Below are positions 1 through 64,000 of a DNA stretch of 64,000 nt, piece after piece. The DNA lies in NCBI GenBank assembly GCA_001784435.1, contig MFQZ01000010.1, positions 169,960 to 233,959 on the forward strand, written 5' to 3'. How positions within the stretch are numbered: position 1 is the first letter of the stretch; each line of letters opens with the position of its first letter. The notes below the pieces were generated by a model. The model ran no database searches and was not told the origin of the DNA. It was given only the letters and a program-made list of their open reading frames with translations. Made by a program: the position numbers and the translations under genes. This DNA is from Candidatus Magasanikbacteria bacterium RIFOXYC2_FULL_42_28 (GTDB taxonomy: Bacteria; Patescibacteriota; Patescibacteriia; Magasanikbacterales; GWA2-37-8).

Positions 1-1715
1 ATGAGACGTGGAAGCAAAGTTTTCGCGGCGATCTATTTGGTGCCGGTCAACAAGCGATAGCATGGAGGATGACTGATACTTTAGGTTACGCAGAGCTTGC
101 CGGATTGGAAAATATTTCTCCAGACAGTTTATCATTTTTCTCTTCTGGTCCTTATGTTGATACAAGTATAGGCGAAAATTATCGCGATTATATTAACTAC
201 GAACCTTCAGTTTGCGCTGATAATGAAACAGACGGCGAAGATGATTGGCACGGAGTAATGGCGTATTTTGACCCGGATGCCAAACAATTAGTTGGTTACT
301 GGATGTATTATTGTGACCATTCTGGCGGTAATGGTCATATATCATATAATATTACAATCAAATTACGCAATTCTTGTCAGGGGGTGGCTGAAACTACTTT
401 TGACGCAACCGGCCGATCGGCCGGTTGGACTGATCGTTTATGGAAACGTAGTGATTTGACGACACAGGAAGGGCTGTCAGGCACTGTCGGATTTAATACT
501 TTATCCGCCCCGTTTGGTAGTATGCGTATAAAATCCGGTATAGATCCGTATGATAGTGCGAGCGTTTTTGGTAATTTAAGTAAATTACCGGTGTATCTGT
601 CACCTTCGTCTGGCGATAGTTTTCATTGTAACCCACTGGTGACTTCAGACCCGCCCGTAGGGTATAACGATTGTGTCTTTAATTATAGTTCAGCTTCTGT
701 GCCTCCGGCTACAGTTGGTTTGGCGTATGATAATATATTAGGTAGTCCATTATCAGGCGATTTGAATTTACGACAGGTTTTTGCTAAACCGTCATCTTAT
801 TATACATATAATTCTGGAAGTAGTTCTAATTATTATAAAGGTTATTCATCGTCAGCTCCTTTGTATAATGAAACTGGTACTGTTGGATCCGTCGATCGCG
901 CCCCCAAAATATATCCGGTAATAAATTGTGAATTGATTAATGGTGTGGAAAAATGTTTAGAAGGCGATATTGCCGGAGTTACCGTTAATAATAAATGGAG
1001 AAGCGGTGAAAATGCGGTAATCAACGCCAATCCGGCCGAAGCGTCTTTGCGTTTTTACGCTTTTGCTGATAGCAACCAAATGCCACTTCGGAGCGTAAGT
1101 ATTAATTGGGATGACGGGTCGCCAGTAGAGGCGCGCGGTTCTGGGTTTTATCGTAATCGGCGCGGGGCAGCAGACGGCGGATGTACTTATGTAAATAATA
1201 TCAGTGGCGTCGCGTCCAATTATTACTGTAGAAGGCCAGGTATATTTAAAAATCTGGACAATACTATAAATATTGATGCTCAATCTTTGGTAAGTGGGAG
1301 CGAAGGATGTGACAGTGACACTGATTGTCGTTATCTTTCTCAGTGTGTGGCCGAAGGCGCGACGCCACAGGATCCATTTGGCCCGCTTGAATTTGGTCGC
1401 ATTTTAAATCGGACCTGCGATAATAAATATTTTGAGTTTACCAATGTTTATGATTGTACGCGCGCTTCGGTTAATTATCGTCCGGCCACTGGTCGTGGTA
1501 CTACCGCTGGCGCGGATATTTGTGATGATAGCAGTATGACCAATGGTTGTTGTGAGTATACTCCCAAAGTTCAAGTTAAAGATAATTGGGGCTGGTGTAA
1601 CGGTGGGTTTTATGATGGTAATGATACTTCCGACGCAAGCGATGATAATTGTGCCATAAGTTCTGGCGCCTGGACACCATTCCGTGGTAAAATTTTAGTG
1701 CCACCCTCGCAATAA
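1..1715 (+). CDS. Cys/Gly/Asn/Tyr-rich hypothetical protein, 5'-truncated by window edge
   Basis: The ORF track starts at the first in-window ATG (69), but the same frame is open from nt 3 with no upstream stop, so the gene begins left of the window. Many Cys, no recognisable catalytic motif. Confidence 0.5.
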   Translation, partial: ETWKQSFRGDLFGAGQQAIAWRMTDTLGYAELAGLENISPDSLSFFSSGPYVDTSIGENYRDYINYEPSVCADNETDGEDDWHGVMAYFDPDAKQLVGYWMYYCDHSGGNGHISYNITIKLRNSCQGVAETTFDATGRSAGWTDRLWKRSDLTTQEGLSGTVGFNTLSAPFGSMRIKSGIDPYDSASVFGNLSKLPVYLSPSSGDSFHCNPLVTSDPPVGYNDCVFNYSSASVPPATVGLAYDNILGSPLSGDLNLRQVFAKPSSYYTYNSGSSSNYYKGYSSSAPLYNETGTVGSVDRAPKIYPVINCELINGVEKCLEGDIAGVTVNNKWRSGENAVINANPAEASLRFYAFADSNQMPLRSVSINWDDGSPVEARGSGFYRNRRGAADGGCTYVNNISGVASNYYCRRPGIFKNLDNTINIDAQSLVSGSEGCDSDTDCRYLSQCVAEGATPQDPFGPLEFGRILNRTCDNKYFEFTNVYDCTRASVNYRPATGRGTTAGADICDDSSMTNGCCEYTPKVQVKDNWGWCNGGFYDGNDTSDASDDNCAISSGAWTPFRGKILVPPSQ

Positions 1716-1765
1716 CCAATTTTATTTAATCACCAAAATCTGCTATAATTACTAAGGTTGAACCA

Positions 1766-1789
1766 ATGAAATTTTAATTTCATTGGCGA
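1766..1789. promoter_or_regulatory. perfect inverted repeat ccaatgaaat-ttta-atttcattgg between genes
   Basis: 10-bp perfect stem read directly. No T-run follows, so terminator versus operator is unresolved. Confidence 0.25.
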
Positions 1790-1883
1790 GACCTGACGTA
1801 ATTTCAAGCTACGCTTACAATACCCGCATGTTTAAGAGCTTATCATCAAAATTAAAATTCACTTAAATCACAGAAATATTTTT

Positions 1884-2273
1884 ATGCCCGAAGAAATTAT
1901 CACCACTAACGAAATTATGGATTTTTTGCGCGAAAATATGGTGATGCGCAAAGATTTTGATGGGTTGAAATCCGATTTTGAAATTGTTAAATCCGATGTG
2001 GCCATCTTGAAATCCGATGTGGCCACGCTTAAATCAGATGTGGCCATCTTGAAATCCGATGTCGCTGAATTGAAAGACAGTATTCGTGAAATAAATTCAC
2101 GTCTCGATCATATTGACAGTGAAATTACCGCAATAAAATCACGTTTAGACGCTTTAGAAAAATCAACTTTTGAAGACGCCAATGTTTATGCCAGCGATAT
2201 TTTGTTGTTAAAAAATAAAATGGCGTCATTAGAACAGCAGTTGGCGCGTCTGCAGGCGCAAGTAGCGCGGTAG
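1884..2273 (+). CDS. small coiled-coil protein with tandem heptad repeats (LKSDVAx)x5
   Basis: Translation shows LKSDFEIVKSDVAILKSDVATLKSDVAILKSDVAELK, encoded by 21-bp tandem DNA repeats. C-terminal region also heptad-like. No TM segment. Confidence 0.6.
   Translation: MPEEIITTNEIMDFLRENMVMRKDFDGLKSDFEIVKSDVAILKSDVATLKSDVAILKSDVAELKDSIREINSRLDHIDSEITAIKSRLDALEKSTFEDANVYASDILLLKNKMASLEQQLARLQAQVAR
1966..2090 (+). repeat. about 6 tandem 21-bp direct repeats (ttgaaatccgatgtggccatc-like) inside the CDS
   Basis: Read directly from sequence; in frame, giving heptad protein repeats. Confidence 0.8.
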
Positions 2274-2294
2274 GTAGTTGTATTCTATACCATC

Positions 2295-5200
2295 ATGAAA
2301 AGGAATTTATCACAAAAATTAAAATTCGCTTTCGCTTGGCTCGCCCCTCGTCGCAAATGGGGCATACTTAGCGTGTCCGCGCTGGCGGTTTTAATTTTTG
2401 CCGGCGTTATCCTTACCACCACTCCGGCCGCGGCGGATGTTCTGGATTATGTTAATCGGGCATTTGCTTGGATTAATTTTGCTGTTTCTCGGTTGTTTTT
2501 ATCACTCGCTCTCTTTTTGCTTACTTTTGTTATTCAAATTGCCGGCTATAACGGCTATATTGATTCGGTGGCGGTCAATGTCGGTTGGGTGATGGTGCGT
2601 GACTTGGTTAATATGGCGTTTGTAATATTTTTATTGGTTATCGCTTTTGGCACGATTTTGGGATTGGAACAATACGAATGGAAAAAGTTAATGGTCAAAT
2701 TTGTTTTGGCCGCTATTTTAGTGAATTTTTCCCGCGTGATTTGCGGACTGATGATAGACGTGGCGCAGGTGTTTATGACCACCTTTGTCAATGGCATCGC
2801 GGCCACGGCCGGCGGTAATTTGATAACGGCTTTTTCGGCTGACAAATTGTATAAATTTAACCCCGATACCAATGGCACCGAAATTAACGATACCGAGTCC
2901 TTTATCGCGAGCATCGCGGCGGTGATGTTCGCCGGCATGATGATGATGACGATGTTTGCCATCGCGGTGATGTTACTCGCGCGTTTGGTCGTGCTGTGGG
3001 TGTTGATTGTTTTGTCGCCCATGGCTTTTGCCTTAAATGTTATCCCCAAAACCGAAAAATACGCCCAAGAATGGTGGCAAGAATTTGGTCAAAATTTAGT
3101 CGCCGGTCCGATTTTAATATTTTTTATCTGGTTATCATTGGTAACCGTGGGCGGGGGCGATGTGGCCAAAGAAATTAGCGCGAACAATGTTGTTAAACAA
3201 GATAACAGCCAACAGCCCAAATCCGGCATTTCTGAAGTAATGGAATGGGAAAACATGGCCAGTTTCGCGATTGCCATCGGGATGTTGCTTGTCGGCGCGA
3301 AAATTACCCAGCAAATGTCCCCGCAAGGTGGACAGTTTGTCGGCAAAGCAGCGGAATTTGGGAAGAAGGTGGCAATGGTGGCGGCCGGAGCGACGACTGC
3401 GAAATGGGGGCTGAAAGCCGGTAAGGCAGCGGGTAAATTTGCTTTAATGGAAATACCTTATGGCGGAAATTTTTGGAAAGCGAAAGCAAAAACTGAATGG
3501 GAAAGCGCGAAAACCGCGATGTATGGTAAGGCCGCCGGTATAACCAAGGAAAGTACGGAATTGAATAATGCTGCTGGGGAAAAGCGAGAAAAAGCACAAT
3601 CATTGCGACAACTTGCGAAAACGGAGACCAATGACGTTAAGAAAAAGAAGTATGAAGAAGCAGCTGCTCTTGCTGAGAAAGAAATGGAAGATCTAGAAGC
3701 TCGGGCGCAAGAAGCAATGGCGCCGAGTCGTTTAAGCAAGCGCGGCAAGGCATTAAAGGCGCAAGCTGCCGCGAAGAAAAAAGAGTCCGAAGATTTGCGA
3801 CAACGGGCCGCGACGGCCACAACACCGGAAGCGCAAGCTGATTTGGAAGTCCAAGCCAAAGTCGCTGATACCGAAGCGACTGAATTGCGACGACAACAAG
3901 AAGAAGAAACCACTCGCGGTGGTGGCGGGATTGTTGGGGCAATAGTTAGACAACGCATCGGCTACATGAAGCAATTAAAAAAATCTGAAGGGCAAAGAGA
4001 AATTCGAGAGAAATTAGCTTTTAAAAGGGCATCTGGTGATTCCGGCGGCTGGATTTTTAATCGGTCGGATGGTCAAGTAAAAGATGCTTATCGTTACGAA
4101 AAAGGCATGTTGGAAGTTGAGGAAATGCGCAGTTCGGCCAAAGACAAAGAATATTCCGCGATTGGTAAATCCGGCGCGTTGGGTATGCGTCGCTATCGTG
4201 ATGGCCGTTTTTTGCCGGGTGCTACTATGGCCGAACAGATCGCTAAACATGGCCGTGGTAGCGCGAGAATGGAAAGTGTTTCCAAAACCATTCAAGCGGC
4301 GACCGAGCTAAAGATTGATTTGGCAGCCAAAGCGAAAATTGATGAAGTTGATGTCGCCAAAGCGGCCTTGGATGTTGGTTTGCAAACAACAGCAGAAAAA
4401 GAATTATTAGCGAAAAAAGCGCAAGCCGAAGAAGACGCGAAGACCGCTCAAGAAAGAATAGAAGCGGAATTCGCGCCGGCGATAACAGCGGCGCAGGTGG
4501 CTATTAATGATCCAAAAGCTGAGTTTAATAAAGATGTGGCAAAAGCGGAGGATGATTTAGTAGATTATAGAAAAAATAAAAAGGTAAACGATATATTGAC
4601 GACTGATGAGCAAACAAGGCAAGCTAATTTGGATAAAGAAGCGGCCGATTTGCAGACTGTTATCCAGAATAGTGAGCTTGCGATGCAAGAAGCATTTAAG
4701 AAATACCAGGAAGAACGTCGGGGAATAACTGACGCAGATGCGTTAAAAACAGCAGATGAAAAATTCAAAACAGACCATGGGAAAAGACAGAAAGAGGTTA
4801 ATGACAAAAAGAATGAACTAGAACAATTAGGTTCAAGGAGAAATAAGACAGCGGCAGAAGAAAAACTTGAGAAAAATTTAGAAGATGCTAAAACTGCCAG
4901 AGAGGCAAAAGGTGCCGAAAATGGGTATGATACTGTAAAAAAAGCTTTGGTAGATAAAGAAACAGAAAAACAAGAAAAATTTGAAAAAGCCAGGACCGGA
5001 ATAGTTGCTGCCCAAAAAGCGATCGATGCTTACACCAAAAAAGATCCAACAACAAAGAAGAGTATCCAAGATACTGACCGTGAAGCAGAATTTAAAGCCG
5101 ACCCGACCACCGGCTCTAAAGATTTTGCGACCAGAGAGGCCGAAGTAAAAGCTAGAAAAGCGGCTTTGGAAGCCAGTTTAAATACTGTTCCCGGCGCCGG

Positions 5201-7058
5201 TGATTTTATGGCCGCGGAACGCGCTACGGCAATGGAAGAACATGCCCACGCTGGTAAATTATCCATGCAAGGCGCGGCTTGGGGGTTAAAGGCAATGCAC
5301 GATGTGTTAACGGCGATTGATTTGGGCGAGCAAGGGAAAAAAGCCGGTGAAGAATTTATTAAAACTATCAAAGATAACCATTTAGCTAACTCTTTTAAAG
5401 CCGCGCGCAAAGAAATTGACGCGGTTATCGATAACTGGAAAAAAGCCGGAACCGGACAAATTAAATTTTTGGATGAAGAGGTGCGCCGTTTGAGTGCGCG
5501 CAATGCTTTTGTGGCCGCTTTGAATTATTCTGAAAAAAGCAAGATCACGGCTAAAGATAAAAACATGCGCGAAGCTCAAGCCGCTGATGTGGCTTCTAAC
5601 GCGGTTGTCAATATTCGCAAAGGCCGAGAATTACCGTCCGAAGCGATTGACGCGCTATATGAGGCCGAAGCCAAAGAATTAAGCGGTATGGAACGCGCGG
5701 ACGCGTCGGCCGCGGCCGCGGACACGATGTTTTATTTAATGGCGCAAAAAGAAGCCGGCCATGAATTATCGGCCGATGAAAAATCTTCGATTATGGGCGC
5801 GTGGACTAAGGTAGATTCAGAATCGTGGAATGATGATTTTGCGGATTATTTTATTCGTATGGTGGGTAGACACGAAAGTGGTGACAAGACCCTGACCGGT
5901 CAAAAAAAGGCCATTGCCGAACAGATGGCTAAATTTGCCAAAGATGCTAATTTGAAGTTTGAAAATGAAGTTGTTAATGGTGTAGAAACCGGCAGGAAAA
6001 AATTTGCCGGCGCGTATAATCGCGAAATGTCATCAATGTGGCAGACACTGGCCGCTACCGGTGGCGATACCAAATTATGGAACGCTCATAATGCCATTAA
6101 TCAAGAAGAAAAAGAAATGGGTAGCACCAAGTTTGATAGCAGTGGTGGCTATTGGGGGGCGGCCGAAAGATTGGCCGCGCGGGGTCAACTGGGTGGTTAT
6201 AGTTCAGTGGCTGAAATGGAAGCGGCTTATGGCCAAAATCAAGATGGTCTTAAATTTGCCGCTCGCAAATTTAAAGCCAATGGTATTGGCAATGGGCATT
6301 GGGAGTCGGTATTAAACCAAGAGTTTGATGATAGAAAAGGTATTTATCGGATTAATACCTTAAATACCGCTCAAGGCGGTTCAATTACGGAGATGGGTAA
6401 ACGCACCTTGAACGAATTACTGAAATTTCAGAATCATTCTGCCGGTGATTTTGATTTGACTACCGGGCTGATGCGCTCAATTGATTCTAATTTGTTCGGC
6501 GCGCTTACTGCCCAGATGAAAACTGAAAATGATGTTAAGTTTATGAATTTTCGTTCCATTATTAAATTGTTGGGTGGTCATGAATCTGAAACCGAACTGC
6601 GCACTTCCCGAGGCGGTAAAGATGGTGCTGATACCTATTATCATTTGGGCGGTGAAAAAATGTTGGGCACATTTATCGATAGGTTTGGAGATACCATGGA
6701 AGCGCGAGATAAAATGGATGAGCACCTGTTGGAGAATTTTATGGTTAAGGAGTTGTTGGGGAATAAAAGCGCGACGATGTTACTTTTACAGCGTACAATG
6801 AAATTGAATGATGATGACACAGCGCATGGAAATTTTAGAATTAAATTTGACGGTTCCATTGGTGAAGTTCAAGGTATTGAGGAATTAGTTAAAAAAGTAG
6901 AGGCGTTAAAAGCACAGGGTCGTCTTACTAGTGTTACTCCGGCAATGTTAAAACAGCTTCAAGATATGTTACCAGATTTTAAATCCGGTGTCATTGCCCA
7001 ATCAGGAGATCGTGGTGGCAAGAAAGACAAGAGTGACTCCACTGATTTTGGCGGATAA
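2295..7058 (+). CDS. giant (1587 aa) membrane protein: N-terminal signal/TM plus about 5-6 TM helices (first ~280 aa), then ~1300 aa highly charged Lys/Glu/Ala/Gln-rich predicted coiled coil and a C-terminal globular region; possibly VirB6/TrbL-like
   Basis: Hydrophobic segments visible in the first 280 residues of the translation; long low-complexity KEAQ-rich stretch. The VirB6/TrbL analogy rests on architecture and T4SS-like neighbours only. Confidence 0.45.
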   Translation: MKRNLSQKLKFAFAWLAPRRKWGILSVSALAVLIFAGVILTTTPAAADVLDYVNRAFAWINFAVSRLFLSLALFLLTFVIQIAGYNGYIDSVAVNVGWVMVRDLVNMAFVIFLLVIAFGTILGLEQYEWKKLMVKFVLAAILVNFSRVICGLMIDVAQVFMTTFVNGIAATAGGNLITAFSADKLYKFNPDTNGTEINDTESFIASIAAVMFAGMMMMTMFAIAVMLLARLVVLWVLIVLSPMAFALNVIPKTEKYAQEWWQEFGQNLVAGPILIFFIWLSLVTVGGGDVAKEISANNVVKQDNSQQPKSGISEVMEWENMASFAIAIGMLLVGAKITQQMSPQGGQFVGKAAEFGKKVAMVAAGATTAKWGLKAGKAAGKFALMEIPYGGNFWKAKAKTEWESAKTAMYGKAAGITKESTELNNAAGEKREKAQSLRQLAKTETNDVKKKKYEEAAALAEKEMEDLEARAQEAMAPSRLSKRGKALKAQAAAKKKESEDLRQRAATATTPEAQADLEVQAKVADTEATELRRQQEEETTRGGGGIVGAIVRQRIGYMKQLKKSEGQREIREKLAFKRASGDSGGWIFNRSDGQVKDAYRYEKGMLEVEEMRSSAKDKEYSAIGKSGALGMRRYRDGRFLPGATMAEQIAKHGRGSARMESVSKTIQAATELKIDLAAKAKIDEVDVAKAALDVGLQTTAEKELLAKKAQAEEDAKTAQERIEAEFAPAITAAQVAINDPKAEFNKDVAKAEDDLVDYRKNKKVNDILTTDEQTRQANLDKEAADLQTVIQNSELAMQEAFKKYQEERRGITDADALKTADEKFKTDHGKRQKEVNDKKNELEQLGSRRNKTAAEEKLEKNLEDAKTAREAKGAENGYDTVKKALVDKETEKQEKFEKARTGIVAAQKAIDAYTKKDPTTKKSIQDTDREAEFKADPTTGSKDFATREAEVKARKAALEASLNTVPGAGDFMAAERATAMEEHAHAGKLSMQGAAWGLKAMHDVLTAIDLGEQGKKAGEEFIKTIKDNHLANSFKAARKEIDAVIDNWKKAGTGQIKFLDEEVRRLSARNAFVAALNYSEKSKITAKDKNMREAQAADVASNAVVNIRKGRELPSEAIDALYEAEAKELSGMERADASAAAADTMFYLMAQKEAGHELSADEKSSIMGAWTKVDSESWNDDFADYFIRMVGRHESGDKTLTGQKKAIAEQMAKFAKDANLKFENEVVNGVETGRKKFAGAYNREMSSMWQTLAATGGDTKLWNAHNAINQEEKEMGSTKFDSSGGYWGAAERLAARGQLGGYSSVAEMEAAYGQNQDGLKFAARKFKANGIGNGHWESVLNQEFDDRKGIYRINTLNTAQGGSITEMGKRTLNELLKFQNHSAGDFDLTTGLMRSIDSNLFGALTAQMKTENDVKFMNFRSIIKLLGGHESETELRTSRGGKDGADTYYHLGGEKMLGTFIDRFGDTMEARDKMDEHLLENFMVKELLGNKSATMLLLQRTMKLNDDDTAHGNFRIKFDGSIGEVQGIEELVKKVEALKAQGRLTSVTPAMLKQLQDMLPDFKSGVIAQSGDRGGKKDKSDSTDFGG

Positions 7059-7085
7059 TAATTTAGATTTCTAGTCAATTTTAGT

Positions 7086-8540
7086 ATGAAAACAAAATTA
7101 TACAATTATCTGTATAATACCGGCGTGCCGATAAATGAGGTGTATACACCTTTATTGGCGTTGGCGAATAAATTTGCTTCGCCGTCGTCGAATAATTTTT
7201 GGCAAACCATTATTACTGTTTCTGATTATATGAAGGCGCGGTACCAAACAGAACAATGGTATCCGGAAAAGATTATTTTTGGTTTAGTAGAGTGGAAAAC
7301 CGCGAGTGATTTAGCCGCGTCTTTGGAGGCGATTGACCGTTTGCTCGCGCGTTCGGGCGTGTCGCTGGTGGACAACACTAAAACACGCGGTAAGTTTATT
7401 GGTTTAGAGTTGAATGATGCCACCTTAAAACATTGGGCCAGCGCTTATGATCTTGCCGATTCGGTTGTTAAAAATCGCGTTGATAGTGAGTTGCCGATAG
7501 CACTATCGCTTTTTGCGCGTCTTAACATTCAATTTCAAACCGTGGGCATGCTCATCAATTTACCGCTTGGCCCGGCTCTTTATTCTAAGGCAGAAGTGAA
7601 TAATTTTGTTAATGTTGGGGGGGCGGACTGTGATTTTGCTCGTTTGGTTTTCACTTTGCGGGAAATGTCAATTACCGATGCTCGCCACGAGGTCTATGTG
7701 ATTGTTAAAGAATTTTTATTAGCCGACCATTGTTTGAATAATGAAAATTTAGAATGGGAACAGGCGGTCTTATTGGTTTGGTCTTTGGGATTTATGTTTA
7801 ATGAATTTGAACGTTTGTCCTCCGAAGACCAGATTTGGTTAATCAATAATTATTATTATCGAGCGTTTGCGATTGGCGTGCCTTTAAAAATAATTTTACA
7901 ATCATACCTTCTATCATCGCGTTGGGTAGTTGAATATGTGCGGAAATGTTCGGCTTTAATTTTAAATATTGAGAATAATTCTGAAAATGTTTATTTTGGC
8001 GGTGAAGAAAATAATTCTGCCTTTGGTTTAATCAGCGCCGAATATCACCGTCGATTAGCGGACAAAATATCCGAGGGGCTGTCGGATCAAACTGTGGCCG
8101 AGGCCTTTGTTGCCGGTTTATTTGGCGGTGGATACGACGAGAGCGCGCCCACGTATTATCATTGGCTACAAGAAGCGTTAATAGTATACGTCGGCTTGAA
8201 AGAATCGACTTTGGTGGATTGGCTGAAAGATGGCGACTCACCGTTAAATTATGAAAATCGCGGAGAGTTGATCAAATTGTTGACTTATTTTGTTTATGGC
8301 GGAGAGTTTGTCAAGTTGGTGGAATATTTCCAAGATAAAAAATCAAAAGTTCCATTTAAAATATTTTTAAATTATATAAAAGACGCTGTTGATTTGTCGG
8401 TTGACGTGATTATTCAGAATTGTCTAGCGTTTGCCGAAGTGATGCGCGACAATGGTTTGCTATCTTCGGACGATGACCTAATCGAATATCACCAGGAGGA
8501 TGGCCAATTTTATTGGAATAAAAAATTGTTAAAACAGTAA
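7086..8540 (+). CDS. hypothetical soluble protein, paralog of the next gene
   Basis: Shared segments: LSSEDQIWLINNYYYRAFAIGVPLKIIL here versus LSSETQIELIKKFTLKALCWGVPLDKVL in the 8544 gene. Tightly linked, same strand. Confidence 0.5.
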   Translation: MKTKLYNYLYNTGVPINEVYTPLLALANKFASPSSNNFWQTIITVSDYMKARYQTEQWYPEKIIFGLVEWKTASDLAASLEAIDRLLARSGVSLVDNTKTRGKFIGLELNDATLKHWASAYDLADSVVKNRVDSELPIALSLFARLNIQFQTVGMLINLPLGPALYSKAEVNNFVNVGGADCDFARLVFTLREMSITDARHEVYVIVKEFLLADHCLNNENLEWEQAVLLVWSLGFMFNEFERLSSEDQIWLINNYYYRAFAIGVPLKIILQSYLLSSRWVVEYVRKCSALILNIENNSENVYFGGEENNSAFGLISAEYHRRLADKISEGLSDQTVAEAFVAGLFGGGYDESAPTYYHWLQEALIVYVGLKESTLVDWLKDGDSPLNYENRGELIKLLTYFVYGGEFVKLVEYFQDKKSKVPFKIFLNYIKDAVDLSVDVIIQNCLAFAEVMRDNGLLSSDDDLIEYHQEDGQFYWNKKLLKQ

Positions 8541-8543
8541 ATT

Positions 8544-9722
8544 ATGTCGGCATTTTATTTTTTACAATCATCTAGTCCGGAGACGTGGAAACAACGCGTC
8601 GATTTGTTGATAAGAATTGGGATGATAGCCGACGATTTATTTTTGGGGAAATGGGAGAATGATTCTGTCTGGGGCTGGTCAAAATTTTTAGTAGCTGATT
8701 TGGCAAAATTTAATAAAGAAAAGATTCCGTCTGATTGGCGGTATCAGTCGTTTTTTTACGCGTTGGTTGGTTTTTTGGATTTTTCTCTACTTGAAAAAAT
8801 TACCAATGAGTTGGATAAGTTGGCGCGTATTAAAATTGGCCCGGCATCAAAGGGGGCGACAATCATTAGTACTGTTTCTGAAGAATGGAACGCTTTGGGT
8901 GATTTTTTGGATTTGACACCAGCTGGCGGGGGTATTTTGAGGAACAAAGTAAGCGGATTAACGGCCGTTGAATTAGAAAAATTAACAGCCGATATGCGTG
9001 TGTTAGCGGATGATTATAATGATTTTCGCATTGTTTTTAAATTTGTGGCGACCGCGTTGCTTTATCATATTCCGCCCGTGCCGGCAGTTGATTTGGATGG
9101 TTTTAAATATGCTGTGTCGGTTCAAGCCGAACAGAAAAAAAATGATTTTAGTATTGATCACGGATTGCTTTGCACTAATTTTTTAGGGTGGTCGTTTTTA
9201 AAGCGGGATGAAAAAGTGATGCGTTGGGCCGCGGAATATCTGCGACAGTTTTCCGTCGAATCGATTAAATATGATAGTCCGTTTGATTTGATTTTTTTAA
9301 TTGGTATTTTACATTTAGCTTTTTATAATTTTACCGGATTATCATCTGAAACACAGATTGAGCTGATTAAAAAATTTACTCTGAAAGCGCTCTGTTGGGG
9401 GGTGCCGCTAGACAAAGTGTTGTTATCCAAGTCGGGCGAAGGATTGTCTGTCGCCACCGGCCCAAAAAATACGAGAGCGCTGTTTACTGCTTTAGAAAAT
9501 AGTGAGGAGACAATGAATTTTGGTTCTGATAAAGTTTTAATGAATGTTGGGCAATTTGTTAAGCAATTTTTATTGTCGGCTCATCGTGATTATGGGGGAT
9601 ACGCGCAGACCGAATATGTTGGAGACGCGATCAGAGAAAATCATTGGCCAGATGGCGCGCGTGTTTATTTATTCGCACTTTTAAAATGTTGTTTATATTT
9701 AAAAGCCGGCAGTTCCGCTTGA
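8544..9722 (+). CDS. hypothetical soluble protein, paralog of the 7086 gene
   Basis: See the previous feature; 4-nt intergenic gap. Confidence 0.5.
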   Translation: MSAFYFLQSSSPETWKQRVDLLIRIGMIADDLFLGKWENDSVWGWSKFLVADLAKFNKEKIPSDWRYQSFFYALVGFLDFSLLEKITNELDKLARIKIGPASKGATIISTVSEEWNALGDFLDLTPAGGGILRNKVSGLTAVELEKLTADMRVLADDYNDFRIVFKFVATALLYHIPPVPAVDLDGFKYAVSVQAEQKKNDFSIDHGLLCTNFLGWSFLKRDEKVMRWAAEYLRQFSVESIKYDSPFDLIFLIGILHLAFYNFTGLSSETQIELIKKFTLKALCWGVPLDKVLLSKSGEGLSVATGPKNTRALFTALENSEETMNFGSDKVLMNVGQFVKQFLLSAHRDYGGYAQTEYVGDAIRENHWPDGARVYLFALLKCCLYLKAGSSA

Positions 9723-9806
9723 AGTCAATTGGTGTTGTATCGCTTTAAAATATGGTAAACAGCAATTAGTCCGCTATTTTATTAAAAAAATCCACCCGCA
9801 CCATTT

Positions 9807-9899
9807 AAAACCTTTTAAGCATCCTTAAAAGGTTTTGTAAAAATAGGGTATGGCAGACGCGATTAGATACTTGACAGCGATGTGGTTAAATGTTACAAT
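9807..9899 (+). promoter_or_regulatory. copy 1 of palindrome+promoter element: aaaaccttttaag-catc-cttaaaaggtttt inverted repeat followed by TTGACA-N17-TACAAT
   Basis: Inverted repeat at 9807-9838; -35 TTGACA at 9871-9876 and -10 TACAAT at 9894-9899, read directly. Related copies at 11341 and 13074. Confidence 0.5.
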
Positions 9900-9932
9900 A
9901 ATAGGTATATATATACTTATAAATGTAAACTT

Positions 9933-11330
9933 ATGGAAATCTCGCTTATTTTAGAGGAAATTACTCGACAGAATAAGTTCTGGGCGCGAGAAAAACAGCG
10001 TGATTTTTTTGGTAATAATACGTTTAAACGTGAATTGTACCCACGGCTTGTCGCTTTACTGACCGATCGGCTAATTATTTCGATCGTTGGATTGCGACGT
10101 GTTGGTAAAACAGTTTTACTCAAACAATTAATTGGGCATTTGATAGATAATGACAAAGTTGAACCGCGCAATATTTTATTTTTAAGTTTTGATGAAGCGA
10201 TGCTGAGTTCGGCTGTCAAACTCGACGATTACTTGCGGATTTATTTAAGCCATTTTCAGGCGCGACGCACCGGGCGTTTGTATATTTTTTTAGATGAAAT
10301 TCAATATGCGCCCGAGTGGCAACATATTTTAAAACGATTTTATGACACCGAACCGAATATTAAATTTATTATTTCCGGTTCGTCCTCGCTTTTTTTAAAA
10401 AAGAAAGCGACCGAAAGTTTAGTTGGTCGGATTTATGAATTTAATTTACCGGTATTAAGCTTTGTGGAATATTTGGAATTGGCCCAAGTTTTTTCCGCCA
10501 ACTTGTCAATTTTTAAATCTTTGCTATGTGATATCAAGGCGGGATCGAAAGATTGGTTGAAATTAGACGTCGCCAGAAAGATTTTTTTGTCCGAGCATTC
10601 ACTTTGGTTGGCCGGACAATTTGATGAATATTTACTACGTGGACAATTTCCCGAAGTGGTAGGCGAAAAAGATATTGTTAAAATTGAAAGATATTTACGT
10701 GAATCAGTTTATAAAAAAACCATTGAATTTGATATCCCACGGTTATTTGGCGCTGATAAGGTTGGTGATTTAAAATTTATTTTTCAAGTCCTGGTTAACG
10801 AAACAGGTAATCAGTTTGAAGTTGGCAATCTGGCCCAAGAGGCGCAGATCGATCAAAAAACTCTTACTCGCTATTTATCTTTTTTTGAAGAAAGTTTGTT
10901 GGCGCGGATTTTATATAACTATTCGCGCTCATTGCGTAAAACCCATCGCCAGCCCAAGAAGATTTATATTAGTAGTACTAATTTTTATCCGTTGGACTTG
11001 GCTACGCCGCTTGAAACCCGCGGTGCAATTTTGGGGCATTTAGCTGAAACGCATGCCTGCAATTTATTGCGAGCGCGTTTTGATAATTTATCATTTTATC
11101 GTGTGCGGAAACAGGAAGTTGATTTTATTGGAGCGGACAACTGGTTGGATCGGTCATCCTATCGCTTAATTGAAGTAAAATATCGGTCTGATGTCAGTCG
11201 ACAAAGGTTTGTGTTTTTGGAAAATACCGCTAAGCGTTTTGGTGTTGGTCGGTTGCCGGTGGTTTTAACAAAATATGAATTTGGCGTTTCAGAAAAATTA
11301 GCGTTGGTGCCGTTATTTATGATAAAGTAA
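9933..11330 (+). CDS. AAA+ ATPase of the COG1373/DUF4143 type (Walker A GLRRVGKT, Walker B IFLDEIQ)
   Basis: Motifs visible in the translation. Start moved from the track's 9882 to the ATG at 9933 (MEISLILEE) because the promoter -10 ends at 9899. Confidence 0.6.
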   Translation: MEISLILEEITRQNKFWAREKQRDFFGNNTFKRELYPRLVALLTDRLIISIVGLRRVGKTVLLKQLIGHLIDNDKVEPRNILFLSFDEAMLSSAVKLDDYLRIYLSHFQARRTGRLYIFLDEIQYAPEWQHILKRFYDTEPNIKFIISGSSSLFLKKKATESLVGRIYEFNLPVLSFVEYLELAQVFSANLSIFKSLLCDIKAGSKDWLKLDVARKIFLSEHSLWLAGQFDEYLLRGQFPEVVGEKDIVKIERYLRESVYKKTIEFDIPRLFGADKVGDLKFIFQVLVNETGNQFEVGNLAQEAQIDQKTLTRYLSFFEESLLARILYNYSRSLRKTHRQPKKIYISSTNFYPLDLATPLETRGAILGHLAETHACNLLRARFDNLSFYRVRKQEVDFIGADNWLDRSSYRLIEVKYRSDVSRQRFVFLENTAKRFGVGRLPVVLTKYEFGVSEKLALVPLFMIK

Positions 11331-11340
11331 TACTAAGTGT

Positions 11341-11451
11341 TTTTAAGTACATTTAAAAGGTTTTGAAAAAATAGGGGAGTTTTTGGGCATAAAGAGTTAT
11401 CCACAGAGGTAGTTTGACATTTTTAACTGTTTTAAGTATACTTAAAACATA
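11341..11451 (+). promoter_or_regulatory. copy 2 of palindrome+promoter element (degenerate palindrome, TTATCCACAG box, TTGACA-N17-TATACT, palindromic ttttaagtatacttaaaa over the -10)
   Basis: TTATCCACAG at 11397-11406, -35 at 11414-11419, -10 at 11437-11442. The perfect palindrome ttttaagtatacttaaaa at 11431-11448 is a candidate operator. Confidence 0.5.
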
Positions 11452-11477
11452 GCATAAAAATATGAAATGTTTTAAGT

Positions 11478-12692
11478 ATGTTTAAAGAATATATCAAAAG
11501 AGAGGTTTATGTTAATAAAATTCGTCCTTTTATCGGCAAGGATATTATTAAGGTTTTAGTTGGCCATAGACGGGTCGGTAAGAGTTATTTGTTGTATCAG
11601 ATAATGGATGAAGTCAAAAACCAAGATTCAAAAATAGAGATTGTGTATATTAATAAGGAGTTAAATGATTTTGCCGATATTGTTGATCATCAGAGCTTGC
11701 TTAAATATATTGATTTAAAAAAAAATAAAAATAGTGGCGGAAAAACCGCGCTATTTATCGACGAAGTGCAGGACATTATTAATTTTGAAAAGGCCCTGCG
11801 TCACCTAAACGCCTCCGGGCAGTTTGATATTTATTGTACAGGCAGTAATGCTAAATTGTTATCAGGCGAGTTGGCGACTTTTTTGTCCGGTCGGTATATA
11901 GAAGTTGAAGTGCGCGGTTTGTCGTACAATGAATTCTTGGAATTTCATAAATTGGCAAAAGGTAAAGAATCTCTATTTCGTTATATTAAATATGGCGGTT
12001 TACCATATTTAATTAATTTACCACCGGAAGACGATGCCGTGTATGATTATTTGCGCAACATTTATAACACTATCGTTTTAAAAGATGTGGTCGAGCGTTT
12101 TAGATTAAGGAATGTAAATTTGCTGGAAAGATTGATTGAATATCTTGCGGATAATGTTGGTAGTTTGGTTTCAGCCAATAATATCAGTGATTTTTTAAAA
12201 TCGCAAAAAATTAAAATTTCACCGAATACCATTTTAAATTATCTGTCATATTTGGCGGCGAGTTATTTTATTTATAAAGTTCCGCGGCTAGATATTGTGG
12301 GAAAGAAAATTTTTGAGGTTAATGATAAATTTTATTTTGAGGATTTAGGATTAAGGCATGTGGTGGTTAATTACAAACAATCGGATATTAATAAAATTTT
12401 AGAAAATTTAGTGTTTTCGCATTTGAAATATATTGGTTATGAGGTTAAGGTCGGCCAATTGGGCCAGCAGGAAATTGATTTTGTAGCAAGCCGGGGTGAG
12501 GCGCGGGTTTATGTGCAAGTGGCTTACTTGCTAAATAGCGAGGCGGTCAAGCAACGAGAGTTTGGCAATTTATTAAAAATTGATGATAATTATAAAAAAA
12601 TAGTGGTGAGTATGGATGATTTTGGCGGGGGGAATGTTAGCGGTATCGAGCAGTGGAATGTCGTAGATTTTTTATGTGATTTTCTCGGGTAG
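11478..12692 (+). CDS. second AAA+ ATPase of the COG1373/DUF4143 type (Walker A GHRRVGKS, Walker B LFIDEVQ)
   Basis: Motifs in the translation; paralogous architecture to the 9933 gene. Confidence 0.6.
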   Translation: MFKEYIKREVYVNKIRPFIGKDIIKVLVGHRRVGKSYLLYQIMDEVKNQDSKIEIVYINKELNDFADIVDHQSLLKYIDLKKNKNSGGKTALFIDEVQDIINFEKALRHLNASGQFDIYCTGSNAKLLSGELATFLSGRYIEVEVRGLSYNEFLEFHKLAKGKESLFRYIKYGGLPYLINLPPEDDAVYDYLRNIYNTIVLKDVVERFRLRNVNLLERLIEYLADNVGSLVSANNISDFLKSQKIKISPNTILNYLSYLAASYFIYKVPRLDIVGKKIFEVNDKFYFEDLGLRHVVVNYKQSDINKILENLVFSHLKYIGYEVKVGQLGQQEIDFVASRGEARVYVQVAYLLNSEAVKQREFGNLLKIDDNYKKIVVSMDDFGGGNVSGIEQWNVVDFLCDFLG

Positions 12693-12716
12693 AATTAAAA
12701 TAATTATGAATTTATT

Positions 12717-12962
12717 ATGAAAACTATAATAGAAATAGACCGAAAGCAAGATGAAGTAATCCGCCTTCACTTATCCAATGACGACTATGATGATTTTGGC
12801 TGGATAGACATGTGGACGACCAAAGAAAAAGAGGGGGATGAGCCGGAGCAGAGTGAAACCGTGAATTTTTTCATTGACGATTTACGCGCGGCTCTAGAAG
12901 GATTTGTGGCGCAAAGAGAGTTGCAACATAAGCGAGATCAGATGTTGAAAGAAAATGAGTAG
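12717..12962 (+). CDS. small acidic hypothetical protein (81 aa)
   Basis: ORF only; no motif recognised. Confidence 0.35.
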   Translation: MKTIIEIDRKQDEVIRLHLSNDDYDDFGWIDMWTTKEKEGDEPEQSETVNFFIDDLRAALEGFVAQRELQHKRDQMLKENE

Positions 12963-12989
12963 ACAAGTTGATAATTTTGAGATTTAATT

Positions 12990-13075
12990 TTTGGCAATAC
13001 TGTGCTATAATATATCCATGACCAATAATGCTTCACCGACAATTTTAGTCAAAAAATCCGACGGCACGTTCACAA
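12990..13075 (+). repeat. about 85-bp duplicate of the promoter and first ~20 codons of the gene at 14619 (copy at 14610-14695)
   Basis: gctataatatatccatgaccaataatgcttcaccgacaattttagtcaaaaaatccgacggcac versus ggtataatatacctatggacaataataccaaacaaccaacaattttagtcaaaaaatccgacggcac, read directly. The upstream copy runs into the palindromic element and a stop. Confidence 0.75.
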
Positions 13076-13178
13076 AACCTTTTAAGCACCCTTAAAAGGT
13101 TTTGTAAAAATAGGGGAAATTTTAAGTATAAAGTTATCCACAGCACCGTTTGACTTATCAGTGTTATTTTGGTAAATT
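13074..13178 (+). promoter_or_regulatory. copy 3 of palindrome+promoter element (perfect aaaaccttttaag-cacc-cttaaaaggtttt, TTATCCACAG, TTGACT-N17-TAAATT)
   Basis: Palindrome at 13074-13105; TTATCCACAG at 13134-13143; -35 at 13150-13155. Confidence 0.5.
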
Positions 13179-13197
13179 AGCACAATATACTAATTTT

Positions 13198-13782
13198 ATG
13201 AAATGGATTGATTTTGAGAAAAGTATTAAAGATAAAGATATTAAGTTATTTACACCGCGCGATGTAAGTGTTTTTTTGGGTCGCTCAACAATTGCTGTGC
13301 GATTTTTAATGCATCGCCTAAAACAAAACGGACAAATTATGGGGGTTAAGCGCGGTCTTTATAAATTATCCGGTCAACTCGTACCTGATTATTATTTGGC
13401 TAATAGAATTTACGCTCCCTCCTATATTTCTTTAGAATCGGCGTTGTCATATTATGGTGTTATTCCGGAAACCGTATATGAAATTACGTCAGTAACTTCT
13501 AAAATTACTCGTCGTTTTGAAACCGCCGGAAAAATTTTTTCTTATCATAAAATTAAACAATCTGCTTTTACCGGTTATGGTATAGCGCACCAAGACGGAG
13601 CAAATTTTTATTTGGCTGACGCGGAAAAAGCGTTTATAGATGTGTGTTATCTGCGGTTATTGGCGGGCCGAGAGTCGATATCTCGTTTTGACAAAACAAA
13701 GCTTAATAAGGAGAAAACTTTAAGTTATGCTGATTTGTATAAAAATAAAAAATTAGTTGCGACTATTCGTAAATTATTATGA
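13198..13782 (+). CDS. abiEi: AbiEi-like antitoxin/transcriptional regulator (type IV TA, COG5340-like)
   Basis: About 195 aa with an N-terminal wHTH-like region and SLESALSYYGVI segment. It overlaps the downstream AbiEii-like gene by 4 nt. Start taken at 13198, downstream of the promoter; the track gives TTG at 13150. Confidence 0.5.
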   Translation: MKWIDFEKSIKDKDIKLFTPRDVSVFLGRSTIAVRFLMHRLKQNGQIMGVKRGLYKLSGQLVPDYYLANRIYAPSYISLESALSYYGVIPETVYEITSVTSKITRRFETAGKIFSYHKIKQSAFTGYGIAHQDGANFYLADAEKAFIDVCYLRLLAGRESISRFDKTKLNKEKTLSYADLYKNKKLVATIRKLL

Positions 13783-14540
13783 TTACCAAAGATTATATTG
13801 AGAAATTAGCAAAGCTTGGCCATGTTGCAACATTTCCAAATATCGCGAGAGAGTATTTTCAGCATGTTTTTTTGTCAAATTTAAGTCAGATTCCTGGTGG
13901 GGAAAAGTTATTGTTTAAGGGTGGTACGGCCTTGCGAATAGTTTATGGTAGTCCGCGTTTTTCCGAAGATTTAGACTTTTCTTTGTTCGGCGTCTCGCAC
14001 TCGCTCGTTAATAAATTTGTGGAAGATATTTTTCTGAAGATTTTATCTGAAATTGAAAGGACTGGGATTAAGGTTGAATTGGGTAAAAAAAGCGGAGAAA
14101 CAAGCGGCGGATATTTTGGTGTGGCATCGTTTCGGTTCTATGATTATCCTTTGATTGGCGTTGAGATCAATGTATCCGCGCGAGGAACCAAGCAGTTGGC
14201 CGGGGAAGCAGATAGTATCGTTAGCGATTTTGCGCCGGCGTATTCGTTATTGCATTTACCGCAAATTGTTTTGGTTGAAGAAAAAATATTTGGCGCTTTA
14301 CTGGAACGCAAAAAACCACGTGATTTTTATGATTTGTATTTTATTATGCGCAAAGGAATGCTAACGAATGAGCAGAAACAGCGATTATCAACGGTCAAAA
14401 ATAAAATAATCGCGAGTGCCAAGAAGATCGATTTTCGATATGAACTCGGTGTTTTTTTACCTTCTGACCAGCAATTGATTGTACGGGATTTTTCAGCAGT
14501 TTTAGAGCGGGAGTTAAATAGACAATTAGCAAAAATCTGA
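13779..14540 (+). CDS. abiEii: AbiEii-like nucleotidyltransferase toxin (DUF1814 family)
   Basis: N-terminal LLFKGGTALRIVYGSPRFSEDLDFS matches the family's conserved GGTAL / RFSEDxDF signature as I recall it. Size about 250 aa; operon overlap with the upstream antitoxin. Confidence 0.65.
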   Translation: MITKDYIEKLAKLGHVATFPNIAREYFQHVFLSNLSQIPGGEKLLFKGGTALRIVYGSPRFSEDLDFSLFGVSHSLVNKFVEDIFLKILSEIERTGIKVELGKKSGETSGGYFGVASFRFYDYPLIGVEINVSARGTKQLAGEADSIVSDFAPAYSLLHLPQIVLVEEKIFGALLERKKPRDFYDLYFIMRKGMLTNEQKQRLSTVKNKIIASAKKIDFRYELGVFLPSDQQLIVRDFSAVLERELNRQLAKI

Positions 14541-14618
14541 TGATTTTATAATTTTTGCAATTAAGTAAAATAATATTCGCACCGGCACCAAATATTTGAT
14601 TAGGTAATTGCGTCTATT

Positions 14619-15665
14619 TTGTGGTATAATATACCTATGGACAATAATACCAAACAACCAACAATTTTAGTCAAAAAATCCGACGGCACCTTCGCGCGGA
14701 TGTCTTTGGGGGAGATAAAAAAGATGAAAGTGGGTAAAATTACAGCACCGTCGTCTGTCATCCTGAATGAAATGAAGGATCCCTTGAAGTTGGCAGTAAG
14801 GGATTCTTCGGTCGCTACGCTTCCTCAGAATGACAATAACAAAAAAGTCGGAATGACAGGTAAAGACGCCAAGTCGCTTTTAGAAGAAGACAAATTGGTA
14901 GCCCCGGGCACGAGCGTTGCCGTTGGCCGAAATAATCAGGTGGACACGGTAATTAAAAAACTATCATTTTCCGTCGCGTCTAATTTTTTCAATCGTTTGC
15001 GGAGCGCGATTCAGTTGCGTTTAAAAGATGTACGCGGGGAAAAAGAAACACGCGCCACGGTGTTGCGTTCTATAAAAGACGGGGGACTGGGCTTGACTGA
15101 AACCCAAGCCAACGAATTGGAGCAAGTGTGCGCGACGGTGGGTAATTTATTGGCGCGACCACCGGCTAAAAGTAAAACTGATTTAATGGTTGAAGATCAA
15201 ATTTTACCGCAAACGTTTCACAAAATGCCTGTGCCGGCGAAAATGGCTCCACATAACGCGTTTGTGCATGAGGAATTTTTAAAAAAAGAAGAAAAATTTA
15301 AAATTAGTCCAGTGGCTGTTAGCCGACCGGCGATGAAGGATGTGGTTGCCGCCGCCGCGCCGGTCGGGCCGGTGGAGGAAATTAAATTTTTTACCCTAAC
15401 TGATTTTCGGCGTTTGGCCCAAGACCCTAACCAAGCCACCAAACGTTTGGCGCAAAAATTTATTAATTTGCGTGAAGAATCAGTTTTGTTATTTTGGCAG
15501 GCCTTGGATGCCTGGAAGCAAAGCCCGTTATTTGCCGACTATGTTGGTGTATTAAATCGAGTTTTTATCGGTAAAGTCGCGTCTGATCAGCAAAAAACGA
15601 GTGACCAGATAACCGATGTTGAGATAAAGGCGCTTATCGCGATGGAAAAAGATTTGGTAATCTGA
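14619..15665 (+). CDS. hypothetical protein (348 aa); its promoter and 5' end are duplicated upstream of the AbiE cassette
   Basis: ORF only; no motif recognised. Confidence 0.4.
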   Translation: MWYNIPMDNNTKQPTILVKKSDGTFARMSLGEIKKMKVGKITAPSSVILNEMKDPLKLAVRDSSVATLPQNDNNKKVGMTGKDAKSLLEEDKLVAPGTSVAVGRNNQVDTVIKKLSFSVASNFFNRLRSAIQLRLKDVRGEKETRATVLRSIKDGGLGLTETQANELEQVCATVGNLLARPPAKSKTDLMVEDQILPQTFHKMPVPAKMAPHNAFVHEEFLKKEEKFKISPVAVSRPAMKDVVAAAAPVGPVEEIKFFTLTDFRRLAQDPNQATKRLAQKFINLREESVLLFWQALDAWKQSPLFADYVGVLNRVFIGKVASDQQKTSDQITDVEIKALIAMEKDLVI

Positions 15666-15677
15666 TATAATAATGTT

Positions 15678-16106
15678 ATGGAGCAATTTACCGTCCCACA
15701 ATTTTTAGATGTTGAAGATAAAATTTTTGGCCCGATTACCACGCGCCAATTTGTGATTTTGCTCGCCACCGGTTTATTTCTGTTTATTGCTTACAAATTG
15801 GCTGATTTTGCGTTGTTTATCACTCTGTTCGTATTTATTGGCGGATTTGCCGTAATTTTGGCGTTTGTTAAAATTAACGGCCAGACCTTCCATTATTTTT
15901 TACTGAATATAATTCAAACCATGCGTCGCCCCAGCCGCCGGTTGTGGCAGAAACGTTATACCGACCAAGAATTAAAAGCAATGGCCGCCGGACCGAAAAA
16001 AGAAATGTTAGAGGCGCCGTCTCCTATTCCCAATCTTTCCAATAGCCGCATTCGCGCCTTGTCGCTCGTCGTTAATACCGGTGGATATTTTAAATATGAA
16101 GAATAA
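15678..16106 (+). CDS. small 2-TM membrane protein, PrgI/VirB3-like candidate
   Basis: 142 aa with two hydrophobic helices (LLATGLFLFIAYKL..., LFITLFVFIGGFAVILAFV). Sits immediately upstream of a VirB4-like ATPase, as PrgI/TcpE do in Gram-positive T4SS. Assignment is by context and architecture. Confidence 0.35.
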   Translation: MEQFTVPQFLDVEDKIFGPITTRQFVILLATGLFLFIAYKLADFALFITLFVFIGGFAVILAFVKINGQTFHYFLLNIIQTMRRPSRRLWQKRYTDQELKAMAAGPKKEMLEAPSPIPNLSNSRIRALSLVVNTGGYFKYEE

Positions 16107-16782
16107 AGCTGTCGCCAAAAAGAAAGTCGCTTTGATATCCGCGCAAAAACATTTGTTTATCGCGGAAATTAAGCAAGATACGGTGATTTTAAAAGACGGC
16201 ACTTTGCGCGCGGTTTTAATGGTGTCCAGTTTGAACTTTGCGTTGAAAAATGAAGACGAGCAAACCGCGATTGTCTCATCGTATGTTGGCTTTTTAAATT
16301 CACTTGATCATCCTTTGCAAATTTTAATTCAGTCACGCGAACTTTATATTAAACCGTATTTAGACGATTTAGCCAAACATGAACATGAACAAACTAACGA
16401 ACTATTGCGCACGCAAATCGCCGATTATCGGTCATTTGTGTCGGAGTTGGTTGAGCTCGGACAAATTACCAGCAAACAATTTTATGTGGTTGTGCCCTAT
16501 GATCCTTTGAGTAATAAAAAACGCAGTTTTTGGTCGCGGGCACAGGAAGTATTGAATCCGATTTCGGCCGTAAAATTAAAAGATGAGAAATTTTTACAAC
16601 GCAAATATGATTTAGATCAGCGAGTGCGTTTGGTAGAGTCAGGGTTGTCCAGTATGGGGTTGGAAGTGAAACGGCTTGATACCCAAACTTTGATTGAATT
16701 GTATTTTTCGTCGTATAATCCGGATATTGCTTTAAGTGAACATTTGCCGGAAATTAATAAAATTCAGGTAGAAGAAGAATAG
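16081..16782 (+). CDS. hypothetical soluble protein in the T4SS-like operon (possibly a split-off N-terminal VirB4 domain)
   Basis: Overlaps the upstream gene and ends 1 nt before the ATPase gene. The VirB4-like ATPase downstream lacks the long N-terminal domain of canonical VirB4. Confidence 0.3.
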   Translation: MDILNMKNKAVAKKKVALISAQKHLFIAEIKQDTVILKDGTLRAVLMVSSLNFALKNEDEQTAIVSSYVGFLNSLDHPLQILIQSRELYIKPYLDDLAKHEHEQTNELLRTQIADYRSFVSELVELGQITSKQFYVVVPYDPLSNKKRSFWSRAQEVLNPISAVKLKDEKFLQRKYDLDQRVRLVESGLSSMGLEVKRLDTQTLIELYFSSYNPDIALSEHLPEINKIQVEEE

Positions 16783-16783
16783 T

Positions 16784-18646
16784 ATGGCCTTCAAACCAGT
16801 ATTCACCAATAAACCGGCGCTAGATAAAGCCAAAATTGCTCTGGAGCAAAAGACCGAAGCGGAGTTGATTACGCTTGAAGAAGAGCGGATTTATCGCGAG
16901 GGCGTGGTTTCAATTAAGGATTTAATTGCTCCGGCGGCTTTTAATGTTGAAAAAGATCATTTGGAATTGGGCACGACATATTGCCGCACCATGTTTATTG
17001 TCAGTTACCCACGTTATATCAGCGTCGGTTGGAGCTCGCCGGTAATAAATTTGTCCGTCAATATGGACATCACCATGTTCTTTTATCCGGTTAAATCAGC
17101 TATTATTTTGAAACAGTTAAGAAATAAAACCGGCGCTTTGCAAGCTCAAATTACCGCTGATTCGGAAAAGGGCGCCCCGCGCGACCCACTCCGTGAAACG
17201 GCTTTGCGCGATGTGGAAGAATTACGCGACAGTTTGACGCAGGGCACGGAACATTTTTTTCAATTTGCTTTTTACGTTACGATTTATACCCAAGACAAAA
17301 CCCGTTTGGATCAATTGTCCGAAGATATCGAAAACATGTTCGGCAGTAAATTAATTACGAGTCGTAAAGTTTTATACCAAGCCGAACAGGGTTTTAATTC
17401 TACCTTACCGCTTTGCAATGACGAACTGATGATCGCGTTCAACATGAATTCCAGTCCGATCGCCGCTTCCTTTCCGTTTATTTCGGCCGAACTTACCTCG
17501 GATGATGGTATTTTATACGGCATTAATCGCCACAACAACAGTTTGATTTTGTTTGACCGGTTTTCGCTTCAAAACGCCAATATGGTGGTGTTTGCCACTT
17601 CCGGCGCGGGTAAAAGCTATGCCATCAAATTGGAAATTTTGCGCTCGATGATGCTTGGCGTGGAAGTGATTGTGATTGATCCGGAAATGGAATATAAACA
17701 TTTGTCCGACGCGGTGGGTGGGACTTACATTAATATTTCGCTTTCGTCAGAAAGTAAAATCAATCCTTTTGATTTGCCACGGCCACGCGAACGCGACACG
17801 CCCGTGTCTGATATTATTCGGGGCGCGGTTATCACTGTCAAAGGTTTGCTTCGGATTATGTTGGGCGGTTTTACTACTCAAGAGGACTCCATTATTGACC
17901 GCGCTTTGATTGAAACCTACGCCAAAAAAGATATTACGCCGGAAGCGGATCTGTCGGCTGTCAAACCACCGATAATGCAGGATTTGCAAGAAATTTTAGA
18001 AGGCATGACCGGCGCGGATGAATTGGTTTTAAAATTGCAAAAATATACCGAAGGCACTTTTGCCGGGTTATTTAATTCGCCCACGAATGTTGACACTAAA
18101 AATCAATTAGTGGTATTTTCCGTGCGTGATTTGGAAGATGAATTGCGCCCGATGGCGATTTACGCCATTGTTAATTACATTTGGAATACGGTGCGGTCGG
18201 AGCGTAAAAAACGTTTGTTAATTATTGACGAGGCCTGGTGGCTCATGATGCACGAAGACAGCGCTCGTTTTATTCACGCGCTGGTTAAACGTTGTCGCAA
18301 ATATTTTTTGGGTGTTACAACCATTACCCAAGATGTGAATGACTTTTTGGGTTCTAAATACGGACAGGCGATTGTTACTAACTCGGCTTTGCAGTTGCTT
18401 TTGCGTCAATCGCCCGCGGCTATTGATAACATTCAAAAAACATTTTTGCTTACGGACAGCGAAAAATATCTGTTGCTGGAATCAGGTCCGGGTGAGGGGA
18501 TATTTTTTGCTGGCTTGAAACACGCGGCGATAAAAGTGGTGGCGTCGTATACCGAAGATCAAATAGTTACCACTAATCCGGAACAGTTATTACAAATTGA
18601 ACAGTCCAAAAAAGAATTTGAACAGATGAATAAAATTCCGAGTTAA
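16784..18646 (+). CDS. VirB4/TraC/PrgJ-like conjugative/T4SS ATPase
   Basis: Walker A FATSGAGKSY and Walker B RLLIIDEAWWL in the translation. The C-terminal ATPase domain arrangement is typical of the VirB4 family. Confidence 0.6.
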   Translation: MAFKPVFTNKPALDKAKIALEQKTEAELITLEEERIYREGVVSIKDLIAPAAFNVEKDHLELGTTYCRTMFIVSYPRYISVGWSSPVINLSVNMDITMFFYPVKSAIILKQLRNKTGALQAQITADSEKGAPRDPLRETALRDVEELRDSLTQGTEHFFQFAFYVTIYTQDKTRLDQLSEDIENMFGSKLITSRKVLYQAEQGFNSTLPLCNDELMIAFNMNSSPIAASFPFISAELTSDDGILYGINRHNNSLILFDRFSLQNANMVVFATSGAGKSYAIKLEILRSMMLGVEVIVIDPEMEYKHLSDAVGGTYINISLSSESKINPFDLPRPRERDTPVSDIIRGAVITVKGLLRIMLGGFTTQEDSIIDRALIETYAKKDITPEADLSAVKPPIMQDLQEILEGMTGADELVLKLQKYTEGTFAGLFNSPTNVDTKNQLVVFSVRDLEDELRPMAIYAIVNYIWNTVRSERKKRLLIIDEAWWLMMHEDSARFIHALVKRCRKYFLGVTTITQDVNDFLGSKYGQAIVTNSALQLLLRQSPAAIDNIQKTFLLTDSEKYLLLESGPGEGIFFAGLKHAAIKVVASYTEDQIVTTNPEQLLQIEQSKKEFEQMNKIPS

Positions 18647-18661
18647 ATTAATTAAAATTTT

Positions 18662-19261
18662 ATGCTTCCACTTCGCACCCGCATTTTCATAATCATCAGT
18701 TTAGTGGTTCTGGTAGTTCTGGGTATTAGTGTGTTGGTCTCGGTTTTAAGTAACCGTGAACCATCGGCGCCCACGACCGAGACGCCCGATTCGGTCGTTG
18801 ATTTGCCGGCCGGGACAGTGCTGTATAATGGTGCACCAGTGGTAGTGTCCCCAATAGAAAACGGTTTAACTCCACCGCCCGCACTCACTACTTTAGAGGC
18901 CGAACAAAACAGCGTCCGTCAATTGGCGCGGATTTTTACCATTCGTTATAATTCTTATTCCACGGATGCTAATTATCAAAATATTCGTGAAGTGCAGAGT
19001 TTGGTAACGGACAATTTATGGGCGCAAATTAGCAAACCACTCGCCGGTAACAGCGTTAGCGCCAATTTTTTGGGCGTTACTACCAATGTTATTGGCACGG
19101 AATTATTGTCCTGGGGAAGTGACGTCGCGGTTGTGGCCGTAAAAACCACTTCGGTGCAAGATAAAAATGGAGTAGAAAGTAATTTAGCGCGTAGTGGCAC
19201 GGTGAATTTGGTTAAGACCGACGGTCAATGGTTGGTAGATAAATTTGCATGGGAGAAATGA
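18662..19261 (+). CDS. bitopic membrane protein (N-terminal TM plus ~150-aa extracytoplasmic domain), VirB8-like candidate
   Basis: N-terminal IFIIISLVVLVVLGISVLVSVL helix. Its size and topology match VirB8-type proteins, but no motif was verified. Confidence 0.25.
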   Translation: MLPLRTRIFIIISLVVLVVLGISVLVSVLSNREPSAPTTETPDSVVDLPAGTVLYNGAPVVVSPIENGLTPPPALTTLEAEQNSVRQLARIFTIRYNSYSTDANYQNIREVQSLVTDNLWAQISKPLAGNSVSANFLGVTTNVIGTELLSWGSDVAVVAVKTTSVQDKNGVESNLARSGTVNLVKTDGQWLVDKFAWEK

Positions 19262-19273
19262 CATTCGATTCGT

Positions 19274-19309
19274 TTGTCATTCCCGTGAAAATGGGAATCC
19301 AGTCGTCAA
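19274..19309. repeat. TGTCATT-family palindromic element (ttgtcattcccgtgaaaatgggaatccagtcgtcaa)
   Basis: Near-identical copy at 61844-61879: ctgtcattcccgcgaaagcgggaatccagtcgtcaa. It overlaps the likely comFC start codon. Confidence 0.7.
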
Positions 19310-20007
19310 TTAAAGACAATCTATTTCCCATTTTTTGCGTGGACTGCGGACGGGAAGGGGAGACGTGGTGTGAAAACTGCCGGCGACAATTTGATGTTGC
19401 CGGTATTTTATTTTGTCCGGTTTGTTCTTTGCAGGCAGACAATGGCAAGACCCATTCCACTTGCGCGCGCGCCAATTGGCATTTGGACGGTTTGGTATCT
19501 TTGGTGCCTTATCGCGACAATTCGCCTTTGACACGGTTAATTAAACAATTAAAATATCATTTTGTTTCTGATAACGCCGATTGGATGGCGGATATTTTAC
19601 GAATTTGGTTGGCGTTTAATAGCGAGCGCGTTAAATTTATTTTTAATAATCGGATAATTGTGCCGGTACCGTTACACCGTCGTCGTTTGCGCGAGCGGGG
19701 ATTTAATCAGGCCGAATTAATCGCGGAAGCGTTAAGATTAGTTTTGTCAGAGCGCGGAATTGAAGATAATGTCAGCACTAAATTAGAACGCAGTCGTTAT
19801 ACTAGCGCGCAAGCGCGACTACACGAAGAAGCGAGAGAAAAAAATATGCTCTCTGCTTTTAAATGGCCGGATCAAGAGGTTTGCCCGCGCGCGGTGGTTT
19901 TGGTTGACGATGTTTACACTACCGGCGCCACGATGAATATGGCCGCTGGCGCGCTTAAAGCCGTGGGCGCGCAATCGGTGTGGGGGTTTACTTTATTGCG
20001 TGGGTAA
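19291..20007 (+). CDS. comFC: ComF/ComFC-family phosphoribosyltransferase-like competence protein
   Basis: N-terminal Cys4 zinc-finger (CVDCG...CENC, CPVCS) and C-terminal PRTase motif VVLVDDVYTTGATM. Start could be 19249 (track) or the ATG at 19291. Confidence 0.65.
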   Translation: MGIQSSIKDNLFPIFCVDCGREGETWCENCRRQFDVAGILFCPVCSLQADNGKTHSTCARANWHLDGLVSLVPYRDNSPLTRLIKQLKYHFVSDNADWMADILRIWLAFNSERVKFIFNNRIIVPVPLHRRRLRERGFNQAELIAEALRLVLSERGIEDNVSTKLERSRYTSAQARLHEEAREKNMLSAFKWPDQEVCPRAVVLVDDVYTTGATMNMAAGALKAVGAQSVWGFTLLRG

Positions 20008-20049
20008 TTGACTTTTATTGTTTATTTGATATAATTATAGGCGCAATAC

Positions 20050-20143
20050 GGAGAGGTGGCTGAGCGGTCGAAAGCGGCAGGTTGCTAACCTGTTATACGG
20101 TTGTAAAGCCGTATCGAGGGTTCAAATCCCTCCCTCTCCGCCA
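20050..20143 (+). tRNA. tRNA-Ser (anticodon GCU)
   Basis: Cloverleaf folded by hand: acceptor GGAGAGG/CCTCTCC, anticodon loop TTGCTAA, long variable arm, T-loop TTCAAAT, encoded CCA. Confidence 0.8.
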
Positions 20144-20145
20144 AA

Positions 20146-20186
20146 AATAATAACCCACAAGTGTGGGTTATTATTATTTTTGGATA
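20146..20186. terminator. bidirectional rho-independent terminator (aataacccacaagtgtgggttatt with flanking A/T runs)
   Basis: Perfect stem cccacaagtgtggg, with T-runs on both strands. Sits between convergent tRNA-Ser and the minus-strand beta-helix gene. Confidence 0.7.
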
Positions 20187-20191
20187 ATTTT

Positions 20192-21919
20192 TTATTTCCA
20201 CTCATCCGCCCCAATATCATAAGCACTGCCTTGCGGGCGAGTTTGTCCATCAATATCATTAGTGACAGCGCCAATTGTTTTGCCGGCATCAACTACGCCG
20301 GCAATATTTTGTTTTAGACGTAAATTGCCTGATTGATAATCGACAAACATATCAGCTGTAGCTTGCGAGTGGTTATTTGATAAATCAGCCGAGCCATTAT
20401 CGCGCTTGGCGATTGATTTGTTAACCAAATTATTATAAATTTCCACATTTTTTGTGTCAGCGAATCGATATTCAATCGCCGCCCAATAATTATTTTCCAT
20501 GAAAATGGTATTATTGTAAACTTTCGCGTCCGGAGCGTTCCAAAGGCCAATGCCAACATCGCCGGCAGTGGCGTTGTGGTAAATCATATTATTGCGAATT
20601 ATGCCACCGGTGTGTCTGTTGCTTAAGCCAAAGCCAATGCCACGATCGCTGTTAATGATGGTATTTCGTTCCACGAGCGTGCCTTCGGAATCATTCCAAA
20701 AATGAATAGCGTATTCCGCGATAGTTGAATTGGGGCTACGGATATTTTTAAAGGTATTCCCGCGGATTATCCAATTGACTGAATTGTGCGCGTCAATTCC
20801 GCCGATGTAATTTTGTGGTCCAATGCCGGCGGTGTATTCAAACAGCGAACATTCCACAATGCTATTTTCCGATTTGATTTCTTTGTGTTTATTATCCACC
20901 GATACTTTTAATAATTGTTCGTAGGCGTCAAATAGTCGGACATTGTGGACCAATAAATTATCCGCGTCTTTTTCACCAAATACTTGGATGACATGATTGG
21001 CCACTTGGCCGATGCTCATATCGGCAATAGTAACATTGTCGCCGATGACGCCAAAAATATGGCTGGCCCCACCTTTCATTTTTGGACTTTTGATAAGGAC
21101 TTTATTACGGTCGCCGGACGCGCTTCTAATCGTAACGTTATTTTGGTAGATAAACAGAAAATGTTCGGCCAAATATTCGCCATCATTAAGAAGTATGGTC
21201 ACATTACCGCTGTTGTCATTGGCATTTTTTACCGCGGTTCTTAGTTCTTTCCAGTTAGAAACAGTGACAGTGGCACCGGTTGGGGGCGGAAGTGCCGCGC
21301 AGGCCGAAGATGCCAATACTGGTGTTGGTGGATTGGGGGTTGGCGTTGGAGTTGGTGCTGGCGCAGGAGGCAGAGGTGGTGTAGGTGTTGGTGTAGGCGC
21401 TGGTGCGGGTACGGATGCCGGAGTAGACGCAGGATTGGGTTTAGCCGTTGATTTAGGCGCAACGACCTTAGCTATTTTAGTGGTTATTTTTTTCGGTGCC
21501 ACCGGGGCAGTGGCGTTTTTTAAAATTTTTTCTGGGAAATTAGTGATGATAATTAATCCGCCTAAATAATATTCCGGTCGGGTGGGGTGAAAGCCGACAA
21601 AAACAACCACCTTACTGTCGGTTTTTAAATTTGCAGATTTAGCCGGGACAAGTTTTGTTCCGCTTATCGCCAACACCGGCGTTTTATCTTTATAAATAAT
21701 TTTATCACGTCCGTCTTTGGTTTTTGGAATGGTAATAACTTTGTTGGCCGTGTCTATTTTTTTGATAACGGTTTGGATCATCAGCGGTTTGTCCGGCGCG
21801 CCGATGGTTTGGGCTTGAACACTGCCGGTATTAGTGAGAGATGAATGTTTAATAAATAAAAAAACCAAGACCGTGATCACGGCGCCAACTAAAATTAAAT
21901 TTATTTTATGTTTAAACAT
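20192..21919 (-). CDS. secreted/membrane-anchored protein with Pro/Thr/Ala-rich linker and right-handed parallel beta-helix (pectate-lyase-like) repeats
   Basis: N-terminal hydrophobic anchor; PAPAPTPTPTP linker; repeated N-x-(V/I)-x-I-x-N-N segments typical of beta-helix repeats. Confidence 0.5.
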   Translation of the reverse strand: MFKHKINLILVGAVITVLVFLFIKHSSLTNTGSVQAQTIGAPDKPLMIQTVIKKIDTANKVITIPKTKDGRDKIIYKDKTPVLAISGTKLVPAKSANLKTDSKVVVFVGFHPTRPEYYLGGLIIITNFPEKILKNATAPVAPKKITTKIAKVVAPKSTAKPNPASTPASVPAPAPTPTPTPPLPPAPAPTPTPTPNPPTPVLASSACAALPPPTGATVTVSNWKELRTAVKNANDNSGNVTILLNDGEYLAEHFLFIYQNNVTIRSASGDRNKVLIKSPKMKGGASHIFGVIGDNVTIADMSIGQVANHVIQVFGEKDADNLLVHNVRLFDAYEQLLKVSVDNKHKEIKSENSIVECSLFEYTAGIGPQNYIGGIDAHNSVNWIIRGNTFKNIRSPNSTIAEYAIHFWNDSEGTLVERNTIINSDRGIGFGLSNRHTGGIIRNNMIYHNATAGDVGIGLWNAPDAKVYNNTIFMENNYWAAIEYRFADTKNVEIYNNLVNKSIAKRDNGSADLSNNHSQATADMFVDYQSGNLRLKQNIAGVVDAGKTIGAVTNDIDGQTRPQGSAYDIGADEWK

Positions 21920-21954
21920 ATTTCTATCCTAACACGGATTTTGGCCTTTGGCAA

Positions 21955-21990
21955 ATAAAAAACCGCTCATACAGTATATGAGCGGTATCA
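21955..21990 (-). terminator. rho-independent terminator for the 22002-22310 minus-strand gene
   Basis: 9-bp perfect stem ccgctcata/tatgagcgg, followed on the minus strand by TTTTTTT. Confidence 0.6.
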
Positions 21991-22001
21991 CGATTAATTT
22001 T

Positions 22002-22310
22002 TTAAGCCGCCAAGCCATCTTCTTCCCGCAGTGCCTTTTCTTCTTTTTCTATTTCTGCGAGCATTTGTTGCCTTTTTAGCGCTGTTTGAAAAGCAGTAAG
22101 ATCATCAACTTCTACCCCCTTTATTTCGTCCGGATCAAGTGGTATGGCGCCAATATCCGTTATTTCTTCTAAATTATTCAAACTACGATCAATATCTGCT
22201 TCACGAATATCGTCGAGCACCGTCCCGCGTTGGCTTTTTTTCGGGTTAAGAAATTCTTTGGCTAATTTTTCACTATCGGGGATGCCCATTTCTGTTTCTC
22301 TTAAATTCAT
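22002..22310 (-). CDS. small acidic hypothetical protein (102 aa)
   Basis: ORF with a matching downstream terminator; no motif recognised. Confidence 0.4.
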   Translation of the reverse strand: MNLRETEMGIPDSEKLAKEFLNPKKSQRGTVLDDIREADIDRSLNNLEEITDIGAIPLDPDEIKGVEVDDLTAFQTALKRQQMLAEIEKEEKALREEDGLAA

Positions 22311-22397
22311 ATAATTTTTTTATTAAATTTTCGCTAATGTTAGCGTAAAACAATGGTATTATAGCACATTTTAGCATTTTTGTCAATACCCCCACTC

Positions 22398-22425
22398 TTG
22401 ACATATTTTTTAAACCTGATATAAT
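22398..22425 (+). promoter_or_regulatory. sigma70-like promoter TTGACA-N16-TATAAT for rplJ-rplL
   Basis: Hexamers read directly. Confidence 0.5.
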
Positions 22426-22434
22426 GCTTTTAAC

Positions 22435-22651
22435 CATAGACAGCAGGGGCTCAAAAAGCTTAATCATCCTGCCGAGGTGCAAAAGTGATTTATCACTTCA
22501 ATTGTCGATTTGCGCTTATAGGTCTGTGGAAAACACAGATTTTTTATTTACTGGCTTGAAAATTTTGATCCGCCTCGGGCGGAGAAAAAATTTTCACTAG
22601 CAGTAATTATCCCGGCCTTGGCCGGGATAATCCATAGTAATATAGGATAGT
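22435..22651 (+). promoter_or_regulatory. long structured 5' leader of rplJ (L10-leader-like autoregulatory region)
   Basis: Hairpins ctgtggaaaacacag, ccgcctcgggcgg and ttatcccggccttggccgggataa directly upstream of rplJ. The L10(L12)4 complex is known to regulate via such leaders. Confidence 0.45.
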
Positions 22652-23179
22652 ATGCCTAAATCAAAACAACAAAAAGAAACCAGTATCCAGTCGCTCGTGG
22701 CCGGTATTAAATCCGCCAAGACGACTGTATTCGCCAACTTTCAAGGCGTGAAGGTGAAGGACTCCGAAAAATTGCGCCGTGATTGTCGCGCTGGTAATAT
22801 TACCGTGCTGGCCACCAAAAAAACTCTTTTACGTCGGGCTCTTTCCGAAGTGGGCGTACAAGATGTTGATACGAAAATATTTTCCGGCGGTGTGGCCGTA
22901 TATATGGGCCAAGATGAAATTTCCGCGCCCAAGGCCGTGGCAAATTTTGCCAAAACCAACGAGTTGTCCGCTATCTTTGGTGGATTGTTTGAAGGGAAAT
23001 TTGTCAATGCGTCGCAGATCAAAGCATTGGCGTCACTCCCAACCAAACAGCAATTACTCGGTCAATTGGTTGGCACCTTAAATGCGCCGATATCCGGCTT
23101 TGTCAATGTGTTAGCCGGCAATTTACGTGGACTTGTTTCTGTTCTTAATAATATTTCCGAGGCGAAAGCCAAAGTATAG
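22652..23179 (+). CDS. rplJ: 50S ribosomal protein L10
   Basis: Characteristic L10 sequence; followed by rplL. Confidence 0.85.
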   Translation: MPKSKQQKETSIQSLVAGIKSAKTTVFANFQGVKVKDSEKLRRDCRAGNITVLATKKTLLRRALSEVGVQDVDTKIFSGGVAVYMGQDEISAPKAVANFAKTNELSAIFGGLFEGKFVNASQIKALASLPTKQQLLGQLVGTLNAPISGFVNVLAGNLRGLVSVLNNISEAKAKV

Positions 23180-23232
23180 CCCTGAAGTAAAAAATCATTT
23201 TCTACTTCACGAGTTTAATTTAATATAAATAT

Positions 23233-23637
23233 ATGACTGACGAACAAAAAGTAGTTGAGGTGCCGGCCAAGTTCCAGGCCCTCGTAAGCGAGATTGAAAA
23301 GATGTCTGTTTTGGATCTTTCCGAATTAGTTAAAGTGTTAGAAGATAAATTTGGCGTTTCCGCCGCCGCTCCAGCCATGATGATGGCCGCCGCTCCGGCC
23401 GCTGGTGGCGCTGCCGCCGAAGAGAAAACCGAATTTAACGTTGAGTTGACTGAAGCCGGTGCACAAAAAATCAACGTCATTAAGGCCGTCAAAGAATTGA
23501 CCGGCTTGGGCTTGGCTGATGCCAAAGCGATCGTTGACGCCGCTCCGAAGATGATTAAAGAAGGTGTTAAAAAAGAAGACGCCGAAGCGATGAAGAAGAA
23601 AATTGAAGAAGCGGGCGGTAAGGTGACGTTAAAGTAA
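23233..23637 (+). CDS. rplL: 50S ribosomal protein L7/L12
   Basis: Ala-rich hinge and conserved C-terminal domain (KEAKDLVE-like; EAGGKVTLK end). Confidence 0.9.
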
Positions 23638-23653
23638 TTACAGCGTAATTAAA

Positions 23654-23690
23654 AAAATCCCATGATGTAAATTCGTGGGATTTTTTTGTT
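23654..23690. terminator. bidirectional terminator after rplL (aaaatccca...tgggatttttttg)
   Basis: 9-bp stem plus T-run; the convergent minus-strand gene ends at 23690. Confidence 0.55.
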
Positions 23691-25954
23691 TATGGCAAAT
23701 TCACTTGATATAATTTGCCGTCATCGGCGATAAACGCGCGTTTGTTGGCTTCTTCCACTATTAGTCCTTCCGGATTTTTCCAATCTTGATGCTCAATTTG
23801 CGCTACTAAACGGCCGTCTTTATTAACTATAATTAACCGTTTGCCAACTGAATCCAAAATATATAAATTATTTATATCATTGTAAGTCCAAAGTTCGCTG
23901 GCCGAAAAGAGTAGGGGGTATAATCCCTGCAAAGCAAATGTTTGTTTGGCACCTCCGGCCCATTTGCCAATTTCGCCACTGCTGTGAGATAGATACAGAT
24001 CACCATCAATCGTTAGGTCAAAGGCGTCGGACAAAGAGTCCTGATCGGATTTTGACCATTGTTGACCCGGTCCAAAACCGTTGGTGATACTGTCGTGGCG
24101 ATAAATTTGACGGCTCGTAGCGTCCACGCTGTATAAGCGTCGGTTATACACCACCACTGTTGTTATTTTGGGATTATCGCCCGGGAAATCACTGTTGATT
24201 TTTTTTACCAGATTTTCGCCTGGCAGATATTGCGCCAAAGATGATTCATTATATAAAAGAACGGCATAGTCGTTTTCTTTGGGCACCGCCACGTCGTTAA
24301 ATCCCGGTAAACCGGTGTCGATCAGGTTGGTTTCTTTGGTTGATAGATCATAAAGGTACAATGAGGGCGACGACGAGGAATAAAGCGCGAGAGTGTTTTT
24401 AATTTTAAATAAGCGATTGGCGCCGGTATCGGGCCATTCTGACAAAATTACGGCGTTAGCGGCTGATATTTTGCGTAAACGCGCGAGTAATTCATCGGTC
24501 TGTTCGTTTAAAGCCAAGCATTGTTGTTTTTGGATTTTTGTTTCGCAATTCATCGTGTCTAAAATATTTTTAGCAGTAGCCAGTTCGGTCAGCGCGGCAT
24601 TGTCATCGCCGTAAACCAAGGCGCTTTCGGCACTATCTTTTTTAACAGTAACAGCGGAAAGATTGTCGTTAAAAATTTTTGCCTGTTCTTTTTCCAGGCG
24701 ACGAGTATTAAGATAAAAAATACTAATAATAAATATGACAACGATGAGAGTCGCCGCGACAAACAGCAGTTTGGTTATTTTGGGCATTTGATTGAAATAG
24801 AGCCGGATATTTTGAATTTGTCGACGCCAGTCGTTTAAGGTATTTTGCCGGCGATTTTGAAAATTGGTGGCGACGAAAAATAGTGTCATTATAAATCGGC
24901 CGATTTCGATAATTAATTTCGCGATTAATACTAAGAACCACCAGATGCCCAAGACCGTCAAGCGGATTGCTTTGGCGATATAGGCCAAAGCAATTTTAAT
25001 TCCGGCGGTGGAATTGTTTGGTTCGCGTCCGGCGACGGATTGGTGGCGCGAATGCAAATGAGTGGAATTTATTTGGGTGGGGGTGTTAGCCGGCGCGACT
25101 CGGCGCAACGGTTCGTTTTGTGGTTGTCCGTGGAGCGCGGTTTGGACGCGTTCATTCAAACCCGGGAATAGTGAAGGTGCCAATGTGCTGGCAGTGCGTT
25201 TTTCAGTGGAAAAGAGATTTTTTAAAGACCGTTCCGATTGCCCTTTATTTGGGTTGGGCGGGTTATCTTTGCCTACGGCCAGGGTAGCGACAGTGTCGGT
25301 TAAGTGCAAGATGATACCACCAAACGATAAATTATTGCGTAACTCTCCCAAAACTTTTTCTAAATGTTGCGCGCTTTGACGGGGCGGGCGAGCGGTGATG
25401 ATTTTTTGGAGACGGTCGCCGTTAAAATAGCGCAAAACATTTGGCGTACTGACAAACATAAAATCGTTGGGGCTGATTTTGCCTTGGATCAGTTGTGAAA
25501 ATAATGGTGGCTCCTCGTCATTTTCTTCCGCGCCCGATTCGGTTAAATCCATTCGTTCGTATGATCCGGCGCGATTATTGTAAAATAGAAAAATTTGCGG
25601 TTGTCCATGGAAAGAAAAAGACGCTTCTTTTTGGCGGATAACTCCAATCGCGCAATGCAGGCCGTCGGTGGTTGTTAATACCCAGCGTTCGCGGTTGATT
25701 TTTTTGAGAACTGTTTCCAAGCCGTGTTCTCCATCTGTTTCCGTTAAATTATAATATTCGCTTTCCGCGTCTTCAATTATTTTTTGAACAGCCACAATGT
25801 CGCGCTCCGAAGCGTTGTTCATTTCACAGACGGCAAAAAAATTACCCTTGGACATTTCTTCGGGCGTGGACGGTTCGGTGATGTGCAGGAGCACGTGCGA
25901 TTGTCGGGGTTTACCGCCCTCGACAAAAAATTCTTGTAATTGCAAACTTTCCAT
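23690..25954 (-). CDS. large membrane protein (754 aa): N-terminal soluble domain, central TM helices, coiled coil, C-terminal repeat-rich (propeller-like) domain
   Basis: Hydrophobic segments IWWFLVLIAKLIIEIGRFIMTLFFV and LLFVAATLIVVIFIISIFYL in mid-protein. Function unknown. Confidence 0.45.
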   Translation of the reverse strand: MESLQLQEFFVEGGKPRQSHVLLHITEPSTPEEMSKGNFFAVCEMNNASERDIVAVQKIIEDAESEYYNLTETDGEHGLETVLKKINRERWVLTTTDGLHCAIGVIRQKEASFSFHGQPQIFLFYNNRAGSYERMDLTESGAEENDEEPPLFSQLIQGKISPNDFMFVSTPNVLRYFNGDRLQKIITARPPRQSAQHLEKVLGELRNNLSFGGIILHLTDTVATLAVGKDNPPNPNKGQSERSLKNLFSTEKRTASTLAPSLFPGLNERVQTALHGQPQNEPLRRVAPANTPTQINSTHLHSRHQSVAGREPNNSTAGIKIALAYIAKAIRLTVLGIWWFLVLIAKLIIEIGRFIMTLFFVATNFQNRRQNTLNDWRRQIQNIRLYFNQMPKITKLLFVAATLIVVIFIISIFYLNTRRLEKEQAKIFNDNLSAVTVKKDSAESALVYGDDNAALTELATAKNILDTMNCETKIQKQQCLALNEQTDELLARLRKISAANAVILSEWPDTGANRLFKIKNTLALYSSSSPSLYLYDLSTKETNLIDTGLPGFNDVAVPKENDYAVLLYNESSLAQYLPGENLVKKINSDFPGDNPKITTVVVYNRRLYSVDATSRQIYRHDSITNGFGPGQQWSKSDQDSLSDAFDLTIDGDLYLSHSSGEIGKWAGGAKQTFALQGLYPLLFSASELWTYNDINNLYILDSVGKRLIIVNKDGRLVAQIEHQDWKNPEGLIVEEANKRAFIADDGKLYQVNLP

Positions 25955-25974
25955 AAGTAGATAGAGGACTAATT

Positions 25975-26003
25975 TTGACTTTTAACCACATAATTAGTAT
26001 ACT
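25975..26003 (+). promoter_or_regulatory. sigma70-like promoter TTGACT-N17-TATACT driving the 26100 gene
   Basis: Hexamers read directly in the divergent intergenic region. Confidence 0.45.
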
Positions 26004-26099
26004 ATATCTATCAAGAAAAACCAAGCCCCGACGAACAAGAGGTGTTGTTGGGGCAGGGAGTTTTCCCCAGTTGAATTAACACTTAATTTAAGACAAAAT

Positions 26100-26696
26100 A
26101 TGCTTGAACACATTATTGGTTCAACCACGCGTTTGAAATTATTACAGATTTTTTTTAACGCTCCGGATCGTTCTTTTTTTGTGCGGGAATTATCCCGTTT
26201 GGCCGACACTCAATTAAACGGGGTACGGCGAGAATTGGCGAATTTTGAAGATATTGAATTGGTTAAACAAGTGGAGGCCGACAAGACCTCGGTAGATGAA
26301 TTGGGCACGGAACGTTCCAAGTATTATCGCCTTAATCCGGATTTTTATTTGTTGGAAGAATTAAAGGCCTTGTTACTAAAAGCGCGCGTTTTAGAAGAAC
26401 AGCATTATGTTGATTTAATCAAGAATCGCGCGGGTGAAATTAAACTTTTTTTGTTGATGGGGCGTTTTACCGGCAATGTTGGCGCGTCTACGGATATGTT
26501 TATTGTCGGCAAAATTAAGCCGGTGGCTCTGGCTAAAATTATTCGCGATTTTGAAAAATTTTTGGGCCAACCGTTGCGTTACACTTTAATGGAAGCCAAA
26601 GAATACGCGGACCGACGGGAAATCGGCGATAAGTTTTTGTATAGTGTTTTTGAATCCCGCTACCGAGTGGTAGTGGACGAAGGAATGTTGCGATAG
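26100..26696 (+). CDS. winged-helix (ArsR-like) domain protein, function unknown
   Basis: N-terminal RLKLLQIFFNAPDRSFFVRELSRLADTQLNGVRRELANFEDIELV resembles a wHTH domain. Confidence 0.35.
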   Translation: MLEHIIGSTTRLKLLQIFFNAPDRSFFVRELSRLADTQLNGVRRELANFEDIELVKQVEADKTSVDELGTERSKYYRLNPDFYLLEELKALLLKARVLEEQHYVDLIKNRAGEIKLFLLMGRFTGNVGASTDMFIVGKIKPVALAKIIRDFEKFLGQPLRYTLMEAKEYADRREIGDKFLYSVFESRYRVVVDEGMLR

Positions 26697-26700
26697 TAAT

Positions 26701-27072
26701 ATGTTTTTAGTAATTGATTCTTCCGCGCCCGACCAGGTAAATTTATCATTATGGTTGAATACCGTTTGGGTTCACGGTTACTTTTTGGCATCCGCGCCCC
26801 TGCTCGTAAGTATTGACAAGTTTTTAAAACAACAACAAAAGACCGTGGCGGATTTAAAAGGGGTAGTCGTTGTGGTTGGGCGCGGTCGATTTACGGCTAC
26901 GCGTGTGGCTACTACCGTTGCCAATACTTTGGCTTACGTTTTAAATATCACTGTGATCGCGGTTACCGAAATTGATTGGGAAAAATTGCCGGAACAAATT
27001 AGGTCCGCGCCGACTAACCAATATGCGAGCGCGCTATATAGTGGTGAAGCGCATATCGGCCGGAAAAAGTAA
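26701..27072 (+). CDS. short TsaB/YeaZ-like protein (t6A biosynthesis partner of TsaD), truncated form
   Basis: N-terminal MFLVIDSSAPDQVNLSL matches the MxILxIDTS...ALxL pattern. VVVGRGRFTATRVATTVANTLAYVL matches the GPGSFTGxRIGvaxAkGLA segment. Only 123 aa. Confidence 0.4.
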   Translation: MFLVIDSSAPDQVNLSLWLNTVWVHGYFLASAPLLVSIDKFLKQQQKTVADLKGVVVVVGRGRFTATRVATTVANTLAYVLNITVIAVTEIDWEKLPEQIRSAPTNQYASALYSGEAHIGRKK

Positions 27073-27075
27073 TTT

Positions 27076-28560
27076 ATGCTTTCTAATTATCAGCGCTATC
27101 GGTTATACGAAATTTTACCAGGGGCTTCTATTTGGGCGACTTTGATTATTAGTGTTGTTTTGTCATTTGTCAAACCACTCTGGATGATTTACGCGGTGCT
27201 GGTATTTGACGTTTATTGGGTTTTGCGCGTGGCTTATTTTAGTTTGTATTTGATATTATCTTGGCGGCGATTTCGACGGGCACTCCAAATTGATTGGTTC
27301 GCGAAGCTCGGCGCTACTTTTCCTAATTGGGAAAAACGTCAGAATGTTATTTTTTTACCACTGTATAATGAAGATTGGCCGGTAGTTGACGAGACCTTAA
27401 AAGCGCTGTCTGCTTCCACTTATCCGGCGGGAAAATTGTTTGTGGTTATTTCCGGCGAGGCACGCCAACAAGCGCATTGGGATAAAATTCAGATTTTAAT
27501 TAACAATAATTACGCGGGCCAGTTTGCCGATTTGATTTTTTATACTCACCCGGATGGTTTAATAAATGAAATACCGGGCAAAGGTTCTAATATCCATTTT
27601 GCCGAGAAAGAATTTAAGAAATACGCCGATAGTCGCGGTTGGCAATATGGCGATATAGTCGTTTCGGTTTTTGACATTGATACCGTGGTCCATCCGCAGT
27701 ATTTCGCTCACCTCACTTTTCTATACTGCTCTCACCCCAATCCCGCCAAGAGCTCTTTTCAGCCGGTAACTTTATATAATAATAATTTGTGGGAGTCGCC
27801 TTCAATTCTGCGCGTGATGGCGTTTGGCACTACTTTTTGGATGCTTTTTTCCGTGGCGCGTTTGGATAATCTGGTCACTTTTTCTTCGCACAGCATGAGT
27901 TTTCAGGCGATTGTTGATTGTGGCGGACACGCGGCTGATATTGTGAGCGAGGACTCGCGCATATTTTATCAATGTTGGTTAAAAAATAATGGCAACTACG
28001 AAGTAACGCCGATGTATATTCCGGTTTCGATGGATACCGTGCGCGCCGATAATTGGTTCAAAAGTTTAAAAAATTTATATTTGCAACAACGGCGTTGGGC
28101 GTGGGGAGCGGAAAATATCCCGTATCTTTTGTACCAGTTTAAAAAGCACCAAGAAATTCCTTGGTTTAAAAAGTTTATAATTTTATTTCACGAATGGGAA
28201 GGTAAGTGGAGTTGGGCGGTCGTTACAATTTTGATTACGGTTTTGGGGCGATTACCACTCTGGCTCGCGAGTGATGATGTTAGACGGAGCGCTTTATTTT
28301 TTAATACCCCGTATGTTTTGGAAAGTTTGATGACCATTGCCATGCTTGGGTTATTGATTTCCGCCGCGATGGGGATGTTGTTATTACCGCCCCGTCCCGT
28401 TCATCACGGCCACCACAAATATTTGTTTATGTTGGCGCAATGGCTATTGGTGCCGGTTTCACTTATTTTGTTTTCCGCGTGGCCCTGTTTGGATGCTGTT
28501 ACGCACCTAATGTTTGGCAAGTATTTGGGGTTCAATGTTTCCCAAAAGAGCCGGGCGTGA
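27076..28560 (+). CDS. GT2-family processive glycosyltransferase (cellulose/chitin-synthase-like) with flanking TM helices
   Basis: QQRRW motif (LQQRRWAWG) and N- and C-terminal hydrophobic helices in the translation. Confidence 0.6.
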   Translation: MLSNYQRYRLYEILPGASIWATLIISVVLSFVKPLWMIYAVLVFDVYWVLRVAYFSLYLILSWRRFRRALQIDWFAKLGATFPNWEKRQNVIFLPLYNEDWPVVDETLKALSASTYPAGKLFVVISGEARQQAHWDKIQILINNNYAGQFADLIFYTHPDGLINEIPGKGSNIHFAEKEFKKYADSRGWQYGDIVVSVFDIDTVVHPQYFAHLTFLYCSHPNPAKSSFQPVTLYNNNLWESPSILRVMAFGTTFWMLFSVARLDNLVTFSSHSMSFQAIVDCGGHAADIVSEDSRIFYQCWLKNNGNYEVTPMYIPVSMDTVRADNWFKSLKNLYLQQRRWAWGAENIPYLLYQFKKHQEIPWFKKFIILFHEWEGKWSWAVVTILITVLGRLPLWLASDDVRRSALFFNTPYVLESLMTIAMLGLLISAAMGMLLLPPRPVHHGHHKYLFMLAQWLLVPVSLILFSAWPCLDAVTHLMFGKYLGFNVSQKSRA

Positions 28561-28577
28561 TATGATATTGAGGTGAT

Positions 28578-28700
28578 AATGTCAAATTTCCAATTTCCAA
28601 TGTCAAATCAAGCCCAAAATCCAAAACCCAAATTACAAATTGACATTTGAGCTTTGATCTTGATTTGAAATTGGAAATTTGGATTTTGAAATTTTAAGTT
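28578..28700. repeat. MITE-like intergenic element, family A copy 1 (terminal inverted repeats tcaaatttccaatttccaa / ttggaaatttggattttga)
   Basis: Second copy at 32293-32402 sharing about 30 nt at each end. Core atttgagctttga is shared with family B. Confidence 0.7.
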
Positions 28701-28705
28701 TAATT

Positions 28706-30082
28706 ATGAGATTACTCAAGATTTCAGTAATAATATTTATTCTGGCATTAAGCGCTACCGTATTTGCCGGCTATTTTTGGTTGAAAAATACTTCTCCGGA
28801 AAAAATTGTTTTAAACGTTGGTAAAACAATCGGTGTTTCTCTAACCAACGGAACTAATTTAGAAAAAGTGCTGGGATTTGATAAGTCCAAGACCTATTTG
28901 ATTTTGTTTTTAAATAATACGGAATTACGGCCGGGCGGGGGATTTATCGGCGCTTACGCGGTGGTGCGGGCGAATAAAGGGGTGCCGGAAATTTTAAAAA
29001 TTGAAGGGAGCGAGCGCCTGGACAATAGCGCGGCCACTTTTGTTGATAATCCACCGGAGCCGATTAGCCGGCGGTTAAAAGTTAAACATTGGTATTTCCG
29101 CGATAGTAATTGGTCACCGGATTTCGCTCTTTCAGCCGAGCGCGCGCTTCAAATTTATCAAACAGAAAATGGCATAGGCGCGGCGGATATTGACGCGGTG
29201 ATTGGGTTTACCCCGACTGTTATTGAAGAATTATTGGAAATTATCGGTCCAATTACCGCCGAAGGGATGGAATTTAACGCGAAAAATTTTACGGAAAAAT
29301 TAGAATACGAAGTTGAATATGGTTACAAAGATCGCGGTGAACAATTTAATGACCGTAAAAATTTATTAGAAGATGTCGGGCTGGCCATAATCGCCAAAGC
29401 GCGGGAAAATTTATTATGGCGTTTGCAAAAATATATCACACTTGGCAAAAAAATATTGGCCGAAAAACAAGTGGCGATTTACGCGGTTGATAAAACTAAC
29501 CAAGAATTGCTCCGTCAAATTAATTGGACCGGTGAGATGCGTCAGCGGAGTGGTGATTATTTAATGTGGGTGGACGCGAACTTGGCCGCGCTTAAAACTG
29601 ACGCTGCGATTACGCGTTCGCTGGAATATCGGATTATCTCAACTAGTACCGGATATTTGGCCAGCGCGTCAATGAAATATAATCATACGGGAAAATACGA
29701 TTGGCGCACGAGCCGTTATTTGTCATACACACGCGTATTTGTTCCGATCGGAAGTAAATTAGTAAAAGTAACCGGTGCTATCACCAAAGACAGCCAAGGT
29801 GATTTATCAATTGGACAAGGAACAGAAAACGGTCGGCAGTGGTTTGGGGCATATATAAATATCGCGCCCGGCACAACTGATACGCTTACGTTTGAATATT
29901 TATTGCCGGAAACAGTAGTTAAGCAAATTGCGGATAAACAATATAATTTATTAGTCCAAAAACAAATTGGCACGAATGATGTGGGGTTGACGTTGGATTT
30001 ATTTTTTGCTAAAAATACTAATTTAAATACTAATTTAAATAAGTATTTAAATACTGATAAAGAATTTAAGATTAATAATTAA
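28706..30082 (+). CDS. membrane-anchored hypothetical protein (signal-anchor plus large extracytoplasmic domain)
   Basis: Start moved to the ATG at 28706 (MRLLKISVIIFILAL) because the track start lies inside the repeat element. Ends with the TAATG overlap into mreB. Confidence 0.45.
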   Translation: MRLLKISVIIFILALSATVFAGYFWLKNTSPEKIVLNVGKTIGVSLTNGTNLEKVLGFDKSKTYLILFLNNTELRPGGGFIGAYAVVRANKGVPEILKIEGSERLDNSAATFVDNPPEPISRRLKVKHWYFRDSNWSPDFALSAERALQIYQTENGIGAADIDAVIGFTPTVIEELLEIIGPITAEGMEFNAKNFTEKLEYEVEYGYKDRGEQFNDRKNLLEDVGLAIIAKARENLLWRLQKYITLGKKILAEKQVAIYAVDKTNQELLRQINWTGEMRQRSGDYLMWVDANLAALKTDAAITRSLEYRIISTSTGYLASASMKYNHTGKYDWRTSRYLSYTRVFVPIGSKLVKVTGAITKDSQGDLSIGQGTENGRQWFGAYINIAPGTTDTLTFEYLLPETVVKQIADKQYNLLVQKQIGTNDVGLTLDLFFAKNTNLNTNLNKYLNTDKEFKINN

Positions 30083-31104
30083 TGATTCGTGGTTCTATGT
30101 TTATCAAAAAAATCGGTATTGATCTGGGCACGACAAATGTGCTTGTGTACGTCCCCAAAAAAGGGATTATTATTAACGAACCATCGGTAGTCGCTGTTTC
30201 TAAAGCCGATGGTAAAATTTTGGCAGTTGGTTTGGAAGCGAAAGATATGATCGGGCGCACGCCGGATAGCATTATTGCCGAGCGTCCGCTGAAAGATGGC
30301 GTTATCGCCAATTATCACACTACCGAAGCGATGATGCGGTATTTTATTAATAAAGCATTAGGTGGTATGCGTTTGTTTCGGCCGGAAGTGATGGTGGCGG
30401 TGCCGGCTGGGATTACGTCTACCGAACGACGCGCGGTAATTGACGCGGCATTGGCCGCGGGCGCGCGGGCGGCTTACATTATTAAAGAACCGATTGTGGC
30501 AGCGATTGGCGCCGACATTCCGATTGGCGCGGCGTCTGGGCACATGATTATTGATATTGGTGGCGGAACGGCGGAGATTGCCGTTATTTCGCTTGGTGGG
30601 ATTGTGGCGTCGGGTTCAGTGCGTATTGGCGGTAATAAATTTGATTCGGCCATTGCCGAATATGTGCGTCATAAATATAATTTGGCGATTGGCGAAAGTA
30701 TGGCGGAAAGATTAAAAATTGCCGTTGGTTCGGCTATTTATATGGATAAGCCCTTAACTATGGAAGTAAAAGGGCGCGATATGATTACCGGCTTGCCACG
30801 CACGGTAACGGTTAATTCCGATGATACCACCGAAGCGCTACAACATGATTTGGAATTATTAGTGGAAGCGATTAAAGAGGTCTTACAGCGCACTCCGCCG
30901 GAATTATCGGCTGATGTAATTGAAAAAGGTATTATTTTGTCCGGCGGTTCGGCCTTGCTTCGGAATTTAGATGATTTAATCGCGCAAGCGACCGGTGTGT
31001 CCACTTATGTGGCCGAGGAGCCGTTGTTGTGCGTGGCGAAGGGGACGGGGATTGCTTTGGATAATTTGGATAATTATAAACGGAGTATTTTGGCGACGAA
31101 GTAA
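30082..31104 (+). CDS. mreB: rod shape-determining actin homolog MreB
   Basis: IGIDLGTTN phosphate-1 motif and overall actin-fold sequence. Confidence 0.85.
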   Translation: MIRGSMFIKKIGIDLGTTNVLVYVPKKGIIINEPSVVAVSKADGKILAVGLEAKDMIGRTPDSIIAERPLKDGVIANYHTTEAMMRYFINKALGGMRLFRPEVMVAVPAGITSTERRAVIDAALAAGARAAYIIKEPIVAAIGADIPIGAASGHMIIDIGGGTAEIAVISLGGIVASGSVRIGGNKFDSAIAEYVRHKYNLAIGESMAERLKIAVGSAIYMDKPLTMEVKGRDMITGLPRTVTVNSDDTTEALQHDLELLVEAIKEVLQRTPPELSADVIEKGIILSGGSALLRNLDDLIAQATGVSTYVAEEPLLCVAKGTGIALDNLDNYKRSILATK

Positions 31105-31120
31105 GTGTAAAATTTAAAAA

Positions 31121-31157
31121 TCTCCGCCATAGGCGGACCCGCCTCTGGCGGGAAAAT
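31121..31157 (+). terminator. twin GC-rich hairpins (ccgccataggcgg, cccgcctctggcggg) after mreB
   Basis: GC hairpins in AT-rich context; weak T-run. The same cccgcctcgggcggg motif recurs at 22570 and 34585. Confidence 0.35.
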
Positions 31158-31168
31158 TACAATGCATT

Positions 31169-32263
31169 ATGGTCATTGGGATAGAAGCCAGCCATGCTGT
31201 TAAACTGCCGCGCACCGGCGTAGAAGAAGCGTGCTGGCAAATGATTGAAAATCTCAAATCAACTCTACCGGCGGACACGCGGGTTATTTTGTATTCACAT
31301 ATTTTACCGACCGATCAGTTGAAAGATTTACCGCCGAACTGGAAGTGGAAAATTTTAAATTGGCCGTTGAAAAAATTATGGAGTCAATTACGATTATCTT
31401 ATGAATTATTTAAAAATCCACCTGATATATTTTTCGCGCTCGGACAACTTTTGCCGTTTTTTTTACCAAAAAAAATTAAAGTAGTCACTTTTGTGCATGA
31501 CAGCGCGTTTGAGGCCGAACCCGAAGTGTATAGTTTTTTAGGGAAAATTTATTTGAAATTAATGAATCGCCGCATCACGCGCCGAAGCGATAAAATTATC
31601 ACTTCCACCGAATTTAATAAACAAGAATTACAAAAGTATTATGGAGTAGCGTCGGAAAAAACTATCGTCGTCCCGCTCGCGTATGATAAAAATGTTTTTT
31701 GTATAGGCTCGGTAGTAACACTGTCGGTAATTTCTAAACCATATTTTATTTTTCTTGGTCGTTTGGAAGAAAAAAAGAATACTCCACTTTTGGTGCGCGC
31801 GTTTAATCAAGTCCGGCACGATGGTGTTGATTGCCAATTATTGTTAATCGGCAAGCCCGGCCATGGATTTGAACAAGTTCAATTTGGAATTGAAAATAGT
31901 CCATACCAAAACGACATCATTCGCCCCGGCTATGTTGATACCAAAGATTTGCCCGGCATAATTCGCGGAGCGCGCGCGCTAATTTTACCATCGCGCTACG
32001 AAGGTTTTGGCATGCCAATTTTGGAAGGAATGGCTTGTGGCACGCCGGTAATCGCGAGTGATATTCTGGCTTTACGAGAGGTTGGGGGAGATGCTGTGGC
32101 CTATATTCGCCCTACAGTGCCTGATTTGGCGACGATAATGGCCACGGCGGTGAAAGATTCCATTTGGCGACAAAACCACATCCAGGCCGGTTTAGAACAG
32201 GTTAAAAATTTCAGTTGGGTCAAAACTTCCGCTAAAATTGGCCAAGTGATTGCCAATATTTGA
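31169..32263 (+). CDS. GT4 (GT1-fold) glycosyltransferase
   Basis: C-terminal EGFGMPILEGMACGTPVIASD motif typical of GT4 retaining glycosyltransferases. Confidence 0.7.
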   Translation: MVIGIEASHAVKLPRTGVEEACWQMIENLKSTLPADTRVILYSHILPTDQLKDLPPNWKWKILNWPLKKLWSQLRLSYELFKNPPDIFFALGQLLPFFLPKKIKVVTFVHDSAFEAEPEVYSFLGKIYLKLMNRRITRRSDKIITSTEFNKQELQKYYGVASEKTIVVPLAYDKNVFCIGSVVTLSVISKPYFIFLGRLEEKKNTPLLVRAFNQVRHDGVDCQLLLIGKPGHGFEQVQFGIENSPYQNDIIRPGYVDTKDLPGIIRGARALILPSRYEGFGMPILEGMACGTPVIASDILALREVGGDAVAYIRPTVPDLATIMATAVKDSIWRQNHIQAGLEQVKNFSWVKTSAKIGQVIANI

Positions 32264-32292
32264 TATTTTTGTTATACTAACTGGTGTAAATA

Positions 32293-32402
32293 ATGTCCAA
32301 TTTCCAATTTCCAATGTCAAATCAATGTCAAAGCTCAAACGTTAAATTTGATATTTGGATTTTGGATTTGATTTGACATTGGTAATTTGGATTTTGACAT
32401 TA
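32293..32402. repeat. MITE-like intergenic element, family A copy 2
   Basis: aatgtccaatttccaatttccaatgtcaaatcaa ... ttggtaatttggattttgacatt; see the 28578 copy. Confidence 0.7.
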
Positions 32403-32446
32403 TCAAAATTATTGATAGCTATTTTGATAATAGCAGACATTACGTT

Positions 32447-33361
32447 ATGTGCAATTTTATTGGTAATACCAAAATTCACCAGTATTTTTCTAAAATTGAT
32501 GGTAATAGTCAACTTGGTCATGCTTATGGATTTGCCGGATTAAATCAGGTGGGCAAACTCACTTTGGCAAAAATTGCCGCCGCGAAATTGTTGGGCGTCA
32601 CAATAGAAAAATTAGCGAGTAGTCCGGATTTTTATTTTGTGGAACGAGCTGTTGATGAAAAAACCGGTAAATTAAAACAAGACATTTCCGTTGAACAAGC
32701 GCGTGATGTCAAAGATATTTTGTTGCGCCGGCCGTGGTTAGGCGGATATCAAGTTGTAATAATTGACGAGATTGAACATTTGAATAAGGCCTCGGCCAAT
32801 TCCTTGTTAAAATTTTTAGAAGAACCGGCCAGTAAGAGTATTATTTTTATTATTACCGAAGACGAAAGTAAATTATTGCCGACCGTGCGTTCGCGGTGCC
32901 AATGGTGGCGGTTTAATCCGGTGGCGGAAGCGGAAATTGCGACTGGATTGCGTGAGCGCGGTATTGACGCGAGTGTCGCGAGCGAAGTTGCGGTTTTGGC
33001 CTCGGGACGGCCGGGGCGCGCTTTGGATTTGGCGCAGAGTCCGGAAAAATTAGCGTTAATTAAAGCCGAAGTGGTTCGTTACGAGAATTTGCGAATTGCG
33101 CCGGTACACGAACGATTTAAAACCATAGAAAGTTTAGCCGGAGAAAAAAAGGGTGCTACGCGTGGTAAAGATGAGTTAGATGAAATTTTACAAATTTGGA
33201 CAACGATAGAGCGAAAAAAAATGTTGCTCGCGATCGGGGCGTCTCAAAACCAATCTGTTAAAGTAATTGACGGTCTGACCAAATTACGCGAGTATTTAGG
33301 GAAGAATATTCATCCGCGTTTAGCGTTAGAAGAATTCTCATTAAATTTACCAATTAATTAA
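32447..33361 (+). CDS. holB: DNA polymerase III delta' subunit
   Basis: AAA+ clamp-loader motifs GHAYGFAGLNQVGK and TVRSRCQ. Start taken at the ATG 32447, because the track start lies inside the repeat element. Confidence 0.7.
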   Translation: MCNFIGNTKIHQYFSKIDGNSQLGHAYGFAGLNQVGKLTLAKIAAAKLLGVTIEKLASSPDFYFVERAVDEKTGKLKQDISVEQARDVKDILLRRPWLGGYQVVIIDEIEHLNKASANSLLKFLEEPASKSIIFIITEDESKLLPTVRSRCQWWRFNPVAEAEIATGLRERGIDASVASEVAVLASGRPGRALDLAQSPEKLALIKAEVVRYENLRIAPVHERFKTIESLAGEKKGATRGKDELDEILQIWTTIERKKMLLAIGASQNQSVKVIDGLTKLREYLGKNIHPRLALEEFSLNLPIN

Positions 33362-33365
33362 ATAT

Positions 33366-33480
33366 TAAATTCTAAACTCTAAATTCTAAACAAATCCAAA
33401 AATTAAAATTCAAATACTAAAATTTGAGCTTTGAAAAATTTGAACTTGTTTAGAGTTTAGAAATTAGAGTTTAGAATTTT
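33366..33480. repeat. MITE-like intergenic element, family B copy 1 (TIRs aaattctaaactctaaattctaaacaa / ttgtttagagtttagaaattagagtttagaattt)
   Basis: Second copy at 58118-58236. Central atttgagctttga core is shared with family A. Confidence 0.7.
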
Positions 33481-33494
33481 TATAAAATAATTCT

Positions 33495-34568
33495 ATGCGT
33501 AAAATATTCTATCTATTACCACTCGTAGTTTTAATTCTCACCGGCGCCGGTTGTCTTTCGTTTGGCAGTAGCACCGCCGGACCGATGGGCGTGTTTACGT
33601 CCGCTGATAAAGGTGAGACCTGGGCCGAGTCCAATGTCTATCCGACGGTGAAAGGCGTCCAAAGTGTCGCTGGCGCTAGAATATTCCGTTTACATACCGA
33701 CCCGTCCGATCCCAACGCAATTTATATGGCCACGCGCGGGCAAGGATTGTTTTATTCTTATAATAACGGTGGCTCTTGGCAGACATTTTCCGCTTTGGCC
33801 GGTAAATTTATTTATGGTTTTACGGTCGCGCCTCAAGATAAATGCGTGATGTACGCGAGCGATGGCCAACATATTTATAAAACCGATGATTGTGGCCGGA
33901 AATGGAATTTGTCTTACACCGAAGAACGCCCGAGCGAACATGTTACCGCGCTCGCGGTTGATTATGGTAATATCAATATAGTTTACGGTACCTTGATTGG
34001 CGGTGATTTTATGTTAAGTGAAGATGGCGGTCGCAGTTGGAAGGTGACAGCTCGTTTTGGTTTTGAAACGCAATATATGGTGGCTGATCAATTTCGCCCC
34101 AAGCGCGTGTATGTGGCCACGCAACGCAATGGCCTGCAACGTTCTGATGACGGTGGGCGCACTTTTCAAGATTTAAGCGAAGGCCTTGATAATTTTAGTG
34201 ATAGTTCTAACTTTTATCGTTTAGCGTTAAATCCAAAGACCCCGGGTGGTTTGTTTTGGATTTCTAAATATGGCATTTTAGAGTCCAATGACGCGGGCGT
34301 AACCTGGAGCGAGTTGAAATTGTTGACTCCGCCGGGCGGGGTGAATATTTACGCTTTCGCGATTAACCCCGGGAATTTAAATGAGATTTATTATACCGGC
34401 ACGATTTTGGGGCAAAAAAATGAGCATGTTCGTTCCACGTTTTATAAAACCACGGACGGCGGTAAAAGTTGGGTGACCAAAAAGTTGCCCACTAATTCTA
34501 TCCCCGTGTCGTTATTAATCAGCCCCAATAATGATAAACGGTTGTTCCTTGGGTTTACTAGCTTGTAA
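33495..34568 (+). CDS. lipoprotein with BNR/Asp-box repeat beta-propeller
   Basis: Signal peptide with lipobox (LTGAGC). Seven S-x-D-x-G-x-(T/S)-W repeats (SADKGETW, SYNNGGSW, TDDCGRKW, SEDGGRSW, SDDGGRTF, SNDAGVTW, TTDGGKSW). Confidence 0.65.
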   Translation: MRKIFYLLPLVVLILTGAGCLSFGSSTAGPMGVFTSADKGETWAESNVYPTVKGVQSVAGARIFRLHTDPSDPNAIYMATRGQGLFYSYNNGGSWQTFSALAGKFIYGFTVAPQDKCVMYASDGQHIYKTDDCGRKWNLSYTEERPSEHVTALAVDYGNINIVYGTLIGGDFMLSEDGGRSWKVTARFGFETQYMVADQFRPKRVYVATQRNGLQRSDDGGRTFQDLSEGLDNFSDSSNFYRLALNPKTPGGLFWISKYGILESNDAGVTWSELKLLTPPGGVNIYAFAINPGNLNEIYYTGTILGQKNEHVRSTFYKTTDGGKSWVTKKLPTNSIPVSLLISPNNDKRLFLGFTSL

Positions 34569-34572
34569 TTTT

Positions 34573-34614
34573 TTGTCATTGCGAGGACCCGCCTCGGGCG
34601 GGGACGCGGCAATC
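34573..34614. repeat. TGTCATT-family GC-rich palindromic element (ttgtcattgcgaggacccgcctcgggcggggacgcggcaatc)
   Basis: Shares the TGTCATT(G/C)CGAGG head with the secA-internal element at 60966, and the cccgcctcgggcggg hairpin with 22570 and 31140. Confidence 0.6.
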
Positions 34615-34647
34615 TCTTCAATTATTAAAAAATAAAATAAACACAAT

Positions 34648-35196
34648 ATGAACATCAACGATTTTAAAGAAGATTTTGGTAAGGCCATCGAGTTTTTCAA
34701 AACCGATATTGCCGGTCTGCGCACCGGTCGCGCCACGAGTGCGATGGTAGAAAATGTTACCGTGGAGGCCTACGGGATTAGACAGCCACTTAAAGCCGTG
34801 GCGTCTATTTCTATTATGGATCCAAAGACATTGATGTTAGACCCGTGGGACAAAACTATTTTAGCAGCGGTGGAAAAAGGAATTCGCGATGCCAATATCG
34901 GAATTAATCCGGTTAATGACGGACGGGGAATTCGCCTGTCTTTGCCGGAATTAACCGTGGAACGTCGCCAAGAATTAATTAAAATTTTACGCGAGCGCAC
35001 TGAAGGTGTCCGAATCGCCATTCGTAAAATTCGCGAAGATATCAAAGACATGATTTTGGCCGAGCAGGAAGATAATAATATTGCCGAAGATGAAAAATTC
35101 CGTTTGATGGACGAGCTGGAAAAAGCGGTGAAGGATTATAATGAAGAGATTAAAGAGATTGCAAATAAAAAGGAGGAGGAAATTAGTACGGTGTAG
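34648..35196 (+). CDS. frr: ribosome recycling factor
   Basis: Characteristic RRF sequence (IAGLRTGRA...). Confidence 0.85.
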   Translation: MNINDFKEDFGKAIEFFKTDIAGLRTGRATSAMVENVTVEAYGIRQPLKAVASISIMDPKTLMLDPWDKTILAAVEKGIRDANIGINPVNDGRGIRLSLPELTVERRQELIKILRERTEGVRIAIRKIREDIKDMILAEQEDNNIAEDEKFRLMDELEKAVKDYNEEIKEIANKKEEEISTV

Positions 35197-35228
35197 TTGG
35201 TTCATAGCCAATAGTTCACAGCCAATAG

Positions 35229-36626
35229 ATGAGTGAGCGAATTGGGGAATTTTATAAATTTATGCCAGAAAAAAATGATCTAATGGAAAAAGTAATTTCA
35301 CTTTGCAAACGTCGTGGTTTTATTTTCCCCGGTTCGGAAATTTATGGCGGGTTGGCCAATAGTTGGGATTATGGTCCACTCGGCCACCAGTTGAAACAAA
35401 ATATCAAAACTTTGTGGTGGAAATTTTTTGTGACCAGTCGCGAGGATATGGTACCAATGGATACGGCTATTATTATGAATCCGCGCGTGTGGGAGGCATC
35501 CGGGCATTTACAAAATTTTTCGGACGCGCTCGTGGAATGCAAAGTTTGCCACAAACGTTTTCGTGCCGATCATTTACTCGAAGCCAAAGGTATTGTTCCG
35601 CGTTACGCTAAAGAAGAATTGCAGGATTTGGATCAAATTAATTGTCCGGAATGTGCTGGGGATTTAACCGCGCCGAAGAATTTTAATTTGATGTTTAAGA
35701 CTGCGTTTGGCATAAATGACGCGACTGCCTTGGATGTTTATTTGCGCCCGGAAACTGCTGGCGGCATGTTTGTAAATTTTAAAAATATCTTAAATGTAAC
35801 GCGCAAGCGTTTGCCGTTTGGAATCGCCCAAGTTGGTAAATGTTTTCGTAACGAAATTACGCCCGGGAATTTTATTTTTCGCACGCGTGAATTTGAAATC
35901 GGCGAGTTTGAATATTTTATTAAGCCCGGGGAATGGGAAAAGGTTTTTGAAATGTGGCTCGGCGAAATCAAACGCTGGTGGCAAGACGCGATGAAAATAA
36001 ATATGGATAATTTGGTGTGGCATGAAATTCCGGAGACAGAGCGCGCGCATTATAGCAAGCGCACGGTGGATATTGAATACAAATATCCGTTTGGCGTGAA
36101 AGAATTGCACGGCATTGCCTACCGCACGGATTTTGATTTGAGTCGTCACGAAAAAGTGAGTGGTCAAGATTTACATTATACTGATCCGGAAACTAACGAG
36201 AAATTTCTGCCACACGTGATTGAGCCGACATTTGGTATTGATCGGATGTTACTGGTGGCGCTTTTGGAAGCGTATCATGAAGAAGAAGTTGATAATGAAG
36301 TTCGTGTTGTTATGAAATTTCCGAAATATTTGGCACCGATTCAAGTTGCGGTTTTGCCCTTGTCTAAAAAAGACGAATTATCCGGTCCAGCCAAAGAGTT
36401 GGCCGCCGATTTGCGTAAGAATTTTGTCGTGGATTATGATGAAACCCAATCAATCGGCAAACGCTATCGCCGTCAAGACGAAGTGGGAACGCCGTATTGC
36501 GTTACGATGGATTTTGATTCTTTGGAAGATAAAAAAGTGACAGTGCGGGATCGTGATACGATGGTGCAAGAGAGAGTTGAAATTGTAGAATTAACAAATT
36601 ATTTAAAAGAAAAATTTAATTTTTAA
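35229..36626 (+). CDS. glyQS: glycyl-tRNA synthetase, dimeric class II type
   Basis: KRRGFIFPGSEIYGGLANSWDYGPLG N-terminal signature. True start may be a downstream Met (35283). Confidence 0.8.
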   Translation: MSERIGEFYKFMPEKNDLMEKVISLCKRRGFIFPGSEIYGGLANSWDYGPLGHQLKQNIKTLWWKFFVTSREDMVPMDTAIIMNPRVWEASGHLQNFSDALVECKVCHKRFRADHLLEAKGIVPRYAKEELQDLDQINCPECAGDLTAPKNFNLMFKTAFGINDATALDVYLRPETAGGMFVNFKNILNVTRKRLPFGIAQVGKCFRNEITPGNFIFRTREFEIGEFEYFIKPGEWEKVFEMWLGEIKRWWQDAMKINMDNLVWHEIPETERAHYSKRTVDIEYKYPFGVKELHGIAYRTDFDLSRHEKVSGQDLHYTDPETNEKFLPHVIEPTFGIDRMLLVALLEAYHEEEVDNEVRVVMKFPKYLAPIQVAVLPLSKKDELSGPAKELAADLRKNFVVDYDETQSIGKRYRRQDEVGTPYCVTMDFDSLEDKKVTVRDRDTMVQERVEIVELTNYLKEKFNF

Positions 36627-36637
36627 TATTTATAAAT

Positions 36638-36943
36638 ATGCCAGAAGATTTTGTCGCGGAGATGGAAAAAGCGCGTCACGCTGAAGCGCTTAGTGAATAT
36701 CAGCAGGTAGTTGCTAGAATAGAATCGGTTTATAAGCGTCCAGTATTACGCATTGGTTTGAATGGTGATTTTACGTTTGCTCCGACTGAAATCGTGGCAG
36801 AGATGGACGAGGATGCTGAACTAGTTGAAGCGGATAGGGCGCCTTTTGTAGCGGATTTGGCAGCGTTAGTCGCCAAGCATCAATGGATTCCACCAGAATA
36901 TGAACATGCGTCAGTATCTGGTACGTTGTCTGATAAAATTTAA
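36638..36943 (+). CDS. small acidic hypothetical protein (101 aa)
   Basis: ORF only. Confidence 0.35.
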   Translation: MPEDFVAEMEKARHAEALSEYQQVVARIESVYKRPVLRIGLNGDFTFAPTEIVAEMDEDAELVEADRAPFVADLAALVAKHQWIPPEYEHASVSGTLSDKI

Positions 36944-36949
36944 TTTATT

Positions 36950-38218
36950 ATGCACGAAATAAAAAAACTAAAAAACGGTTTACAATACATTTACATTCCA
37001 AACTCCGGTACGAGCGCCGTGACCGTTTTGCTTTTGTTCCCAATTGGGTCGCGCTATGAAACCCCTAAGACCTCCGGCATTTCGCATTTTTTGGAGCACA
37101 TGCTTTTTAAAGGCACCAAAAAGCGTAAAGATTATTTAGCGGTGTCGCGCGAATTAGATGCGGCCGGTGCCGAATACAACGCCTTCACTTCCAAAGATTA
37201 TACCGGTTATTATGTAAAAATTGGCGCCGAACTCGCGGACGAGGCGTTTGATATGATTTCGGATATTGCGTTTAATTCCACGATGCCGGCGAAAGAAATT
37301 GAGAAAGAAAAAGGGGTGATTGTGGAAGAATTGCGGATGTATGAAGATAATCCAATGATGGCGGTGGATTTGCTTTTTGACCGCACGATGTTTGCCAATC
37401 ATCCGCTCGGTTGGGATATTGGTGGTTCACCCGAAACTGTCCGCAATATGACACGGGAGGAATTATTAAATTATTATCACGATCATTATCATCCGCAGAA
37501 CGCGGTTTTGGTGGTATCGGGAAATTTAAGTAAAAAGGATTTTGCCAAACATTTGAAAAAATTTGCGAGTGGCAATAAAAAGAATCTGGCGGAGACCCAA
37601 TACTTAACATATAAACACAAAAGTAATCAGGCACTGGCCGACCGAGTAGCGGTGAAAGAACGAAAAATTGACCAGGCGCAAATTATTTTGGGTTTTCCGG
37701 GTTTGGCGCATGATGACAAACGTGCTTACGTAGCCGCGGTATTGCTAACAATTTTAGGCGGTGGCATGAGTTCGCGGTTGTTTGTGGAAGTGCGTGAAAA
37801 GCGTGGGCTATGTTATATGGTGCGGGCCGGCTCATCGTCTTATCGCGACACGGGTGTGGTATCTGTCCAAGCCGGCTTGGATCCGGCCAGAATGGGTGAG
37901 GCAATTAAAACCATTAAAACTGAATTAAAAAAGATTTCTACCAAACCGGTCAGCAAAAAAGAATTGGCTGATGCCAAAACCAATTTAATCGGACGGATGG
38001 AATTGGCTATGGAAGATTCGTCCACGGTGGCGGAAAAAGCCGCCAAGCAATTTATTTTTGTTAATCACGCCGACACGCCGGCTGAAACCACCGCCAAAAT
38101 TAAAAAAGTAACCGCGAGCGAAGTTAGAGCCGTGGCCAAGGTGTTATTTATTGAAAAAGAAATGCGTTTGGCGGTGATTGGCCCGATTACGAAAGAAAAA
38201 GTTTTAAAATTATTGTAA
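36950..38218 (+). CDS. M16-family (insulinase/pitrilysin-like) zinc peptidase
   Basis: Inverted zinc motif HFLEH plus a downstream Glu-rich region. Confidence 0.7.
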   Translation: MHEIKKLKNGLQYIYIPNSGTSAVTVLLLFPIGSRYETPKTSGISHFLEHMLFKGTKKRKDYLAVSRELDAAGAEYNAFTSKDYTGYYVKIGAELADEAFDMISDIAFNSTMPAKEIEKEKGVIVEELRMYEDNPMMAVDLLFDRTMFANHPLGWDIGGSPETVRNMTREELLNYYHDHYHPQNAVLVVSGNLSKKDFAKHLKKFASGNKKNLAETQYLTYKHKSNQALADRVAVKERKIDQAQIILGFPGLAHDDKRAYVAAVLLTILGGGMSSRLFVEVREKRGLCYMVRAGSSSYRDTGVVSVQAGLDPARMGEAIKTIKTELKKISTKPVSKKELADAKTNLIGRMELAMEDSSTVAEKAAKQFIFVNHADTPAETTAKIKKVTASEVRAVAKVLFIEKEMRLAVIGPITKEKVLKLL

Positions 38219-38224
38219 AATTTT

Positions 38225-39004
38225 ATGTCCACCCATAATAACCAATTTTACTTTTTCGCTAACTGGAAAATGTATTTGGATTTTAACGAAGCCAATATTT
38301 TAGCGCACGCGATTGCTAGTGAACACAAGCAGTTTTCGGCTAATGTTAAAATGGCAATTTTTCCAAACGCGCTGTCACTTTACACTGCCGGTCAGACGCT
38401 AAAAGACGTAGGCATTGCCGTGGGCGGACAAAATGTTTTTTGGGAAGATAAAGGGGGATACACCGGTGAAATTTCCGCGACCATGTATCAAGCGGCCGGA
38501 TGTGATTACGCGCTCGTGGGGCATTCGGAGCGTCGCCATCAATTCCACGAAACCAATCACGAAGTGCGACAAAAAATGCAAGCGGTTTTGGAGTCGGGTT
38601 TGACTCCGGTATTGTGCGTGGGGGAGACGCTTAAAGAAAGAGAAGATGGCAAGACCGAAGAAGTTGTCGAAATTCAATTGCGTAGTGCCTTGCAAGATAT
38701 TGTTTGGCCGACTGATCGAGAATTAATAATTGCGTATGAGCCGGTGTGGGCGATTAGTAAAGGTGCTGGGGCAAATGAAGCTGGAAAACATTGCGATGAC
38801 GTTGAGGCCGAAAGAGTGCATAAAATGATAAGAGAATTTTCTGCGGGTTTAATAAAATTAGACCCAGTAGTTTTGTTTGGTGGTAGTGTTCGACCACCCA
38901 CTACTGATTATTATTTGCGGCAGCTAAATGTAAATGGAATTTTGGTAGGTGCGGCCTCAACCCAATTGGAAAGTTTTATGGGTATTTTATCCAATATTAA
39001 ATAG
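38225..39004 (+). CDS. tpiA: triosephosphate isomerase
   Basis: IIAYEPVWAIS-G active-site region and overall TIM sequence. Confidence 0.75.
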   Translation: MSTHNNQFYFFANWKMYLDFNEANILAHAIASEHKQFSANVKMAIFPNALSLYTAGQTLKDVGIAVGGQNVFWEDKGGYTGEISATMYQAAGCDYALVGHSERRHQFHETNHEVRQKMQAVLESGLTPVLCVGETLKEREDGKTEEVVEIQLRSALQDIVWPTDRELIIAYEPVWAISKGAGANEAGKHCDDVEAERVHKMIREFSAGLIKLDPVVLFGGSVRPPTTDYYLRQLNVNGILVGAASTQLESFMGILSNIK

Positions 39005-39005
39005 T

Positions 39006-39902
39006 ATGCTAGATTGGATTTTTGGGATTATTATTATTTTGTGCCTCGGTGGAGCCATTTTTATTATTAGTCGGAAATTGCCGGAATTGTCCGCGTTAGA
39101 TGTTCACACTTTGCCGGAAGAAAAATCCGGTAAAAAGAAAAAAGAAATTATTGGTAAACGGATTGACGCGCGTCGGCAAAAAATTAAAGAAAATTCTAAA
39201 AAATATTTAACGCCGTTTCGGCGCCAGTGGGGACAATGGCAGTTAAAATTTCGGATTTATGTCGGGAAGATTGAGCGGTTGATGTTGCACGAGCAGGCGG
39301 CCGGCAAAAAAACGGAAATAAAAATTATGGATTTGGAGACAGAGGCGCGCCTGAAAAAATTGGTGGATGAAGGCGGGCAATATTTAACGCAAAATAATTT
39401 AGAGCGAGCCGAAGAAAAATTTATTGCCGCCATTAAATTGGACACTCATGCCGCGAGTGCTTACCGCGGTTTGGCCGACACCTACTTTGCCAAAAAATCT
39501 TTGGAAGAGGCGCGCGCCACTTATCAATTTGTTTTGCAATTAGACAAGGAGGACGATAGTGTCATGGTAAAATTGGCGGAAATTGCCGAAAGTCAGGGTG
39601 ATTTGGAAGAAGCGATAGAGTATTATCAGCAGGCCGTGGTGATTAATGATTCGCTTTCTCCCCGTTTTGTGCATTTGGCGGAATTGTTGTTGCGCGTGGG
39701 CCAACCGCTCGTGGCTCGCGAGGCGATTGAGGCGGCGGTGGAATTAGAACCCCAAAACCCCAAATATCTTGACTTACTGACAGAAACTGCTATACTATGT
39801 CAAGATAAAACTTTGGCCCTTAAGGTTTATAGCACTTTGTGCTTGGTAAATCCGGAAAACAAAAAATTACCGGATTTAAAACAGCGAATAGATTTATTAT
39901 AA
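39006..39902 (+). CDS. TPR-repeat protein with N-terminal TM anchor
   Basis: Start at the ATG 39006 (MLDWIFGIIIILCLGG); TPR-like AxxYxxLG repeats downstream. Confidence 0.5.
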   Translation: MLDWIFGIIIILCLGGAIFIISRKLPELSALDVHTLPEEKSGKKKKEIIGKRIDARRQKIKENSKKYLTPFRRQWGQWQLKFRIYVGKIERLMLHEQAAGKKTEIKIMDLETEARLKKLVDEGGQYLTQNNLERAEEKFIAAIKLDTHAASAYRGLADTYFAKKSLEEARATYQFVLQLDKEDDSVMVKLAEIAESQGDLEEAIEYYQQAVVINDSLSPRFVHLAELLLRVGQPLVAREAIEAAVELEPQNPKYLDLLTETAILCQDKTLALKVYSTLCLVNPENKKLPDLKQRIDLL

Positions 39903-39935
39903 CGCTTGCCTGGCGTAGCCGTCAGGCGAAGACAG

Positions 39936-40008
39936 GCCGATGTAGCTCAGTTGGTAGAGCACCTCCATGGTAAGGAGGTGGTCAGCGGTTCAAATCCGCT
40001 CATCGGCT
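39936..40008 (+). tRNA. tRNA-Thr (anticodon GGU)
   Basis: Hand-folded: acceptor GCCGATG/CATCGGC, anticodon loop ATGGTAA, T-loop TTCAAAT; no encoded CCA. Confidence 0.7.
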
Positions 40009-40017
40009 CGGAGTATT

Positions 40018-40093
40018 GCCGTCTTAGCTCAGTTGGTAGAGCAACGGTTTTGTAAACCGTAGGTCCAGGGTTCAAATCCCTGAGACGGCTCCA
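40018..40093 (+). tRNA. tRNA-Thr (anticodon UGU)
   Basis: Acceptor GCCGTCT/AGACGGC, anticodon loop TTTGTAA, encoded CCA. Confidence 0.7.
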
Positions 40094-40113
40094 GTCGGCA
40101 TTAGTTCTTTAAT

Positions 40114-40195
40114 GGGCAGGTACCGAAGCGGTCAAACGGGGTAGACTGTAAATCTACTGGCTCTGCCTTCCAAGGTTCGAATCCTTGCCTGCCCA
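40114..40195 (+). tRNA. tRNA-Tyr (anticodon GUA)
   Basis: Acceptor GGGCAGG/CCTGCCC, anticodon loop CTGTAAA, long variable arm, T-loop TTCGAAT. Confidence 0.65.
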
Positions 40196-40226
40196 CATGG
40201 TAAATTAAAAATTAATTTAATATTCT

Positions 40227-40379
40227 ATGTCCCAAGACAATTTGGCAAAATTGCAGTGTTCAACCTGCAAAACCGTCACGCATTTTACCACGCGCAACAA
40301 ACACATCAAAGAGCGCTTGGCTCTTTCCAAATTTTGCAAAAAGTGCAAAAAGCATACCGATCACAAAGAAACCAAATAA
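40227..40379 (+). CDS. rpmG: 50S ribosomal protein L33 (50 aa), absent from the ORF track because it is under 60 aa
   Basis: MSQDNLAKLQCSTCKTVTHFTTRNKHIKERLALSKFCKKCKKHTDHKETK has L33-like Cys pairs and a KHxxHKE tail. Confidence 0.7.
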   Translation: MSQDNLAKLQCSTCKTVTHFTTRNKHIKERLALSKFCKKCKKHTDHKETK

Positions 40380-40393
40380 TAATTTAAAATTAT

Positions 40394-41203
40394 ATGTGGT
40401 TTTTCAATTCATTCGTCAAAAGTTTGTATGATTTGAATTGGTTGCGAGGCACTCGCAAAGATCTAGGCAAGGCTTTTAGCTATTTTTGCTTATTTCTTTT
40501 TTTATATGTCGGTTTAACCATGGTGCCGGTATTCGTGAATATGATGAAAGGCGATACGGTCGCCGCGCTTAAAACTGGTTTGGCGCAGAAAGTTCCTGAT
40601 TTCACCGCAACTGTAAAAGATGGCGAATTGTCAGTTGTTGGTGTGGATCAGCCATATATTTTTAGAGATGGGGAATTTATCTTAGTGGTGGATACTATAA
40701 CTACTTCCACCTTAACTCTTGGTACTTATCTTGACGATAAAATTAATGCGGGACTACTTATCACTAGAAGTAAAGGTGAAATGTACGATGGCGACAAAGG
40801 ACAGTCTCGTTCGCAGGTGTGGAAAGATGTTGGGAATGTCAGTGTTAATCGGGCGCAATTAATAAATTTAGCAAATAAATTTTTATCCAAGCCGATGATG
40901 TTTGTGTATTTTCTGTTTATTTTGGTGTTCGTGTATATGTTTCTAGGCGTTGGTAAATTACTTTCCGTTTTAATTGTTTCTGCAATAATATTAGCAATAA
41001 CAAAAATTGCTAAAAAGCAATGGTTATTTAAAGAAATTTTTACAGTGGGATTATTCGCTGTGACGCTTACAACGATCATTATTGAGGCGATGGAAGGGCT
41101 TGGTATCGGATTTATTTTTTCAGGGATAATTATTTTCTTAATCTGGCTTGGAGTGATAGTGTTGTTAGATAAGCCGGCGCCAGTTGAAGAAATTAAATCA
41201 TAA
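40394..41203 (+). CDS. polytopic membrane protein, function unknown
   Basis: Several hydrophobic helices. It occupies the position where secE/nusG are often found, but is too large for SecE. Confidence 0.4.
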   Translation: MWFFNSFVKSLYDLNWLRGTRKDLGKAFSYFCLFLFLYVGLTMVPVFVNMMKGDTVAALKTGLAQKVPDFTATVKDGELSVVGVDQPYIFRDGEFILVVDTITTSTLTLGTYLDDKINAGLLITRSKGEMYDGDKGQSRSQVWKDVGNVSVNRAQLINLANKFLSKPMMFVYFLFILVFVYMFLGVGKLLSVLIVSAIILAITKIAKKQWLFKEIFTVGLFAVTLTTIIIEAMEGLGIGFIFSGIIIFLIWLGVIVLLDKPAPVEEIKS

Positions 41204-41207
41204 CAAC

Positions 41208-41232
41208 AAACAAATCCCGACTAAGTCGGGAT
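41208..41232 (+). terminator. perfect hairpin aaatcccgac-taa-gtcgggattt
   Basis: 10-bp stem flanked by A/T. Confidence 0.5.
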
Positions 41233-41238
41233 TTTAAT

Positions 41239-41309
41239 AGGGGGTTCGTATAATGGTAGTACGTTGCTCTCCAAAAGCAAACGCGCGGGTTCGATTCCTG
41301 CACCCCCTG
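41239..41309 (+). tRNA. tRNA-Trp (anticodon CCA)
   Basis: Acceptor AGGGGGT/ACCCCCT, anticodon loop CTCCAAA, T-loop TTCGATT. Confidence 0.65.
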
Positions 41310-41444
41310 CGATTTAGCCAAATTTATTTGGCTAAATTTATTTAGGAATCGAACGGGAAAGGGAGAAAACGGGAGTTTTCTCTTTGCTGAGGAAAGTACA
41401 CGAAAACCCGAAGGTTTTCGTGAGAGCCCCAAAGGGGCGAGTGA

Positions 41445-41463
41445 GCATTCTTGCACCCCCTGC
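41445..41463 (+). repeat. direct repeat of the tRNA-Trp 3' end (attcttgcaccccctgc versus attcctgcaccccctgc)
   Basis: 17/18 identity, about 135 bp downstream of the tRNA; the intervening DNA is full of hairpins. Confidence 0.6.
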
Positions 41464-41502
41464 AAAAAATGGGTATTTTCTATTTATCATCTATAAAAAT
41501 TT

Positions 41503-42543
41503 ATGTCGATAGAAATACCCGCTCAACCTCAAAAAAGATATCTGGAAATTGACTTTCTGCGTGGCAGCGCTGTTTTTTTGATGCTTGTCGCTCACATTAA
41601 TTTTGTTTTTACAAAAAATTACAATTTTATTCTCGATACCCTAACTTGGTTCGGGGCGACAATTTGCTTTAGCGTTTTTATATTTTGCTTTGCTTTTTCT
41701 TACGGTTTAAAATTATCCGATAATAAAAAGTTAAATTTAAAAAAAGAAACCAAAAGATTTTTCAGGTTACTTTTTGTTTATTACGGGTCGGCTTTCTGCG
41801 CGCAATATTTTATTTTTAGTAATATATCAATAGAAAAATTATATCTTATTTTAACTTTCCAATACTTGCCTGTTTTTACCGAGTTTATAATCCCATTTTT
41901 TCTTTATGTTATATTAATTTTAATTTTTTTTCCAGTATTTAAAAAATTATTAAAATATCCGATACTATTTATTTCAATTTCTCTCGCTATTTATTTTTTT
42001 GGTCAATGGCTTTATCCGCTTGATGGGGGCGGTAATTTTTTAAATGTAATTAAAACTTTACTCGTCGGCAACGGCGATGTTCACGCTTTCGGCGTTCTAT
42101 CTTATCTCCCCATTTTTGTGCTTGGTTTAATTGTGGGCGAGTCGCAATCCGATAAAAAAGGGGAATTGGCGGTCGTCGTTATTTTTGTCACTGCCGTAAT
42201 TTTATTTGCCTTCTTGAAAATTTTAGGATTTTCTGTTTGGCACAGATTCCCACCGTCCGTCTTATTTTTACTCTATGGAGTTATTTATAGTTTTGGAGTA
42301 CTATTGTTATATCGGTATCTCAAAAAAATTATTCCTTTAGACAAGTTCTTCATATTTTTAAGTAAAAAAACCTTATTTATTTTCTTTATAAGCATTTTGA
42401 TAATTCTAGGATCGTCTAATCTTTTAAATAAGGCAAAATTTGAATCAACGACAGTTTGGTTAATACATTTTTTGATCATAGCCGGTATATCTTTGTTAAG
42501 TTATTCTTATGGCAAATTGGTTGAGATTTTGGAAAAAAGATAA
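41503..42543 (+). CDS. polytopic membrane protein, acyltransferase-3 (OafA/DUF1624)-like
   Basis: N-terminal RYLEIDFLRGSAVFLMLVAH resembles the IDxLRG...H start of acyltransferase-3 family proteins; about 10 TM helices. Confidence 0.4.
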   Translation: MSIEIPAQPQKRYLEIDFLRGSAVFLMLVAHINFVFTKNYNFILDTLTWFGATICFSVFIFCFAFSYGLKLSDNKKLNLKKETKRFFRLLFVYYGSAFCAQYFIFSNISIEKLYLILTFQYLPVFTEFIIPFFLYVILILIFFPVFKKLLKYPILFISISLAIYFFGQWLYPLDGGGNFLNVIKTLLVGNGDVHAFGVLSYLPIFVLGLIVGESQSDKKGELAVVVIFVTAVILFAFLKILGFSVWHRFPPSVLFLLYGVIYSFGVLLLYRYLKKIIPLDKFFIFLSKKTLFIFFISILIILGSSNLLNKAKFESTTVWLIHFLIIAGISLLSYSYGKLVEILEKR

Positions 42544-44092
42544 GCCAAAACCCCACTTTTTTATTTTTATTGTATTGGGCTCGCTTTTGTTATTTAGTAT
42601 TTTTGTGATATTTTTTTTCAGTGTTAAACCTGAAAATGGTGGTATTTTTTTGACGGGGCTGGATGGGGTTAATAAAATTTTTGGTAATGAAGAGTGGTAT
42701 TGCGATGCGTTTGGATATGAAGCCGGCGGACTCATAAAACTCGCGGAGCCGGGTAGAAAATGGATTTTGATTGGTAACGAATTTCCCGAAGAAAACAAAA
42801 TGATAAATTTAAAAGTACAACTTGCCCAAAGAGCTAGAAAATATTTTGAGCAACCAAACTCGGTAAAAATATTTTATGAATTAACAAATGCTAGCAGTGA
42901 ACAGGTAACGAGTAGTATCCTTGGCGCTTACTTTTCCACTAGCTCTTTAAAAAATTCCGACGAACTTCTTTTTGAGGAAAAAATAAATCTGAGTGGACTC
43001 GCGGTTGGTAAATATAAAATTAAGGTAAAAGTTGAGTTTGACTGTGGTGAGGCGACGACATTACCCCAAGATATTTTTGTGTCCCACCCCCTGTATGTTG
43101 TTTGGAGTTTTGATTGGGAGGGTTATAATGTAAAAGACAAATATTTACAGAGTATCGACGAGCTTGCTTCCAAGCATGATAATTTTCCCCTTACCCATTT
43201 AATAAATCCTAGGTTATTTATTACGAAAACTATTCCTCAAGCCAATAGAGATCGCGTCCGAGATTGGTTGGTGGAGAAAAAAAATAAGCGCGGGGATAGT
43301 CTGGGGTTGCACCTGCATCTGTTTTATGAAAATTTTGAAGCCGCTGGTTTAGATATTCCCGAAAAAGACAGCGCTGAACTTGAAAAAATCTTTTTTACTA
43401 CCAATGGGTCTATGGTTACGAGTACTGCCAGCACTACCGTTGCGTTTGATAAAAGTAAATTAAAAAAGAAACAAATTTATGACTTAACCTACTGGGGCTA
43501 TGGTCGTGATGATGGTTATGATATACCGATAACTAACCTTAGTGATGCTGAATTTGATAAAATACTAAAATGGTCCAAAGCCACCTTTGGCGTTCTTGGT
43601 TTTGGTACGCCCGTCACCTATCGTTCCGGGGGTTGGTTTGCCAATCTTGCCACCCTGCAGGTTTTAGAAGAAAATGGTTTCGTAGTAGATTCTTCCGGTC
43701 GAACAAAATATAATTTTGGCGATAGTAAACTCCCCGGATTTTGGGATTTAGCAACTACTTCGCAACCTTATCAACCAAATATCCATAACCAAAACTCGGC
43801 TTTGAAGCCAACTATGAAAATATGGGAATTCCCCAACAACGGAGCGGATTCGTGGTGGTATAGCGCCAAAGAAATGATTGAGCGCTTTAATTTAAATTGG
43901 GGGGCAGTGGGGGGTCCGCTTGAAAAAAGCACGGTGGTAGTTTTTTTAAGTCATCCGGATTGGTTTGAAGTAGACATACCAAAAGTTGACGAGCTTTTCA
44001 ATTACACCGATACGTATTTAAATTCCAAAGACGGGGGACCGGTAATATATCAAAATTTAGAAAATTTACATAAAATTTGGGAAGCTAATTAA
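42509..44092 (+). CDS. membrane-anchored extracytoplasmic protein, possibly carbohydrate-esterase-like
   Basis: N-terminal TM anchor. DWEGYN and LHLHLFY segments are faintly reminiscent of polysaccharide deacetylase motifs; weak. Confidence 0.3.
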   Translation: MANWLRFWKKDKPKPHFFIFIVLGSLLLFSIFVIFFFSVKPENGGIFLTGLDGVNKIFGNEEWYCDAFGYEAGGLIKLAEPGRKWILIGNEFPEENKMINLKVQLAQRARKYFEQPNSVKIFYELTNASSEQVTSSILGAYFSTSSLKNSDELLFEEKINLSGLAVGKYKIKVKVEFDCGEATTLPQDIFVSHPLYVVWSFDWEGYNVKDKYLQSIDELASKHDNFPLTHLINPRLFITKTIPQANRDRVRDWLVEKKNKRGDSLGLHLHLFYENFEAAGLDIPEKDSAELEKIFFTTNGSMVTSTASTTVAFDKSKLKKKQIYDLTYWGYGRDDGYDIPITNLSDAEFDKILKWSKATFGVLGFGTPVTYRSGGWFANLATLQVLEENGFVVDSSGRTKYNFGDSKLPGFWDLATTSQPYQPNIHNQNSALKPTMKIWEFPNNGADSWWYSAKEMIERFNLNWGAVGGPLEKSTVVVFLSHPDWFEVDIPKVDELFNYTDTYLNSKDGGPVIYQNLENLHKIWEAN

Positions 44093-44097
44093 AAAAT

Positions 44098-46041
44098 ATG
44101 AGTTTTTTGATAAATTTTGGCATCGAAAATTTCCGAACGCGCCTGGCGGTTATTTTTATTTTTGTTTTTATTCTGGTTGTTTTTAATTTAGGTATTTTTA
44201 TTTTAAAACAATTTAAAACAGAATTTAACCGGCGGATTTTGTTCTATTTAAATATTATCCTGTTATTTTTTATTGGCCTTTTTCTTTCCACGGCTTTGTT
44301 TCTAAAGCCTTTTGCTCAATTAGAAACCTTGTCCGCAGGGGGGTATTTAGCAGAAGCGCATCAGCCAATTGAAATATCTTTTACTGTTCCCGTTCGACCG
44401 GAAAACTTATCTCTTTATATTTCCCCGGAAGTAGACGGTGAATGGGTTTTTAGAGATGTCTTACCATTTTTTTCTAACGGTTATAAGGATCGGGCAACTT
44501 TTATCCCCAAAGAATCTTTTTATCCGGAAAGTAAAATTGTGGTTTATATTGTTGGTTTAAAAAGATTGTTTCCGGTAGGAGAAAAACACGAACAATCCCT
44601 TGAGTTTTTTGCTCCCCGTCTGCCAAATATAACAGAAACCTATCCCAAAGATAACCAAGATAATGTCAGTGTCAACGATAATTTTACCGCAACCTTTGAC
44701 GCGCCTAGCGGAGAATTTATAAAATGGTTTTACGAGATAACGCCACCGATTGGTTTTGTCGTAAATGAATCAAATAAAAATAAAAATGAGATAGTTTTTA
44801 ACAAACCACTTCGGCAGGATAGTGAATATAGTGTGGCGATTTTCCGTACTGGACGATCTTATAATGTCACTGATTTTTCTGACGTTGAGTTAGGGGATTC
44901 GCAATTGATTAAAACAGTTGTATTTAATACTGTGCGGTCTCCAAAAATTAAATCATACGATCCTTATGGAGCGGGTGCTAGGGTAGATCTCCCGATAAAA
45001 ATAGTTTTTGAAGAGCCCATGAATCAGGCGAGCGTGGCCGAAAAATTCTCCCTAAGCCCAACCACTACCGGTAAGATAAGCTGGGAAGATGAAAAAACAT
45101 TTGTTTTTTTACCGGATCAAATTTTGGAAAAAGGAGCTGATTATAGGATTAATTTTTTGAGTGGGATAGAAGATGGCTCTGGTGGAAAAACCAGACAGGA
45201 TATAGTGCTAAATTTTAGCACGGCGGGAAAAGTAAAGATTTTGTCCACCTACCCCAAAAGTGGAGCAACTGGCTTAAGCCCGGATTTAGCCGGCGTGGTT
45301 ATTAATTTTGACCAAGAAGTGGATCATGTCTCCGCGGAAAATTATTTTTCTATTTTTCCAAATGTACGCGGGTCTTTTTCTTGGAATGGCGATAAACTGA
45401 CATTCTCTTTCAAAACTCCTTTGGCTTACGCCACAAAATATACGGTAAGTTTTAAAAAAGGCATCAAAGCTGTTTACGGACTAGAATTGGATCAAGATTA
45501 CGCTTATTCATTTACGACAAAAAATAAAAGTTTTTCTTTGAATGTTCCGCTGTATTATCAAAGTGAAACTTTTACCTGTAATATCGCCACTGCCAGAATG
45601 GCACTTGCTTACCGCGGTGATAATCTTTCCGAAAGTTTTATTAAAGCTGAAGTTGGCGAAGGAGAAGATCCGAATGTAAGTTGGGTGGCCGGTTATGGCG
45701 CTCACTGGAAGCCGATTTATAATTTTATTAGCAGATATAGAAAAGCATCTATTAAAACCGGTTGGAACATCGCCGAATTGGTAAAAGAAGTTAATGCTGG
45801 CAATCCGGTAATCATTTGGTGGCATAATCAATATAGCACGACCGGTTCGTTTACCTTAGATTCCGGAGCCACCGGTTATCGGGGGATGCATTCAGTGGTA
45901 GTAAAAGGATATGTCGGGAGCGTAGAAAACCCTATTTCTATTATTGTCAACGATTCTTGGCGGGGACCAAAAACATACAGCATCTCCAGTTTTAAAAGTA
46001 TTTGGGCGTATCTTAATTATACCGCTATTGTAGTTTATTAA
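44098..46041 (+). CDS. membrane-anchored protein with Ig-like (SbsA-type) repeats and C-terminal C39-like (YvpB-type) papain-fold peptidase domain
   Basis: Candidate catalytic Cys (TFTCNIATARMAL) and His (GMHSVVVKGY) in the last ~170 aa; repeated about 90-aa modules before it. Confidence 0.45.
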   Translation: MSFLINFGIENFRTRLAVIFIFVFILVVFNLGIFILKQFKTEFNRRILFYLNIILLFFIGLFLSTALFLKPFAQLETLSAGGYLAEAHQPIEISFTVPVRPENLSLYISPEVDGEWVFRDVLPFFSNGYKDRATFIPKESFYPESKIVVYIVGLKRLFPVGEKHEQSLEFFAPRLPNITETYPKDNQDNVSVNDNFTATFDAPSGEFIKWFYEITPPIGFVVNESNKNKNEIVFNKPLRQDSEYSVAIFRTGRSYNVTDFSDVELGDSQLIKTVVFNTVRSPKIKSYDPYGAGARVDLPIKIVFEEPMNQASVAEKFSLSPTTTGKISWEDEKTFVFLPDQILEKGADYRINFLSGIEDGSGGKTRQDIVLNFSTAGKVKILSTYPKSGATGLSPDLAGVVINFDQEVDHVSAENYFSIFPNVRGSFSWNGDKLTFSFKTPLAYATKYTVSFKKGIKAVYGLELDQDYAYSFTTKNKSFSLNVPLYYQSETFTCNIATARMALAYRGDNLSESFIKAEVGEGEDPNVSWVAGYGAHWKPIYNFISRYRKASIKTGWNIAELVKEVNAGNPVIIWWHNQYSTTGSFTLDSGATGYRGMHSVVVKGYVGSVENPISIIVNDSWRGPKTYSISSFKSIWAYLNYTAIVVY

Positions 46042-46092
46042 AATAATTTTATATAACAAAAATCGTATTAGCGGTCATCCACAACCGCTCTC

Positions 46093-46121
46093 TTGACAAA
46101 ACACCCAAAATGTGCTATACT
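46093..46121 (+). promoter_or_regulatory. sigma70-like promoter TTGACA-N17-TATACT
   Basis: Hexamers read directly; followed by about 95 nt of hairpin-rich leader. Confidence 0.5.
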
Positions 46122-46218
46122 GGTGTATTCTAATTAATCCTGACCTCGAAAAGGTCAGCGACTCGACTCTTTTGTGTCATTATGTGACCCAGCGGAAATT
46201 CGGGTCACAACAAAATAT

Positions 46219-47484
46219 ATGACACAAAAAAACACTACTGTGTCTAGTTTTAACACACTAGGCATCTCGGCGCCAATTCTAGCGATTTTAAATCAACTGG
46301 AATTCGCCACCCCGACCCCAATTCAACACCAGTGCATTCCGGCGGCGTTTGATGGGAAGGATATCGTGGGTATTGCCCAGACCGGTACGGGCAAGACCTT
46401 GGCTTTTGGTATTCCAATGATTCAATTGTTGGAGCAAAACCGTGGGCAAGGTTTGATTTTACTTCCGACCCGAGAATTAGCTTTGCAAGTTGATGAAGTT
46501 TTGCGTTCAATTGGTGGCAAGCTTGGATTGCGCACCGCTGTTTTAATCGGAGGCGCGTCTTCGTATCAACAAATTCAAGCGATTCGTCGCAACCCACATA
46601 TTTTCATTTCCACCCCCGGCCGTTTAATTGATCATTTGCAACAAAAAAATCTTTCCCTCGCGCGCATTAAAATGATTGTTTTAGATGAGGCCGACCGCAT
46701 GTTTGACATCGGGTTTGCTCCCCAAATTAAACAGATTTTAAATTACGCGCCGGCTGATCGCCAAACATTAATGTTTTCCGCGACCATGCCGAAAGAAATC
46801 GCCGAAATGGCCAATCGCTATATGCGCACGCCATGGAGAATTGAAGTCGCGCCGGCTGGCACAACGGTCGCGCAAATTGAACAAGAAATTTTTATCGTCA
46901 GCAAAGAATTACGTCCGCAGCTTTTGGATAAATTATTGGCTGACACAAAAGGCACGGTCTTGGTTTTTTCACGCACCAAACGGGGTGCTAAAAAAATTAC
47001 CGGGTTGATTCGGGACATGGGACACGCTGCCACCGAGATTCATTCGGACCGGTCTTTGGCGCAACGTCAAGCCGCGATGGTTGGATTTAAAACCGGAAAA
47101 TTTCGTGTGCTCGTGGCGACTGATATTGCTGCGCGCGGAATTGATGTGGACAATATTGAACTGGTCGTCAACTATGATTTACCGGATAATCCGGAAGATT
47201 ATGTGCATCGTGTTGGTCGTACCGGGCGCGCCGGTTTAACCGGTAAAGCGGTTTCATTTGTTGGCCCGGAACAAAGACGCGACATTCAAACAATTGAACA
47301 CTTGATTAAAAAATATTTACCAGTGGCGCCGTTGCCAGTGTTGCCACCGCGCCGTCCGATGGGCATTCGTCCGAAAGAAAATGATTTCGGCGGACATTAT
47401 CGCGGTGGCCGTCCGCAATTTGGTGGCAGACCTTCATTTGGTGGCGGTCGTCGCCCTGCGCCATATACGCGTAAGAAATGGTAA
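46219..47484 (+). CDS. DEAD-box ATP-dependent RNA helicase with C-terminal RGG-rich tail
   Basis: Q-motif, AQTGTGKT, DEAD (VLDEADRM), SAT, HRVGRTGRAG motifs; GGRPQFGGRPSFGGGRR tail. Start taken at the ATG 46219. Confidence 0.85.
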   Translation: MTQKNTTVSSFNTLGISAPILAILNQLEFATPTPIQHQCIPAAFDGKDIVGIAQTGTGKTLAFGIPMIQLLEQNRGQGLILLPTRELALQVDEVLRSIGGKLGLRTAVLIGGASSYQQIQAIRRNPHIFISTPGRLIDHLQQKNLSLARIKMIVLDEADRMFDIGFAPQIKQILNYAPADRQTLMFSATMPKEIAEMANRYMRTPWRIEVAPAGTTVAQIEQEIFIVSKELRPQLLDKLLADTKGTVLVFSRTKRGAKKITGLIRDMGHAATEIHSDRSLAQRQAAMVGFKTGKFRVLVATDIAARGIDVDNIELVVNYDLPDNPEDYVHRVGRTGRAGLTGKAVSFVGPEQRRDIQTIEHLIKKYLPVAPLPVLPPRRPMGIRPKENDFGGHYRGGRPQFGGRPSFGGGRRPAPYTRKKW

Positions 47485-47555
47485 AAATTTAATAAATTTA
47501 AAGCAATCTGTCGTTAGGCGGGTTGTTTTTTTGTAGAATAAAATAGTGTTGTAAT

Positions 47556-47584
47556 TTGACGGTTGGTTGTAAAAATCGTATAAT
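47556..47584 (+). promoter_or_regulatory. sigma70-like promoter TTGACG-N17-TATAAT
   Basis: Read directly. Confidence 0.45.
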
Positions 47585-47599
47585 ATAGAGACGTAAAAT

Positions 47600-48241
47600 A
47601 TGGATTTAGAATCATTTAAAGGAAAATATTATTTGTTTAATCCTGAACAATTCGGGAATATTTTTGTGTTTGTGGATTTTGGTAATGTTCGTCCGTGGGC
47701 TAAAGATTTTTGGCCAAAAGAAAATAAGTTTAGATTTTGTAAAGAAATAGATATAGCCAAATTGGCCGATGTTTGCAATTGGATTAACCCCAAGAAAAAA
47801 TTTTTTTATTATGGACATTTTAAATCGCGATTAGATTTGTTTAAAAATCATCCGGAAAATATCAAAAGTCGTAATTCAATTTTTCGTTTAGATAAAGCGA
47901 GAGGGTGTGGTTTTTTGGTTAAAACAAAAGAAATAAAAATGGTTCCACACCACGATGAAGATGGTTTATTCGTAGGTAAAGCTCCCAAGTGTAATTTTGA
48001 TGTTGAGATTACTATGGATTTGCTTACCAAAATTCATAAATATGACACCGTAGTATTGTTTTCCGGGGACAGTGATTTTAGTGGCCTATTGAGTTATTTA
48101 AAAAATAGAAATAAAAAAATAGTAGTAGTGTGTACTCGCGCTCGTATGAGCAAAGAATTGCAGGAAGTGGCCGACAAATTTATTCCGGCGGAGTCATTAA
48201 AAGAATTTTTAGTATATATAAAAAACACTCCGCCCGATTAG
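47600..48241 (+). CDS. NYN/LabA-like domain protein
   Basis: FVDFGNV near the N-terminus and VVLFSGDSDF match the conserved acidic motifs of NYN (LabA/DUF88) nucleases. Confidence 0.45.
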   Translation: MDLESFKGKYYLFNPEQFGNIFVFVDFGNVRPWAKDFWPKENKFRFCKEIDIAKLADVCNWINPKKKFFYYGHFKSRLDLFKNHPENIKSRNSIFRLDKARGCGFLVKTKEIKMVPHHDEDGLFVGKAPKCNFDVEITMDLLTKIHKYDTVVLFSGDSDFSGLLSYLKNRNKKIVVVCTRARMSKELQEVADKFIPAESLKEFLVYIKNTPPD

Positions 48242-48337
48242 GGGCGGAGGAATGGAATACGATCCTGGTATCGTTCAGGCGACGGTGCTTTTCAACACAA
48301 ATACACTATACCACACAAAAGTCATTTTTGTCAATGT

Positions 48338-48347
48338 TTATCCACAG
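48338..48347 (+). promoter_or_regulatory. TTATCCACAG box upstream of the RM gene
   Basis: One of four identical 10-mers (11397, 13134, 48338, 51469), all upstream of plus-strand genes. Confidence 0.3.
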
Positions 48348-48370
48348 GTGGTAAAATTTCAAAAAAACAG

Positions 48371-51300
48371 ATGAATTATATTAAAATTATGAAAAATGAT
48401 TTGGTAAATGAATACATAAAATCAATCACCGAAAAATATCAGTCCGGCCAAGCCAAAGAACATGCCTATCGTCCGGCATTACAAAAATTGTTTACCGACA
48501 TTACCGGTCTGAATGTCATCAACGATCCCAAACGAAGCGAATACGGCGCGCCGGATTTTTTGTTTATGAAAGGAAAAGTCGCCGCCGCTTACGCCGAAGC
48601 CAAAGATATTGGCGTATCGCTTGACGAAACCGAAAAAGGCGAACAACTTGCTCGCTATTTTGGCTATTCCAATTTAATTTTAACCGACTGTTTAGAGTTT
48701 AGATTTTTTCGTAATGGGCAAAAATATGAGGCGGTAAAAATTGCCGAAATTAAAAATGGCGAAATAGTCGCTGACGAAAACAATTTCGCGCATTTGGAAG
48801 ATACCATAAAAGAATTTATCAATGAAGCCAAAGAGCCGATAAAATCCGGTGCGGTGCTCGCTAAAGTGATGGCTGGCAAAGCGCGTCGTATTCGCGATAA
48901 TATCAAGAAATTTTTACATGACGGGGACACGCAAACCAATGAGAGTTTGTTGTCGGTGTATAATGTGATAAAAAAATTGTTGCTGGCCGATTTGGATTAT
49001 GACAAATTTGCCGATATGTACGCGCAAACAGTCGTGTATGGATTATTCGCGGCGCGTTATCATGATGAAACGCCCGACACTTTTTCCCGCCAAGAAGCGC
49101 GCGATTTGGTGCCGGTTTCAAATCCATTTTTGAGGCACTTTTTTGACCATGTGGCCGGACCGTCTTTTGACAAGCGCATTGAGTTTATTGTCAACGAACT
49201 TTGTGAGGAATTTGTCCACGCCGATGTGCAGGCGATTGTTCATGATTATTACAAAGTGGAAAAAGACGATAGCCGTGATCCGATTATTCATTTTTATGAA
49301 GATTTTTTGCAAGAATATGATTCGGCGGAACGCAAAAAGATGGGCGTATTTTATACTCCCTTACCGGTAGTGCGTTTTATCGTGCGCGCGTTAGATGATG
49401 TTCTCAAAAAAGAGTTTGGTTTAAATGGTCTGGCGGATTCTGCTAAAATTGAAATTAATAGTGTGAGCCAAGGCAAAAAGTTTAAACAGAGCGTTCACAA
49501 AGTTCAAATTTTGGATCCGGCCACCGGCACCGGAACATTTTTGAATGAAGTTATTTCGCATATTAAAAAATCTTTTGACGGCCAAGAAGGCCGTTGGGCG
49601 AATTACGCGCGCGAAGAATTATTGCCGCGTTTGCACGGGTTTGAAATTATGATGGCGTCATACACGATTGCCCATCTTAAACTGACGACTACGCTTAAAG
49701 AAAGTGGCGTAGATATTAACAGGGGGCGACTCGGAGTATATCTTACCAATAGTTTGGAAAAAGCTGAAAGCTACGATGATACTTTATTCGCAGGTTTAGG
49801 TTTGGGGCAGGCGATTACCGATGAGTCCATCGCGGCGAATAAAGTAAAAAATGATTTGCCAATTATGGTGGTGTTAGGGAACCCGCCGTATAATGTTAGT
49901 TCGCAAAATAAAGGCGAGTGGATTGGCGAGCTGATAAAAGATTATAAAAAAGATTTAAATGAGAGAAATATTCAACCTCTGTCGGATGATTATATTAAAT
50001 TTATTCGTTTTTCACAGTATCTGATAGATAAAAATGGCGAGGGAGTTATCGGGATGATAACCAACAATTCGTATATAGACGGCATTACCCACCGGCAAAT
50101 GCGCAAGTCGCTGTTAGAATCGTTTGACAGTATTTATATCTTGGATTTACATGGTAATGCCAAGAAAAAAGAAGTCGCGCCGGATGGTAGCGCCGATCAA
50201 AATGTATTTAGTATTATGCAAGGCGTATCCATCGCAATTTTTGTGAAAAAATCCGCCAAGAAAAAAACGCTCGGTGTGGTTTATCACGCCGAAATGTTTG
50301 GTAAACAAAAAAATAAATATGAAGCGTTAGATAATTCTGATTTTGAGAAAATGAAGTGGAACAAGATTAAGTATGAAGCGCCGTATTATTTCTTTGTGCC
50401 CAAGGATTTTGGGGCGAGCGAAGAATATGAAAGCGGATTTAAGTTAGACGATTTCTTTAGTATAAAGGCAGCGGGAATTAAAACTCATCACGATGATATT
50501 GTGATTGCATTTTCTGAAGATAATCTTAAAAAACAGATTTTGAATTATTGTGATAGCTCTAATTTCATATTTGATGTTGAAAAAATTAAAAAAATTTGTT
50601 ATAGGCCATTCGACGAGAGATTTTTGTATTATGACACAAAGATTGTCGTAAGACATAGAAAGGAGCAAATGAAACACTCTTTTTATTCTAATTTATCTCT
50701 TTTGGCTGGTAGGCAATCAAAATCAGATCAAATAAGTCATTTTTTTATTACCAATTTATTGTCTGAAATGAAAACAGCGGAAAGTACTACTGGATCTTAT
50801 CATTTTCCACTTTATCTCTACGCTGACGACGGCACCAAAATCCCAAATCTTAAAAAAGAAATCGTCCAAGAAATAGAGAAAATTACCGGCCCGATAACGC
50901 CAGAAAATATTTTGGATTATATTTACGCGGTTTTACACAGTCCTAATTATCGCGAAAAATATAAGGAGTTTTTAAAAATAGATTTTCCGCGCGTGCCGTA
51001 TCCAAAAGACAAAAATCAATTTTTTGCGTTAGCTAAGTTAGGCGAAGAATTACGCTATCTGCATCTGTTAGAAAGTCCAAAAGTAAATAGTTTTATTACC
51101 ACTTATCCGGTGGTGGGGGACAATATGGTAGAAAAAATTATTTACGAAAACGAAAAAGTATTTATCAATAAAACCCAATACTTTGGCGGTGTGCCCAAAT
51201 TGGCCTGGGATTTTTACATAGGTGGCTATCAGCCAGCTCAAAAATGGCTCAAAGACCGCAAAGGCCGAAAACTTACCAATGCTGATATAGAGCATTATCA

Positions 51301-51373
51301 AAAAATTATTGTGGTGTTGGTGGAAACGGGGCGGATCATGGGAGAGATTGATGGCGTGGGATTGATATTTTAA
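48371..51373 (+). CDS. single-chain Type IIL/IIG restriction-modification enzyme, MmeI-like (N-terminal PD-ExK nuclease plus gamma-class N6-adenine methyltransferase plus TRD)
   Basis: N-terminal D...EAK nuclease motif (PDFLF...AEAKD), methyltransferase motif I ILDPATGTGTFL and motif IV NPPY (VVLGNPPYN). 1000 aa. Confidence 0.6.
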   Translation: MNYIKIMKNDLVNEYIKSITEKYQSGQAKEHAYRPALQKLFTDITGLNVINDPKRSEYGAPDFLFMKGKVAAAYAEAKDIGVSLDETEKGEQLARYFGYSNLILTDCLEFRFFRNGQKYEAVKIAEIKNGEIVADENNFAHLEDTIKEFINEAKEPIKSGAVLAKVMAGKARRIRDNIKKFLHDGDTQTNESLLSVYNVIKKLLLADLDYDKFADMYAQTVVYGLFAARYHDETPDTFSRQEARDLVPVSNPFLRHFFDHVAGPSFDKRIEFIVNELCEEFVHADVQAIVHDYYKVEKDDSRDPIIHFYEDFLQEYDSAERKKMGVFYTPLPVVRFIVRALDDVLKKEFGLNGLADSAKIEINSVSQGKKFKQSVHKVQILDPATGTGTFLNEVISHIKKSFDGQEGRWANYAREELLPRLHGFEIMMASYTIAHLKLTTTLKESGVDINRGRLGVYLTNSLEKAESYDDTLFAGLGLGQAITDESIAANKVKNDLPIMVVLGNPPYNVSSQNKGEWIGELIKDYKKDLNERNIQPLSDDYIKFIRFSQYLIDKNGEGVIGMITNNSYIDGITHRQMRKSLLESFDSIYILDLHGNAKKKEVAPDGSADQNVFSIMQGVSIAIFVKKSAKKKTLGVVYHAEMFGKQKNKYEALDNSDFEKMKWNKIKYEAPYYFFVPKDFGASEEYESGFKLDDFFSIKAAGIKTHHDDIVIAFSEDNLKKQILNYCDSSNFIFDVEKIKKICYRPFDERFLYYDTKIVVRHRKEQMKHSFYSNLSLLAGRQSKSDQISHFFITNLLSEMKTAESTTGSYHFPLYLYADDGTKIPNLKKEIVQEIEKITGPITPENILDYIYAVLHSPNYREKYKEFLKIDFPRVPYPKDKNQFFALAKLGEELRYLHLLESPKVNSFITTYPVVGDNMVEKIIYENEKVFINKTQYFGGVPKLAWDFYIGGYQPAQKWLKDRKGRKLTNADIEHYQKIIVVLVETGRIMGEIDGVGLIF

Positions 51374-51468
51374 AGCGGAAGAGGTTGTATTTTTTGATCC
51401 ACAAAAGACACTAAAAGAGTGGAATGAGGGACTGGGTATATAGTGGGTTAGGTGATTGCCAAAAAAAC

Positions 51469-51478
51469 TTATCCACAG
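51469..51478 (+). promoter_or_regulatory. TTATCCACAG box upstream of hup
   Basis: See the 48338 feature. Confidence 0.3.
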
Positions 51479-51579
51479 GCCGATTTTATTAGGGATTTCC
51501 CTTATTTTCAAAAGAGTGTATACTATTACTGTGTATATCACAAGGTTTCATAACCTTTTTTATTCTTAACATTAAGTCT

Positions 51580-51861
51580 ATGGCAGGCATGACCAAGTCA
51601 GCCCTGTTGGCCGCTTTGGCGGAACAAACAGGTTTAGCGAAGAAGGATGTCGTCACCCTCACGGAGGCGATGACCGAATTGGCCTATAAAGAGGTCAAGA
51701 AATCAGGCGTATTCGTAGTCCCAGGTTTGGGCAAATTGGTAAAGGTGCACCGCAACGCGCGCGTCGGACGCAATCCAGCGACCGGAGCCACCATCCAGAT
51801 CCCGGCCAAGACCGTGGTGAAATTCCGCGTGGCCAAAGCTGCCAAAGAAGCGGTATTGTAA
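51580..51861 (+). CDS. hup: HU/IHF-family DNA-binding protein
   Basis: Typical HU sequence including the RNPxTGxxIxIPA arm region. Confidence 0.85.
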   Translation: MAGMTKSALLAALAEQTGLAKKDVVTLTEAMTELAYKEVKKSGVFVVPGLGKLVKVHRNARVGRNPATGATIQIPAKTVVKFRVAKAAKEAVL

Positions 51862-51879
51862 TTTTTCAGACAAAATAAA

Positions 51880-51910
51880 AATCTTCCGTAGACGTACGGA
51901 AGATTTTTTT
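51880..51910. terminator. bidirectional rho-independent terminator atcttccgta-gac-gtacggaagat plus T9
   Basis: 10-bp stem and T-run; the convergent minus-strand gene ends at 51910. Confidence 0.75.
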
Positions 51911-52950
51911 TACGCAAAAATTTTGGTAAGTTTCCAAAGGAAGGCGAGCAGGGCGAGGCCGGAAAGTAATAACGCCCAGGGGGTTTTAAAAATAAAGGCC
52001 AAGATCGCTATCACGCGGTATTGGATTTGCGCGCCGGATGGCAATATTTTGGCGATACCTTCAGCCGGTGGATATTTTTCTGATAATTTACTAAGTGTCT
52101 GCCAGAAAATCGGTTCATTGTTTTGGCCGGATTCGATAATTTTTTTTGTTTCAGCGCGTTTTTCTTCTAACACGGCCGCCACTTGTCCGATGACGCCGGT
52201 GTTAATGGGGGAGGTGGCAAAGGAAATTTTGTCGGCAATTGTGGACGGCAGAAATGATTTTGTCGGTTCGCTTGTTTCTGTTTCGTTAGCGGTTTGTTTA
52301 GTATTTTGGAAAATGTCAGTAATTTTTTGCGTGATATTTTCTACCGCGGTTTCTGCTATTTTTGTTTCAATTATATTTTCAACTGATTTTTCTTCGTCAG
52401 TAACTAACGGATCAGTGCCATTTTTTATTTCTTCTATATCACTTACGCGGTCATTGTCATCGTCTGGATCGGTGGCGTTGCCAATTTTGTCGTCGTCCGT
52501 GTCATGGTCAATTTCCTGGGCGTTGGTTATTGACTGCGCCGAAGGTGGCAATTCGATTGGTTCCGGTGTTTTTCCCGGCAGAGATTTTTTAGCATCAACT
52601 ATTTTTACTTTAATATTATGGTTTCCCGCTTCCACTTTCCAATCTGTCCATTTTTGGATTAATTGGCCACCGATTGACTCAAAATTTGTTTCCGAAATTA
52701 TTTTATCATTATCTGAAAATTGAATTTTACCGATTAAATCAAAGCCGGAATTATTTTGAAAAGCCGTATAGATCCGGATATTATCATTGGCGAAAAATTG
52801 ACTCTGTGAATACCAGATTCCATTGACAAAACCGGCGTTAACAGGCGTGGTTTCCGCATTAGCGGGGGAGACATGCACCCCTAAAAATATCACGCCGAGT
52901 ATCAGAATGAAAATTTTTTTGTTAATAGTTTTTGTTTGCGGAAAAAACAT
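51910..52950 (-). CDS. secreted protein with Asp-rich calcium-binding-like repeats and C-terminal TM anchor
   Basis: N-terminal signal peptide, DxDxDDD repeats (DHDTDDDKIGNATDPDDDNDRVSD), C-terminal hydrophobic helix. Confidence 0.45.
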   Translation of the reverse strand: MFFPQTKTINKKIFILILGVIFLGVHVSPANAETTPVNAGFVNGIWYSQSQFFANDNIRIYTAFQNNSGFDLIGKIQFSDNDKIISETNFESIGGQLIQKWTDWKVEAGNHNIKVKIVDAKKSLPGKTPEPIELPPSAQSITNAQEIDHDTDDDKIGNATDPDDDNDRVSDIEEIKNGTDPLVTDEEKSVENIIETKIAETAVENITQKITDIFQNTKQTANETETSEPTKSFLPSTIADKISFATSPINTGVIGQVAAVLEEKRAETKKIIESGQNNEPIFWQTLSKLSEKYPPAEGIAKILPSGAQIQYRVIAILAFIFKTPWALLLSGLALLAFLWKLTKIFA

Positions 52951-53091
52951 AAGTAAAGCATGGATATTATACTAAAATTATCTGTTTGGGTCAATTTTTG
53001 CGCTATTGTTATTGGTGGGTTTAACTGTTAAAATACGAGGAATAAGGGGCGATATGAAATATTTTTGAGTTTATCATTGTAATATAATTAT

Positions 53092-53637
53092 ATGGCAGTA
53101 TCCACGAAATTGAATGACGAGGAATTGGCAGTGGCAGTGCGCGCGCGCGATAAGGAATTATACGCGGAAATTATTTTGCGCTATGAAACGAAATTGGCGC
53201 ATTATTTGCGTAAATATATTCGTAGTGGCGATGAGTTGGACGATGTTTTACAAGAGACCTTTATTAAGGCCTATCGCAACCTATTTGATTTTGACGAAAA
53301 TAGAAGATTTTCACCTTGGATTTATCGCATCGCGCATAATGAGGCAATTAATCATCTAAAAAAATACCGCAAAGAAATAATTTCTATTGAGCCGGAAGAA
53401 TTGGAGATTGTTGATAGTAAATTAAATTTAGCAGAAAAAGTGGATGGGGTTTTGGCAAAAGAAAAAATTGAGCGCGCGCTGTCGCAGTTAAAAAATAAAT
53501 ATCGCGATCCGCTAGTGTTGTATTTTTTTGAACAGAAATCTTACGAGGAAATTAGCGACATTTTACATTTACCGATTTCTACCGTGGGGGTGTTGATAAT
53601 GCGCGGCAAAGAAATTTTGAAAAAGTATTTAATTTAA
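53092..53637 (+). CDS. ECF-type sigma-70 family RNA polymerase sigma factor
   Basis: Region 2 (FSPWIYRIAHNEAINHLKK) and region 4 HTH visible. Confidence 0.7.
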   Translation: MAVSTKLNDEELAVAVRARDKELYAEIILRYETKLAHYLRKYIRSGDELDDVLQETFIKAYRNLFDFDENRRFSPWIYRIAHNEAINHLKKYRKEIISIEPEELEIVDSKLNLAEKVDGVLAKEKIERALSQLKNKYRDPLVLYFFEQKSYEEISDILHLPISTVGVLIMRGKEILKKYLI

Positions 53638-53642
53638 ATTGT

Positions 53643-54422
53643 ATGGTAGAAAAAAATGACGTCGCCAACAAAGTAATGGAAAAAATTAAAGGTGGTAGCG
53701 TTAAATTGCGTTCCAAGTATGTTTTTATTTTGGAAAAGTTAAGCGCCAACGGCGCGCTGGTGTTAGTAGTCGCGCTCGCGGCGCTATTTTTTTGTCTGGT
53801 GATTTTTTATTTAAAAACTTCGGATAATTTAGCATATTTGTCTTTTGGTAGACGCGGGTTTAATCCGTTTATGCAGTCATTTCCCTATTTACTGTGTGGG
53901 GCTTTCGTTGGTTTGATTGGCGCGGGTGTTTATATTTTCAAAAAAAGCGCGACGGGTTTTCAGTATCCGGTAAAATATGTGATTACCGCTTTGGTGGTTG
54001 TAGTGGTCGCGGTGGGCGCGCTATTGGCATATATTGATGTCGGTGAACGTTTTGAGCGGCGCGTGTTTGAAAAGCGTGATTTTGGCGGGCGGATGTTTCG
54101 GCCGTTTTTACGTTCGGGATTAGACGAGCGCGCGGGTGGAATCGCGGGGAGAGTCGTGCAAGTTCGCGAAGGCGGGGCGTTAATTCAAACACCGCGAGGA
54201 GAAGAAACTGTTGATTTAACAAAATTAGAAAATTCTTTGTCGGAAAATTTATCTGATGGAATGTTTATCGTGGCGGTGGGTGACAGACGGGGAAAATTAT
54301 TTTTAGCGCGCGCGGCGAGAATAATCACCGCGGACGAAATGCCGATGATTGGACGCGGGGTCAATCGTCGTTTTGGGCCGATACCATCACCACGTTGCGG
54401 GAAAAGCAATCTTGGTTTTTAA
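53643..54422 (+). CDS. membrane protein downstream of the ECF sigma (anti-sigma factor candidate)
   Basis: Three hydrophobic helices; the position is typical of anti-sigma factors. No motif verified. Confidence 0.3.
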   Translation: MVEKNDVANKVMEKIKGGSVKLRSKYVFILEKLSANGALVLVVALAALFFCLVIFYLKTSDNLAYLSFGRRGFNPFMQSFPYLLCGAFVGLIGAGVYIFKKSATGFQYPVKYVITALVVVVVAVGALLAYIDVGERFERRVFEKRDFGGRMFRPFLRSGLDERAGGIAGRVVQVREGGALIQTPRGEETVDLTKLENSLSENLSDGMFIVAVGDRRGKLFLARAARIITADEMPMIGRGVNRRFGPIPSPRCGKSNLGF

Positions 54423-54433
54423 TAATTATTTGT

Positions 54434-56197
54434 ATGCAAAAAATATTTGGTTGGATGTTACGACACAAATTGCGCGTTGGGTTAATAATTTTAGTAATTG
54501 GCGTGATTGGTTATTTTGGTTGGAATAAATTTTTTCCGCCGACTGTGACTATTCGCTATGTGGAAGGTGTGATTGAGCGCGGGGTGTTGTCCACGACCGT
54601 GAGCGGGAGCGGGCAGGTTTCGGCCACGAGTCAAGTAGATTTAAAACCAAAAGCGTCCGGCGATGTCATCGCGGTAAATGTTAAAGTCGGTCAAGAAGTT
54701 AAAGTCGGTACTTTACTTTTGTCGTTAAACGCGCGGGACGCGTTAAAAGCGGTGCGTGACGCGCAGGATAGTTTGGAAACGGCGCAATTGAGCTTGGCAA
54801 AATTAAAAGCGCCAACGGACGCGTTATCTTTATTACAGTCGGAAAATTCTTTAGCCCAGGCCAAAGAGTCACTTCTGTCTTATCAAAATAGTTTAATAAA
54901 ATCCTATGAAGATGGTTTTAACACAGTAACGAACGCGTTTTTAGATCTGCCGACTTTGATTACCGGTTTAGATGGTTTGTTGTTGGATTATGATTTTGAA
55001 AATTATTCCAATGTCAACAATGCGGATTGGTATTTAAATGGTGGTATTAATTCTGATCGTGAAAATGAATACAAAATGCGAGCTTATCATGATGATGTTT
55101 TTACGTCTTATACCAAAGCGCGTACCGCCTATGAAGCCAGTTTTGCAAATTACAAGACCACTTCGCGCGCTTCCAGTACTTCTACGATTGAAGCGCTGAT
55201 TTTAGAGACGTATGAAACGACCAAATTAATCGCTGACGCGGTAAAAAATTATAGTAATTTTATTGACGCGGTGAAAGATAGTATCCAAAATAACAGTAAT
55301 TTTTCTGTCCCAGCGACTGTCGGTACCCACCAAACTACGCTTAGTGGTTATACCGGCAAAACCAATTCGCATTTAAGCAACTTATTATCAATTAAAAGTG
55401 CCATTGAAACCGCGAAGAATAATATTGTGAATACCACGCGCGGTATCGCGGAAAAAACTATTTCTTTCGCTGATTTACAAACCGGTCCGGACGCGTTGGA
55501 TTTGCGCACGCAAGAAATTTCCGTGAAACAAAAACAAAACGCGCTGTTGGACGCGCAAATAAATTTATCGGATTATTCCGTACGGGCGCCGTTTAGTGGC
55601 GTGATCGCGGCCCTAACCGCCAAAAAGGGCGATTCAATTTCGTCCGGTTCTTCGGTGGGCACTTTAATTACCACCCAACAGCAGGCAATTATCGCGTTTA
55701 ATGAAATTGATGTAGCAAAAGTTAAAGTCGGGCAAAAGGCCTCGCTTACTTTTGACGCGGTGGAGGCATTGACAATTACGGGTGAAGTGGCGGAGGTGGA
55801 TACAATTGGCGCGGTTACCCAAGGAGTTGTGAGTTATAACGTAAAAATTGTTTTTGATGTGCAAGATGAGCGCGTTAAGCCGGGCATGACAGTAAGCGTT
55901 AATATAATTTTAGCCAGTAAGCCGGATGTTTTGCTTGTTTCCAGTGGCGCGGTAAAATTTGGTGGTGGTAAAAATTATGTGGAACAATTAGACGCAACGG
56001 GCGCGTCGGTAAAAAAAGAGGTGGTGATTGGCGAAAGCAATGATACTCAAACTGAAATTGTGAGTGGGTTAAATGAAGGTGACAAAATTATTACACAAAC
56101 AATTAGTTTGGCGGTAACGACTGCGCCCACAGCGACCGGTGGCGGTGGATTTGGTGGTAGTAACGCGGCCGGGGCGGCGTTTCGTGTTTTGCGTTAA
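54434..56197 (+). CDS. HlyD/MacA-type periplasmic adaptor (membrane fusion protein)
   Basis: N-terminal TM anchor, lipoyl-like hairpins (VKVGQEVKVGTLLLSL), long coiled-coil. Start taken at the ATG 54434; the track gives TTG at 54395. Confidence 0.6.
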   Translation: MQKIFGWMLRHKLRVGLIILVIGVIGYFGWNKFFPPTVTIRYVEGVIERGVLSTTVSGSGQVSATSQVDLKPKASGDVIAVNVKVGQEVKVGTLLLSLNARDALKAVRDAQDSLETAQLSLAKLKAPTDALSLLQSENSLAQAKESLLSYQNSLIKSYEDGFNTVTNAFLDLPTLITGLDGLLLDYDFENYSNVNNADWYLNGGINSDRENEYKMRAYHDDVFTSYTKARTAYEASFANYKTTSRASSTSTIEALILETYETTKLIADAVKNYSNFIDAVKDSIQNNSNFSVPATVGTHQTTLSGYTGKTNSHLSNLLSIKSAIETAKNNIVNTTRGIAEKTISFADLQTGPDALDLRTQEISVKQKQNALLDAQINLSDYSVRAPFSGVIAALTAKKGDSISSGSSVGTLITTQQQAIIAFNEIDVAKVKVGQKASLTFDAVEALTITGEVAEVDTIGAVTQGVVSYNVKIVFDVQDERVKPGMTVSVNIILASKPDVLLVSSGAVKFGGGKNYVEQLDATGASVKKEVVIGESNDTQTEIVSGLNEGDKIITQTISLAVTTAPTATGGGGFGGSNAAGAAFRVLR

Positions 56198-56198
56198 T

Positions 56199-56882
56199 AT
56201 GATTGAATTAGAAAAACTAACAAAAACTTATAATCTCGGCGGTAATCCACTCACAGTTTTACGTGATGTTAGTTTTAAAATTGACAAAGGGCAATTCGTG
56301 GCGATCATCGGGCCGTCGGGTTCGGGCAAATCAACCCTGATGCATATTTTGGGCGCGTTGGATCGGCCATCCACTGGCAAATATATTTTAGATGGTCAAG
56401 ATATTTCTACTTTAAGTGATGATGAACTCGCGGATATTCGTTCCAAGAAAATTGGTTTTGTTTTTCAATCATTTAATTTGTTGTCGCGCGCGACGGTTTT
56501 GCGCAATGTTACTTTGCCGTTTATTTATGACAAACGGGTGACACGCGCCGAACGTTTGGAAAAAGCGGTGAAGGCATTAACTGATGTTGGTTTGGAAAAA
56601 GAGCGTTGGAATCACTTGTCCAATCAATTATCGGGCGGACAAATGCAACGGGTGGCAATCGCGCGGTCGCTCGTAAATAATCCGGGTATATTACTGGCCG
56701 ATGAACCAACCGGAAATTTGGATTCAAAAATCGGTCAAGTGGTTTTGGAAACTTTTCAAAAATTAAATCGCGATCATGGCCATACGATTGTGTTAATTAC
56801 GCACGACCCGAGTGTGGCCACGGCCGCGCGTAGAATTATTGAAATTAAAGATGGTCAAATTGTTTCGGACAAATTAAAGTAA
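56199..56882 (+). CDS. ABC transporter ATP-binding protein (MacB/LolD-like)
   Basis: Walker A GPSGSGKST, signature LSGGQMQR, Walker B LLADEPT. Start at the ATG 56199. Confidence 0.85.
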   Translation: MIELEKLTKTYNLGGNPLTVLRDVSFKIDKGQFVAIIGPSGSGKSTLMHILGALDRPSTGKYILDGQDISTLSDDELADIRSKKIGFVFQSFNLLSRATVLRNVTLPFIYDKRVTRAERLEKAVKALTDVGLEKERWNHLSNQLSGGQMQRVAIARSLVNNPGILLADEPTGNLDSKIGQVVLETFQKLNRDHGHTIVLITHDPSVATAARRIIEIKDGQIVSDKLK

Positions 56883-56886
56883 GAGT

Positions 56887-58110
56887 ATGTTATTTCAAGA
56901 TTTGATGGAAGAAACATTTTTTTCCGTGACCGCGAATAAATCGCGATCGGCTTTGACAATTCTCGGGATTGTAATTGGTATTAGCTCGGTGATTGCGATG
57001 ATTTCGGTGGGGCAGGGTGCGAGTCAAGATATCGCCAGTAGAATTTCCGCGTTGGGCACAAATTTATTAGTGGTGACGCCGGGCAATGCTCGTCAAAGTG
57101 GAGGAAATTTAGTGCGCAGTGGTAGTGGTTCGGCTACTAGTTTGACTTTGGAAGATGCCATTGCGGTCAAAAGCGTGTCCGGTGCTAAAATTGTCGCGCC
57201 CACTATTTCGGCGCGCAAACAAGTGACTGCGAAAGGTAAAAATACCAACACCAGTATCAACGGCATCGATGATCAATATTTTATTGTAAAAAATATTAAT
57301 TTAGCGCAAGGAATTGGAATTACGAGTGGGCAGGTGACAGCACGTTCCAAAGTGGCGGTGCTCGGGCCGACGACGCGCGATGATTTGTTCGGTGTGGACG
57401 CGAGCGTGGTTGGATTAAAAATTCGCATTGGCAGTCAAGAATATTCAGTGGTGGGTGTTACCGAAGCCAAAGGCGGGACGGGTTTTGGGAGTTCGGATGA
57501 TTTGATTTATATTCCGATTAGCACGGCGGCCCAATATTTAACCGGTTCACAATCAGTCAGCAATATTAACATTGAAGCTACGACCGCCGAGGAGATGACA
57601 ATGGTGCAGGCGGAAGTGATGGCGCTTTTGATGGCACGGCATCGGATTTCCGATCCACTATTAGCGGATTTTTCAATTTTAAATCAAGAAGATTTATTGT
57701 CTTCGGCATCATCGGTGGCCGGCACGATGACAATGTTACTCGGCGCGATCGCGGGAATTTCTTTGTTGGTTGGCGGTATTGGTATTATGAATATGATGTT
57801 AACAACCGTCACGGAACGCACCCGCGAAATTGGTTTGCGTAAATCACTGGGCGCGAAAAATCATGACATCAGCGCGCAATTTTTAGCCGAGGCCGTGGCG
57901 TTTACTTTTACCGGCGGGATTATTGGAATAATTTTAGGGTGGCTCGCGTCTTTGGCAATTCACCAGTTTTCCGGTTTAACCACAGTAGTAAATTGGGCGT
58001 CAGTTTCTTTATCGTTTGGAATCGCCGCCGTAGTTGGTTTGGTGTTTGGATATTATCCGGCCAAGCGCGCGGCGAAATTGGATCCGATTGAGGCGCTAAG
58101 ATATCAATAA
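56887..58110 (+). CDS. ABC transporter permease with FtsX-like domain (MacB-type)
   Basis: N-terminal TM, large periplasmic domain, C-terminal 3-TM FtsX-like region. Confidence 0.7.
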   Translation: MLFQDLMEETFFSVTANKSRSALTILGIVIGISSVIAMISVGQGASQDIASRISALGTNLLVVTPGNARQSGGNLVRSGSGSATSLTLEDAIAVKSVSGAKIVAPTISARKQVTAKGKNTNTSINGIDDQYFIVKNINLAQGIGITSGQVTARSKVAVLGPTTRDDLFGVDASVVGLKIRIGSQEYSVVGVTEAKGGTGFGSSDDLIYIPISTAAQYLTGSQSVSNINIEATTAEEMTMVQAEVMALLMARHRISDPLLADFSILNQEDLLSSASSVAGTMTMLLGAIAGISLLVGGIGIMNMMLTTVTERTREIGLRKSLGAKNHDISAQFLAEAVAFTFTGGIIGIILGWLASLAIHQFSGLTTVVNWASVSLSFGIAAVVGLVFGYYPAKRAAKLDPIEALRYQ

Positions 58111-58117
58111 GTTAAAA

Positions 58118-58236
58118 CTATAAATACTAAACTCTAAATTCTAAACAAATTCAAATTATTCAAATCCAAAATTTAAACATTTGAATTTTATGTTTTGAAC
58201 TTGTTTAGAGTTTAGTATTTCGTGTTTAGTATTTAA
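58118..58236. repeat. MITE-like intergenic element, family B copy 2
   Basis: aaactctaaattctaaacaaat ... gaacttgtttagagtttag matches the 33366 copy. Confidence 0.7.
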
Positions 58237-58246
58237 AATTAAGTAT

Positions 58247-58810
58247 ATGTCCAAACTATTAACAATATTTTCTGTCGGTGCAATTTTGGTTTTTACTTCC
58301 GGCTGTGGCAATACAAAACAACCAGACAACAACACTGCGCCAACTGATTTTACCGCGCGTCGAAATGTTTCTACCACACCGTTTGGCGCGGATTTTCCTA
58401 TTGGCACGACCACTGATTTGGCAATTGGTAAAAAAGTTATGGTGGTGGGTTCGGCTGGGTCAGATGGAATTGTCAGCGCCGCGCAAATTGTGGTTGGTGA
58501 ATTTAATTTTGGTATGGGTTTTGACGGTGCTCGATTCGCGACCGACACACCGACCGGACAACAAAGGCAGCGTCCAAATTTTAACGGCCAAGGTGGTGGC
58601 GGCCAAGGTGGTGGAAATTTCGCCGGACGAGCAGGCGACAGTAGGGGAATGACGCGAGTAGTTGGCGAAATTATCAAAATGGACAATACCAGTTTGGTGG
58701 TAAAAACCAATGATGGTGGCTCAAAAATCGTTTTTTATTCAGCAAATGTCAAGATTTTGCTGCCACCCATCGCGATTACGCCTGTGAAAACTGCCAGCAC
58801 TACGCCATAA
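58247..58810 (+). CDS. Gly-rich lipoprotein, function unknown
   Basis: Signal peptide with lipobox FTSGC; GQGGGGQGGGNFAGRAGD low-complexity stretch. Confidence 0.45.
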   Translation: MSKLLTIFSVGAILVFTSGCGNTKQPDNNTAPTDFTARRNVSTTPFGADFPIGTTTDLAIGKKVMVVGSAGSDGIVSAAQIVVGEFNFGMGFDGARFATDTPTGQQRQRPNFNGQGGGGQGGGNFAGRAGDSRGMTRVVGEIIKMDNTSLVVKTNDGGSKIVFYSANVKILLPPIAITPVKTASTTP

Positions 58811-58859
58811 TTTTGGCTGATTTAAGGCATTTTGCAACTATTGCTATTTAAGCGGAATA

Positions 58860-58899
58860 ATGATAAAATACTGTCGTTTTTAAGGCAGTATTTTATCAT
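58860..58899 (+). promoter_or_regulatory. perfect 14-bp inverted repeat atgataaaatactg-N12-cagtattttatcat 8 nt upstream of the secA start
   Basis: Read directly; candidate operator or translational-control hairpin. Confidence 0.4.
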
Positions 58900-58906
58900 A
58901 TAAATT

Positions 58907-61783
58907 ATGAGTTTTTTAACCAAAATTTTCGGTGATCCGAACGCCAAGGTAATCAAGGAAATTCAGCCGATTGTAGATAAAATTAATAGTTTAGAAAGCG
59001 ATTTAAAGGCGTTAAGCGATGAAGCGCTCAAAGCCAAGACCGCCGAATTTAAAGACCGCCTCTCAAAAGGCGAAACTTTGAATGATATTTTACCAGAATC
59101 GTTTGCGGTTGTGCGCGAAGCATCTCGGCGCGCGACCGGTATGCGTCATTTTGATGTTCAACTTATTGGTGGTGTCGCTTTGCATCGCGGACAAATTTCG
59201 GAAATGCGCACGGGTGAAGGTAAAACGCTTGTGGCCACGTTACCGATATATTTAAATGCTTTGGCTGGCAAAGGTGTCCATCTCGTTACTGTCAATGATT
59301 ACTTGGCCAAACGTGATGCCGTGTGGATGGGCAAAATTTATGATTTCTTGGGAATGAGTGTGGGGATTATTCAACAGCTTGGTGCTTCATTTAAATATAG
59401 AAGTGCGCTCGCGAACGCTCCCACCTCACCCTCGCCCTCTCCTCGGGCAGGAGAGGGGGCGACAGACGCGGACGCGACTGTAATTGGTAAAATTAAAGTT
59501 GGGGATGAAGAGGTTGAACAGTGCACGCGTCGCGAGGCCTATGCTTGCGACATTACTTATGGCACGAACAACGAATTTGGGTTTGATTATTTGCGCGATA
59601 ATATGGCGCCGTCACTTTCGGAAATGGTGCAAAGGCCATTTTATTACGCTATTGTTGATGAGGTTGACTCCATTTTAGTTGATGAGGCGCGCACGCCTTT
59701 GATTATTTCCGCTCCGGCCGAAGAGGCGGCGGATTTGTATTATAAATTCGCGGATTTGGTAAAGCGTTTAAAAGAAAATGAGGACTTTAATATTGATGAA
59801 AAAATGCGCTCAAGCACTTTAACGGACGCGGGTTTGAAAAAAATGGAGGACTGGCTTGGGATTGGCAATATTTATGCCGAGGGCGGGATGACGATGGTGC
59901 ACCATGTGGAGCAGGCCTTGCGCGCGCACGCGTTGTTTAAACGTGATCGTGATTACGTGGTTGATAACGGAGAAGTGGTGATTGTGGATGAATTTACCGG
60001 ACGTAAAATGCCCGGTCGACGTTATAGCGAAGGTTTGCACCAAGCGATTGAAGCGCAAGAAGGCGTAAAAATTCAGCGCGAGAGTCGAACTTTGGCAACG
60101 GTCACATTTCAAAATTATTTCCGTTTGTATGAAAAATTATCCGGTATGACCGGCACGGCGGTAACCGAGGCGGAAGAATTTGGCAAAATTTATAATTTAG
60201 AAGTGGTCGTTATTCCGACCAACCACCCTAATAAACGCGCGGATCGGCCGGATCGAATTTATCGCACCGAAGAAGCAAAATGGCAGGCGATCGCGAAAGA
60301 AGTTAAAGAATTGCAAACCAAAGGCCAGCCGGTTTTGATCGGCACGATTTCGGTGGAAAAAAATGAGGCGTTGAGCTTGTATTTGGATCGCGAAGGAATC
60401 AAGCATGAAATTTTAAACGCCAAAAATCACGAACGAGAAGGTGAAATTATCGCGCAAGCCGGTCGGCCGGGTGCGGTAACTTTGGCTACCAATATGGCGG
60501 GACGTGGCGTGGATATTATTTTAGGTGGTAATCCACCGGAAGTTGAAGCGCGTGATAAAGTTTTGAATGCCGATGGTTTGTTTGTAATTGGTACCGAGCG
60601 CCACGAATCGCGTCGTATTGATAATCAGTTGCGTGGTCGTGCCGGTCGCCAAGGAGATCCGGGCGCTACTCAATTTTATTTATCCACCGATGATGATTTG
60701 ATGCGAATTTTTGCGGGTGACAGAATCAAATCAGTCATGCAAACTTTGAAAGTGCCGGATGATATGCCGATTGAAAACAAAGGCATTACGAGAATTATTG
60801 AATCCGCCCAACGCAAAGTGGAAGGATTTCATTTTGATACGCGCAAGCATTTGTTGGAATACGACGATGTGTTGAACCGTCATCGTGAAGTTGTTTATGG
60901 CAAACGCCGAAATGTCTTGGATATTTTTGAGCAAGAAAAAAATGCGCTGTTTGGCGCGTCGTCAACTGTCATTCCGAGCGAGGCTCGCGCCGACGAGGAA
61001 TCTCCATTACAACGGGATGGAGATTTCTCACCCACTGCGACGGGGATTCGAAATGACAGTGATGTGATGGTTCCTCGCAATGACAACAAAACTCTGCGCG
61101 ATATTATTTTTGAAATGTTAGAGCAAGAAATCGAACAGGTAGTTTCCTTTCATACCAACGCCGAAGAACGACGCGAATGGAATATGGCAGAAATTAAAGA
61201 AACTGTGGTGACAATTTTCCCGTTGAACAGTGCGGAGCAAGAGCAATTATTGCACATGAGCAACGGTGGGACAGAAAAATTACAAGCCGTAGAAGCGCGG
61301 ACAAAAATTATTGAATATTTATTTGAACTGGCCAAGAAAAAATACGATGAGATGCTGGTGTCAGTCGTGCCGGATAAAGCAATGTTAATTGAAATTGAAA
61401 AGCAGGTGTTATTGCGTTCCATTGATAATTTGTGGGTTGAGCATTTGGTCGCGGTAGATTATTTGCGTACCGGCATTGGTCTGCGCGGTTATGGCCAGCG
61501 TGACCCACTTGTGGAATACAAAAAAGAAACTTATCGGATGTTTAATGAATTGTTAAGTTTGATTCAGAAAGAGGTTGTTTACACGATTTACAAAGTGAGC
61601 GCCGGCATTGCTTTGGCACCATCGGTGATGGCTAAAGGAAATATGATTTTAAGTGGGGCAGGCAAAGAAATGGCGGTTACTAAAACTGCCACTAAAGACG
61701 CCGAAGGCCACAAAATCGGGCGCAACGACCCATGTTATTGCGGGAGTGGTAAGAAATTTAAACGTTGTCATGGCGCTGAATAA
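58907..61783 (+). CDS. secA: preprotein translocase ATPase SecA (with two GC-rich in-frame inserts and C-terminal zinc-finger tail)
   Basis: Canonical SecA motifs (e.g. TNNEFGFDYLRDNM, GRQGDPG), CYCGSGKKFKRCHG tail. Confidence 0.9.
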   Translation: MSFLTKIFGDPNAKVIKEIQPIVDKINSLESDLKALSDEALKAKTAEFKDRLSKGETLNDILPESFAVVREASRRATGMRHFDVQLIGGVALHRGQISEMRTGEGKTLVATLPIYLNALAGKGVHLVTVNDYLAKRDAVWMGKIYDFLGMSVGIIQQLGASFKYRSALANAPTSPSPSPRAGEGATDADATVIGKIKVGDEEVEQCTRREAYACDITYGTNNEFGFDYLRDNMAPSLSEMVQRPFYYAIVDEVDSILVDEARTPLIISAPAEEAADLYYKFADLVKRLKENEDFNIDEKMRSSTLTDAGLKKMEDWLGIGNIYAEGGMTMVHHVEQALRAHALFKRDRDYVVDNGEVVIVDEFTGRKMPGRRYSEGLHQAIEAQEGVKIQRESRTLATVTFQNYFRLYEKLSGMTGTAVTEAEEFGKIYNLEVVVIPTNHPNKRADRPDRIYRTEEAKWQAIAKEVKELQTKGQPVLIGTISVEKNEALSLYLDREGIKHEILNAKNHEREGEIIAQAGRPGAVTLATNMAGRGVDIILGGNPPEVEARDKVLNADGLFVIGTERHESRRIDNQLRGRAGRQGDPGATQFYLSTDDDLMRIFAGDRIKSVMQTLKVPDDMPIENKGITRIIESAQRKVEGFHFDTRKHLLEYDDVLNRHREVVYGKRRNVLDIFEQEKNALFGASSTVIPSEARADEESPLQRDGDFSPTATGIRNDSDVMVPRNDNKTLRDIIFEMLEQEIEQVVSFHTNAEERREWNMAEIKETVVTIFPLNSAEQEQLLHMSNGGTEKLQAVEARTKIIEYLFELAKKKYDEMLVSVVPDKAMLIEIEKQVLLRSIDNLWVEHLVAVDYLRTGIGLRGYGQRDPLVEYKKETYRMFNELLSLIQKEVVYTIYKVSAGIALAPSVMAKGNMILSGAGKEMAVTKTATKDAEGHKIGRNDPCYCGSGKKFKRCHGAE
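59405..59478 (+). repeat. GC-rich palindromic insert inside secA (hairpin ccctctcctcgggcaggagaggg at 59435-59457), in frame, encoding ALANAPTSPSPSPRAGEGATDADAT
   Basis: Sharp GC jump versus surroundings. It expands a loop that has about 12 aa in E. coli SecA (between VGI and REAYAxDITYGT). Confidence 0.55.
60966..61059 (+). repeat. TGTCATT-family element inside secA, in frame (ctgtcattccgagcgagg ... cgaaatgacag inverted termini)
   Basis: Termini ctgtcattccg / cgaaatgacag are inverted repeats. The head matches the elements at 34573, 19274 and 61844; it encodes about 31 aa of a SecA loop. Confidence 0.6.
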
Positions 61784-61843
61784 CCCCCTTGCCAAAAAAA
61801 TGGTTTTAAGGTAAGATATTCACACTTTTACTTTTAACACTAT

Positions 61844-61918
61844 CTGTCATTCCCGCGAAAGCGGGAATCCAGTCGTCAAATTTAAAATTCTGGATCCCCG
61901 TTTTCACGGGGATGACAA
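61844..61918. repeat. two inverted copies of the TGTCATT-family element between secA and secD (ctgtcattcccgcgaaagcgggaatccagtcgtcaa ... ctggatccccgttttcacggggatgacaa)
   Basis: Read directly. Each copy contains a GNRA-type hairpin (cccgcGAAAgcggg); together they form a long hairpin. Confidence 0.7.
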
Positions 61919-61929
61919 TTAAATTAATT

Positions 61930-64000
61930 ATGGCCAATAAATATCATCAAGCCGTTGCAAAAAATTTAACTCGTTCTACCATTAGATGGCGTGTGGCCGG
62001 CGTGGCGATTTTGTTAGTCGCGTCGCTAACGGTCGTGTTGCCTAATTATGCCAATTCCGGAATCAATTGGATTAATTCCAAGACCAATATCGGCTTGCCA
62101 CAGTTGCCGGCCGGCGGTTTTAATTTAGGTTTGGATTTACAGGGTGGCGCGCATTTAATTTATGAGGCCAAAACCGACAATATCGCGGCGGCCGACCGCG
62201 CTGATTCCGTTGAGGGTGTGCGTGATGTGATTGAACGTCGTGTTCGTGGTGGTTTGGGTGTGGCCGAGCCGCTCGTCCAGACAACGCGCGTGGGTGAGAC
62301 CTATCGCGTGATTGTGGAGTTGCCGGGTGTTAAGGATGTTAATCAGGCGATCCAAATGATTGGCGGTACGCCGGTGTTGGAATTTAAAGAAGAAAATAAC
62401 GAGCCACCGCGCCCCTTGACCGCGACAGAACAAAAAGAATTAAAGGATTTTAATACCGCGGCGAAAAAGAAAGCGAACGAAGCATTGGTCGCGGCCAAAA
62501 CCGATTTTGCCGGAGCGGTAACAAAATATACCGAAGATGACCGCAGTAAAAATAACGGCGGGGATATCGGTTTTATTGACAGTCGAACCTTTCCTGAGAT
62601 TTTTGCTTGGGCCAAAACCGTTAAAGACGGTGAAATTGGCAAAAATTTAGTTGAAAGCGCCGAAGGTTATAGTGTCGTTAAACGCGTGGCTGAAAAAGAC
62701 GGCGAACGCTATGTCTCGGCTTCGCATATTTTAATTTGTTTCCTTGGCGCCGAGCGCTGTGATAATCCGCAATATACACGTGATCAAGCGACTGCTAAAA
62801 TTGCCGAATTAAAAACCAAAGCCACTCCACAGAATTTCGCGCAACTGGCGCGGGAAAATTCCACGGAACCGGGCGCGGCTGACCGCGAAGGGGACTTGGG
62901 TAAATTTAAAAAGGGCGAAATGGTGCCGGCTTTTGAAGCGGTGGCGTTTGACCTGCCCGTGGGGACAATTTCCGAACCGGTGGAGACCCAATTTGGTTTT
63001 CATTTAATTTATAAAACAAATGATGAAACGGAAAAGCAATATCAAGTAAGCAGAATTTTGGCGCGCACTAAAACTGAAATTGATATTGTGCCACCGGTAT
63101 CGCAGTGGAAGCCAACTGGTTTGTCCGGTAAGCAACTCGCGCGCGCGGAAGTTACTGAAGATTATCAGACCGGCCAAGTGCAAGTCAGTTTAAATTTTGA
63201 TGATGAAGGCGTTAAATTATTTTCGGAAATTACTACACGTAATGTTGGCAAGCCAGTGGCCATTCTGTTAGATGGTGAAGAAATCAGTGTGCCGACAGTT
63301 AATGAGCCGATTTTATCCGGCAGTGCCGTTATTTCCGGCGGGTTTACTTTAATGGAAGCGAAATTATTGGCGCAACGGCTTAATTCCGGCGCTCTGCCGG
63401 TGCCGGTTGAACTCGTAAGTCAACAGAGTGTGGGTGCGACGCTGGGATTTGATTCTTTAAATAAAAGTTTTAAAGCCGGTTTAATTGGTTTGGCAGTGGT
63501 TATATTATTCATGATTTTGTACTACCGCTTGTCGGGTATTCTCGCGGCTTTGAGTTTGGCGGTTTATGCGGCTTTGAGTTTGGCTATCTTTAAATTAGTC
63601 GGCGTTACCCTAACTCTTTCCGGTATCGCCGGTTTCGTTCTATCAATTGGTATGGCGGTGGACGCCAATGTGCTGGTATTTGAACGTCTTAAAGAAGAGT
63701 TGCGTTTGGGCAAAAGTTTGAAATCGGCCATGGAAGAGGCGTTTGTGCGCGCCTGGACATCAATTCGGGACAGCAACATCACCGGCCTTATCAGTTGTGT
63801 GTTTATGGTTTGGATGGGCGTGGGTTTTGTGCAGGGCTTTGCCGTTACTTTGGCTATTGGTATCCTGGTATCAATGTTTTCCGCCGTTATTATTACTCGC
63901 ACTTTGGCGCGTTGGATTTTTAGTTGGTTTAAAGAAGATGGCAATTGGTTATTTTTGGGACATCTTAAAAAAGACGCGTCTGCCAAGTCGGTCACCAATA
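61930..64000 (+). CDS. secD: SecD (or fused SecDF) with two parvulin-type PPIase domains inserted in the periplasmic head; 3'-truncated by window edge
   Basis: SecD P1 motifs (LGLDLQGG, VIVELPGV), then two PpiC-like domains (SKNNGGDIGFI...; REGDLGKFKKGEMVPAFEAVAFDLPVGTISEPVETQFGFHLI), then SecD TM bundle (LAAFVLSIGMAVDANVLVFERLKEE). Confidence 0.75.
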   Translation, partial: MANKYHQAVAKNLTRSTIRWRVAGVAILLVASLTVVLPNYANSGINWINSKTNIGLPQLPAGGFNLGLDLQGGAHLIYEAKTDNIAAADRADSVEGVRDVIERRVRGGLGVAEPLVQTTRVGETYRVIVELPGVKDVNQAIQMIGGTPVLEFKEENNEPPRPLTATEQKELKDFNTAAKKKANEALVAAKTDFAGAVTKYTEDDRSKNNGGDIGFIDSRTFPEIFAWAKTVKDGEIGKNLVESAEGYSVVKRVAEKDGERYVSASHILICFLGAERCDNPQYTRDQATAKIAELKTKATPQNFAQLARENSTEPGAADREGDLGKFKKGEMVPAFEAVAFDLPVGTISEPVETQFGFHLIYKTNDETEKQYQVSRILARTKTEIDIVPPVSQWKPTGLSGKQLARAEVTEDYQTGQVQVSLNFDDEGVKLFSEITTRNVGKPVAILLDGEEISVPTVNEPILSGSAVISGGFTLMEAKLLAQRLNSGALPVPVELVSQQSVGATLGFDSLNKSFKAGLIGLAVVILFMILYYRLSGILAALSLAVYAALSLAIFKLVGVTLTLSGIAGFVLSIGMAVDANVLVFERLKEELRLGKSLKSAMEEAFVRAWTSIRDSNITGLISCVFMVWMGVGFVQGFAVTLAIGILVSMFSAVIITRTLARWIFSWFKEDGNWLFLGHLKKDASAKSVTN

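Follow-up and report, generated by a model that had tools for sequence, protein, structure and literature searches.

An extended VirB6-like protein and two paralogous soluble proteins as the probable upstream half of a type IV secretion locus in a Magasanikbacteria-like bacterium

Three of the four genes considered here, g2, g3, and g4, probably form the upstream half of a chromosomal type IV secretion system (T4SS) locus of the Patescibacteria type (monoderm, MPF-FATA-like), in which g2 would be a VirB6-type subunit whose long tail serves as a platform in the cytoplasm. We assign this reading a probability of about 0.8. The window, a 64-kb stretch of DNA analyzed as a whole, belongs to a Magasanikbacteria-like genome (ABY1) of an ultrasmall bacterium. 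The initial annotation had also proposed a small-genome Patescibacterium as the source, and homologues with a lineage label are almost all from Magasanikbacteria. The four ORFs lie on the plus strand at positions 1884-9722 with the short gaps already reported for them (21, 27, and 3 nt). Consensus promoter and terminator scans returned counts little above those of shuffled sequence. The features discussed below are as follows:

1..1715, plus strand: 3' end of the gene for a giant upstream protein, its ORF open to the window edge
1884..2273, plus strand: g1, coiled-coil protein of 129 aa
1989..2062, plus strand: tandem repeat of 21 nt in 3.5 copies with 85% matches (TRF), encoding exact g1 heptads
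2295..7058, plus strand: g2, 1587 aa, extended VirB6-like T4SS membrane subunit
2352..3314, plus strand: polytopic membrane domain of g2 (aa ~20-340), with eight hydrophobic segments and a VirB6/DotA-like fold
3945..4304, plus strand: conserved g2 module of about 115 aa (aa ~551-670), 68-74% identical to the orthologue in related locus L003
4392..5294, plus strand: variable charged helical region of g2 (aa ~700-1000), 16-38% identical to the L003 orthologue
5292..7004, plus strand: C-terminal globular domain (CTD) of g2, about 560 aa (aa ~1000-1570), from the AF2 model
7086..8540, plus strand: g3, 484 aa, "long" paralog of the soluble g3/g4 (M) family
8544..9722, plus strand: g4, 392 aa, "short" paralog of the M family
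9723..14618, plus strand: lineage-specific insertion that splits the T4SS locus after g4
14637..15665, plus strand: soluble W348-family protein, preceding PrgI
15678..16106, plus strand: PrgI/VirB3-like protein (profile match)
16081..16782, plus strand: TrsD/TraC-like protein related to the N-terminal part of VirB4 (profile match)
16784..18646, plus strand: VirB4 ATPase with a TraG P-loop domain
18662..19261, plus strand: bitopic protein with an N-terminal transmembrane (TM) segment and a weak CaMKII_AD match
19249..20007, plus strand: ComF-family protein (profile match), last gene of the conserved locus

The T4SS genes themselves are recognizable by profile, with VirB4, TrsD, and PrgI/VirB3 adjacent in the window (PF19044, 5e-29; PF12666, 3.4e-11; NF041427 TrsD, 4e-8). 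The W348 gene probably starts at the ATG at 14637. The bitopic protein is a candidate VirB8-like subunit; the CaMKII_AD family that it weakly matches is, we presume, NTF2-like. We found no relaxase or coupling protein among the large ORFs scanned in the 64-kb window, and no VirB2-like pilin array was identified in it.

The strongest evidence for the main reading is gene order. We compared 84 related loci, of which those with a stated lineage are nearly all from Magasanikbacteria. The order in these relatives is an extended VirB6 gene, one or two genes of the g3/g4 family, W348, PrgI/VirB3, TrsD, VirB4, the VirB8-like gene, and ComF, with tight junctions between genes. The W348 gene is reached in 64 of the 84 loci; in each of these the g3/g4 family is represented by one or two genes, invariably placed between virB6 and W348-PrgI, and PrgI-TrsD-VirB4 follows downstream in 60 of them. 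The ComF-family gene closes the conserved locus in the window and in 31 related loci. Locus L003 is contiguous and without an insertion, and contains orthologues of g2 (48% identity, 1587 aa), g3 (53%), and g4 (41%) together with W348, PrgI, TrsD, VirB4 (79%), w199, and ComF. A link to the T4SS-like module downstream had been suggested from the window, and it is borne out by the g2-g4 orthologues immediately upstream of W348-PrgI-TrsD-VirB4 in relatives. The initial annotation had also treated all four genes as one unit and named synteny in relatives as the test of it. Only g2 to g4 are syntenic, and they lead straight into the T4SS genes; hardly any relative has g1, and the four-gene unit does not stand.

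That g2 is a VirB6-type polytopic T4SS membrane subunit of the extended-VirB6 kind is well supported. A polytopic membrane part had been noted before as an anonymous anchor; its eight hydrophobic segments stand, and the anchor can now be named as a VirB6-type subunit. Helices are present in the AF2 model of this domain, and of the three PDB structures closest to the g2 model in fold, two are of the VirB6 type or DotA. Across 32 family members, Pfam family PF04610 (TrbL/VirB6) is matched by four (best E value, 1.9e-4) and is the sole Pfam family matched by more than one. The g2 protein itself has no Pfam match and falls below every curated TrbL/VirB6 threshold; it weakly matches the NCBIfam CD3337/EF1877 mobilome membrane protein (E value, 1e-3; 17.8 bits versus a cutoff of 120). 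Two distant g2 homologues carry a precomputed PF19590 assignment, a family that we take to be TrbL-like. Large size is the rule, as 68 of 71 complete VirB6-like ORFs have at least 900 aa. Among the best 150 of 23,491 g2-matching clusters, most are 900 to 2,100 aa long, and the shorter ones include known partial sequences. Just 5' of the extended-VirB6 gene, an ORF of >1,500 aa occurs in 35 of the 51 loci with enough upstream DNA; relatives of the giant upstream protein in the window have 2,300 to 2,800 aa.

The g2 tail is a hydrophilic stretch of about 1,250 aa (A, 14%; K, 11%; E, 10%; G, 8%; no Cys). It had been described as an extraordinarily long, Gln-rich coiled coil ending in a globular part, and the globular part is confirmed. 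Gln makes up 4.3%, and g2 has 176 heptad-like residues versus 168 +/- 60 in shuffled sequences. In place of a continuous coiled coil, the AF2 model of the tail gives many separate helices of 15 to 60 residues plus a globular domain; helices in the variable region are 40 to 60 residues long, with no continuous heptad pattern. The globular CTD is modeled with a pLDDT of >90 at residues ~1010-1565 and is of mixed alpha/beta type. Searches of Pfam, PDB sequences, and PDB folds gave no match for it. Its conservation and its confident model speak for functional constraint. Identity of the CTD to the L003 orthologue is 50 to 92%, with a peak of 92% versus 88% for the membrane domain. Residues D1180, H1335, K1369, and R1420 are invariant across 73 distinct sequences, with D1181 present in 98% and H1381 in 91%; because of these invariant D-D/H/K/R residues, we propose that the CTD may be an enzyme or a ligand binder. 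The ~115-aa module, over which the AF2 model is poor, is found in more than 60 family representatives, several of which have two or more copies. In at least 14 related loci, all or part of the CTD is a protein in its own right, and none of 16 stand-alone forms has a hydrophobic N terminus or a signal peptide.

The g3 and g4 proteins were previously called divergent paralogs, and direct BLASTP agrees (E value, 2e-8; 33% identity over only 81 aa). Profiles seeded with g3 and g4 align at 100% probability, a match that is circular because the profile members overlap. The order of a long gene followed by a short one is typical of the 16 two-copy loci. It is well supported that g3 and g4 are an old pair of paralogs within a soluble family confined to this kind of T4SS locus; the family has the same position in all 64 loci.

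We predict that the g2 tail is cytoplasmic because of a charge bias and the signal-less split forms of the CTD. Both the N terminus of g2 and the stretch after its last hydrophobic segment are strongly basic, and over the whole family the net charge amounts to +4.7 at the N terminus, falls to -3.3 in the last loop, and reaches +6.9 beyond the final TM segment; these topology predictions combine a crude hydropathy scan with the positive-inside rule. They do not favor a tail that acts at the surface or in attachment, roles first suggested for the operon as a whole. By analogy to solved systems, the VirB6 domain would oligomerize in the cytoplasmic membrane to form the central platform or channel, offering a docking site to VirB3, VirB4, and TrsD. 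The tail of ~1,250 aa would remain in the cytoplasm, where the ~115-aa module and the CTD, together with g3/g4 and W348, may make up an integral platform that recruits substrates or has a regulatory role. Such a platform could substitute for the coupling protein that is absent near virB4. The roles proposed for the CTD, g3/g4, and W348 are drawn from position, conservation, and gene fusion and fission.

An unlikely but possible alternative places the tail or the CTD outside the cytoplasm, as a surface adhesin or host-contact element or as a cleaved effector delivered via the T4SS, in which case the stand-alone CTD proteins would be T4SS substrates. There is a counter-precedent to our topology in the extended C termini of Anaplasma and F-plasmid TraG, which lie outside the cytoplasm; in Anaplasma VirB6-3 and VirB6-4, trypsin can reach them on intact cells, and extended VirB6 C termini have been proposed to be released into target cells (PMC7648143). 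A stand-alone CTD without a Sec signal fits a T4SS substrate equally as well as a cytoplasmic protein, the invariant D-D/H/K/R residues suggest an enzyme, a giant, presumably surface protein is encoded just upstream, and Patescibacterial T4SSs are thought to act on the host. However, the post-TM stretch is strongly basic family-wide and the loop preceding it is acidic. Release of a fused domain as an effector would require cleavage, and we identified no protease or cleavage motif. The peak conservation of the CTD exceeds that of the membrane domain, which is unusual for host-facing or effector domains, and the variable helical region would be better suited to a host-facing role than the CTD.

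We consider it improbable that the locus is instead a DNA-uptake (ComB-like) or other DNA-handling machine in which the g2 tail, g3/g4, and ComF handle nucleic acid in the cytoplasm. Helicobacter ComB is a DNA-uptake T4SS that includes a VirB6 homologue, and the closing ComF-family gene as well as the lack of a relaxase or coupling protein among the large ORFs would fit such a function. The genes comF, recG, and radA are common in ABY1 T4SS loci (PMC12102498). However, g2, g3, and g4 showed no DNA-binding domain, the adjacency of comF may merely reflect a common operon position, and the essentiality of the Southlakia T4SS has been judged independent of ComEC (review, PMC12857230).

The separation of g4 from the T4SS genes, noted at the outset as about 6 kb, arises because a lineage-specific defense/toxin-antitoxin insertion lies between them. 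From the last M-family gene to W348, the gap in relatives has a median of 4.5 nt and a maximum of 834 nt, versus ~4.9 kb here. The inserted ~4.9 kb encode two AAA_14/DUF4143 ATPases (PADLOC PDC-S01), an 81-aa ORF, and AbiEi/AbiEii, and contain four copies of a 54-nt palindromic element. A second copy of the W348 5' end, ~75 nt long, lies at 13001-13071 and contains a sigma-70-like -10 box. The insertion between g4 and the W348 gene, unique among 65 loci, is a mini defense island in this Magasanikbacteria-like genome, and the window shows that such an island is able to insert midway into a T4SS locus. It is hardly credible that g1 to g4 are a self-contained surface or attachment operon unrelated to the T4SS and merely near it: the 4.9-kb gap with its own strong promoter-like sites and the absence of curated family matches for all four proteins could be read that way, but the gap is this unique insertion with its W348 5'-end duplication, the fold of g2 is that of VirB6/DotA, almost no relative has g1, and the synteny of the M family in 64 of 64 loci contradicts it, so we rejected it.

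The first gene, g1, is a sporadic small coiled-coil gene outside the T4SS core; we do not count it as a core component because it was found in only two other loci (L070 and L072), where a g1-like gene likewise lies 5' of the extended VirB6. These two are its only relatives among 86 loci, and they have the C-terminal motif in common with it. Its product had been described as almost pure coiled coil, and a heptad heuristic agrees, with 110 of 129 residues heptad-like versus 9 +/- 16 in shuffled sequences. Tandem LKSDVAx heptads, encoded by the 21-nt DNA repeat, are joined to the C-terminal motif LEK.T.ED...DI..LK. In its heptad periodicity over about 110 residues and its many nonspecific matches to coiled-coil families, g1 resembles small tandem-heptad coiled-coil proteins; it differs in belonging to no specific family.

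Like the VirB6/TrbL family (TrwI of R388 and Agrobacterium tumefaciens VirB6; the PrgH/CD3337 type of monoderms; the type IVB analogue DotA), g2 has a multihelix membrane domain and is encoded beside VirB3 and VirB4, but its hydrophobic segments number about eight, compared with five or six in that family, it is longer by ~1,250 aa, and it scores below curated profile thresholds. The published topology of A. tumefaciens VirB6 (quoted in PMC7648143) agrees with the predicted cytoplasmic C terminus of g2, and its outside N terminus would also match if TM1 were a cleaved signal peptide. Extended VirB6 proteins are a recognized class, and according to a 2025 review the role of their large extra domains is not yet known (PMC12857230). 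With Anaplasma VirB6-3/-4 and F-plasmid TraG, g2 shares a membrane domain plus a very large hydrophilic C-proximal region (PMC12857230, PMC7648143). Unlike these proteins, g2 belongs to a monoderm host, is present in a single copy per locus, lacks C-terminal tandem repeats (TRF found only trivial repeats of 6-10 nt), and has a tail predicted to be cytoplasmic instead of surface exposed. A further difference is the conserved globular domain, with its invariant polar residues, that closes the g2 tail and also occurs as a separate gene.

According to Quinonero-Coronel et al. 2025 (PMC12102498), the Patescibacterial T4SS has VirB4, TrsD, PrgI, and VirB6, with comF also in ABY1 loci; relaxases are missing from most clusters, and T4CP homologues are few in the neighborhood of virB4. 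Epibiotic growth requires the T4SS in Southlakia, the only species examined in this respect (Wang et al. 2023, PMC10633639). The window resembles these systems in its chromosomal VirB4/TrsD/PrgI-VirB3/VirB6 set, its ABY1-type comF association, and, among the large ORFs scanned, the lack of a relaxase or T4CP nearby. The sections of PMC12102498 covered here do not describe the VirB6 extension, the CTD, the g3/g4 and W348 families, or the upstream giant protein, and unannotated neighbors appear in grey.

As a long shot, the CTD could be a new enzyme fold, tethered to the VirB6 channel, or released from it in some species, and delivered by the T4SS into the host bacterium, with g3/g4 as chaperones or adaptors. 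If true, this would amount to a "self-loaded" secretion channel, assign a concrete function to extended VirB6 proteins, and point to a candidate effector with which Patescibacteria manipulate their hosts. This locus family offers natural experiments on what the T4SS moves and how it recruits substrates, and on the role of the extra domains of extended VirB6 proteins: some species have the CTD fused to VirB6, whereas in others it is detached at that same junction or comes from a gene of its own. The invariant, candidate catalytic residues of the CTD and the putative soluble partner families, g3/g4 and W348, which are always encoded next to it, are concrete targets for study.

We conclude that g2, the second of four consecutive ORFs in the window, is a VirB6-type T4SS subunit, and we count as established the gene content, the synteny, the resemblance in fold, the pattern of conservation, and the fusion or fission of its C-terminal domain (CTD). 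The four ORFs stand as the initial annotation had drawn them, with intergenic gaps of 21, 27, and 3 nt:

1884-2273, plus strand: g1, 129 aa
2295-7058, plus strand: g2, 1587 aa
7086-8540, plus strand: g3, 484 aa
8544-9722, plus strand: g4, 392 aa

None of the four products had a specific match in Pfam, NCBIfam, PHROGs, or PADLOC, and PDB sequence searches with the g2 N terminus, the g2 C terminus, g3, g4, and two family profiles gave only chance or compositional matches. For g2, no curated profile reached threshold, and the single weak NCBIfam match was to a "CD3337/EF1877 mobilome membrane protein" (E 1e-3). The protein carries eight hydrophobic segments in residues 20 to 340, followed by a hydrophilic tail of ~1,250 residues (Ala 14%, Lys 11%, Glu 10%, Gly 8%, Gln only 4%, and no Cys). 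Homologues of residues 1 to 420 belong to Magasanikbacteria and related Patescibacteria; their profile matches 23,491 clusters in a library of 1.8 billion proteins, and the best 150 of these are mostly 900 to 2,100 aa long.

Comparison with the orthologue in the related locus L003 divides g2 into regions of very different conservation.

Identity of g2 to its L003 orthologue along the protein
51-350: membrane domain, 42-88%, with the peak at 88%
400-550: linker, low and gapped identity
551-650: conserved island, 68-74%
700-1000: charged helical region, 16-38%
1000-1587: C-terminal region, 50-92%

The island corresponds to a module of ~115 aa (window 3945-4304, g2 residues ~551-670) with the consensus ...DRxExGxLEAExxRSxAKT...RxKDGK...AEQIAxH, which is present in 60+ of 171 collected proteins, P0127, P0135, and P0129 among them. 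It comes after the membrane domain in the majority of family members and occurs in at least two copies in several. An AF2 model of residues 541 to 1587, built with 50 family sequences (mean pLDDT 75.6), places helices of 40 to 60 residues at ~766-930 and gives a pLDDT of >90 over ~1010-1565, a mixed alpha/beta globular CTD that bears out the C-terminal globular part previously proposed. Because the module is modeled poorly, at low confidence, its folding may require a partner. The long coiled coil that the initial annotation had assigned to the tail is not borne out, as g2 has 176 heptad-like residues, as many as shuffling predicts (168 +/- 60). Across 73 distinct CTDs, D1180, H1335, K1369, and R1420 are invariant, D1181, G1110, and G1512 occur in 97 to 98%, and H1381 occurs in 91%.

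A profile of the CTD finds the whole domain at the VirB6 end in about 30 loci. In no fewer than 14 loci, the domain is divided at a shared point (profile positions ~200-235), with one part at the VirB6 end and the other at the beginning of the following ORF, 630 to 760 aa in length. In L005 the division falls at the same profile point (1232 + 346 aa), and in L001 a 533-aa VirB6 is followed by a separate 934-aa protein that carries the entire CTD. None of 16 stand-alone CTD forms has a hydrophobic N terminus. Across 137 family representatives and g2, the net charge is +4.7 at the N terminus, -3.3 in the last loop, and +6.9 in the 60 residues past the last TM segment. Because of this charge bias and the stand-alone forms, we predict a cytoplasmic tail, which agrees with the cytoplasmic C-terminal side of Agrobacterium tumefaciens VirB6. 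Alternatively, the tail or the CTD could be exported or surface exposed, possibly as a built-in effector; the C termini of Anaplasma VirB6-3 and VirB6-4 are reported to be surface exposed (PMC7648143), unlike the tail location predicted for the g2 family, and we consider this alternative unlikely.

The synteny of the locus identifies the machine to which the VirB6-type g2 belongs. L003 contains orthologues of g2 (48% identity along the whole length, also 1587 aa), g3 (53%), and g4 (41%), followed without a break by a gene of the W348 family (window gene 14637-15665), PrgI/VirB3, TrsD, VirB4 (79%), a gene of the w199 family, and ComF. When each species was scanned through a single genome, 80 further loci emerged, nearly all from Magasanikbacteria where the lineage was labeled. 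Their ORFs come from a simple caller of our own, so that errors are possible in individual starts and in a small number of splits. In these ORF maps a VirB6-like gene is present in 84 loci; the 71 complete VirB6-like ORFs have a median length of 1,142 aa, and 68 are at least 900 aa long. Sixty-four loci extend to the W348 gene, with one gene of the g3/g4 family (M family) in 48 and two in 16, and PrgI follows downstream in 60 of the 64. A split VirB4 (16081-16782 plus 16784-18646) was considered for the window and ruled out, the first ORF being a separately conserved TrsD. A further possibility, which we regard as quite improbable, is a machine that resembles ComB and works on DNA with ComF. 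An unrelated surface-protein operon, as the initial annotation had allowed, is effectively excluded by this synteny.

The "6 kb" described between the four genes and a T4SS-like module proves to be an insertion. The distance from the last M-family gene to the W348 gene has a median of 4.5 nt and exceeds 834 nt in none of the 64 comparable loci other than the window, where it is ~4.9 kb and filled with defence genes:

9723-14618: mini defence island within the T4SS locus, with two AAA_14/DUF4143 ATPases, an 81-aa ORF, and an AbiEi/AbiEii toxin-antitoxin pair
9813-9866, 11341-11394, 11430-11483, and 13080-13133: copies of a 54-nt palindromic element

In PADLOC, both ATPases match the candidate system PDC-S01 (E 1e-55 and 2e-144). 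The AbiE cassette is flanked by a duplication of ~75 nt (13001-13071 copies 14620-14693, 83 to 95% identical) that resembles a target duplication and takes in the TGTGnTATAAT -10 box of the W348-family gene along with its ATG and roughly its first 19 codons. As the -10 box of the W348 gene ends 7 nt 5' of the ATG at 14637, its position suggests a leaderless transcript and a gene start at this ATG rather than at the TTG at 14619. The 54-nt element, which has an internal palindrome (AAAACCTTTTAAG...CTTAAAAGGTTTT), lies directly upstream of an inserted gene in each of its four copies and might serve as a terminator or an operator or mark the end of a mobile cassette. Because L004 and L018 carry a different small insertion at this position (a 63-aa ORF plus an NYN-domain protein), the M-family/W348 junction appears to be a recurrent insertion site.

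The heptad coiled coil reported for g1 is confirmed, with four near-exact LKSDVAx heptads (in DNA, a 21-nt unit in 3.5 copies at 1989-2062) and 110 of 129 residues heptad-like by a simple heuristic, versus 9 +/- 16 in shuffled sequences; its family searches in Pfam, NCBIfam, PHROGs, and PADLOC returned only coiled-coil noise. Relatives of g1 sharing its C-terminal motif lie upstream of virB6 in two loci only (L070 and L072), and L003 has a putative tRNA-like sequence, recognized by eye, in its place. The paralogy of g3 and g4 also holds: direct alignment covers 81 residues only (33% identity, E 2e-8), and g3- and g4-seeded profiles align at 100% probability, but the members of both sets overlap. 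Word-index database searches, which are insensitive for such families, returned one protein each for g3 and the CTD, and relatives of both were collected from genomic loci by iterated HMMs. With hhalign, the M family showed no relationship to W348, the CTD, or w199.

Upstream, the ORF at 1-1715 (plus strand, "548-aa"), open at the left edge of the window, represents the Cys-rich C terminus of a larger protein, whose relatives are 2,300 to 2,800 aa long. An ORF of >1,500 aa lies just upstream of the extended-VirB6 gene in 35 of the 51 loci with enough upstream DNA, and this giant protein may be a surface protein working with the T4SS. Separately, L059 contains a single 3,573-aa ORF (2438-13159, plus strand) with a VirB6 domain at residues ~2521-2825, which may be a fusion of giant protein and VirB6 or an ORF-calling or assembly artefact.

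Downstream lies a further putative subunit:

18662-19261, plus strand: w199 protein, 199 aa, with a TM segment at the N terminus and a weak match to CaMKII_AD (E 7.6e-4)

The TM segment is present in all 39 relatives found. We take the CaMKII_AD match to be NTF2-like, which makes w199 a candidate VirB8-like subunit, consistent with the report of VirB8 homologues in Patescibacteria almost only from ABY1. Elsewhere, the window carries ordinary chromosomal genes (L10, MreB, SecA, and a tRNA synthetase), together with a 1000-aa Type ISP-like restriction-modification enzyme (48371-51373, plus strand; N6_Mtase plus Type_ISP_C), a Big_5 plus Peptidase_C39-like protein (44098-46041), and an HlyD/MacB-type module (54395-58110). 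Consensus scans found 72 promoter-like sites (50.7 +/- 5.7 in shuffles) and 29 terminator-like sites (24.3 +/- 5.1), counts that are little above shuffles and no evidence of function, so operons were not defined from them.

Earlier work has described the T4SS of Patescibacteria with its VirB6 homologues (PMC12102498), and "Extended-VirB6" is a recognized class with no known function for the extra domains (PMC12857230). In the portions of these two sources available to us, we found no description of the near-universal VirB6 extension in Magasanikbacteria, the conserved CTD with its invariant polar residues and recurrent split, the g3/g4 and W348 families, or the upstream giant protein. Patescibacterial T4SSs mostly lack a nearby coupling protein (PMC12102498; PMC10633639). 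On the model of solved systems, the membrane platform of the T4SS would consist of the VirB6 domain with VirB3, TrsD, VirB4, and the bitopic w199 protein. On the cytoplasmic side, the soluble g3/g4 and W348 proteins would join the g2 tail in a platform with a recruiting or regulatory role.

Follow-up and report, generated by a model that had tools for sequence, protein, structure and literature searches.

How a giant membrane protein of a Patescibacteria genome relates to the T4SS genes encoded downstream of it, and what its very long hydrophilic extension might do, are the questions raised by a locus of Candidatus Magasanikbacteria bacterium RIFOXYC2_FULL_42_28. The window analysed comprises 64,000 nucleotides (assembly GCA_001784435.1, contig MFQZ01000010.1, positions 169,960 to 233,959 of the forward strand), and its features are collected in Table 1. 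We think it quite likely that the protein is a highly diverged polytopic subunit of the VirB6/TrbL type, in an extended form, belonging to a chromosomal, monoderm-type (MPF-FATA-like) Patescibacteria T4SS.

Table 1. Features of the giant gene and its operon (nucleotide positions in the window).
Feature	Position	Strand	Basis
Giant gene, putative extended VirB6/TrbL-like T4SS membrane protein	2295-7058	+	Single ORF, 1587 aa; orthologues in 69 species-representative genomes
N-terminal segment, aa 1-47	2295-2435	+	Basic N-terminus, hydrophobic helix, AxA-like motif (TPAAA|D); hydropathy segment aa 20-50
Polytopic VirB6/TrbL-like membrane domain, aa 48-341	2436-3317	+	~7 helices; hydropathy, AF2, invariant columns, Foldseek, TrbL_3 link
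Basic juxtamembrane segment rich in K/G/A, and a linker of low confidence, aa 342-481	3318-3737	+	Charge in 166 relatives; low pLDDT at aa 401-452
Helical hairpin, aa 482-541	3738-3917	+	Confident in AF2 (pLDDT 82-96); H82-107 and H111-141 in tail-model numbering
Conserved middle module, aa 540-670	3912-4304	+	Sequence conserved, structural confidence low
Variable K/E-rich helical spacer, aa 671-1009	4305-5321	+	Composition, AF2, conservation
Globular, mostly alpha C-terminal domain, aa 1010-1570	5322-7004	+	AF2 pLDDT 80-97; ~560 aa
Two paralogous soluble proteins, 484 and 392 aa	7086-9722	+	Directly downstream of the giant gene; paralogy E=2e-8
Inserted cassette: two AAA_14/DUF4143 ATPases and an AbiEi/AbiEii toxin-antitoxin pair	9882-14540	+	Pfam/NCBIfam matches
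348-aa conserved operon partner	14619-15665	+	Immediately upstream of PrgI; orthologues in L001, L003, L005 and 50/54 genome loci
PrgI (VirB3-like) T4SS membrane protein	15678-16106	+	PF12666, E=3.4e-11
TraC-like/TrsD-type small protein, resembling the VirB4 N-terminus, separate gene	16081-16782	+	TraC_F_IV, E=2.8e-4; orthologues PF26593 TraC-like
VirB4-family T4SS ATPase	16784-18646	+	P-loop_TraG E=5e-29, AAA_10, DUF87; orthologues 74-77% identical
199-aa protein, N-terminal TM helix, possible NTF2-like domain	18662-19261	+	Weak CaMKII_AD (NTF2-like) match, E=7.6e-4
ComF-type protein (double zinc ribbon and phosphoribosyltransferase)	19249-20007	+	DZR_2, Pribosyltran; end of conserved block; 27/54 loci

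An intact gene of a large family

The giant reading frame (2295-7058, forward strand) is uninterrupted and contains no tandem DNA repeats. An ORF of this size (1587 aa) could be an artefact of annotation or assembly, such as a gene fusion or the read-through of two genes, and the module combinations that differ between relatives would fit such an origin. Against this, the frame is continuous with both ends conserved, all 69 complete orthologous ORFs surveyed, from assemblies of different species, encode 910-1873 aa, and the architecture recurs in independent NCBI, ENA, JGI and Logan assemblies. These conservation data effectively refute an artefact, to which we give practically no chance.

An exhaustive search recovered 25,437 cluster representatives of the family at E≤1e-3, compared with 29 matches from a word-indexed homologue search, which strongly under-counted it. 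Almost all of the top matches are 900-1900 aa long with the membrane domain at the N-terminus, and every named relative examined is from the CPR and annotated ‘hypothetical protein’. In Magasanikbacteria the VirB6-type subunit is always giant; shorter, divergent relatives sit in the equivalent operon slot. Searches of 72,556 plasmids with both domains of the giant protein (tblastn) returned nothing.

Operon context

The giant gene comes first in a conserved gene order, followed by two or three unknown proteins, PrgI/VirB3, TrsD, VirB4, a VirB8-like protein and ComF; this order is identical in three loci. Of 54 species-level loci, 48 have PrgI(VirB3)-TrsD-VirB4 on the strand of the giant gene, some 2-4 kb downstream of it. 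In the window, the T4SS-like neighbours on which the original prediction leaned are present (PrgI/VirB3, TraC-like/TrsD and VirB4), but they are not adjacent to the giant gene: the distance to PrgI is 8.6 kb, against 1.8-5.5 kb in 48 other loci, because a cassette of ~4.7 kb has been inserted. This cassette is absent from loci L001, L003 and L005; it interrupts the operon and is no part of the T4SS. The two paralogues that follow the giant gene, for which Pfam and NCBIfam gave no family match, are conserved operon partners with orthologues at the equivalent position in L001 and L005.

We rejected a reading of VirB4 as a ‘split’ pseudogene, since the small TraC-like ORF is a gene in its own right, TrsD, and is conserved, in an arrangement that has been described (PMC12102498). 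The 199-aa protein, conserved in position in 35 of 54 loci, is a candidate VirB8-like protein. Linkage of comF has been noted for T4SS loci of the ABY1 class, and the supplement of the same study gives a matching gene order with VirB6 called as such (PMC12102498). Neither a relaxase gene nor a coupling-protein gene is present in the giant-gene operon; promoter and terminator scans were too weakly enriched to define its boundaries.

The membrane domain

Relatives carry AxA-like motifs at the position equivalent to that in the giant protein, and by these sequence features aa 1-47 are probably a cleavable signal peptide or an N-terminal anchor. Hydropathy analysis finds seven to eight segments within aa 20-341, in line with the at least five helices expected of TrbL/VirB6, and the AF2 model of the domain has seven long helices (core pLDDT 70-90, mean only 65). 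The helix cluster had been correctly confined to the N-terminus; it extends, however, to about aa 341 rather than 280 and consists of a signal-peptide-like helix plus ~7 helices rather than five or six. Conserved motifs of the domain are GW.MVRD..NM, AAILVNFSR, TAGGN, R..LW.LI.LSP.AF, P.T.KYA..WW.EF and GP...FF.WL. Beyond this domain the protein is hydrophilic: hydropathy shows no other hydrophobic segment there, and cysteine is absent.

Curated profiles do not identify the giant protein directly. In the Pfam scan it has no match to TrbL (PF04610) at E≤0.1, the gathering score being 25.9 bits, and the sole match in Pfam and NCBIfam together is one mobilome membrane protein (17.8 bits). The original prediction had named a missing TrbL/VirB6 profile match combined with an incompatible topology as grounds for its refutation; since PF04610 does not match, the first half of this combination was found. 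The mobilome match, to CD3337/EF1877, places aa 199-284 on profile positions 298-383. Sixteen close relatives scanned one by one gave no useful family match. Among 33 giants, only two curated families recur: the CD3337/EF1877 mobilome membrane protein, matched by eight (best E=8.4e-5), and Pfam TrbL/VirB6 (PF04610), matched below threshold by four and also by two of seven divergent members (best 19.4 bits; E 1.9e-4 to 1e-3). The remaining sub-threshold matches in the family are exclusively to conjugative membrane proteins, and all curated-HMM matches fall under the curated cut-offs.

The link to TrbL is firmer through CPR proteins that carry TrbL_3 (PF19590), namely P0027, P0028, P0175 and P0176. 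The giant query matches P0027 and P0028 directly (E~1e-13), an HMM built from giants only matches the TrbL_3-bearing proteins with E-values of 5.6e-37 to 4.5e-21 (computed for a library of 1.84e9 sequences), and hhalign aligns the giant clade with the TrbL_3 set over 262 columns at 100% probability. By these profile comparisons the membrane domain is homologous to the CPR proteins annotated as TrbL_3. The step from there to TrwI of R388 is longer: against a narrow TrwI-family alignment (≥51% identity to TrwI), hhalign gave P=5.4e-4, 30% probability and 148 columns for the TrbL_3 set and P=0.003, 11% probability and 48 columns for the giant family. The latter scored 26-31, whereas the best of 20 block shuffles reached 22.1, a modest margin; the probability against the single TrwI sequence was 7%. 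A search of PDB sequences with the family profile retrieved no VirB6/TrwI, just two chance matches.

Structure prediction had also been proposed for the N-terminal region. In a Foldseek search against 350,542 PDB chains, the top five matches of the membrane domain are all TrwI/VirB6 (probability 0.99-1.0; E 4e-3 to 1.4e-2), but TM-scores are low (0.22-0.38; rmsd 9-12 Å) and come from a model with the modest mean pLDDT given above. In its predicted fold, the domain most resembles VirB6.

These weak points (curated TrbL/VirB6 models below threshold, the 11% hhalign probability, the low TM-scores and the failure of the PDB sequence-profile search to match TrwI) are what would be seen if the domain had no true homology to VirB6 and came from a polytopic protein, specific to the CPR, that a T4SS operon had recruited, its VirB6-like signals reflecting convergence or a bias among helical membrane proteins. 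We regard this as very unlikely: weak matches from independent proteins and libraries point only to conjugative proteins of the VirB6 type, the top Foldseek matches are all VirB6, the link to TrbL_3-annotated proteins is robust, and the conserved operon holds no other VirB6 candidate (three loci). The predicted VirB6/TrbL resemblance thus stands on TrbL_3 homology, sub-threshold hits in relatives, TrwI fold matches and operon linkage, and not on PF04610; for the N-terminal domain the assignment holds, with evidence that is all of the remote kind.

Anatomy of the tail

The tail is modular. It measures 1245 aa rather than the ~1300 first estimated, and the dominance of K/E/A/Q ascribed to it applies to aa 400-1100 (38-58%) but not beyond (24-39%). 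The claim that it is heptad-like was not upheld by a frame-consistent a/d test in which a true heptad protein encoded next door (1884-2273; mean 0.75) served as positive control: the tail exceeds the 99th percentile of shuffles in three short runs only (aa 344-381, 407-443 and 971-1011). AF2 models it as hairpins, bundles and a globular domain. The coiled-coil megadomain, fibre or stalk that had been envisaged is not supported, given the absence of sustained heptads, the modular build with a large globular end domain, and a charge distribution that predicts a cytoplasmic rather than an external location. The tail is no coiled-coil fibre; it is a modular extension that is probably cytoplasmic.

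Conservation differs strongly along the tail. BLAST covers the middle module in ~30 of 172 relatives, and an iterative HMM detects it in 55 of the 142 long relatives and in 25 of the 69 orthologues from genomes; the spacer, in which AF2 confidently models three long helices as a bundle (aa ~770-870, nt 4602-4904), is conserved in just 4-9 of 172 relatives. The C-terminal domain is found by HMM in 61 of 142 long relatives and 33 of 69 genome orthologues, with identities of up to 44% and conserved residues W1178, D1180, D1181, H1335, K1369, H1381 and R1420. It has no match in Pfam, NCBIfam, PDB sequences (phmmer), PDB folds, viral folds or plasmids.

Other readings were also considered. A type IV coupling protein (VirD4/TcpA) should carry a P-loop NTPase domain of the FtsK/VirD4 type, but Pfam/NCBIfam scans of the giant protein and 33 relatives gave no NTPase or T4CP family match in the tail, where no other known domain was detected either. 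A Vipp1/PspA/ESCRT-III-like reading of part of the tail was dropped at Foldseek E-values of 1.3-3, and a tape-measure-like reading at a TM-score of ~0.08.

Placement and possible role of the tail

In 166 relatives, the first 60 residues after the membrane domain contain on average 9.5 K+R against 2.7 D+E, and every loop with a decisive charge bias agrees with an N-out/C-in arrangement. The positive-inside rule predicts a signal peptide, an outside N-terminus, seven helices and an inside C-terminus, so that the 1245-aa tail would be cytoplasmic. In the R388 structure, just two VirB6 helices cross the membrane (PMC12857230), and for this reason a topology derived from hydropathy, and with it the cytoplasmic placement, could be wrong.

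The tail might instead be extracellular while the membrane domain is still VirB6-like, with the spacer spanning the envelope and the C-terminal domain serving the episymbiont as an adhesin or as the tip that contacts the host, in place of the VirB5/pilus-tip functions that monoderm systems lack. A conserved end domain behind a spacer of highly variable length and sequence is a pattern that fits a stalk bridging a distance, the tail lacks cysteines, R388 VirB6 lies mostly outside the membrane, which makes hydropathy-based topology unreliable (PMC12857230), and T4SS genes of Patescibacteria are essential for epibiotic growth, with a host-directed role proposed (PMC12102498, PMC12857230). We nevertheless judge an external tail unlikely, given the strongly basic juxtamembrane residues and the loops that fit N-out/C-in, the absence of heptads, the absence of adhesin, cell-wall-binding or repeat domains (Pfam/NCBIfam scans of the giant protein and 33 relatives; DNA repeat check), and the basic G/A-rich C-terminal end that TrwI has too.

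R388 TrwI/VirB6 (PMC12857230) suggests a working model by analogy: the membrane domain would form an oligomer, probably of five subunits, in the middle of the membrane complex and above the VirB3/VirB4 ATPase, where it would be part of the translocation channel or platform. By the positive-inside rule, the tail would hang into the cytoplasm, in the order basic juxtamembrane segment, helical hairpin, middle module, charged helical spacer and ~560-aa globular domain, and could serve as a scaffold or docking platform beside the VirB4/TrsD ATPases. It may recruit or gate substrates in the role of a coupling protein. Recruitment and gating are normally the job of coupling proteins. More tentatively, the C-terminal ~560-aa domain (conserved W-x-D-D, His, Lys, His, Arg) might be a new functional module grafted onto VirB6, either a receptor for substrates or an enzyme in the cytoplasm, taking the place of the coupling protein in the T4SS on which the host-dependent life of CPR bacteria relies, or, if the tail is exported, a host-contact tip; either would, if true, give a concrete handle on the cargo and mechanism of an essential, non-conjugative secretion system.

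Comparison with known systems

Patescibacteria account for a large share of bacterial diversity. Their T4SS is essential in Ca. Southlakia epibionticum, and for epibiotic growth in the one Patescibacteria species tested, and VirB6 was found in a minority of loci (480 proteins only, against 2,474 virB4 genes); giant or extended VirB6 forms go unmentioned in that survey (PMC12102498). What is new here is that a family of 25,437 representatives, ‘hypothetical protein’ in every named relative examined, is assigned as a VirB6-type subunit and fills the channel-subunit slot of the Patescibacteria T4SS operon. Its conserved tail domain is where substrate recognition or host contact should be sought first.

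We class the giant protein as an extended form of VirB6 within the T4SS already known from Patescibacteria (Quinonero-Coronel et al. 2025, PMC12102498), with which the locus shares a chromosomal location and the logic of VirB6, PrgI/VirB3, TrsD and VirB4, as well as the comF linkage and VirB8-like gene of the ABY1 class. Like VirB6/TrbL proteins (PF04610, TrbL_3/TrbL_4; reference TrwI of R388, PDB 7O3V, 8RT9, 8RTD), it has a polytopic helical domain, and its gene lies in a T4SS cluster that also encodes VirB3 and VirB4. A motif block of TrwI (164-211, LGP..P.THRF..W) aligns with aa ~224-272 of the giant protein (LSP..P.T.KY..WW), and both proteins have a basic, G/A-rich stretch after their last hydrophobic helix. 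Sequence similarity is nevertheless under all curated thresholds, the giant protein is ~4.6 times the length of TrwI (342 aa) and, unlike TrwI, has a signal-peptide-like helix ahead of the domain; its system, unlike that of R388, is chromosomal, in a monoderm CPR bacterium, and its operon has no relaxase or coupling-protein gene. Membrane proteins of monoderm conjugative elements, CD3337/EF1877 (NF046089) and those of Mycoplasma ICEs (NF045889, NF045848), are likewise polytopic and give recurrent weak matches over the helix block, but the scores (18-23 bits) fall short of the cut-offs (70-120 bits), and the giant protein is not a member of any of these families.

The comparison originally drawn with VirB6 proteins bearing very long hydrophilic extensions proved apt, ‘extended-VirB6’ being a recognised category (PMC12857230; PMC7648143). 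By definition, its members join a VirB6 membrane domain to at least one large hydrophilic domain, central or C-proximal (PMC12857230), and the giant protein combines such a membrane domain with its 1245-aa hydrophilic tail. Examples are the VirB6 paralogues of Rickettsiales, with Anaplasma VirB6-4 reaching up to 4,322 aa, and MPF-FA VirB6 of 700-900 aa; at the level of architecture, these share with the giant protein at least five hydrophobic helices and a very large hydrophilic C-proximal extension (PMC12857230, PMC7648143). The giant protein differs from these examples in lineage (CPR, monoderm) and T4SS class, in a gene without tandem repeats, and in a tail that ends in a conserved, confidently folded domain of ~560 aa. 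It adds a case from outside the Rickettsiales, and one without repeats, to the extended-VirB6 architecture, which is still poorly understood.

Membrane domain of the giant protein

The giant ORF is real and uninterrupted and encodes 1587 aa. Its hydrophobic segments (Kyte-Doolittle) are confined to aa 20-341. The first of these looks like a signal peptide with a predicted cleavage site, since it is preceded by a basic N-terminus and its end carries an AxA-like motif (TPAAA followed by D) that is also present in relatives. In an AlphaFold2 model, with 16 relatives as the alignment, seven long helices follow this segment (core pLDDT 70-90); the membrane region therefore ends at ~aa 341, leaving a tail of 1245 aa. 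The predicted N-terminal helix cluster thus stands, but it extends beyond the first ~280 aa and has seven rather than 5-6 further helices. Likewise, the expected ~1300-aa extension is indeed long, but K/E/A/Q enrichment (38-58%) is found only at aa 400-1100, with 24-39% beyond.

Direct tests for VirB6 were negative or weak. The giant protein had no match at E≤0.1 to PF04610, the Pfam family named as a check in the original prediction, and a profile search of PDB sequences with the giant family returned no match to TrwI, the VirB6 of plasmid R388. The one NCBIfam match (17.8 bits) was to the CD3337/EF1877 mobilome membrane protein family. Alignment of the giant family with a TrwI-family alignment built here (hhalign, P=0.003, 11% probability, 48 columns) scored only modestly above block-shuffle and reversal controls.

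The indirect tests agreed with one another and were convincing as a set. The giant protein directly matches two relatives carrying PF19590, named TrbL_3 (P0027 and P0028, E~1e-13), and a giant-clade-only profile matched the four TrbL_3-bearing proteins at E of 4.5e-21 to 5.6e-37 (computed for 1.84 billion sequences). With hhalign, the giant clade aligns to the TrbL_3 set over 262 columns (100% probability), and the TrbL_3 set to the TrwI family over 148 columns (P=5.4e-4). Sub-threshold matches of independent family members go only to conjugative polytopic proteins (Pfam TrbL, Mycoplasma ICE membrane proteins, a conjugal transfer protein and CD3337/EF1877); when 33 giants were scanned against 43,686 models, no family beyond these matched more than once. 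The best five Foldseek hits among 350,542 PDB chains were all TrwI/VirB6 (probability 0.99-1.0, E 4e-3 to 1.4e-2; TM-scores low), and no other VirB6 candidate was found in the conserved operon. The VirB6/TrbL-like reading is thus supported by TrbL_3 homology, recurrent conjugative matches, fold matches and synteny, though not by PF04610 itself, and the membrane domain very probably belongs to the TrbL/VirB6 superfamily as a strongly diverged member.

Relatives and gene order

A word-indexed search for relatives found only 29; an exhaustive profile search raised this to 25,437 cluster representatives at E≤1e-3 (9,545 of them at E≤1e-30). Nearly all of the best 150 profile matches are 900-1900 aa long with the membrane domain at the N-terminus, and every relative with a name is a 'hypothetical protein' of Candidatus Magasanikbacteria or Parcubacteria. 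The order giant protein, 2-3 unknown ORFs, PrgI, TraC-like, VirB4, ~200-aa protein and ComF is shared by three independently assembled loci, in which tblastn confirmed each operon partner as an orthologue. Across 80 species-representative genomes, almost all from Magasanikbacteria or the Patescibacteria group (best identity 64%), all 69 complete orthologues are giants (910-1873 aa, median 1125), and of the 54 loci with sufficient flanking sequence, 48 have PrgI, TraC-like and VirB4 downstream in the same orientation (median distance 2.6-3.8 kb). In other CPR lineages, the corresponding operon position is taken by divergent relatives of smaller size (566-681 aa). Many of the species-representative MAGs with this operon (loci L010, L011, L013 and others) are titled 'uncultured Gammaproteobacteria bacterium'; these are probably default or mislabelled names, since their VirB6-like genes are 45-61% identical to Magasanikbacteria ones.

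Genes of the giant-protein operon and its immediate upstream neighbor
Feature	Position	Strand	Context	Remarks
129-aa textbook heptad coiled-coil protein	1884-2273		Directly upstream of giant gene	21-nt tandem repeat underlies part
Giant VirB6/TrbL-like gene	2295-7058	+	Head of downstream gene series
Two paralogous soluble proteins	7086-8540, 8544-9722		Next after giant gene	No family match; mutual E=2e-8
Two AAA_14/DUF4143 ATPases, AbiEi/AbiEii pair	9882-14540		After paralogue pair	Family matches
348-aa protein of unknown function			Between AbiEi/AbiEii pair and PrgI/VirB3
PrgI/VirB3	15678-16106		Downstream of 348-aa protein
TraC-like small protein (TrsD)	16081-16782			GTG start overlaps prgI end by 26 nt
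VirB4 ATPase	16784-18646		After TraC-like/TrsD gene
199-aa protein	18662-19261		Position after VirB4 kept	N-terminal TM helix; weak NTF2-like (CaMKII_AD) match
ComF			Last in series, after 199-aa protein

The window is chromosomal, with housekeeping genes including L10, MreB, a class II aminoacyl-tRNA synthetase, SecA and DUF4012. Every 2-kb bin has a positive GC skew, and the + strand carries nearly all of the long ORFs, a pattern that fits one replichore read in the replication direction. The paralogue pair always directly follows the giant gene, making its products candidate partners of the giant tail. A VirB4 split into two ORFs was rejected, as a separate TraC-like/TrsD gene and VirB4 ATPase are kept in all related loci examined. 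The TM helix, weak NTF2-like match and kept position of the 199-aa protein are consistent with a divergent VirB8-like subunit.

The ~4.7 kb ATPase-AbiE cassette, in which AbiEi/AbiEii form a type IV toxin-antitoxin pair, interrupts an otherwise conserved T4SS operon; tblastn found nothing corresponding to it in the three related loci, which marks it as an insertion in this genome. Each ATPase gene is closely preceded by a near-consensus sigma-70-like site (9871-9899, 11/12 with TG; 11414-11442, 11/12). A Type ISP restriction-modification enzyme (48371-51373, 1000 aa; N6 methylase and Type_ISP_C specificity domain) adds to the AbiE pair, giving several defence genes in a small genome.

Upstream, a 548-aa Cys-rich protein (69-1715) is similar (29% identity, E=5e-48) to the C-terminal portion of a protein of 2731 aa, which is encoded at 222-8417 in the related Magasanikbacteria locus L001, upstream of the giant gene there. 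The operon may therefore be loosely linked to a second very large and possibly secreted protein.

A modular tail

The tail had been described as heptad-like, which was not borne out. By a frame-consistent a/d score it rises above the 99th shuffle percentile in three short runs only (aa 344-381, 407-443 and 971-1011), against a mean score of 0.75 for the 129-aa control protein encoded directly upstream; the earlier observation is therefore only partly confirmed. Part of the control gene is a 21-nt tandem repeat (1989-2062, 3.5 copies of AAATCCGATGTGGCCATCTTG, encoding LKSDVAI repeats), and none of the three related loci encodes a counterpart of the protein.

BLAST against 172 relatives indicates a modular tail: aa 540-670 are kept in about 30 relatives and aa 1000-1550 in about 30 (up to 44% identity), but aa 700-1000 in almost none. 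Iterative HMMs found the middle module in 55 of 142 long relatives and 25 of 69 genome orthologues, and the C-terminal module in 61 and 33, respectively. An AlphaFold2 model of aa 401-1587 (34-sequence alignment, mean pLDDT 71) has a confident helical hairpin (aa 482-541), a confident bundle of three long helices (aa ~770-870) and a large, mostly alpha globular domain (aa 1010-1570, pLDDT 80-97), with low confidence between them. Foldseek gave the hairpin region (aa ~480-720) a weak, non-significant likeness (E 1.3-3, probability up to 0.77) to the ESCRT-III-like filaments of Vipp1/PspA. The C-terminal domain has conserved polar residues (W1178, D1180, D1181, H1335, K1369, H1381, R1420) and matched no Pfam or NCBIfam family, PDB sequence, PDB fold (best E=0.27), viral predicted structure (TM ~0.08) or plasmid.

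Topology and proposed role

Among 176 relatives, acidic residues predominate in loops 173-198 and 286-317, and basic ones in the NFSR kink and loop 240-255; just past the last helix, a stretch of 60 residues has on average 9.5 K+R vs. 2.7 D+E. The C-terminal end of TrwI is likewise basic and G/A-rich. Given a cleaved signal peptide, this charge bias fits an N-out, seven-helix, C-in topology, which would place the tail in the cytoplasm. In the R388 structure, just two VirB6 helices cross the membrane and most lie above it (PMC12857230), so a hydropathy-based topology may mislead, and we therefore keep an extracellular tail as an alternative; the loop charges and strongly basic post-helix segment make it unlikely. 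In the proposed mechanism, the membrane domain would, by analogy, oligomerise above PrgI/VirB3, TrsD and VirB4 as the central subunit of a channel or platform, the tails could form a cytoplasmic scaffold around the ATPase, and the conserved end domain may bind or process substrates or other machine parts (e.g., the conserved downstream paralogues). The significance would be greater if this domain were a substrate receptor or host-contact element.

Comparison with known systems

The operon matches the published description of T4SS loci in ABY1-class Patescibacteria, which likewise show comF linkage, VirB8-like genes and TrsD as a gene of its own (PMC12102498); the supplement to that study gives the same gene order, with VirB6 called as such, in another Patescibacterium. 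The same survey reports VirB6 in only 480 proteins vs. 2,474 virB4 genes and does not mention giant forms. Extended-VirB6 proteins, which combine hydrophobic helices with large hydrophilic domains of unknown role, already form a recognised category (PMC12857230) and reach 4,322 aa in the Rickettsiales (PMC7648143). Set against these descriptions, the giant protein is a probable extended VirB6 specific to CPR bacteria, with a membrane domain that falls below standard thresholds and a tail bearing a conserved domain that lacks a fold match.

Follow-up and report, generated by a model that had tools for sequence, protein, structure and literature searches.

Tandem accretion at an attachment site in the end of a gene is known for integrative elements and their recombinase-less derivatives (CIMEs), as exemplified by ICESt1 and CIME at fda of Streptococcus thermophilus. 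The locus described here, found in a 64-kb window (the whole stretch of DNA that was analysed), is likewise bordered by direct repeats that carry the end of a target gene, with an identical core amid diverged sequence and a replacement gene end; several of its units are likewise piled up at one site, with decay furthest advanced in the oldest remnant, and they lack an integrase of their own. It differs from CIME accretion in the tiny size of the cassettes (about 1.6 and 3.3 kb), in the CPR host and in the position of the site inside an operon. Furthermore, the target is the 5' end of a gene, so that an element must also bring a promoter and a start codon, and neither a cognate integrase nor an ICE was found among the scanned window ORFs. 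Integron cassettes are likewise small units of one to three genes, often toxin-antitoxin (TA) or defence genes, which share one orientation and one site and are mobilised in trans. Here, in contrast, the attC consensus and an adjacent intI are missing, every cassette brings a promoter and a putative terminator of its own, and part of a host gene is both duplicated and restored upon insertion.

AbiEi autoregulation is expected to use an inverted repeat in the promoter, and the AbiE pair of the window resembles the type IV TA system AbiE in this respect as well as in its order, an AbiEi-family regulator followed by an overlapping AbiEii nucleotidyltransferase, as far as can be told from sequence only; in itself the pair is nothing unusual. 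The COG1373 ATPases that accompany it are already listed in PADLOC as the defence candidate PDC-S01, the fourth most common such candidate (PMC12988326); DUF4143 has been placed in PD-(D/E)XK (PMC3424549), and one PDC-S01 representative that was assayed gave no protection against T4, T5 and T7 (bioRxiv 10.1101/2024.09.26.614923). The anti-phage function that the original prediction proposed for these ATPases is therefore not new, being catalogued as PDC-S01, and is still a candidate. In keeping with the 'guilt-by-embedding' of PDC-S01 in defence islands, as an ATPase fused to PD-(D/E)XK, both ATPases of the window match PDC-S01 HMMs and adjoin AbiE; unlike in those islands, three different subfamilies occur here at the same hotspot in two genomes.

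The insertion and its genes

The host belongs to Candidatus Magasanikbacteria (CPR) and is an ultra-small groundwater bacterium; the insert lies on its chromosome.

The insertion spans positions 9752-14636 (~4.9 kb) and interrupts the 5' end of the gene that opens a T4SS-like operon (14637-15665), where it enters the coding sequence right after the KKSDGTF codons (here and below, the target gene and the genes, promoters and gene-start copies of the insert are on the plus strand). This target gene encodes a conserved Patescibacteria protein with the N-terminal motif QPTILVKKxDGTF, which is present in all 120 target homologues among the matches listed; it is conserved at the nucleotide level across relatives and heads a module of PrgI, TraC-like, VirB4-like and ComFC-like genes. 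Empty sites were found in five related lineages (L009, L012, L030, L031 and L032), in which the target homologue follows directly 3' of the giant-protein operon, with a gap of 2-97 nt, and the defence genes are absent. The original prediction, which had proposed such a comparison with relatives as a check, placed the cassette between the giant-protein operon and the T4SS-like module; this is right in position and understates the situation, in that the insertion breaks what is one contiguous operon in relatives and sits inside the 5' end of the downstream gene. The GC content of the insert is 31-39%, compared with 40-48% in the flanks, a foreign composition that counts in favour of insertion. 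Together with the absence from the five lineages it agrees with the predicted accessory, defence-type nature of the region, whose modular organisation is likewise supported. The region is identical in all four other assemblies of the strain. Upstream of the insert, a 392-aa gene has a homologue in the L009 gene that precedes the target (E = 3e-12); the 392-aa gene is apparently short by about 115 C-terminal residues, so that an extra deletion may have occurred at the left boundary. A recombinase or integrase gene was not found among the scanned ORFs of at least 120 aa in the 64-kb window.

The genes of the insert are all as first described, i.e., two COG1373 ATPases, a small protein and an AbiEi/AbiEii pair. 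ATPase 1 (9933-11330; PADLOC PDC-S01, 1e-55) and ATPase 2 (11478-12692; PDC-S01, 2e-144) both score above the Pfam cut-offs for AAA_14 and DUF4143; ATPase 1 keeps an E-V-D...E-V-K nuclease-like motif, and ATPase 2 belongs to a very large, cross-phylum subfamily. Their identity is only 22%, which argues against a recent tandem duplication. The acidic 81-aa ORF (12717-12962) has no family match in Pfam, PADLOC or NCBIfam, was not found beside the ATPase 2 homologue in L038-L043, and is no conserved partner of the ATPase. The AbiEi antitoxin / transcriptional regulator (13198-13782; PADLOC AbiEi, 3.9e-41) is followed by the AbiEii nucleotidyltransferase toxin (13779-14540; PF08843, 86.1 bits against a cut-off of 22.5), which is matched by 27 PADLOC AbiEii models and whose start overlaps the abiEi stop by 4 nt. 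AbiEi reaches 1.5e-10 and 41 bits with NCBIfam TAA_AbiEi, under the cut-off of 150, and thus represents a divergent subfamily; it has more than 1100 homologues, mostly in Patescibacteria, in which identities of 60-68% are very common.

Duplicated gene starts at the junctions

In the model preferred below, the insert would consist of a cassette A (ATPase 1, ATPase 2 and the 81-aa ORF) and a cassette B (abiEi-abiEii). The junctions are defined by duplicates of the target start, which the original prediction had omitted. In the near-intact duplicate #2 (13001-13073), the first 19 codons are accompanied by an extended -10 promoter (TGTGCTATAAT); the ATG is at 13018, and the stop of the ORF (13093-13095) lies within a palindrome. 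This duplicate serves cassette A as its right-end module and cassette B as its left junction. It matches the right-end module of cassette B (14620-14693), where 6 nt separate the extended -10 promoter TGTGGTATAAT from the ATG (14637) of the intact target, whose first 19 codons the module includes. The two share an identical 28-nt core (13040-13067 and 14662-14689) with diverged sequence around it, and the match halts exactly at palindrome copy 3. A decayed third repeat, remnant #1 of the target 5' end (9752-9806), forms the left junction of cassette A: it is pseudogenised, starts with ATG, reads MVNSN*SAILLKKSTRTI with an in-frame stop, and ends 1 nt before palindrome copy 1, in the same register to the palindrome as seen at copy 3. 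Global alignment of remnant #1 with the native 5' ends of relatives yields z = 5-6.5 (p < 0.001), and a local comparison with the core gives 21/26 matches (p about 0.001).

The same site is occupied in an independent genome, L027, by unrelated cargo. There, a truncated native gene start (206-256) lies directly 3' of the conserved ...FKWKD* end of the upstream gene and is followed by a Bro-N cargo, TGTGGTATAATATA and the intact gene, which is restarted by the promoter 14-mer TGTGSTATAATATA; the identical core of the repeats measures 31 nt. The breakpoint register is equal (window, GGCACGTTCAC|AAAACC; L027, GGGACATATGT|CTGACC), so that AbiE and the ATPases on the one hand and Bro-N on the other share one insertion point at the same nucleotide position, in two genomes. 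In a further genome, L008, the same promoter 14-mer, which is confined to the right ends of cassettes, comes after a DUF4143 ATPase of a third type; the left junction of L008 lies beyond its contig. Site specificity is supported by only two independent junction types (window and L027). The palindrome is absent from the L027 cassette, and it is therefore no general requirement.

The repeated palindrome and the cargo promoters

The original prediction described one ~80-100-bp palindrome+promoter element in front of each of three units. Its core TTAAAAGGTTTTGNAAAAATAGGG does occur exactly three times in 64 kb (0 expected), in direct orientation and with one copy heading each unit, and it is local. 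The copies, however, are heterogeneous. Copy 1 (9807-9848) has a perfect palindrome, AAAACCTTTTAAG-CATC-CTTAAAAGGTTTT (9807-9836), followed by GTAAAAATAGGG; copy 2 (11341-11406) has a degenerate left and an intact right arm (11341-11365), followed by ATAGGGG and TTATCCACAG (11397-11406); copy 3 (13074-13143) has a perfect palindrome (13074-13103, its arms extending to 13072-13105), ATAGGGG and TTATCCACAG (13134-13143). The perfect 13-N4-13 palindrome, which had been claimed for every copy, is thus confined to copies 1 and 3, and the box TTATCCACAG, for which the same had been claimed, to copies 2 and 3. Copies 1 and 3 differ at 1/42 positions from the palindrome through ATAGGG and diverge beyond, copies 2 and 3 are similar up to the -35, and no remnant of the target start was found at copy 2. 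The search beyond the locus, also proposed as a check, added chance matches in coding sequences only: the element was not found in the genome, metagenome and viral collections scanned, and with all three copies of the 64-kb window and these collections at one locus it does not behave as a dispersed REP or MITE-like repeat. The DnaA-box consensus TTATCCACA has four perfect matches, each with an additional G (a 10-mer for which 0.08 occurrences are expected), which are candidate boxes.

From the -35 onward, the promoters are not part of one shared unit, as had been assumed, but are native to each gene module. Sigma70-like promoters are indeed present: that of ATPase 1 (9871-9899, TTGACA-17-TACAAT, 11/12) and that of ATPase 2 (TTGACA-17-TATACT at 11414-11442, 11/12) are the two best matches in an 8-kb scan, and the abiE promoter (TTGACT-17-TAAATT at 13150-13178, within 13150-13197) scores 9/12 with a TG extension. 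The promoter and 5'UTR of ATPase 2 (11414-11487) are also conserved where other Patescibacteria (L038-L042) carry a homologue of 63% identity, and that of abiEi is retained in front of abiEi genes of 64-68% identity at Jorgensenbacteria and Falkowbacteria loci (L013, L019) from which the palindrome is absent. Because they are conserved with these genes in other phyla, both promoters belong to the gene modules. The palindrome TGTTTTAAG-TATA-CTTAAAACA (11428-11449) covers the -10 of the ATPase 2 promoter, and a third TTTTAAGTAT motif lies at the start codon, making up a candidate operator set; the inverted repeat AAATTAG-N9-CTAATTT in the abiE promoter is likely the AbiEi operator.

The large palindrome looks like an ordinary bidirectional terminator of this genome. 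Perfect palindromes of the same build (A-tract, hairpin, T-tract) and loop size occur at 20146, 41212, 41312 and 51877, between convergent genes and beside tRNA genes, with folding energies of -12.8 to -20.8 kcal/mol as compared to -14 to -17 kcal/mol for the element, whose hairpin has z = -3.5 to -5. The stem of the element is weaker than in bidirectional intrinsic terminators, with only two G-C pairs per arm, and the U tract is short (4 nt), which explains why a generic terminator scan did not pick it up; termination is putative.

A cassette model and its alternatives

We consider it probable (about 0.6) that recombinase-less cassettes accreted site-specifically, one by one, at one site in the 5' coding end of the target, and the ~4.9 kb defence-type insert was probably assembled at this spot in two steps. 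The left edge of each cassette would be the palindrome (A-tract, stem, loop, stem, T-tract), a terminator-like insulator that most likely halts transcription coming from the upstream operon or the truncated gene start. In the middle the cargo would be expressed from its own native promoter, and at the right end an extended -10 promoter TGTGSTATAATATA, 6 nt before the start codon, together with the replacement first 19 codons, would restart the interrupted gene and the downstream genes, probably from a leaderless mRNA. A site-specific recombinase acting in trans may have joined the cassettes, with a crossover in or beside the identical core of 28-31 nt. Cassette A is possibly a fusion of two cassettes, which is only a conjecture because copy 2 lacks a target-start remnant. 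The "80-100-bp element" would then be what the cassettes of this genome carry as their left-edge module, a terminator plus a spacer, and it abuts three unrelated native promoters.

In the original prediction the element itself was mobile or recombinogenic, and cassettes would shuffle via its copies. Three copies in direct orientation, one per unit head, and the 1/42 difference between copies 1 and 3 despite the decay of remnant #1, which might reflect gene conversion or recent exchange, speak for this proposal; yet the element is not uniform (copy 2 lacks the left arm, copy 1 TTATCCACAG), the promoters are native to each cargo, the L027 cassette, the collections and the rest of the window lack the element, and the junctions are set by the duplicates of the target gene. 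We therefore regard its mobility as improbable; the better-supported recombination substrate is the duplicated promoter with the first 19 codons of the downstream gene. Even less credible, to the point of being very remote, is an integron-like array with the palindromes as attC sites, although small single-function cassettes, including a TA pair, in one orientation and with palindromes between them would suit it: the cassettes bring promoters of their own, and one arm is missing from copy 2. The attC identity was rejected on inspection, as the palindrome is perfect, with no base left extrahelical, and departs from the consensus R'' RYYYAAC / R' GTTRRRY. An IntI-like gene was not found in the window.

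Site-specific accretion must also be weighed against transfer that needs no dedicated recombinase, in which natural transformation would use the gene start as a homology anchor and illegitimate recombination at microhomology for the other end, the array growing by unequal crossing-over. CPR bacteria presumably rely on the uptake of DNA, the last gene of the operon is ComFC-like, the anchor sequence is highly conserved between species, and an integrase was not found in the window. Illegitimate joints, however, are expected to scatter, while unrelated cargoes in two genomes are joined here at one nucleotide register, which is used twice inside the window; an identical core whose neighbouring sequence just past the joint is partly similar is moreover the usual signature of attL/attR. 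We thus judge this route unlikely. The palindrome may alternatively serve as an operator, in that a cassette protein (AbiEi, the COG1373 winged-helix region or the 81-aa protein) recognises TTTTAAG-N4-CTTAAAA and co-regulates the three units. The 18-bp palindrome occurs four times with at most one mismatch (0.1 expected), all in the region and one over the -10 of the ATPase 2 promoter; seven of the nine TTTTAAGYA motifs of the window lie in the region, and the -10 palindrome and the start-codon motif are kept in a distant ATPase 2 homologue. On the other hand, the large palindromes precede the -35 boxes by 35-47 bp, where they would be badly placed for repression, and are of A-tract/T-tract terminator build; a separate inverted repeat is conserved in the abiE promoter, and the common 7-mer might merely reflect AT-rich terminator stems. 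Co-regulation through this palindrome is accordingly doubtful. The operator reading is compatible with the cassette model and does not exclude it.

The locus may, as a tentative and rather speculative possibility, represent an undescribed cassette-capture system of Patescibacteria, in which a trans-acting recombinase delivers small, self-contained defence or accessory cassettes into a site of roughly 30 nt. Conservation of this site throughout the phylum would follow from its coding for PTILVKKxDGTF, the invariant N-terminal motif of the target protein. If true, the cassettes would be harmless to the operon, owing to a terminator on the entry side, their own regulated promoter, and an exit promoter with leaderless restart and a replacement N-terminus, and an essential host-interaction operon would house an integron-like 'defence bank'.

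Gene-start copies at the insertion site

The first gene of the T4SS-like operon (14637-15665, + strand, 342 aa) is preceded by an inserted stretch (9752-14636) that carries copies of the beginning of this very gene. Positions 14620-14693 recur as a duplicate at 13001-13073, with an extended -10 promoter (TGTGCTATAAT / TGTGGTATAAT), 6 nt, an ATG and the first 19 codons. Within the duplicate a block of 28 nt (CAATTTTAGTCAAAAAATCCGACGGCAC) is perfectly identical, the sequence on either side of it has diverged, and similarity stops exactly at the start of the third copy of a palindrome-bearing element (copies 1 to 3 at 9807-9848, 11341-11406 and 13074-13143). A further, decayed copy of the gene start (9752-9806) reads ATG GTA AAC AGC AAT TAG ... 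(MVNSN*SAILLKKSTRTI), ends at palindrome copy 1 and yields z = 5-6.5 when aligned with native gene starts from relatives. Between ATPase 1 and element copy 2 no remnant of the target start was found (p = 0.7-0.9).

The genes enclosed are those of the original prediction, as domain and PADLOC matches confirm: two COG1373 ATPases (9933-11330 and 11478-12692), a small ORF of 81 aa (12717-12962) and abiEi (13198-13782), the upstream partner of abiEii (13779-14540), with which it overlaps by 4 nt. In five related lineages (L009, L012, L030, L031 and L032) the homologue of the target gene comes straight after the giant-protein operon, 2-97 nt away, and the site has no defence genes. The GC content is 31-39% in the inserted stretch versus 40-48% in its flanks. 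Polymorphic presence of the cassette, proposed as a check on the prediction, was not seen, as four further assemblies carry the region with zero differences to the window. Two independent Logan assemblies (L003 and L004, from SRR2090171 and SRR3989339) stop at one and the same base, 14825, 190 nt into the target gene, and this common end may point to strain-level variation downstream.

The window's 392-aa gene at 8544-9722 has a homologue in the 494-aa gene just before the target in L009 (E = 3e-12). The 392-aa protein seems to be shorter at its C-terminus by about 115 residues, among them the conserved ...FKWK-type end that is present in relatives and in the window's 484-aa paralogue. A deletion may thus be part of the insertion history at the left side.

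Re-use of the site and its possible mechanism

An independent case comes from another genome (L027), where the target protein shares 39% identity with that of the window. Behind the upstream gene, which closes with the conserved ...FKWKD*, stands the native start of the target gene, broken off after KKADGT; then come a gene with a Bro-N domain, TGTGGTATAATATA, 4 nt and a GTG that restarts the intact gene. The identical core measures 31 nt in L027, and the breakpoints of both genomes coincide when placed in register: the joint lies between GGCACGTTCAC and AAAACC in the window, and between GGGACATATGT and CTGACC in L027. The closest relative, L008 (60% identity), carries a DUF4143 ATPase of a third kind, after which come the same promoter 14-mer and the gene start; the left junction falls outside its contig. 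The 14-mer, TGTGSTATAATATA, has no other occurrence in the window or the fetched loci. The target DNA is conserved between species because it encodes the invariant N-terminal motif of the family. A search with the 342-aa protein gave 160 matches at E <= 0.001, and in IMG/VR the target core matched only unrelated phage proteins with LVKKADGT. The same operon hosts a second kind of selfish insertion, a GIY-YIG ORF of the homing-endonuclease type that overlaps the 3' end of the target homologue, before prgI, in a related genome (L027 2194-2571, L028 1196-1573 and L029 1210-1626).

We propose that small cassettes were inserted successively at one site, the newest adjoining the target gene, and that each would supply a restart promoter together with a replacement gene start, so that the operon would not be silenced. 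The distance from the -10 box to the start codon is 6 nt in all four cases, which suggests a leaderless restart transcript. The cassette with the two ATPases and the small ORF (9807-13073) may consist of two fused cassettes, which is a conjecture because a gene-start remnant is absent at element copy 2.

The joining of the cassettes to the target can have two explanations. An identical core with partial similarity just past the joint is the usual signature of attL and attR sites, and for this reason we favour a site-specific recombinase, which would act in trans; a recombinase was found neither in the cassettes nor among the scanned ORFs of the 64-kb window. A serious rival is transformation, in which one joint would be homologous and the other illegitimate. 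Among known systems, the architecture resembles the stacking of integrase-less elements at an att site in a gene end and, less closely, the arrays of integrons. Unlike in those systems, the insertions in the window target a 5' end inside an operon, supply a promoter and a start codon, and are very small. We found no paper on such an insertion site in CPR, within an incomplete coverage of the literature.

Leader, promoters and palindrome

According to the original prediction, the units are each preceded by a shared element of palindrome and promoter through which they would recombine. Its observation is confirmed in part, and its interpretation is partly supported. The element core TTAAAAGGTTTTGNAAAAATAGGG does occur in three copies in 64 kb, where none is expected, and the three sigma70-like promoters are true consensus matches, two of them the top scores of an 8-kb scan. 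The copies are unequal: the perfect 13-N4-13 palindrome is present in copies 1 and 3 only, copy 2 keeping the right arm alone, and TTATCCACAG is confined to copies 2 and 3. Through ATAGGG, copies 1 and 3 have a single mismatch in 42 positions; beyond it they diverge. Copies 2 and 3 can be aligned as far as the -35 box. Direct support for recombination through the palindrome element is absent. Exact-pattern scans for the core TTAAAAGGTTTTGNAAAAATAGG in one genome per GTDB species, JGI metagenomes and IMG/VR (collections to which the source genome apparently does not belong) returned chance matches only, in unrelated coding sequence; across these collections and the 64 kb, the element is therefore neither a ubiquitous promoter type nor a widespread repeat.

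The promoters themselves come with the cargo genes and are no part of the element. In other Patescibacteria (L038-L042), a 63%-identical homologue of ATPase 2 has an identical TTGACA-17-TATACT promoter and, as in the window, a TTTTA(A/T)G-TATA-CTTAAAA palindrome over the -10 box and TTTAAGTATG at the start codon, with zero similarity upstream of the -35 box. Likewise, abiEi homologues from Jorgensenbacteria and Falkowbacteria (64-68% identity) have TTGAC(T/A)-17-TAAATT and the inverted repeat AAATTAG-N9-CTAATTT in common with the window, and again similarity is absent upstream of -35. The shared element is thus a leader some 70 nt long, made up of the palindrome, ATAGGG, a spacer and TTATCCACAG, and set before unrelated native promoters. 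Around the ATPase-2 -10 box and start codon (11428-11487) lie three TGTTTTAAGTAT motifs, two direct and one inverted, and the RNA of this stretch is predicted to form a hairpin of -20.7 kcal/mol (z = -5.8) that includes the start codon. Since the motifs are kept in a distant homologue, autoregulation of ATPase 2 is possible.

We collected every perfect palindrome of the window whose arms measure 9 nt or more. Those at 20146, 41212, 41312 and 51877 (the last being AAAAATCTTCCGTA-GACG-TACGGAAGATTTTT) lie between convergent genes or adjoin tRNA genes, have folding energies of -12.8 to -20.8 kcal/mol, and share with the element the succession of A-tract, stem, 2-4-nt loop, stem and T-tract. The element hairpins reach -14 to -17 kcal/mol (z = -3.5 to -5); with two G-C pairs per arm and a U tract of 4 nt they escape a generic terminator scan. 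The simplest reading of the palindrome, from its sequence and predicted fold, is a weak bidirectional intrinsic terminator, and taken by itself the element probably amounts to no more than a terminator with a spacer. The palindrome could also be an operator, as its 18-bp core TTTTAAG-N4-CTTAAAA occurs four times, always in the insertion region and once over the ATPase-2 -10 box. AbiEi is unlikely to bind the large palindrome, since upstream of abiEi homologues from other phyla the proximal inverted repeat is retained and the palindrome is missing. An attC/integron reading was rejected on the site consensus and on the absence of intI from the window, and no known RNA family was found in 9600-14800 with Rfam, at the gathering threshold or at E <= 1.

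TTATCCACAG, a perfect DnaA-box 9-mer plus G, matches four sites in the window versus 0.08 expected, all on the + strand (11397-11406, 13134-13143, 48338-48348 and 51469-51479). Two lie 6-7 nt upstream of the -35 box of the ATPase-2 and abiE promoters, and the others, in the form TTATCCACAGG, stand on either side of a Type ISP/IIG restriction-methylase gene (48371-51373); thus three defence-type units are marked by the same 10-mer. Related loci contain a single match, on the minus strand of L009, which is uninformative.

Cargo genes and significance of the site

Both ATPases match AAA_14 and DUF4143 over the Pfam cut-offs as well as the PADLOC models of PDC-S01 (ATPase 1, 1e-55; ATPase 2, 2e-144). 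They are just 22% identical, and hence represent two different subfamilies and not a tandem duplication. PDC-S01, an ATPase fused to a PD-(D/E)XK domain, is described as the fourth most common defence candidate (PMC12988326), and one representative gave no protection against T4, T5 or T7 (bioRxiv 10.1101/2024.09.26.614923). The anti-phage function predicted for the COG1373 ATPases thus agrees with their listing as a candidate, but is an existing unvalidated hypothesis and not a new one. DUF4143 belongs to the PD-(D/E)XK class (PMC3424549). At the C-terminus of ATPase 2 (12470-12540), 116 of the 120 listed homologues (P0241-P0360) carry E[IV]DF...[IV]Q[VAT]AY, so that the canonical lysine of the PD-(D/E)XK motif is replaced throughout this subfamily; ATPase 1 and the L008 ATPase have E-V-D...E-V-K at the matching position. 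No solved relative of ATPase 2 was found among PDB sequences. The 81-aa ORF is without any family match, and a comparison of ATPase-2 homologue loci did not support it as a conserved partner of the ATPase.

No close relatives of the cassettes were found in other contexts: for ATPase 2 and AbiEi, identity to the best homologues does not exceed 68%, and the cassette boundaries are therefore not definable by comparison of copies. AbiEi homologues are extremely common in Patescibacteria. In Falkowbacteria-type contigs (L020-L026) an orphan abiEi, with abiEii not called, stands at a junction with varying left-hand neighbours, and about 80 nt upstream of it a tandem pair of ~35-nt repeats (aataatttcacactgcggtctctgccgcag) replaces the usual promoter. 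In L038-L043 the 63%-identical homologue of ATPase 2 has a tRNA gene on one side and uvrA on the other. Several of these assemblies show uvrA split into two or three called fragments, so PDC-S01 genes may have a further insertion context here.

The AbiE genes of the window are a standard pair, and the gene content (AbiE, PDC-S01) is as ordinary as the palindrome; what stands out is an insertion point that has been used more than once and is accompanied by duplicated restart modules. The window derives from a chromosome of Candidatus Magasanikbacteria (Patescibacteria/CPR) from Rifle groundwater, and its 342-aa target protein is identical to one of Magasanikbacteria bacterium RIFOXYC2_FULL_42_.... 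CPR bacteria have tiny genomes with few recognisable integrases, and little is known about their mobile elements or about the ways in which they gain defence genes. The operon at the site is thought to mediate host interaction or DNA transfer. If our reading is true, the site would give a searchable marker, a duplicated gene start with the TGTGSTATAATATA restart promoter, by which accessory cargo could be catalogued phylum-wide and the responsible recombinase traced, and it would offer a natural and compact way of inserting genes into an operon without polar effects. The re-used insertion point deserves a systematic survey.
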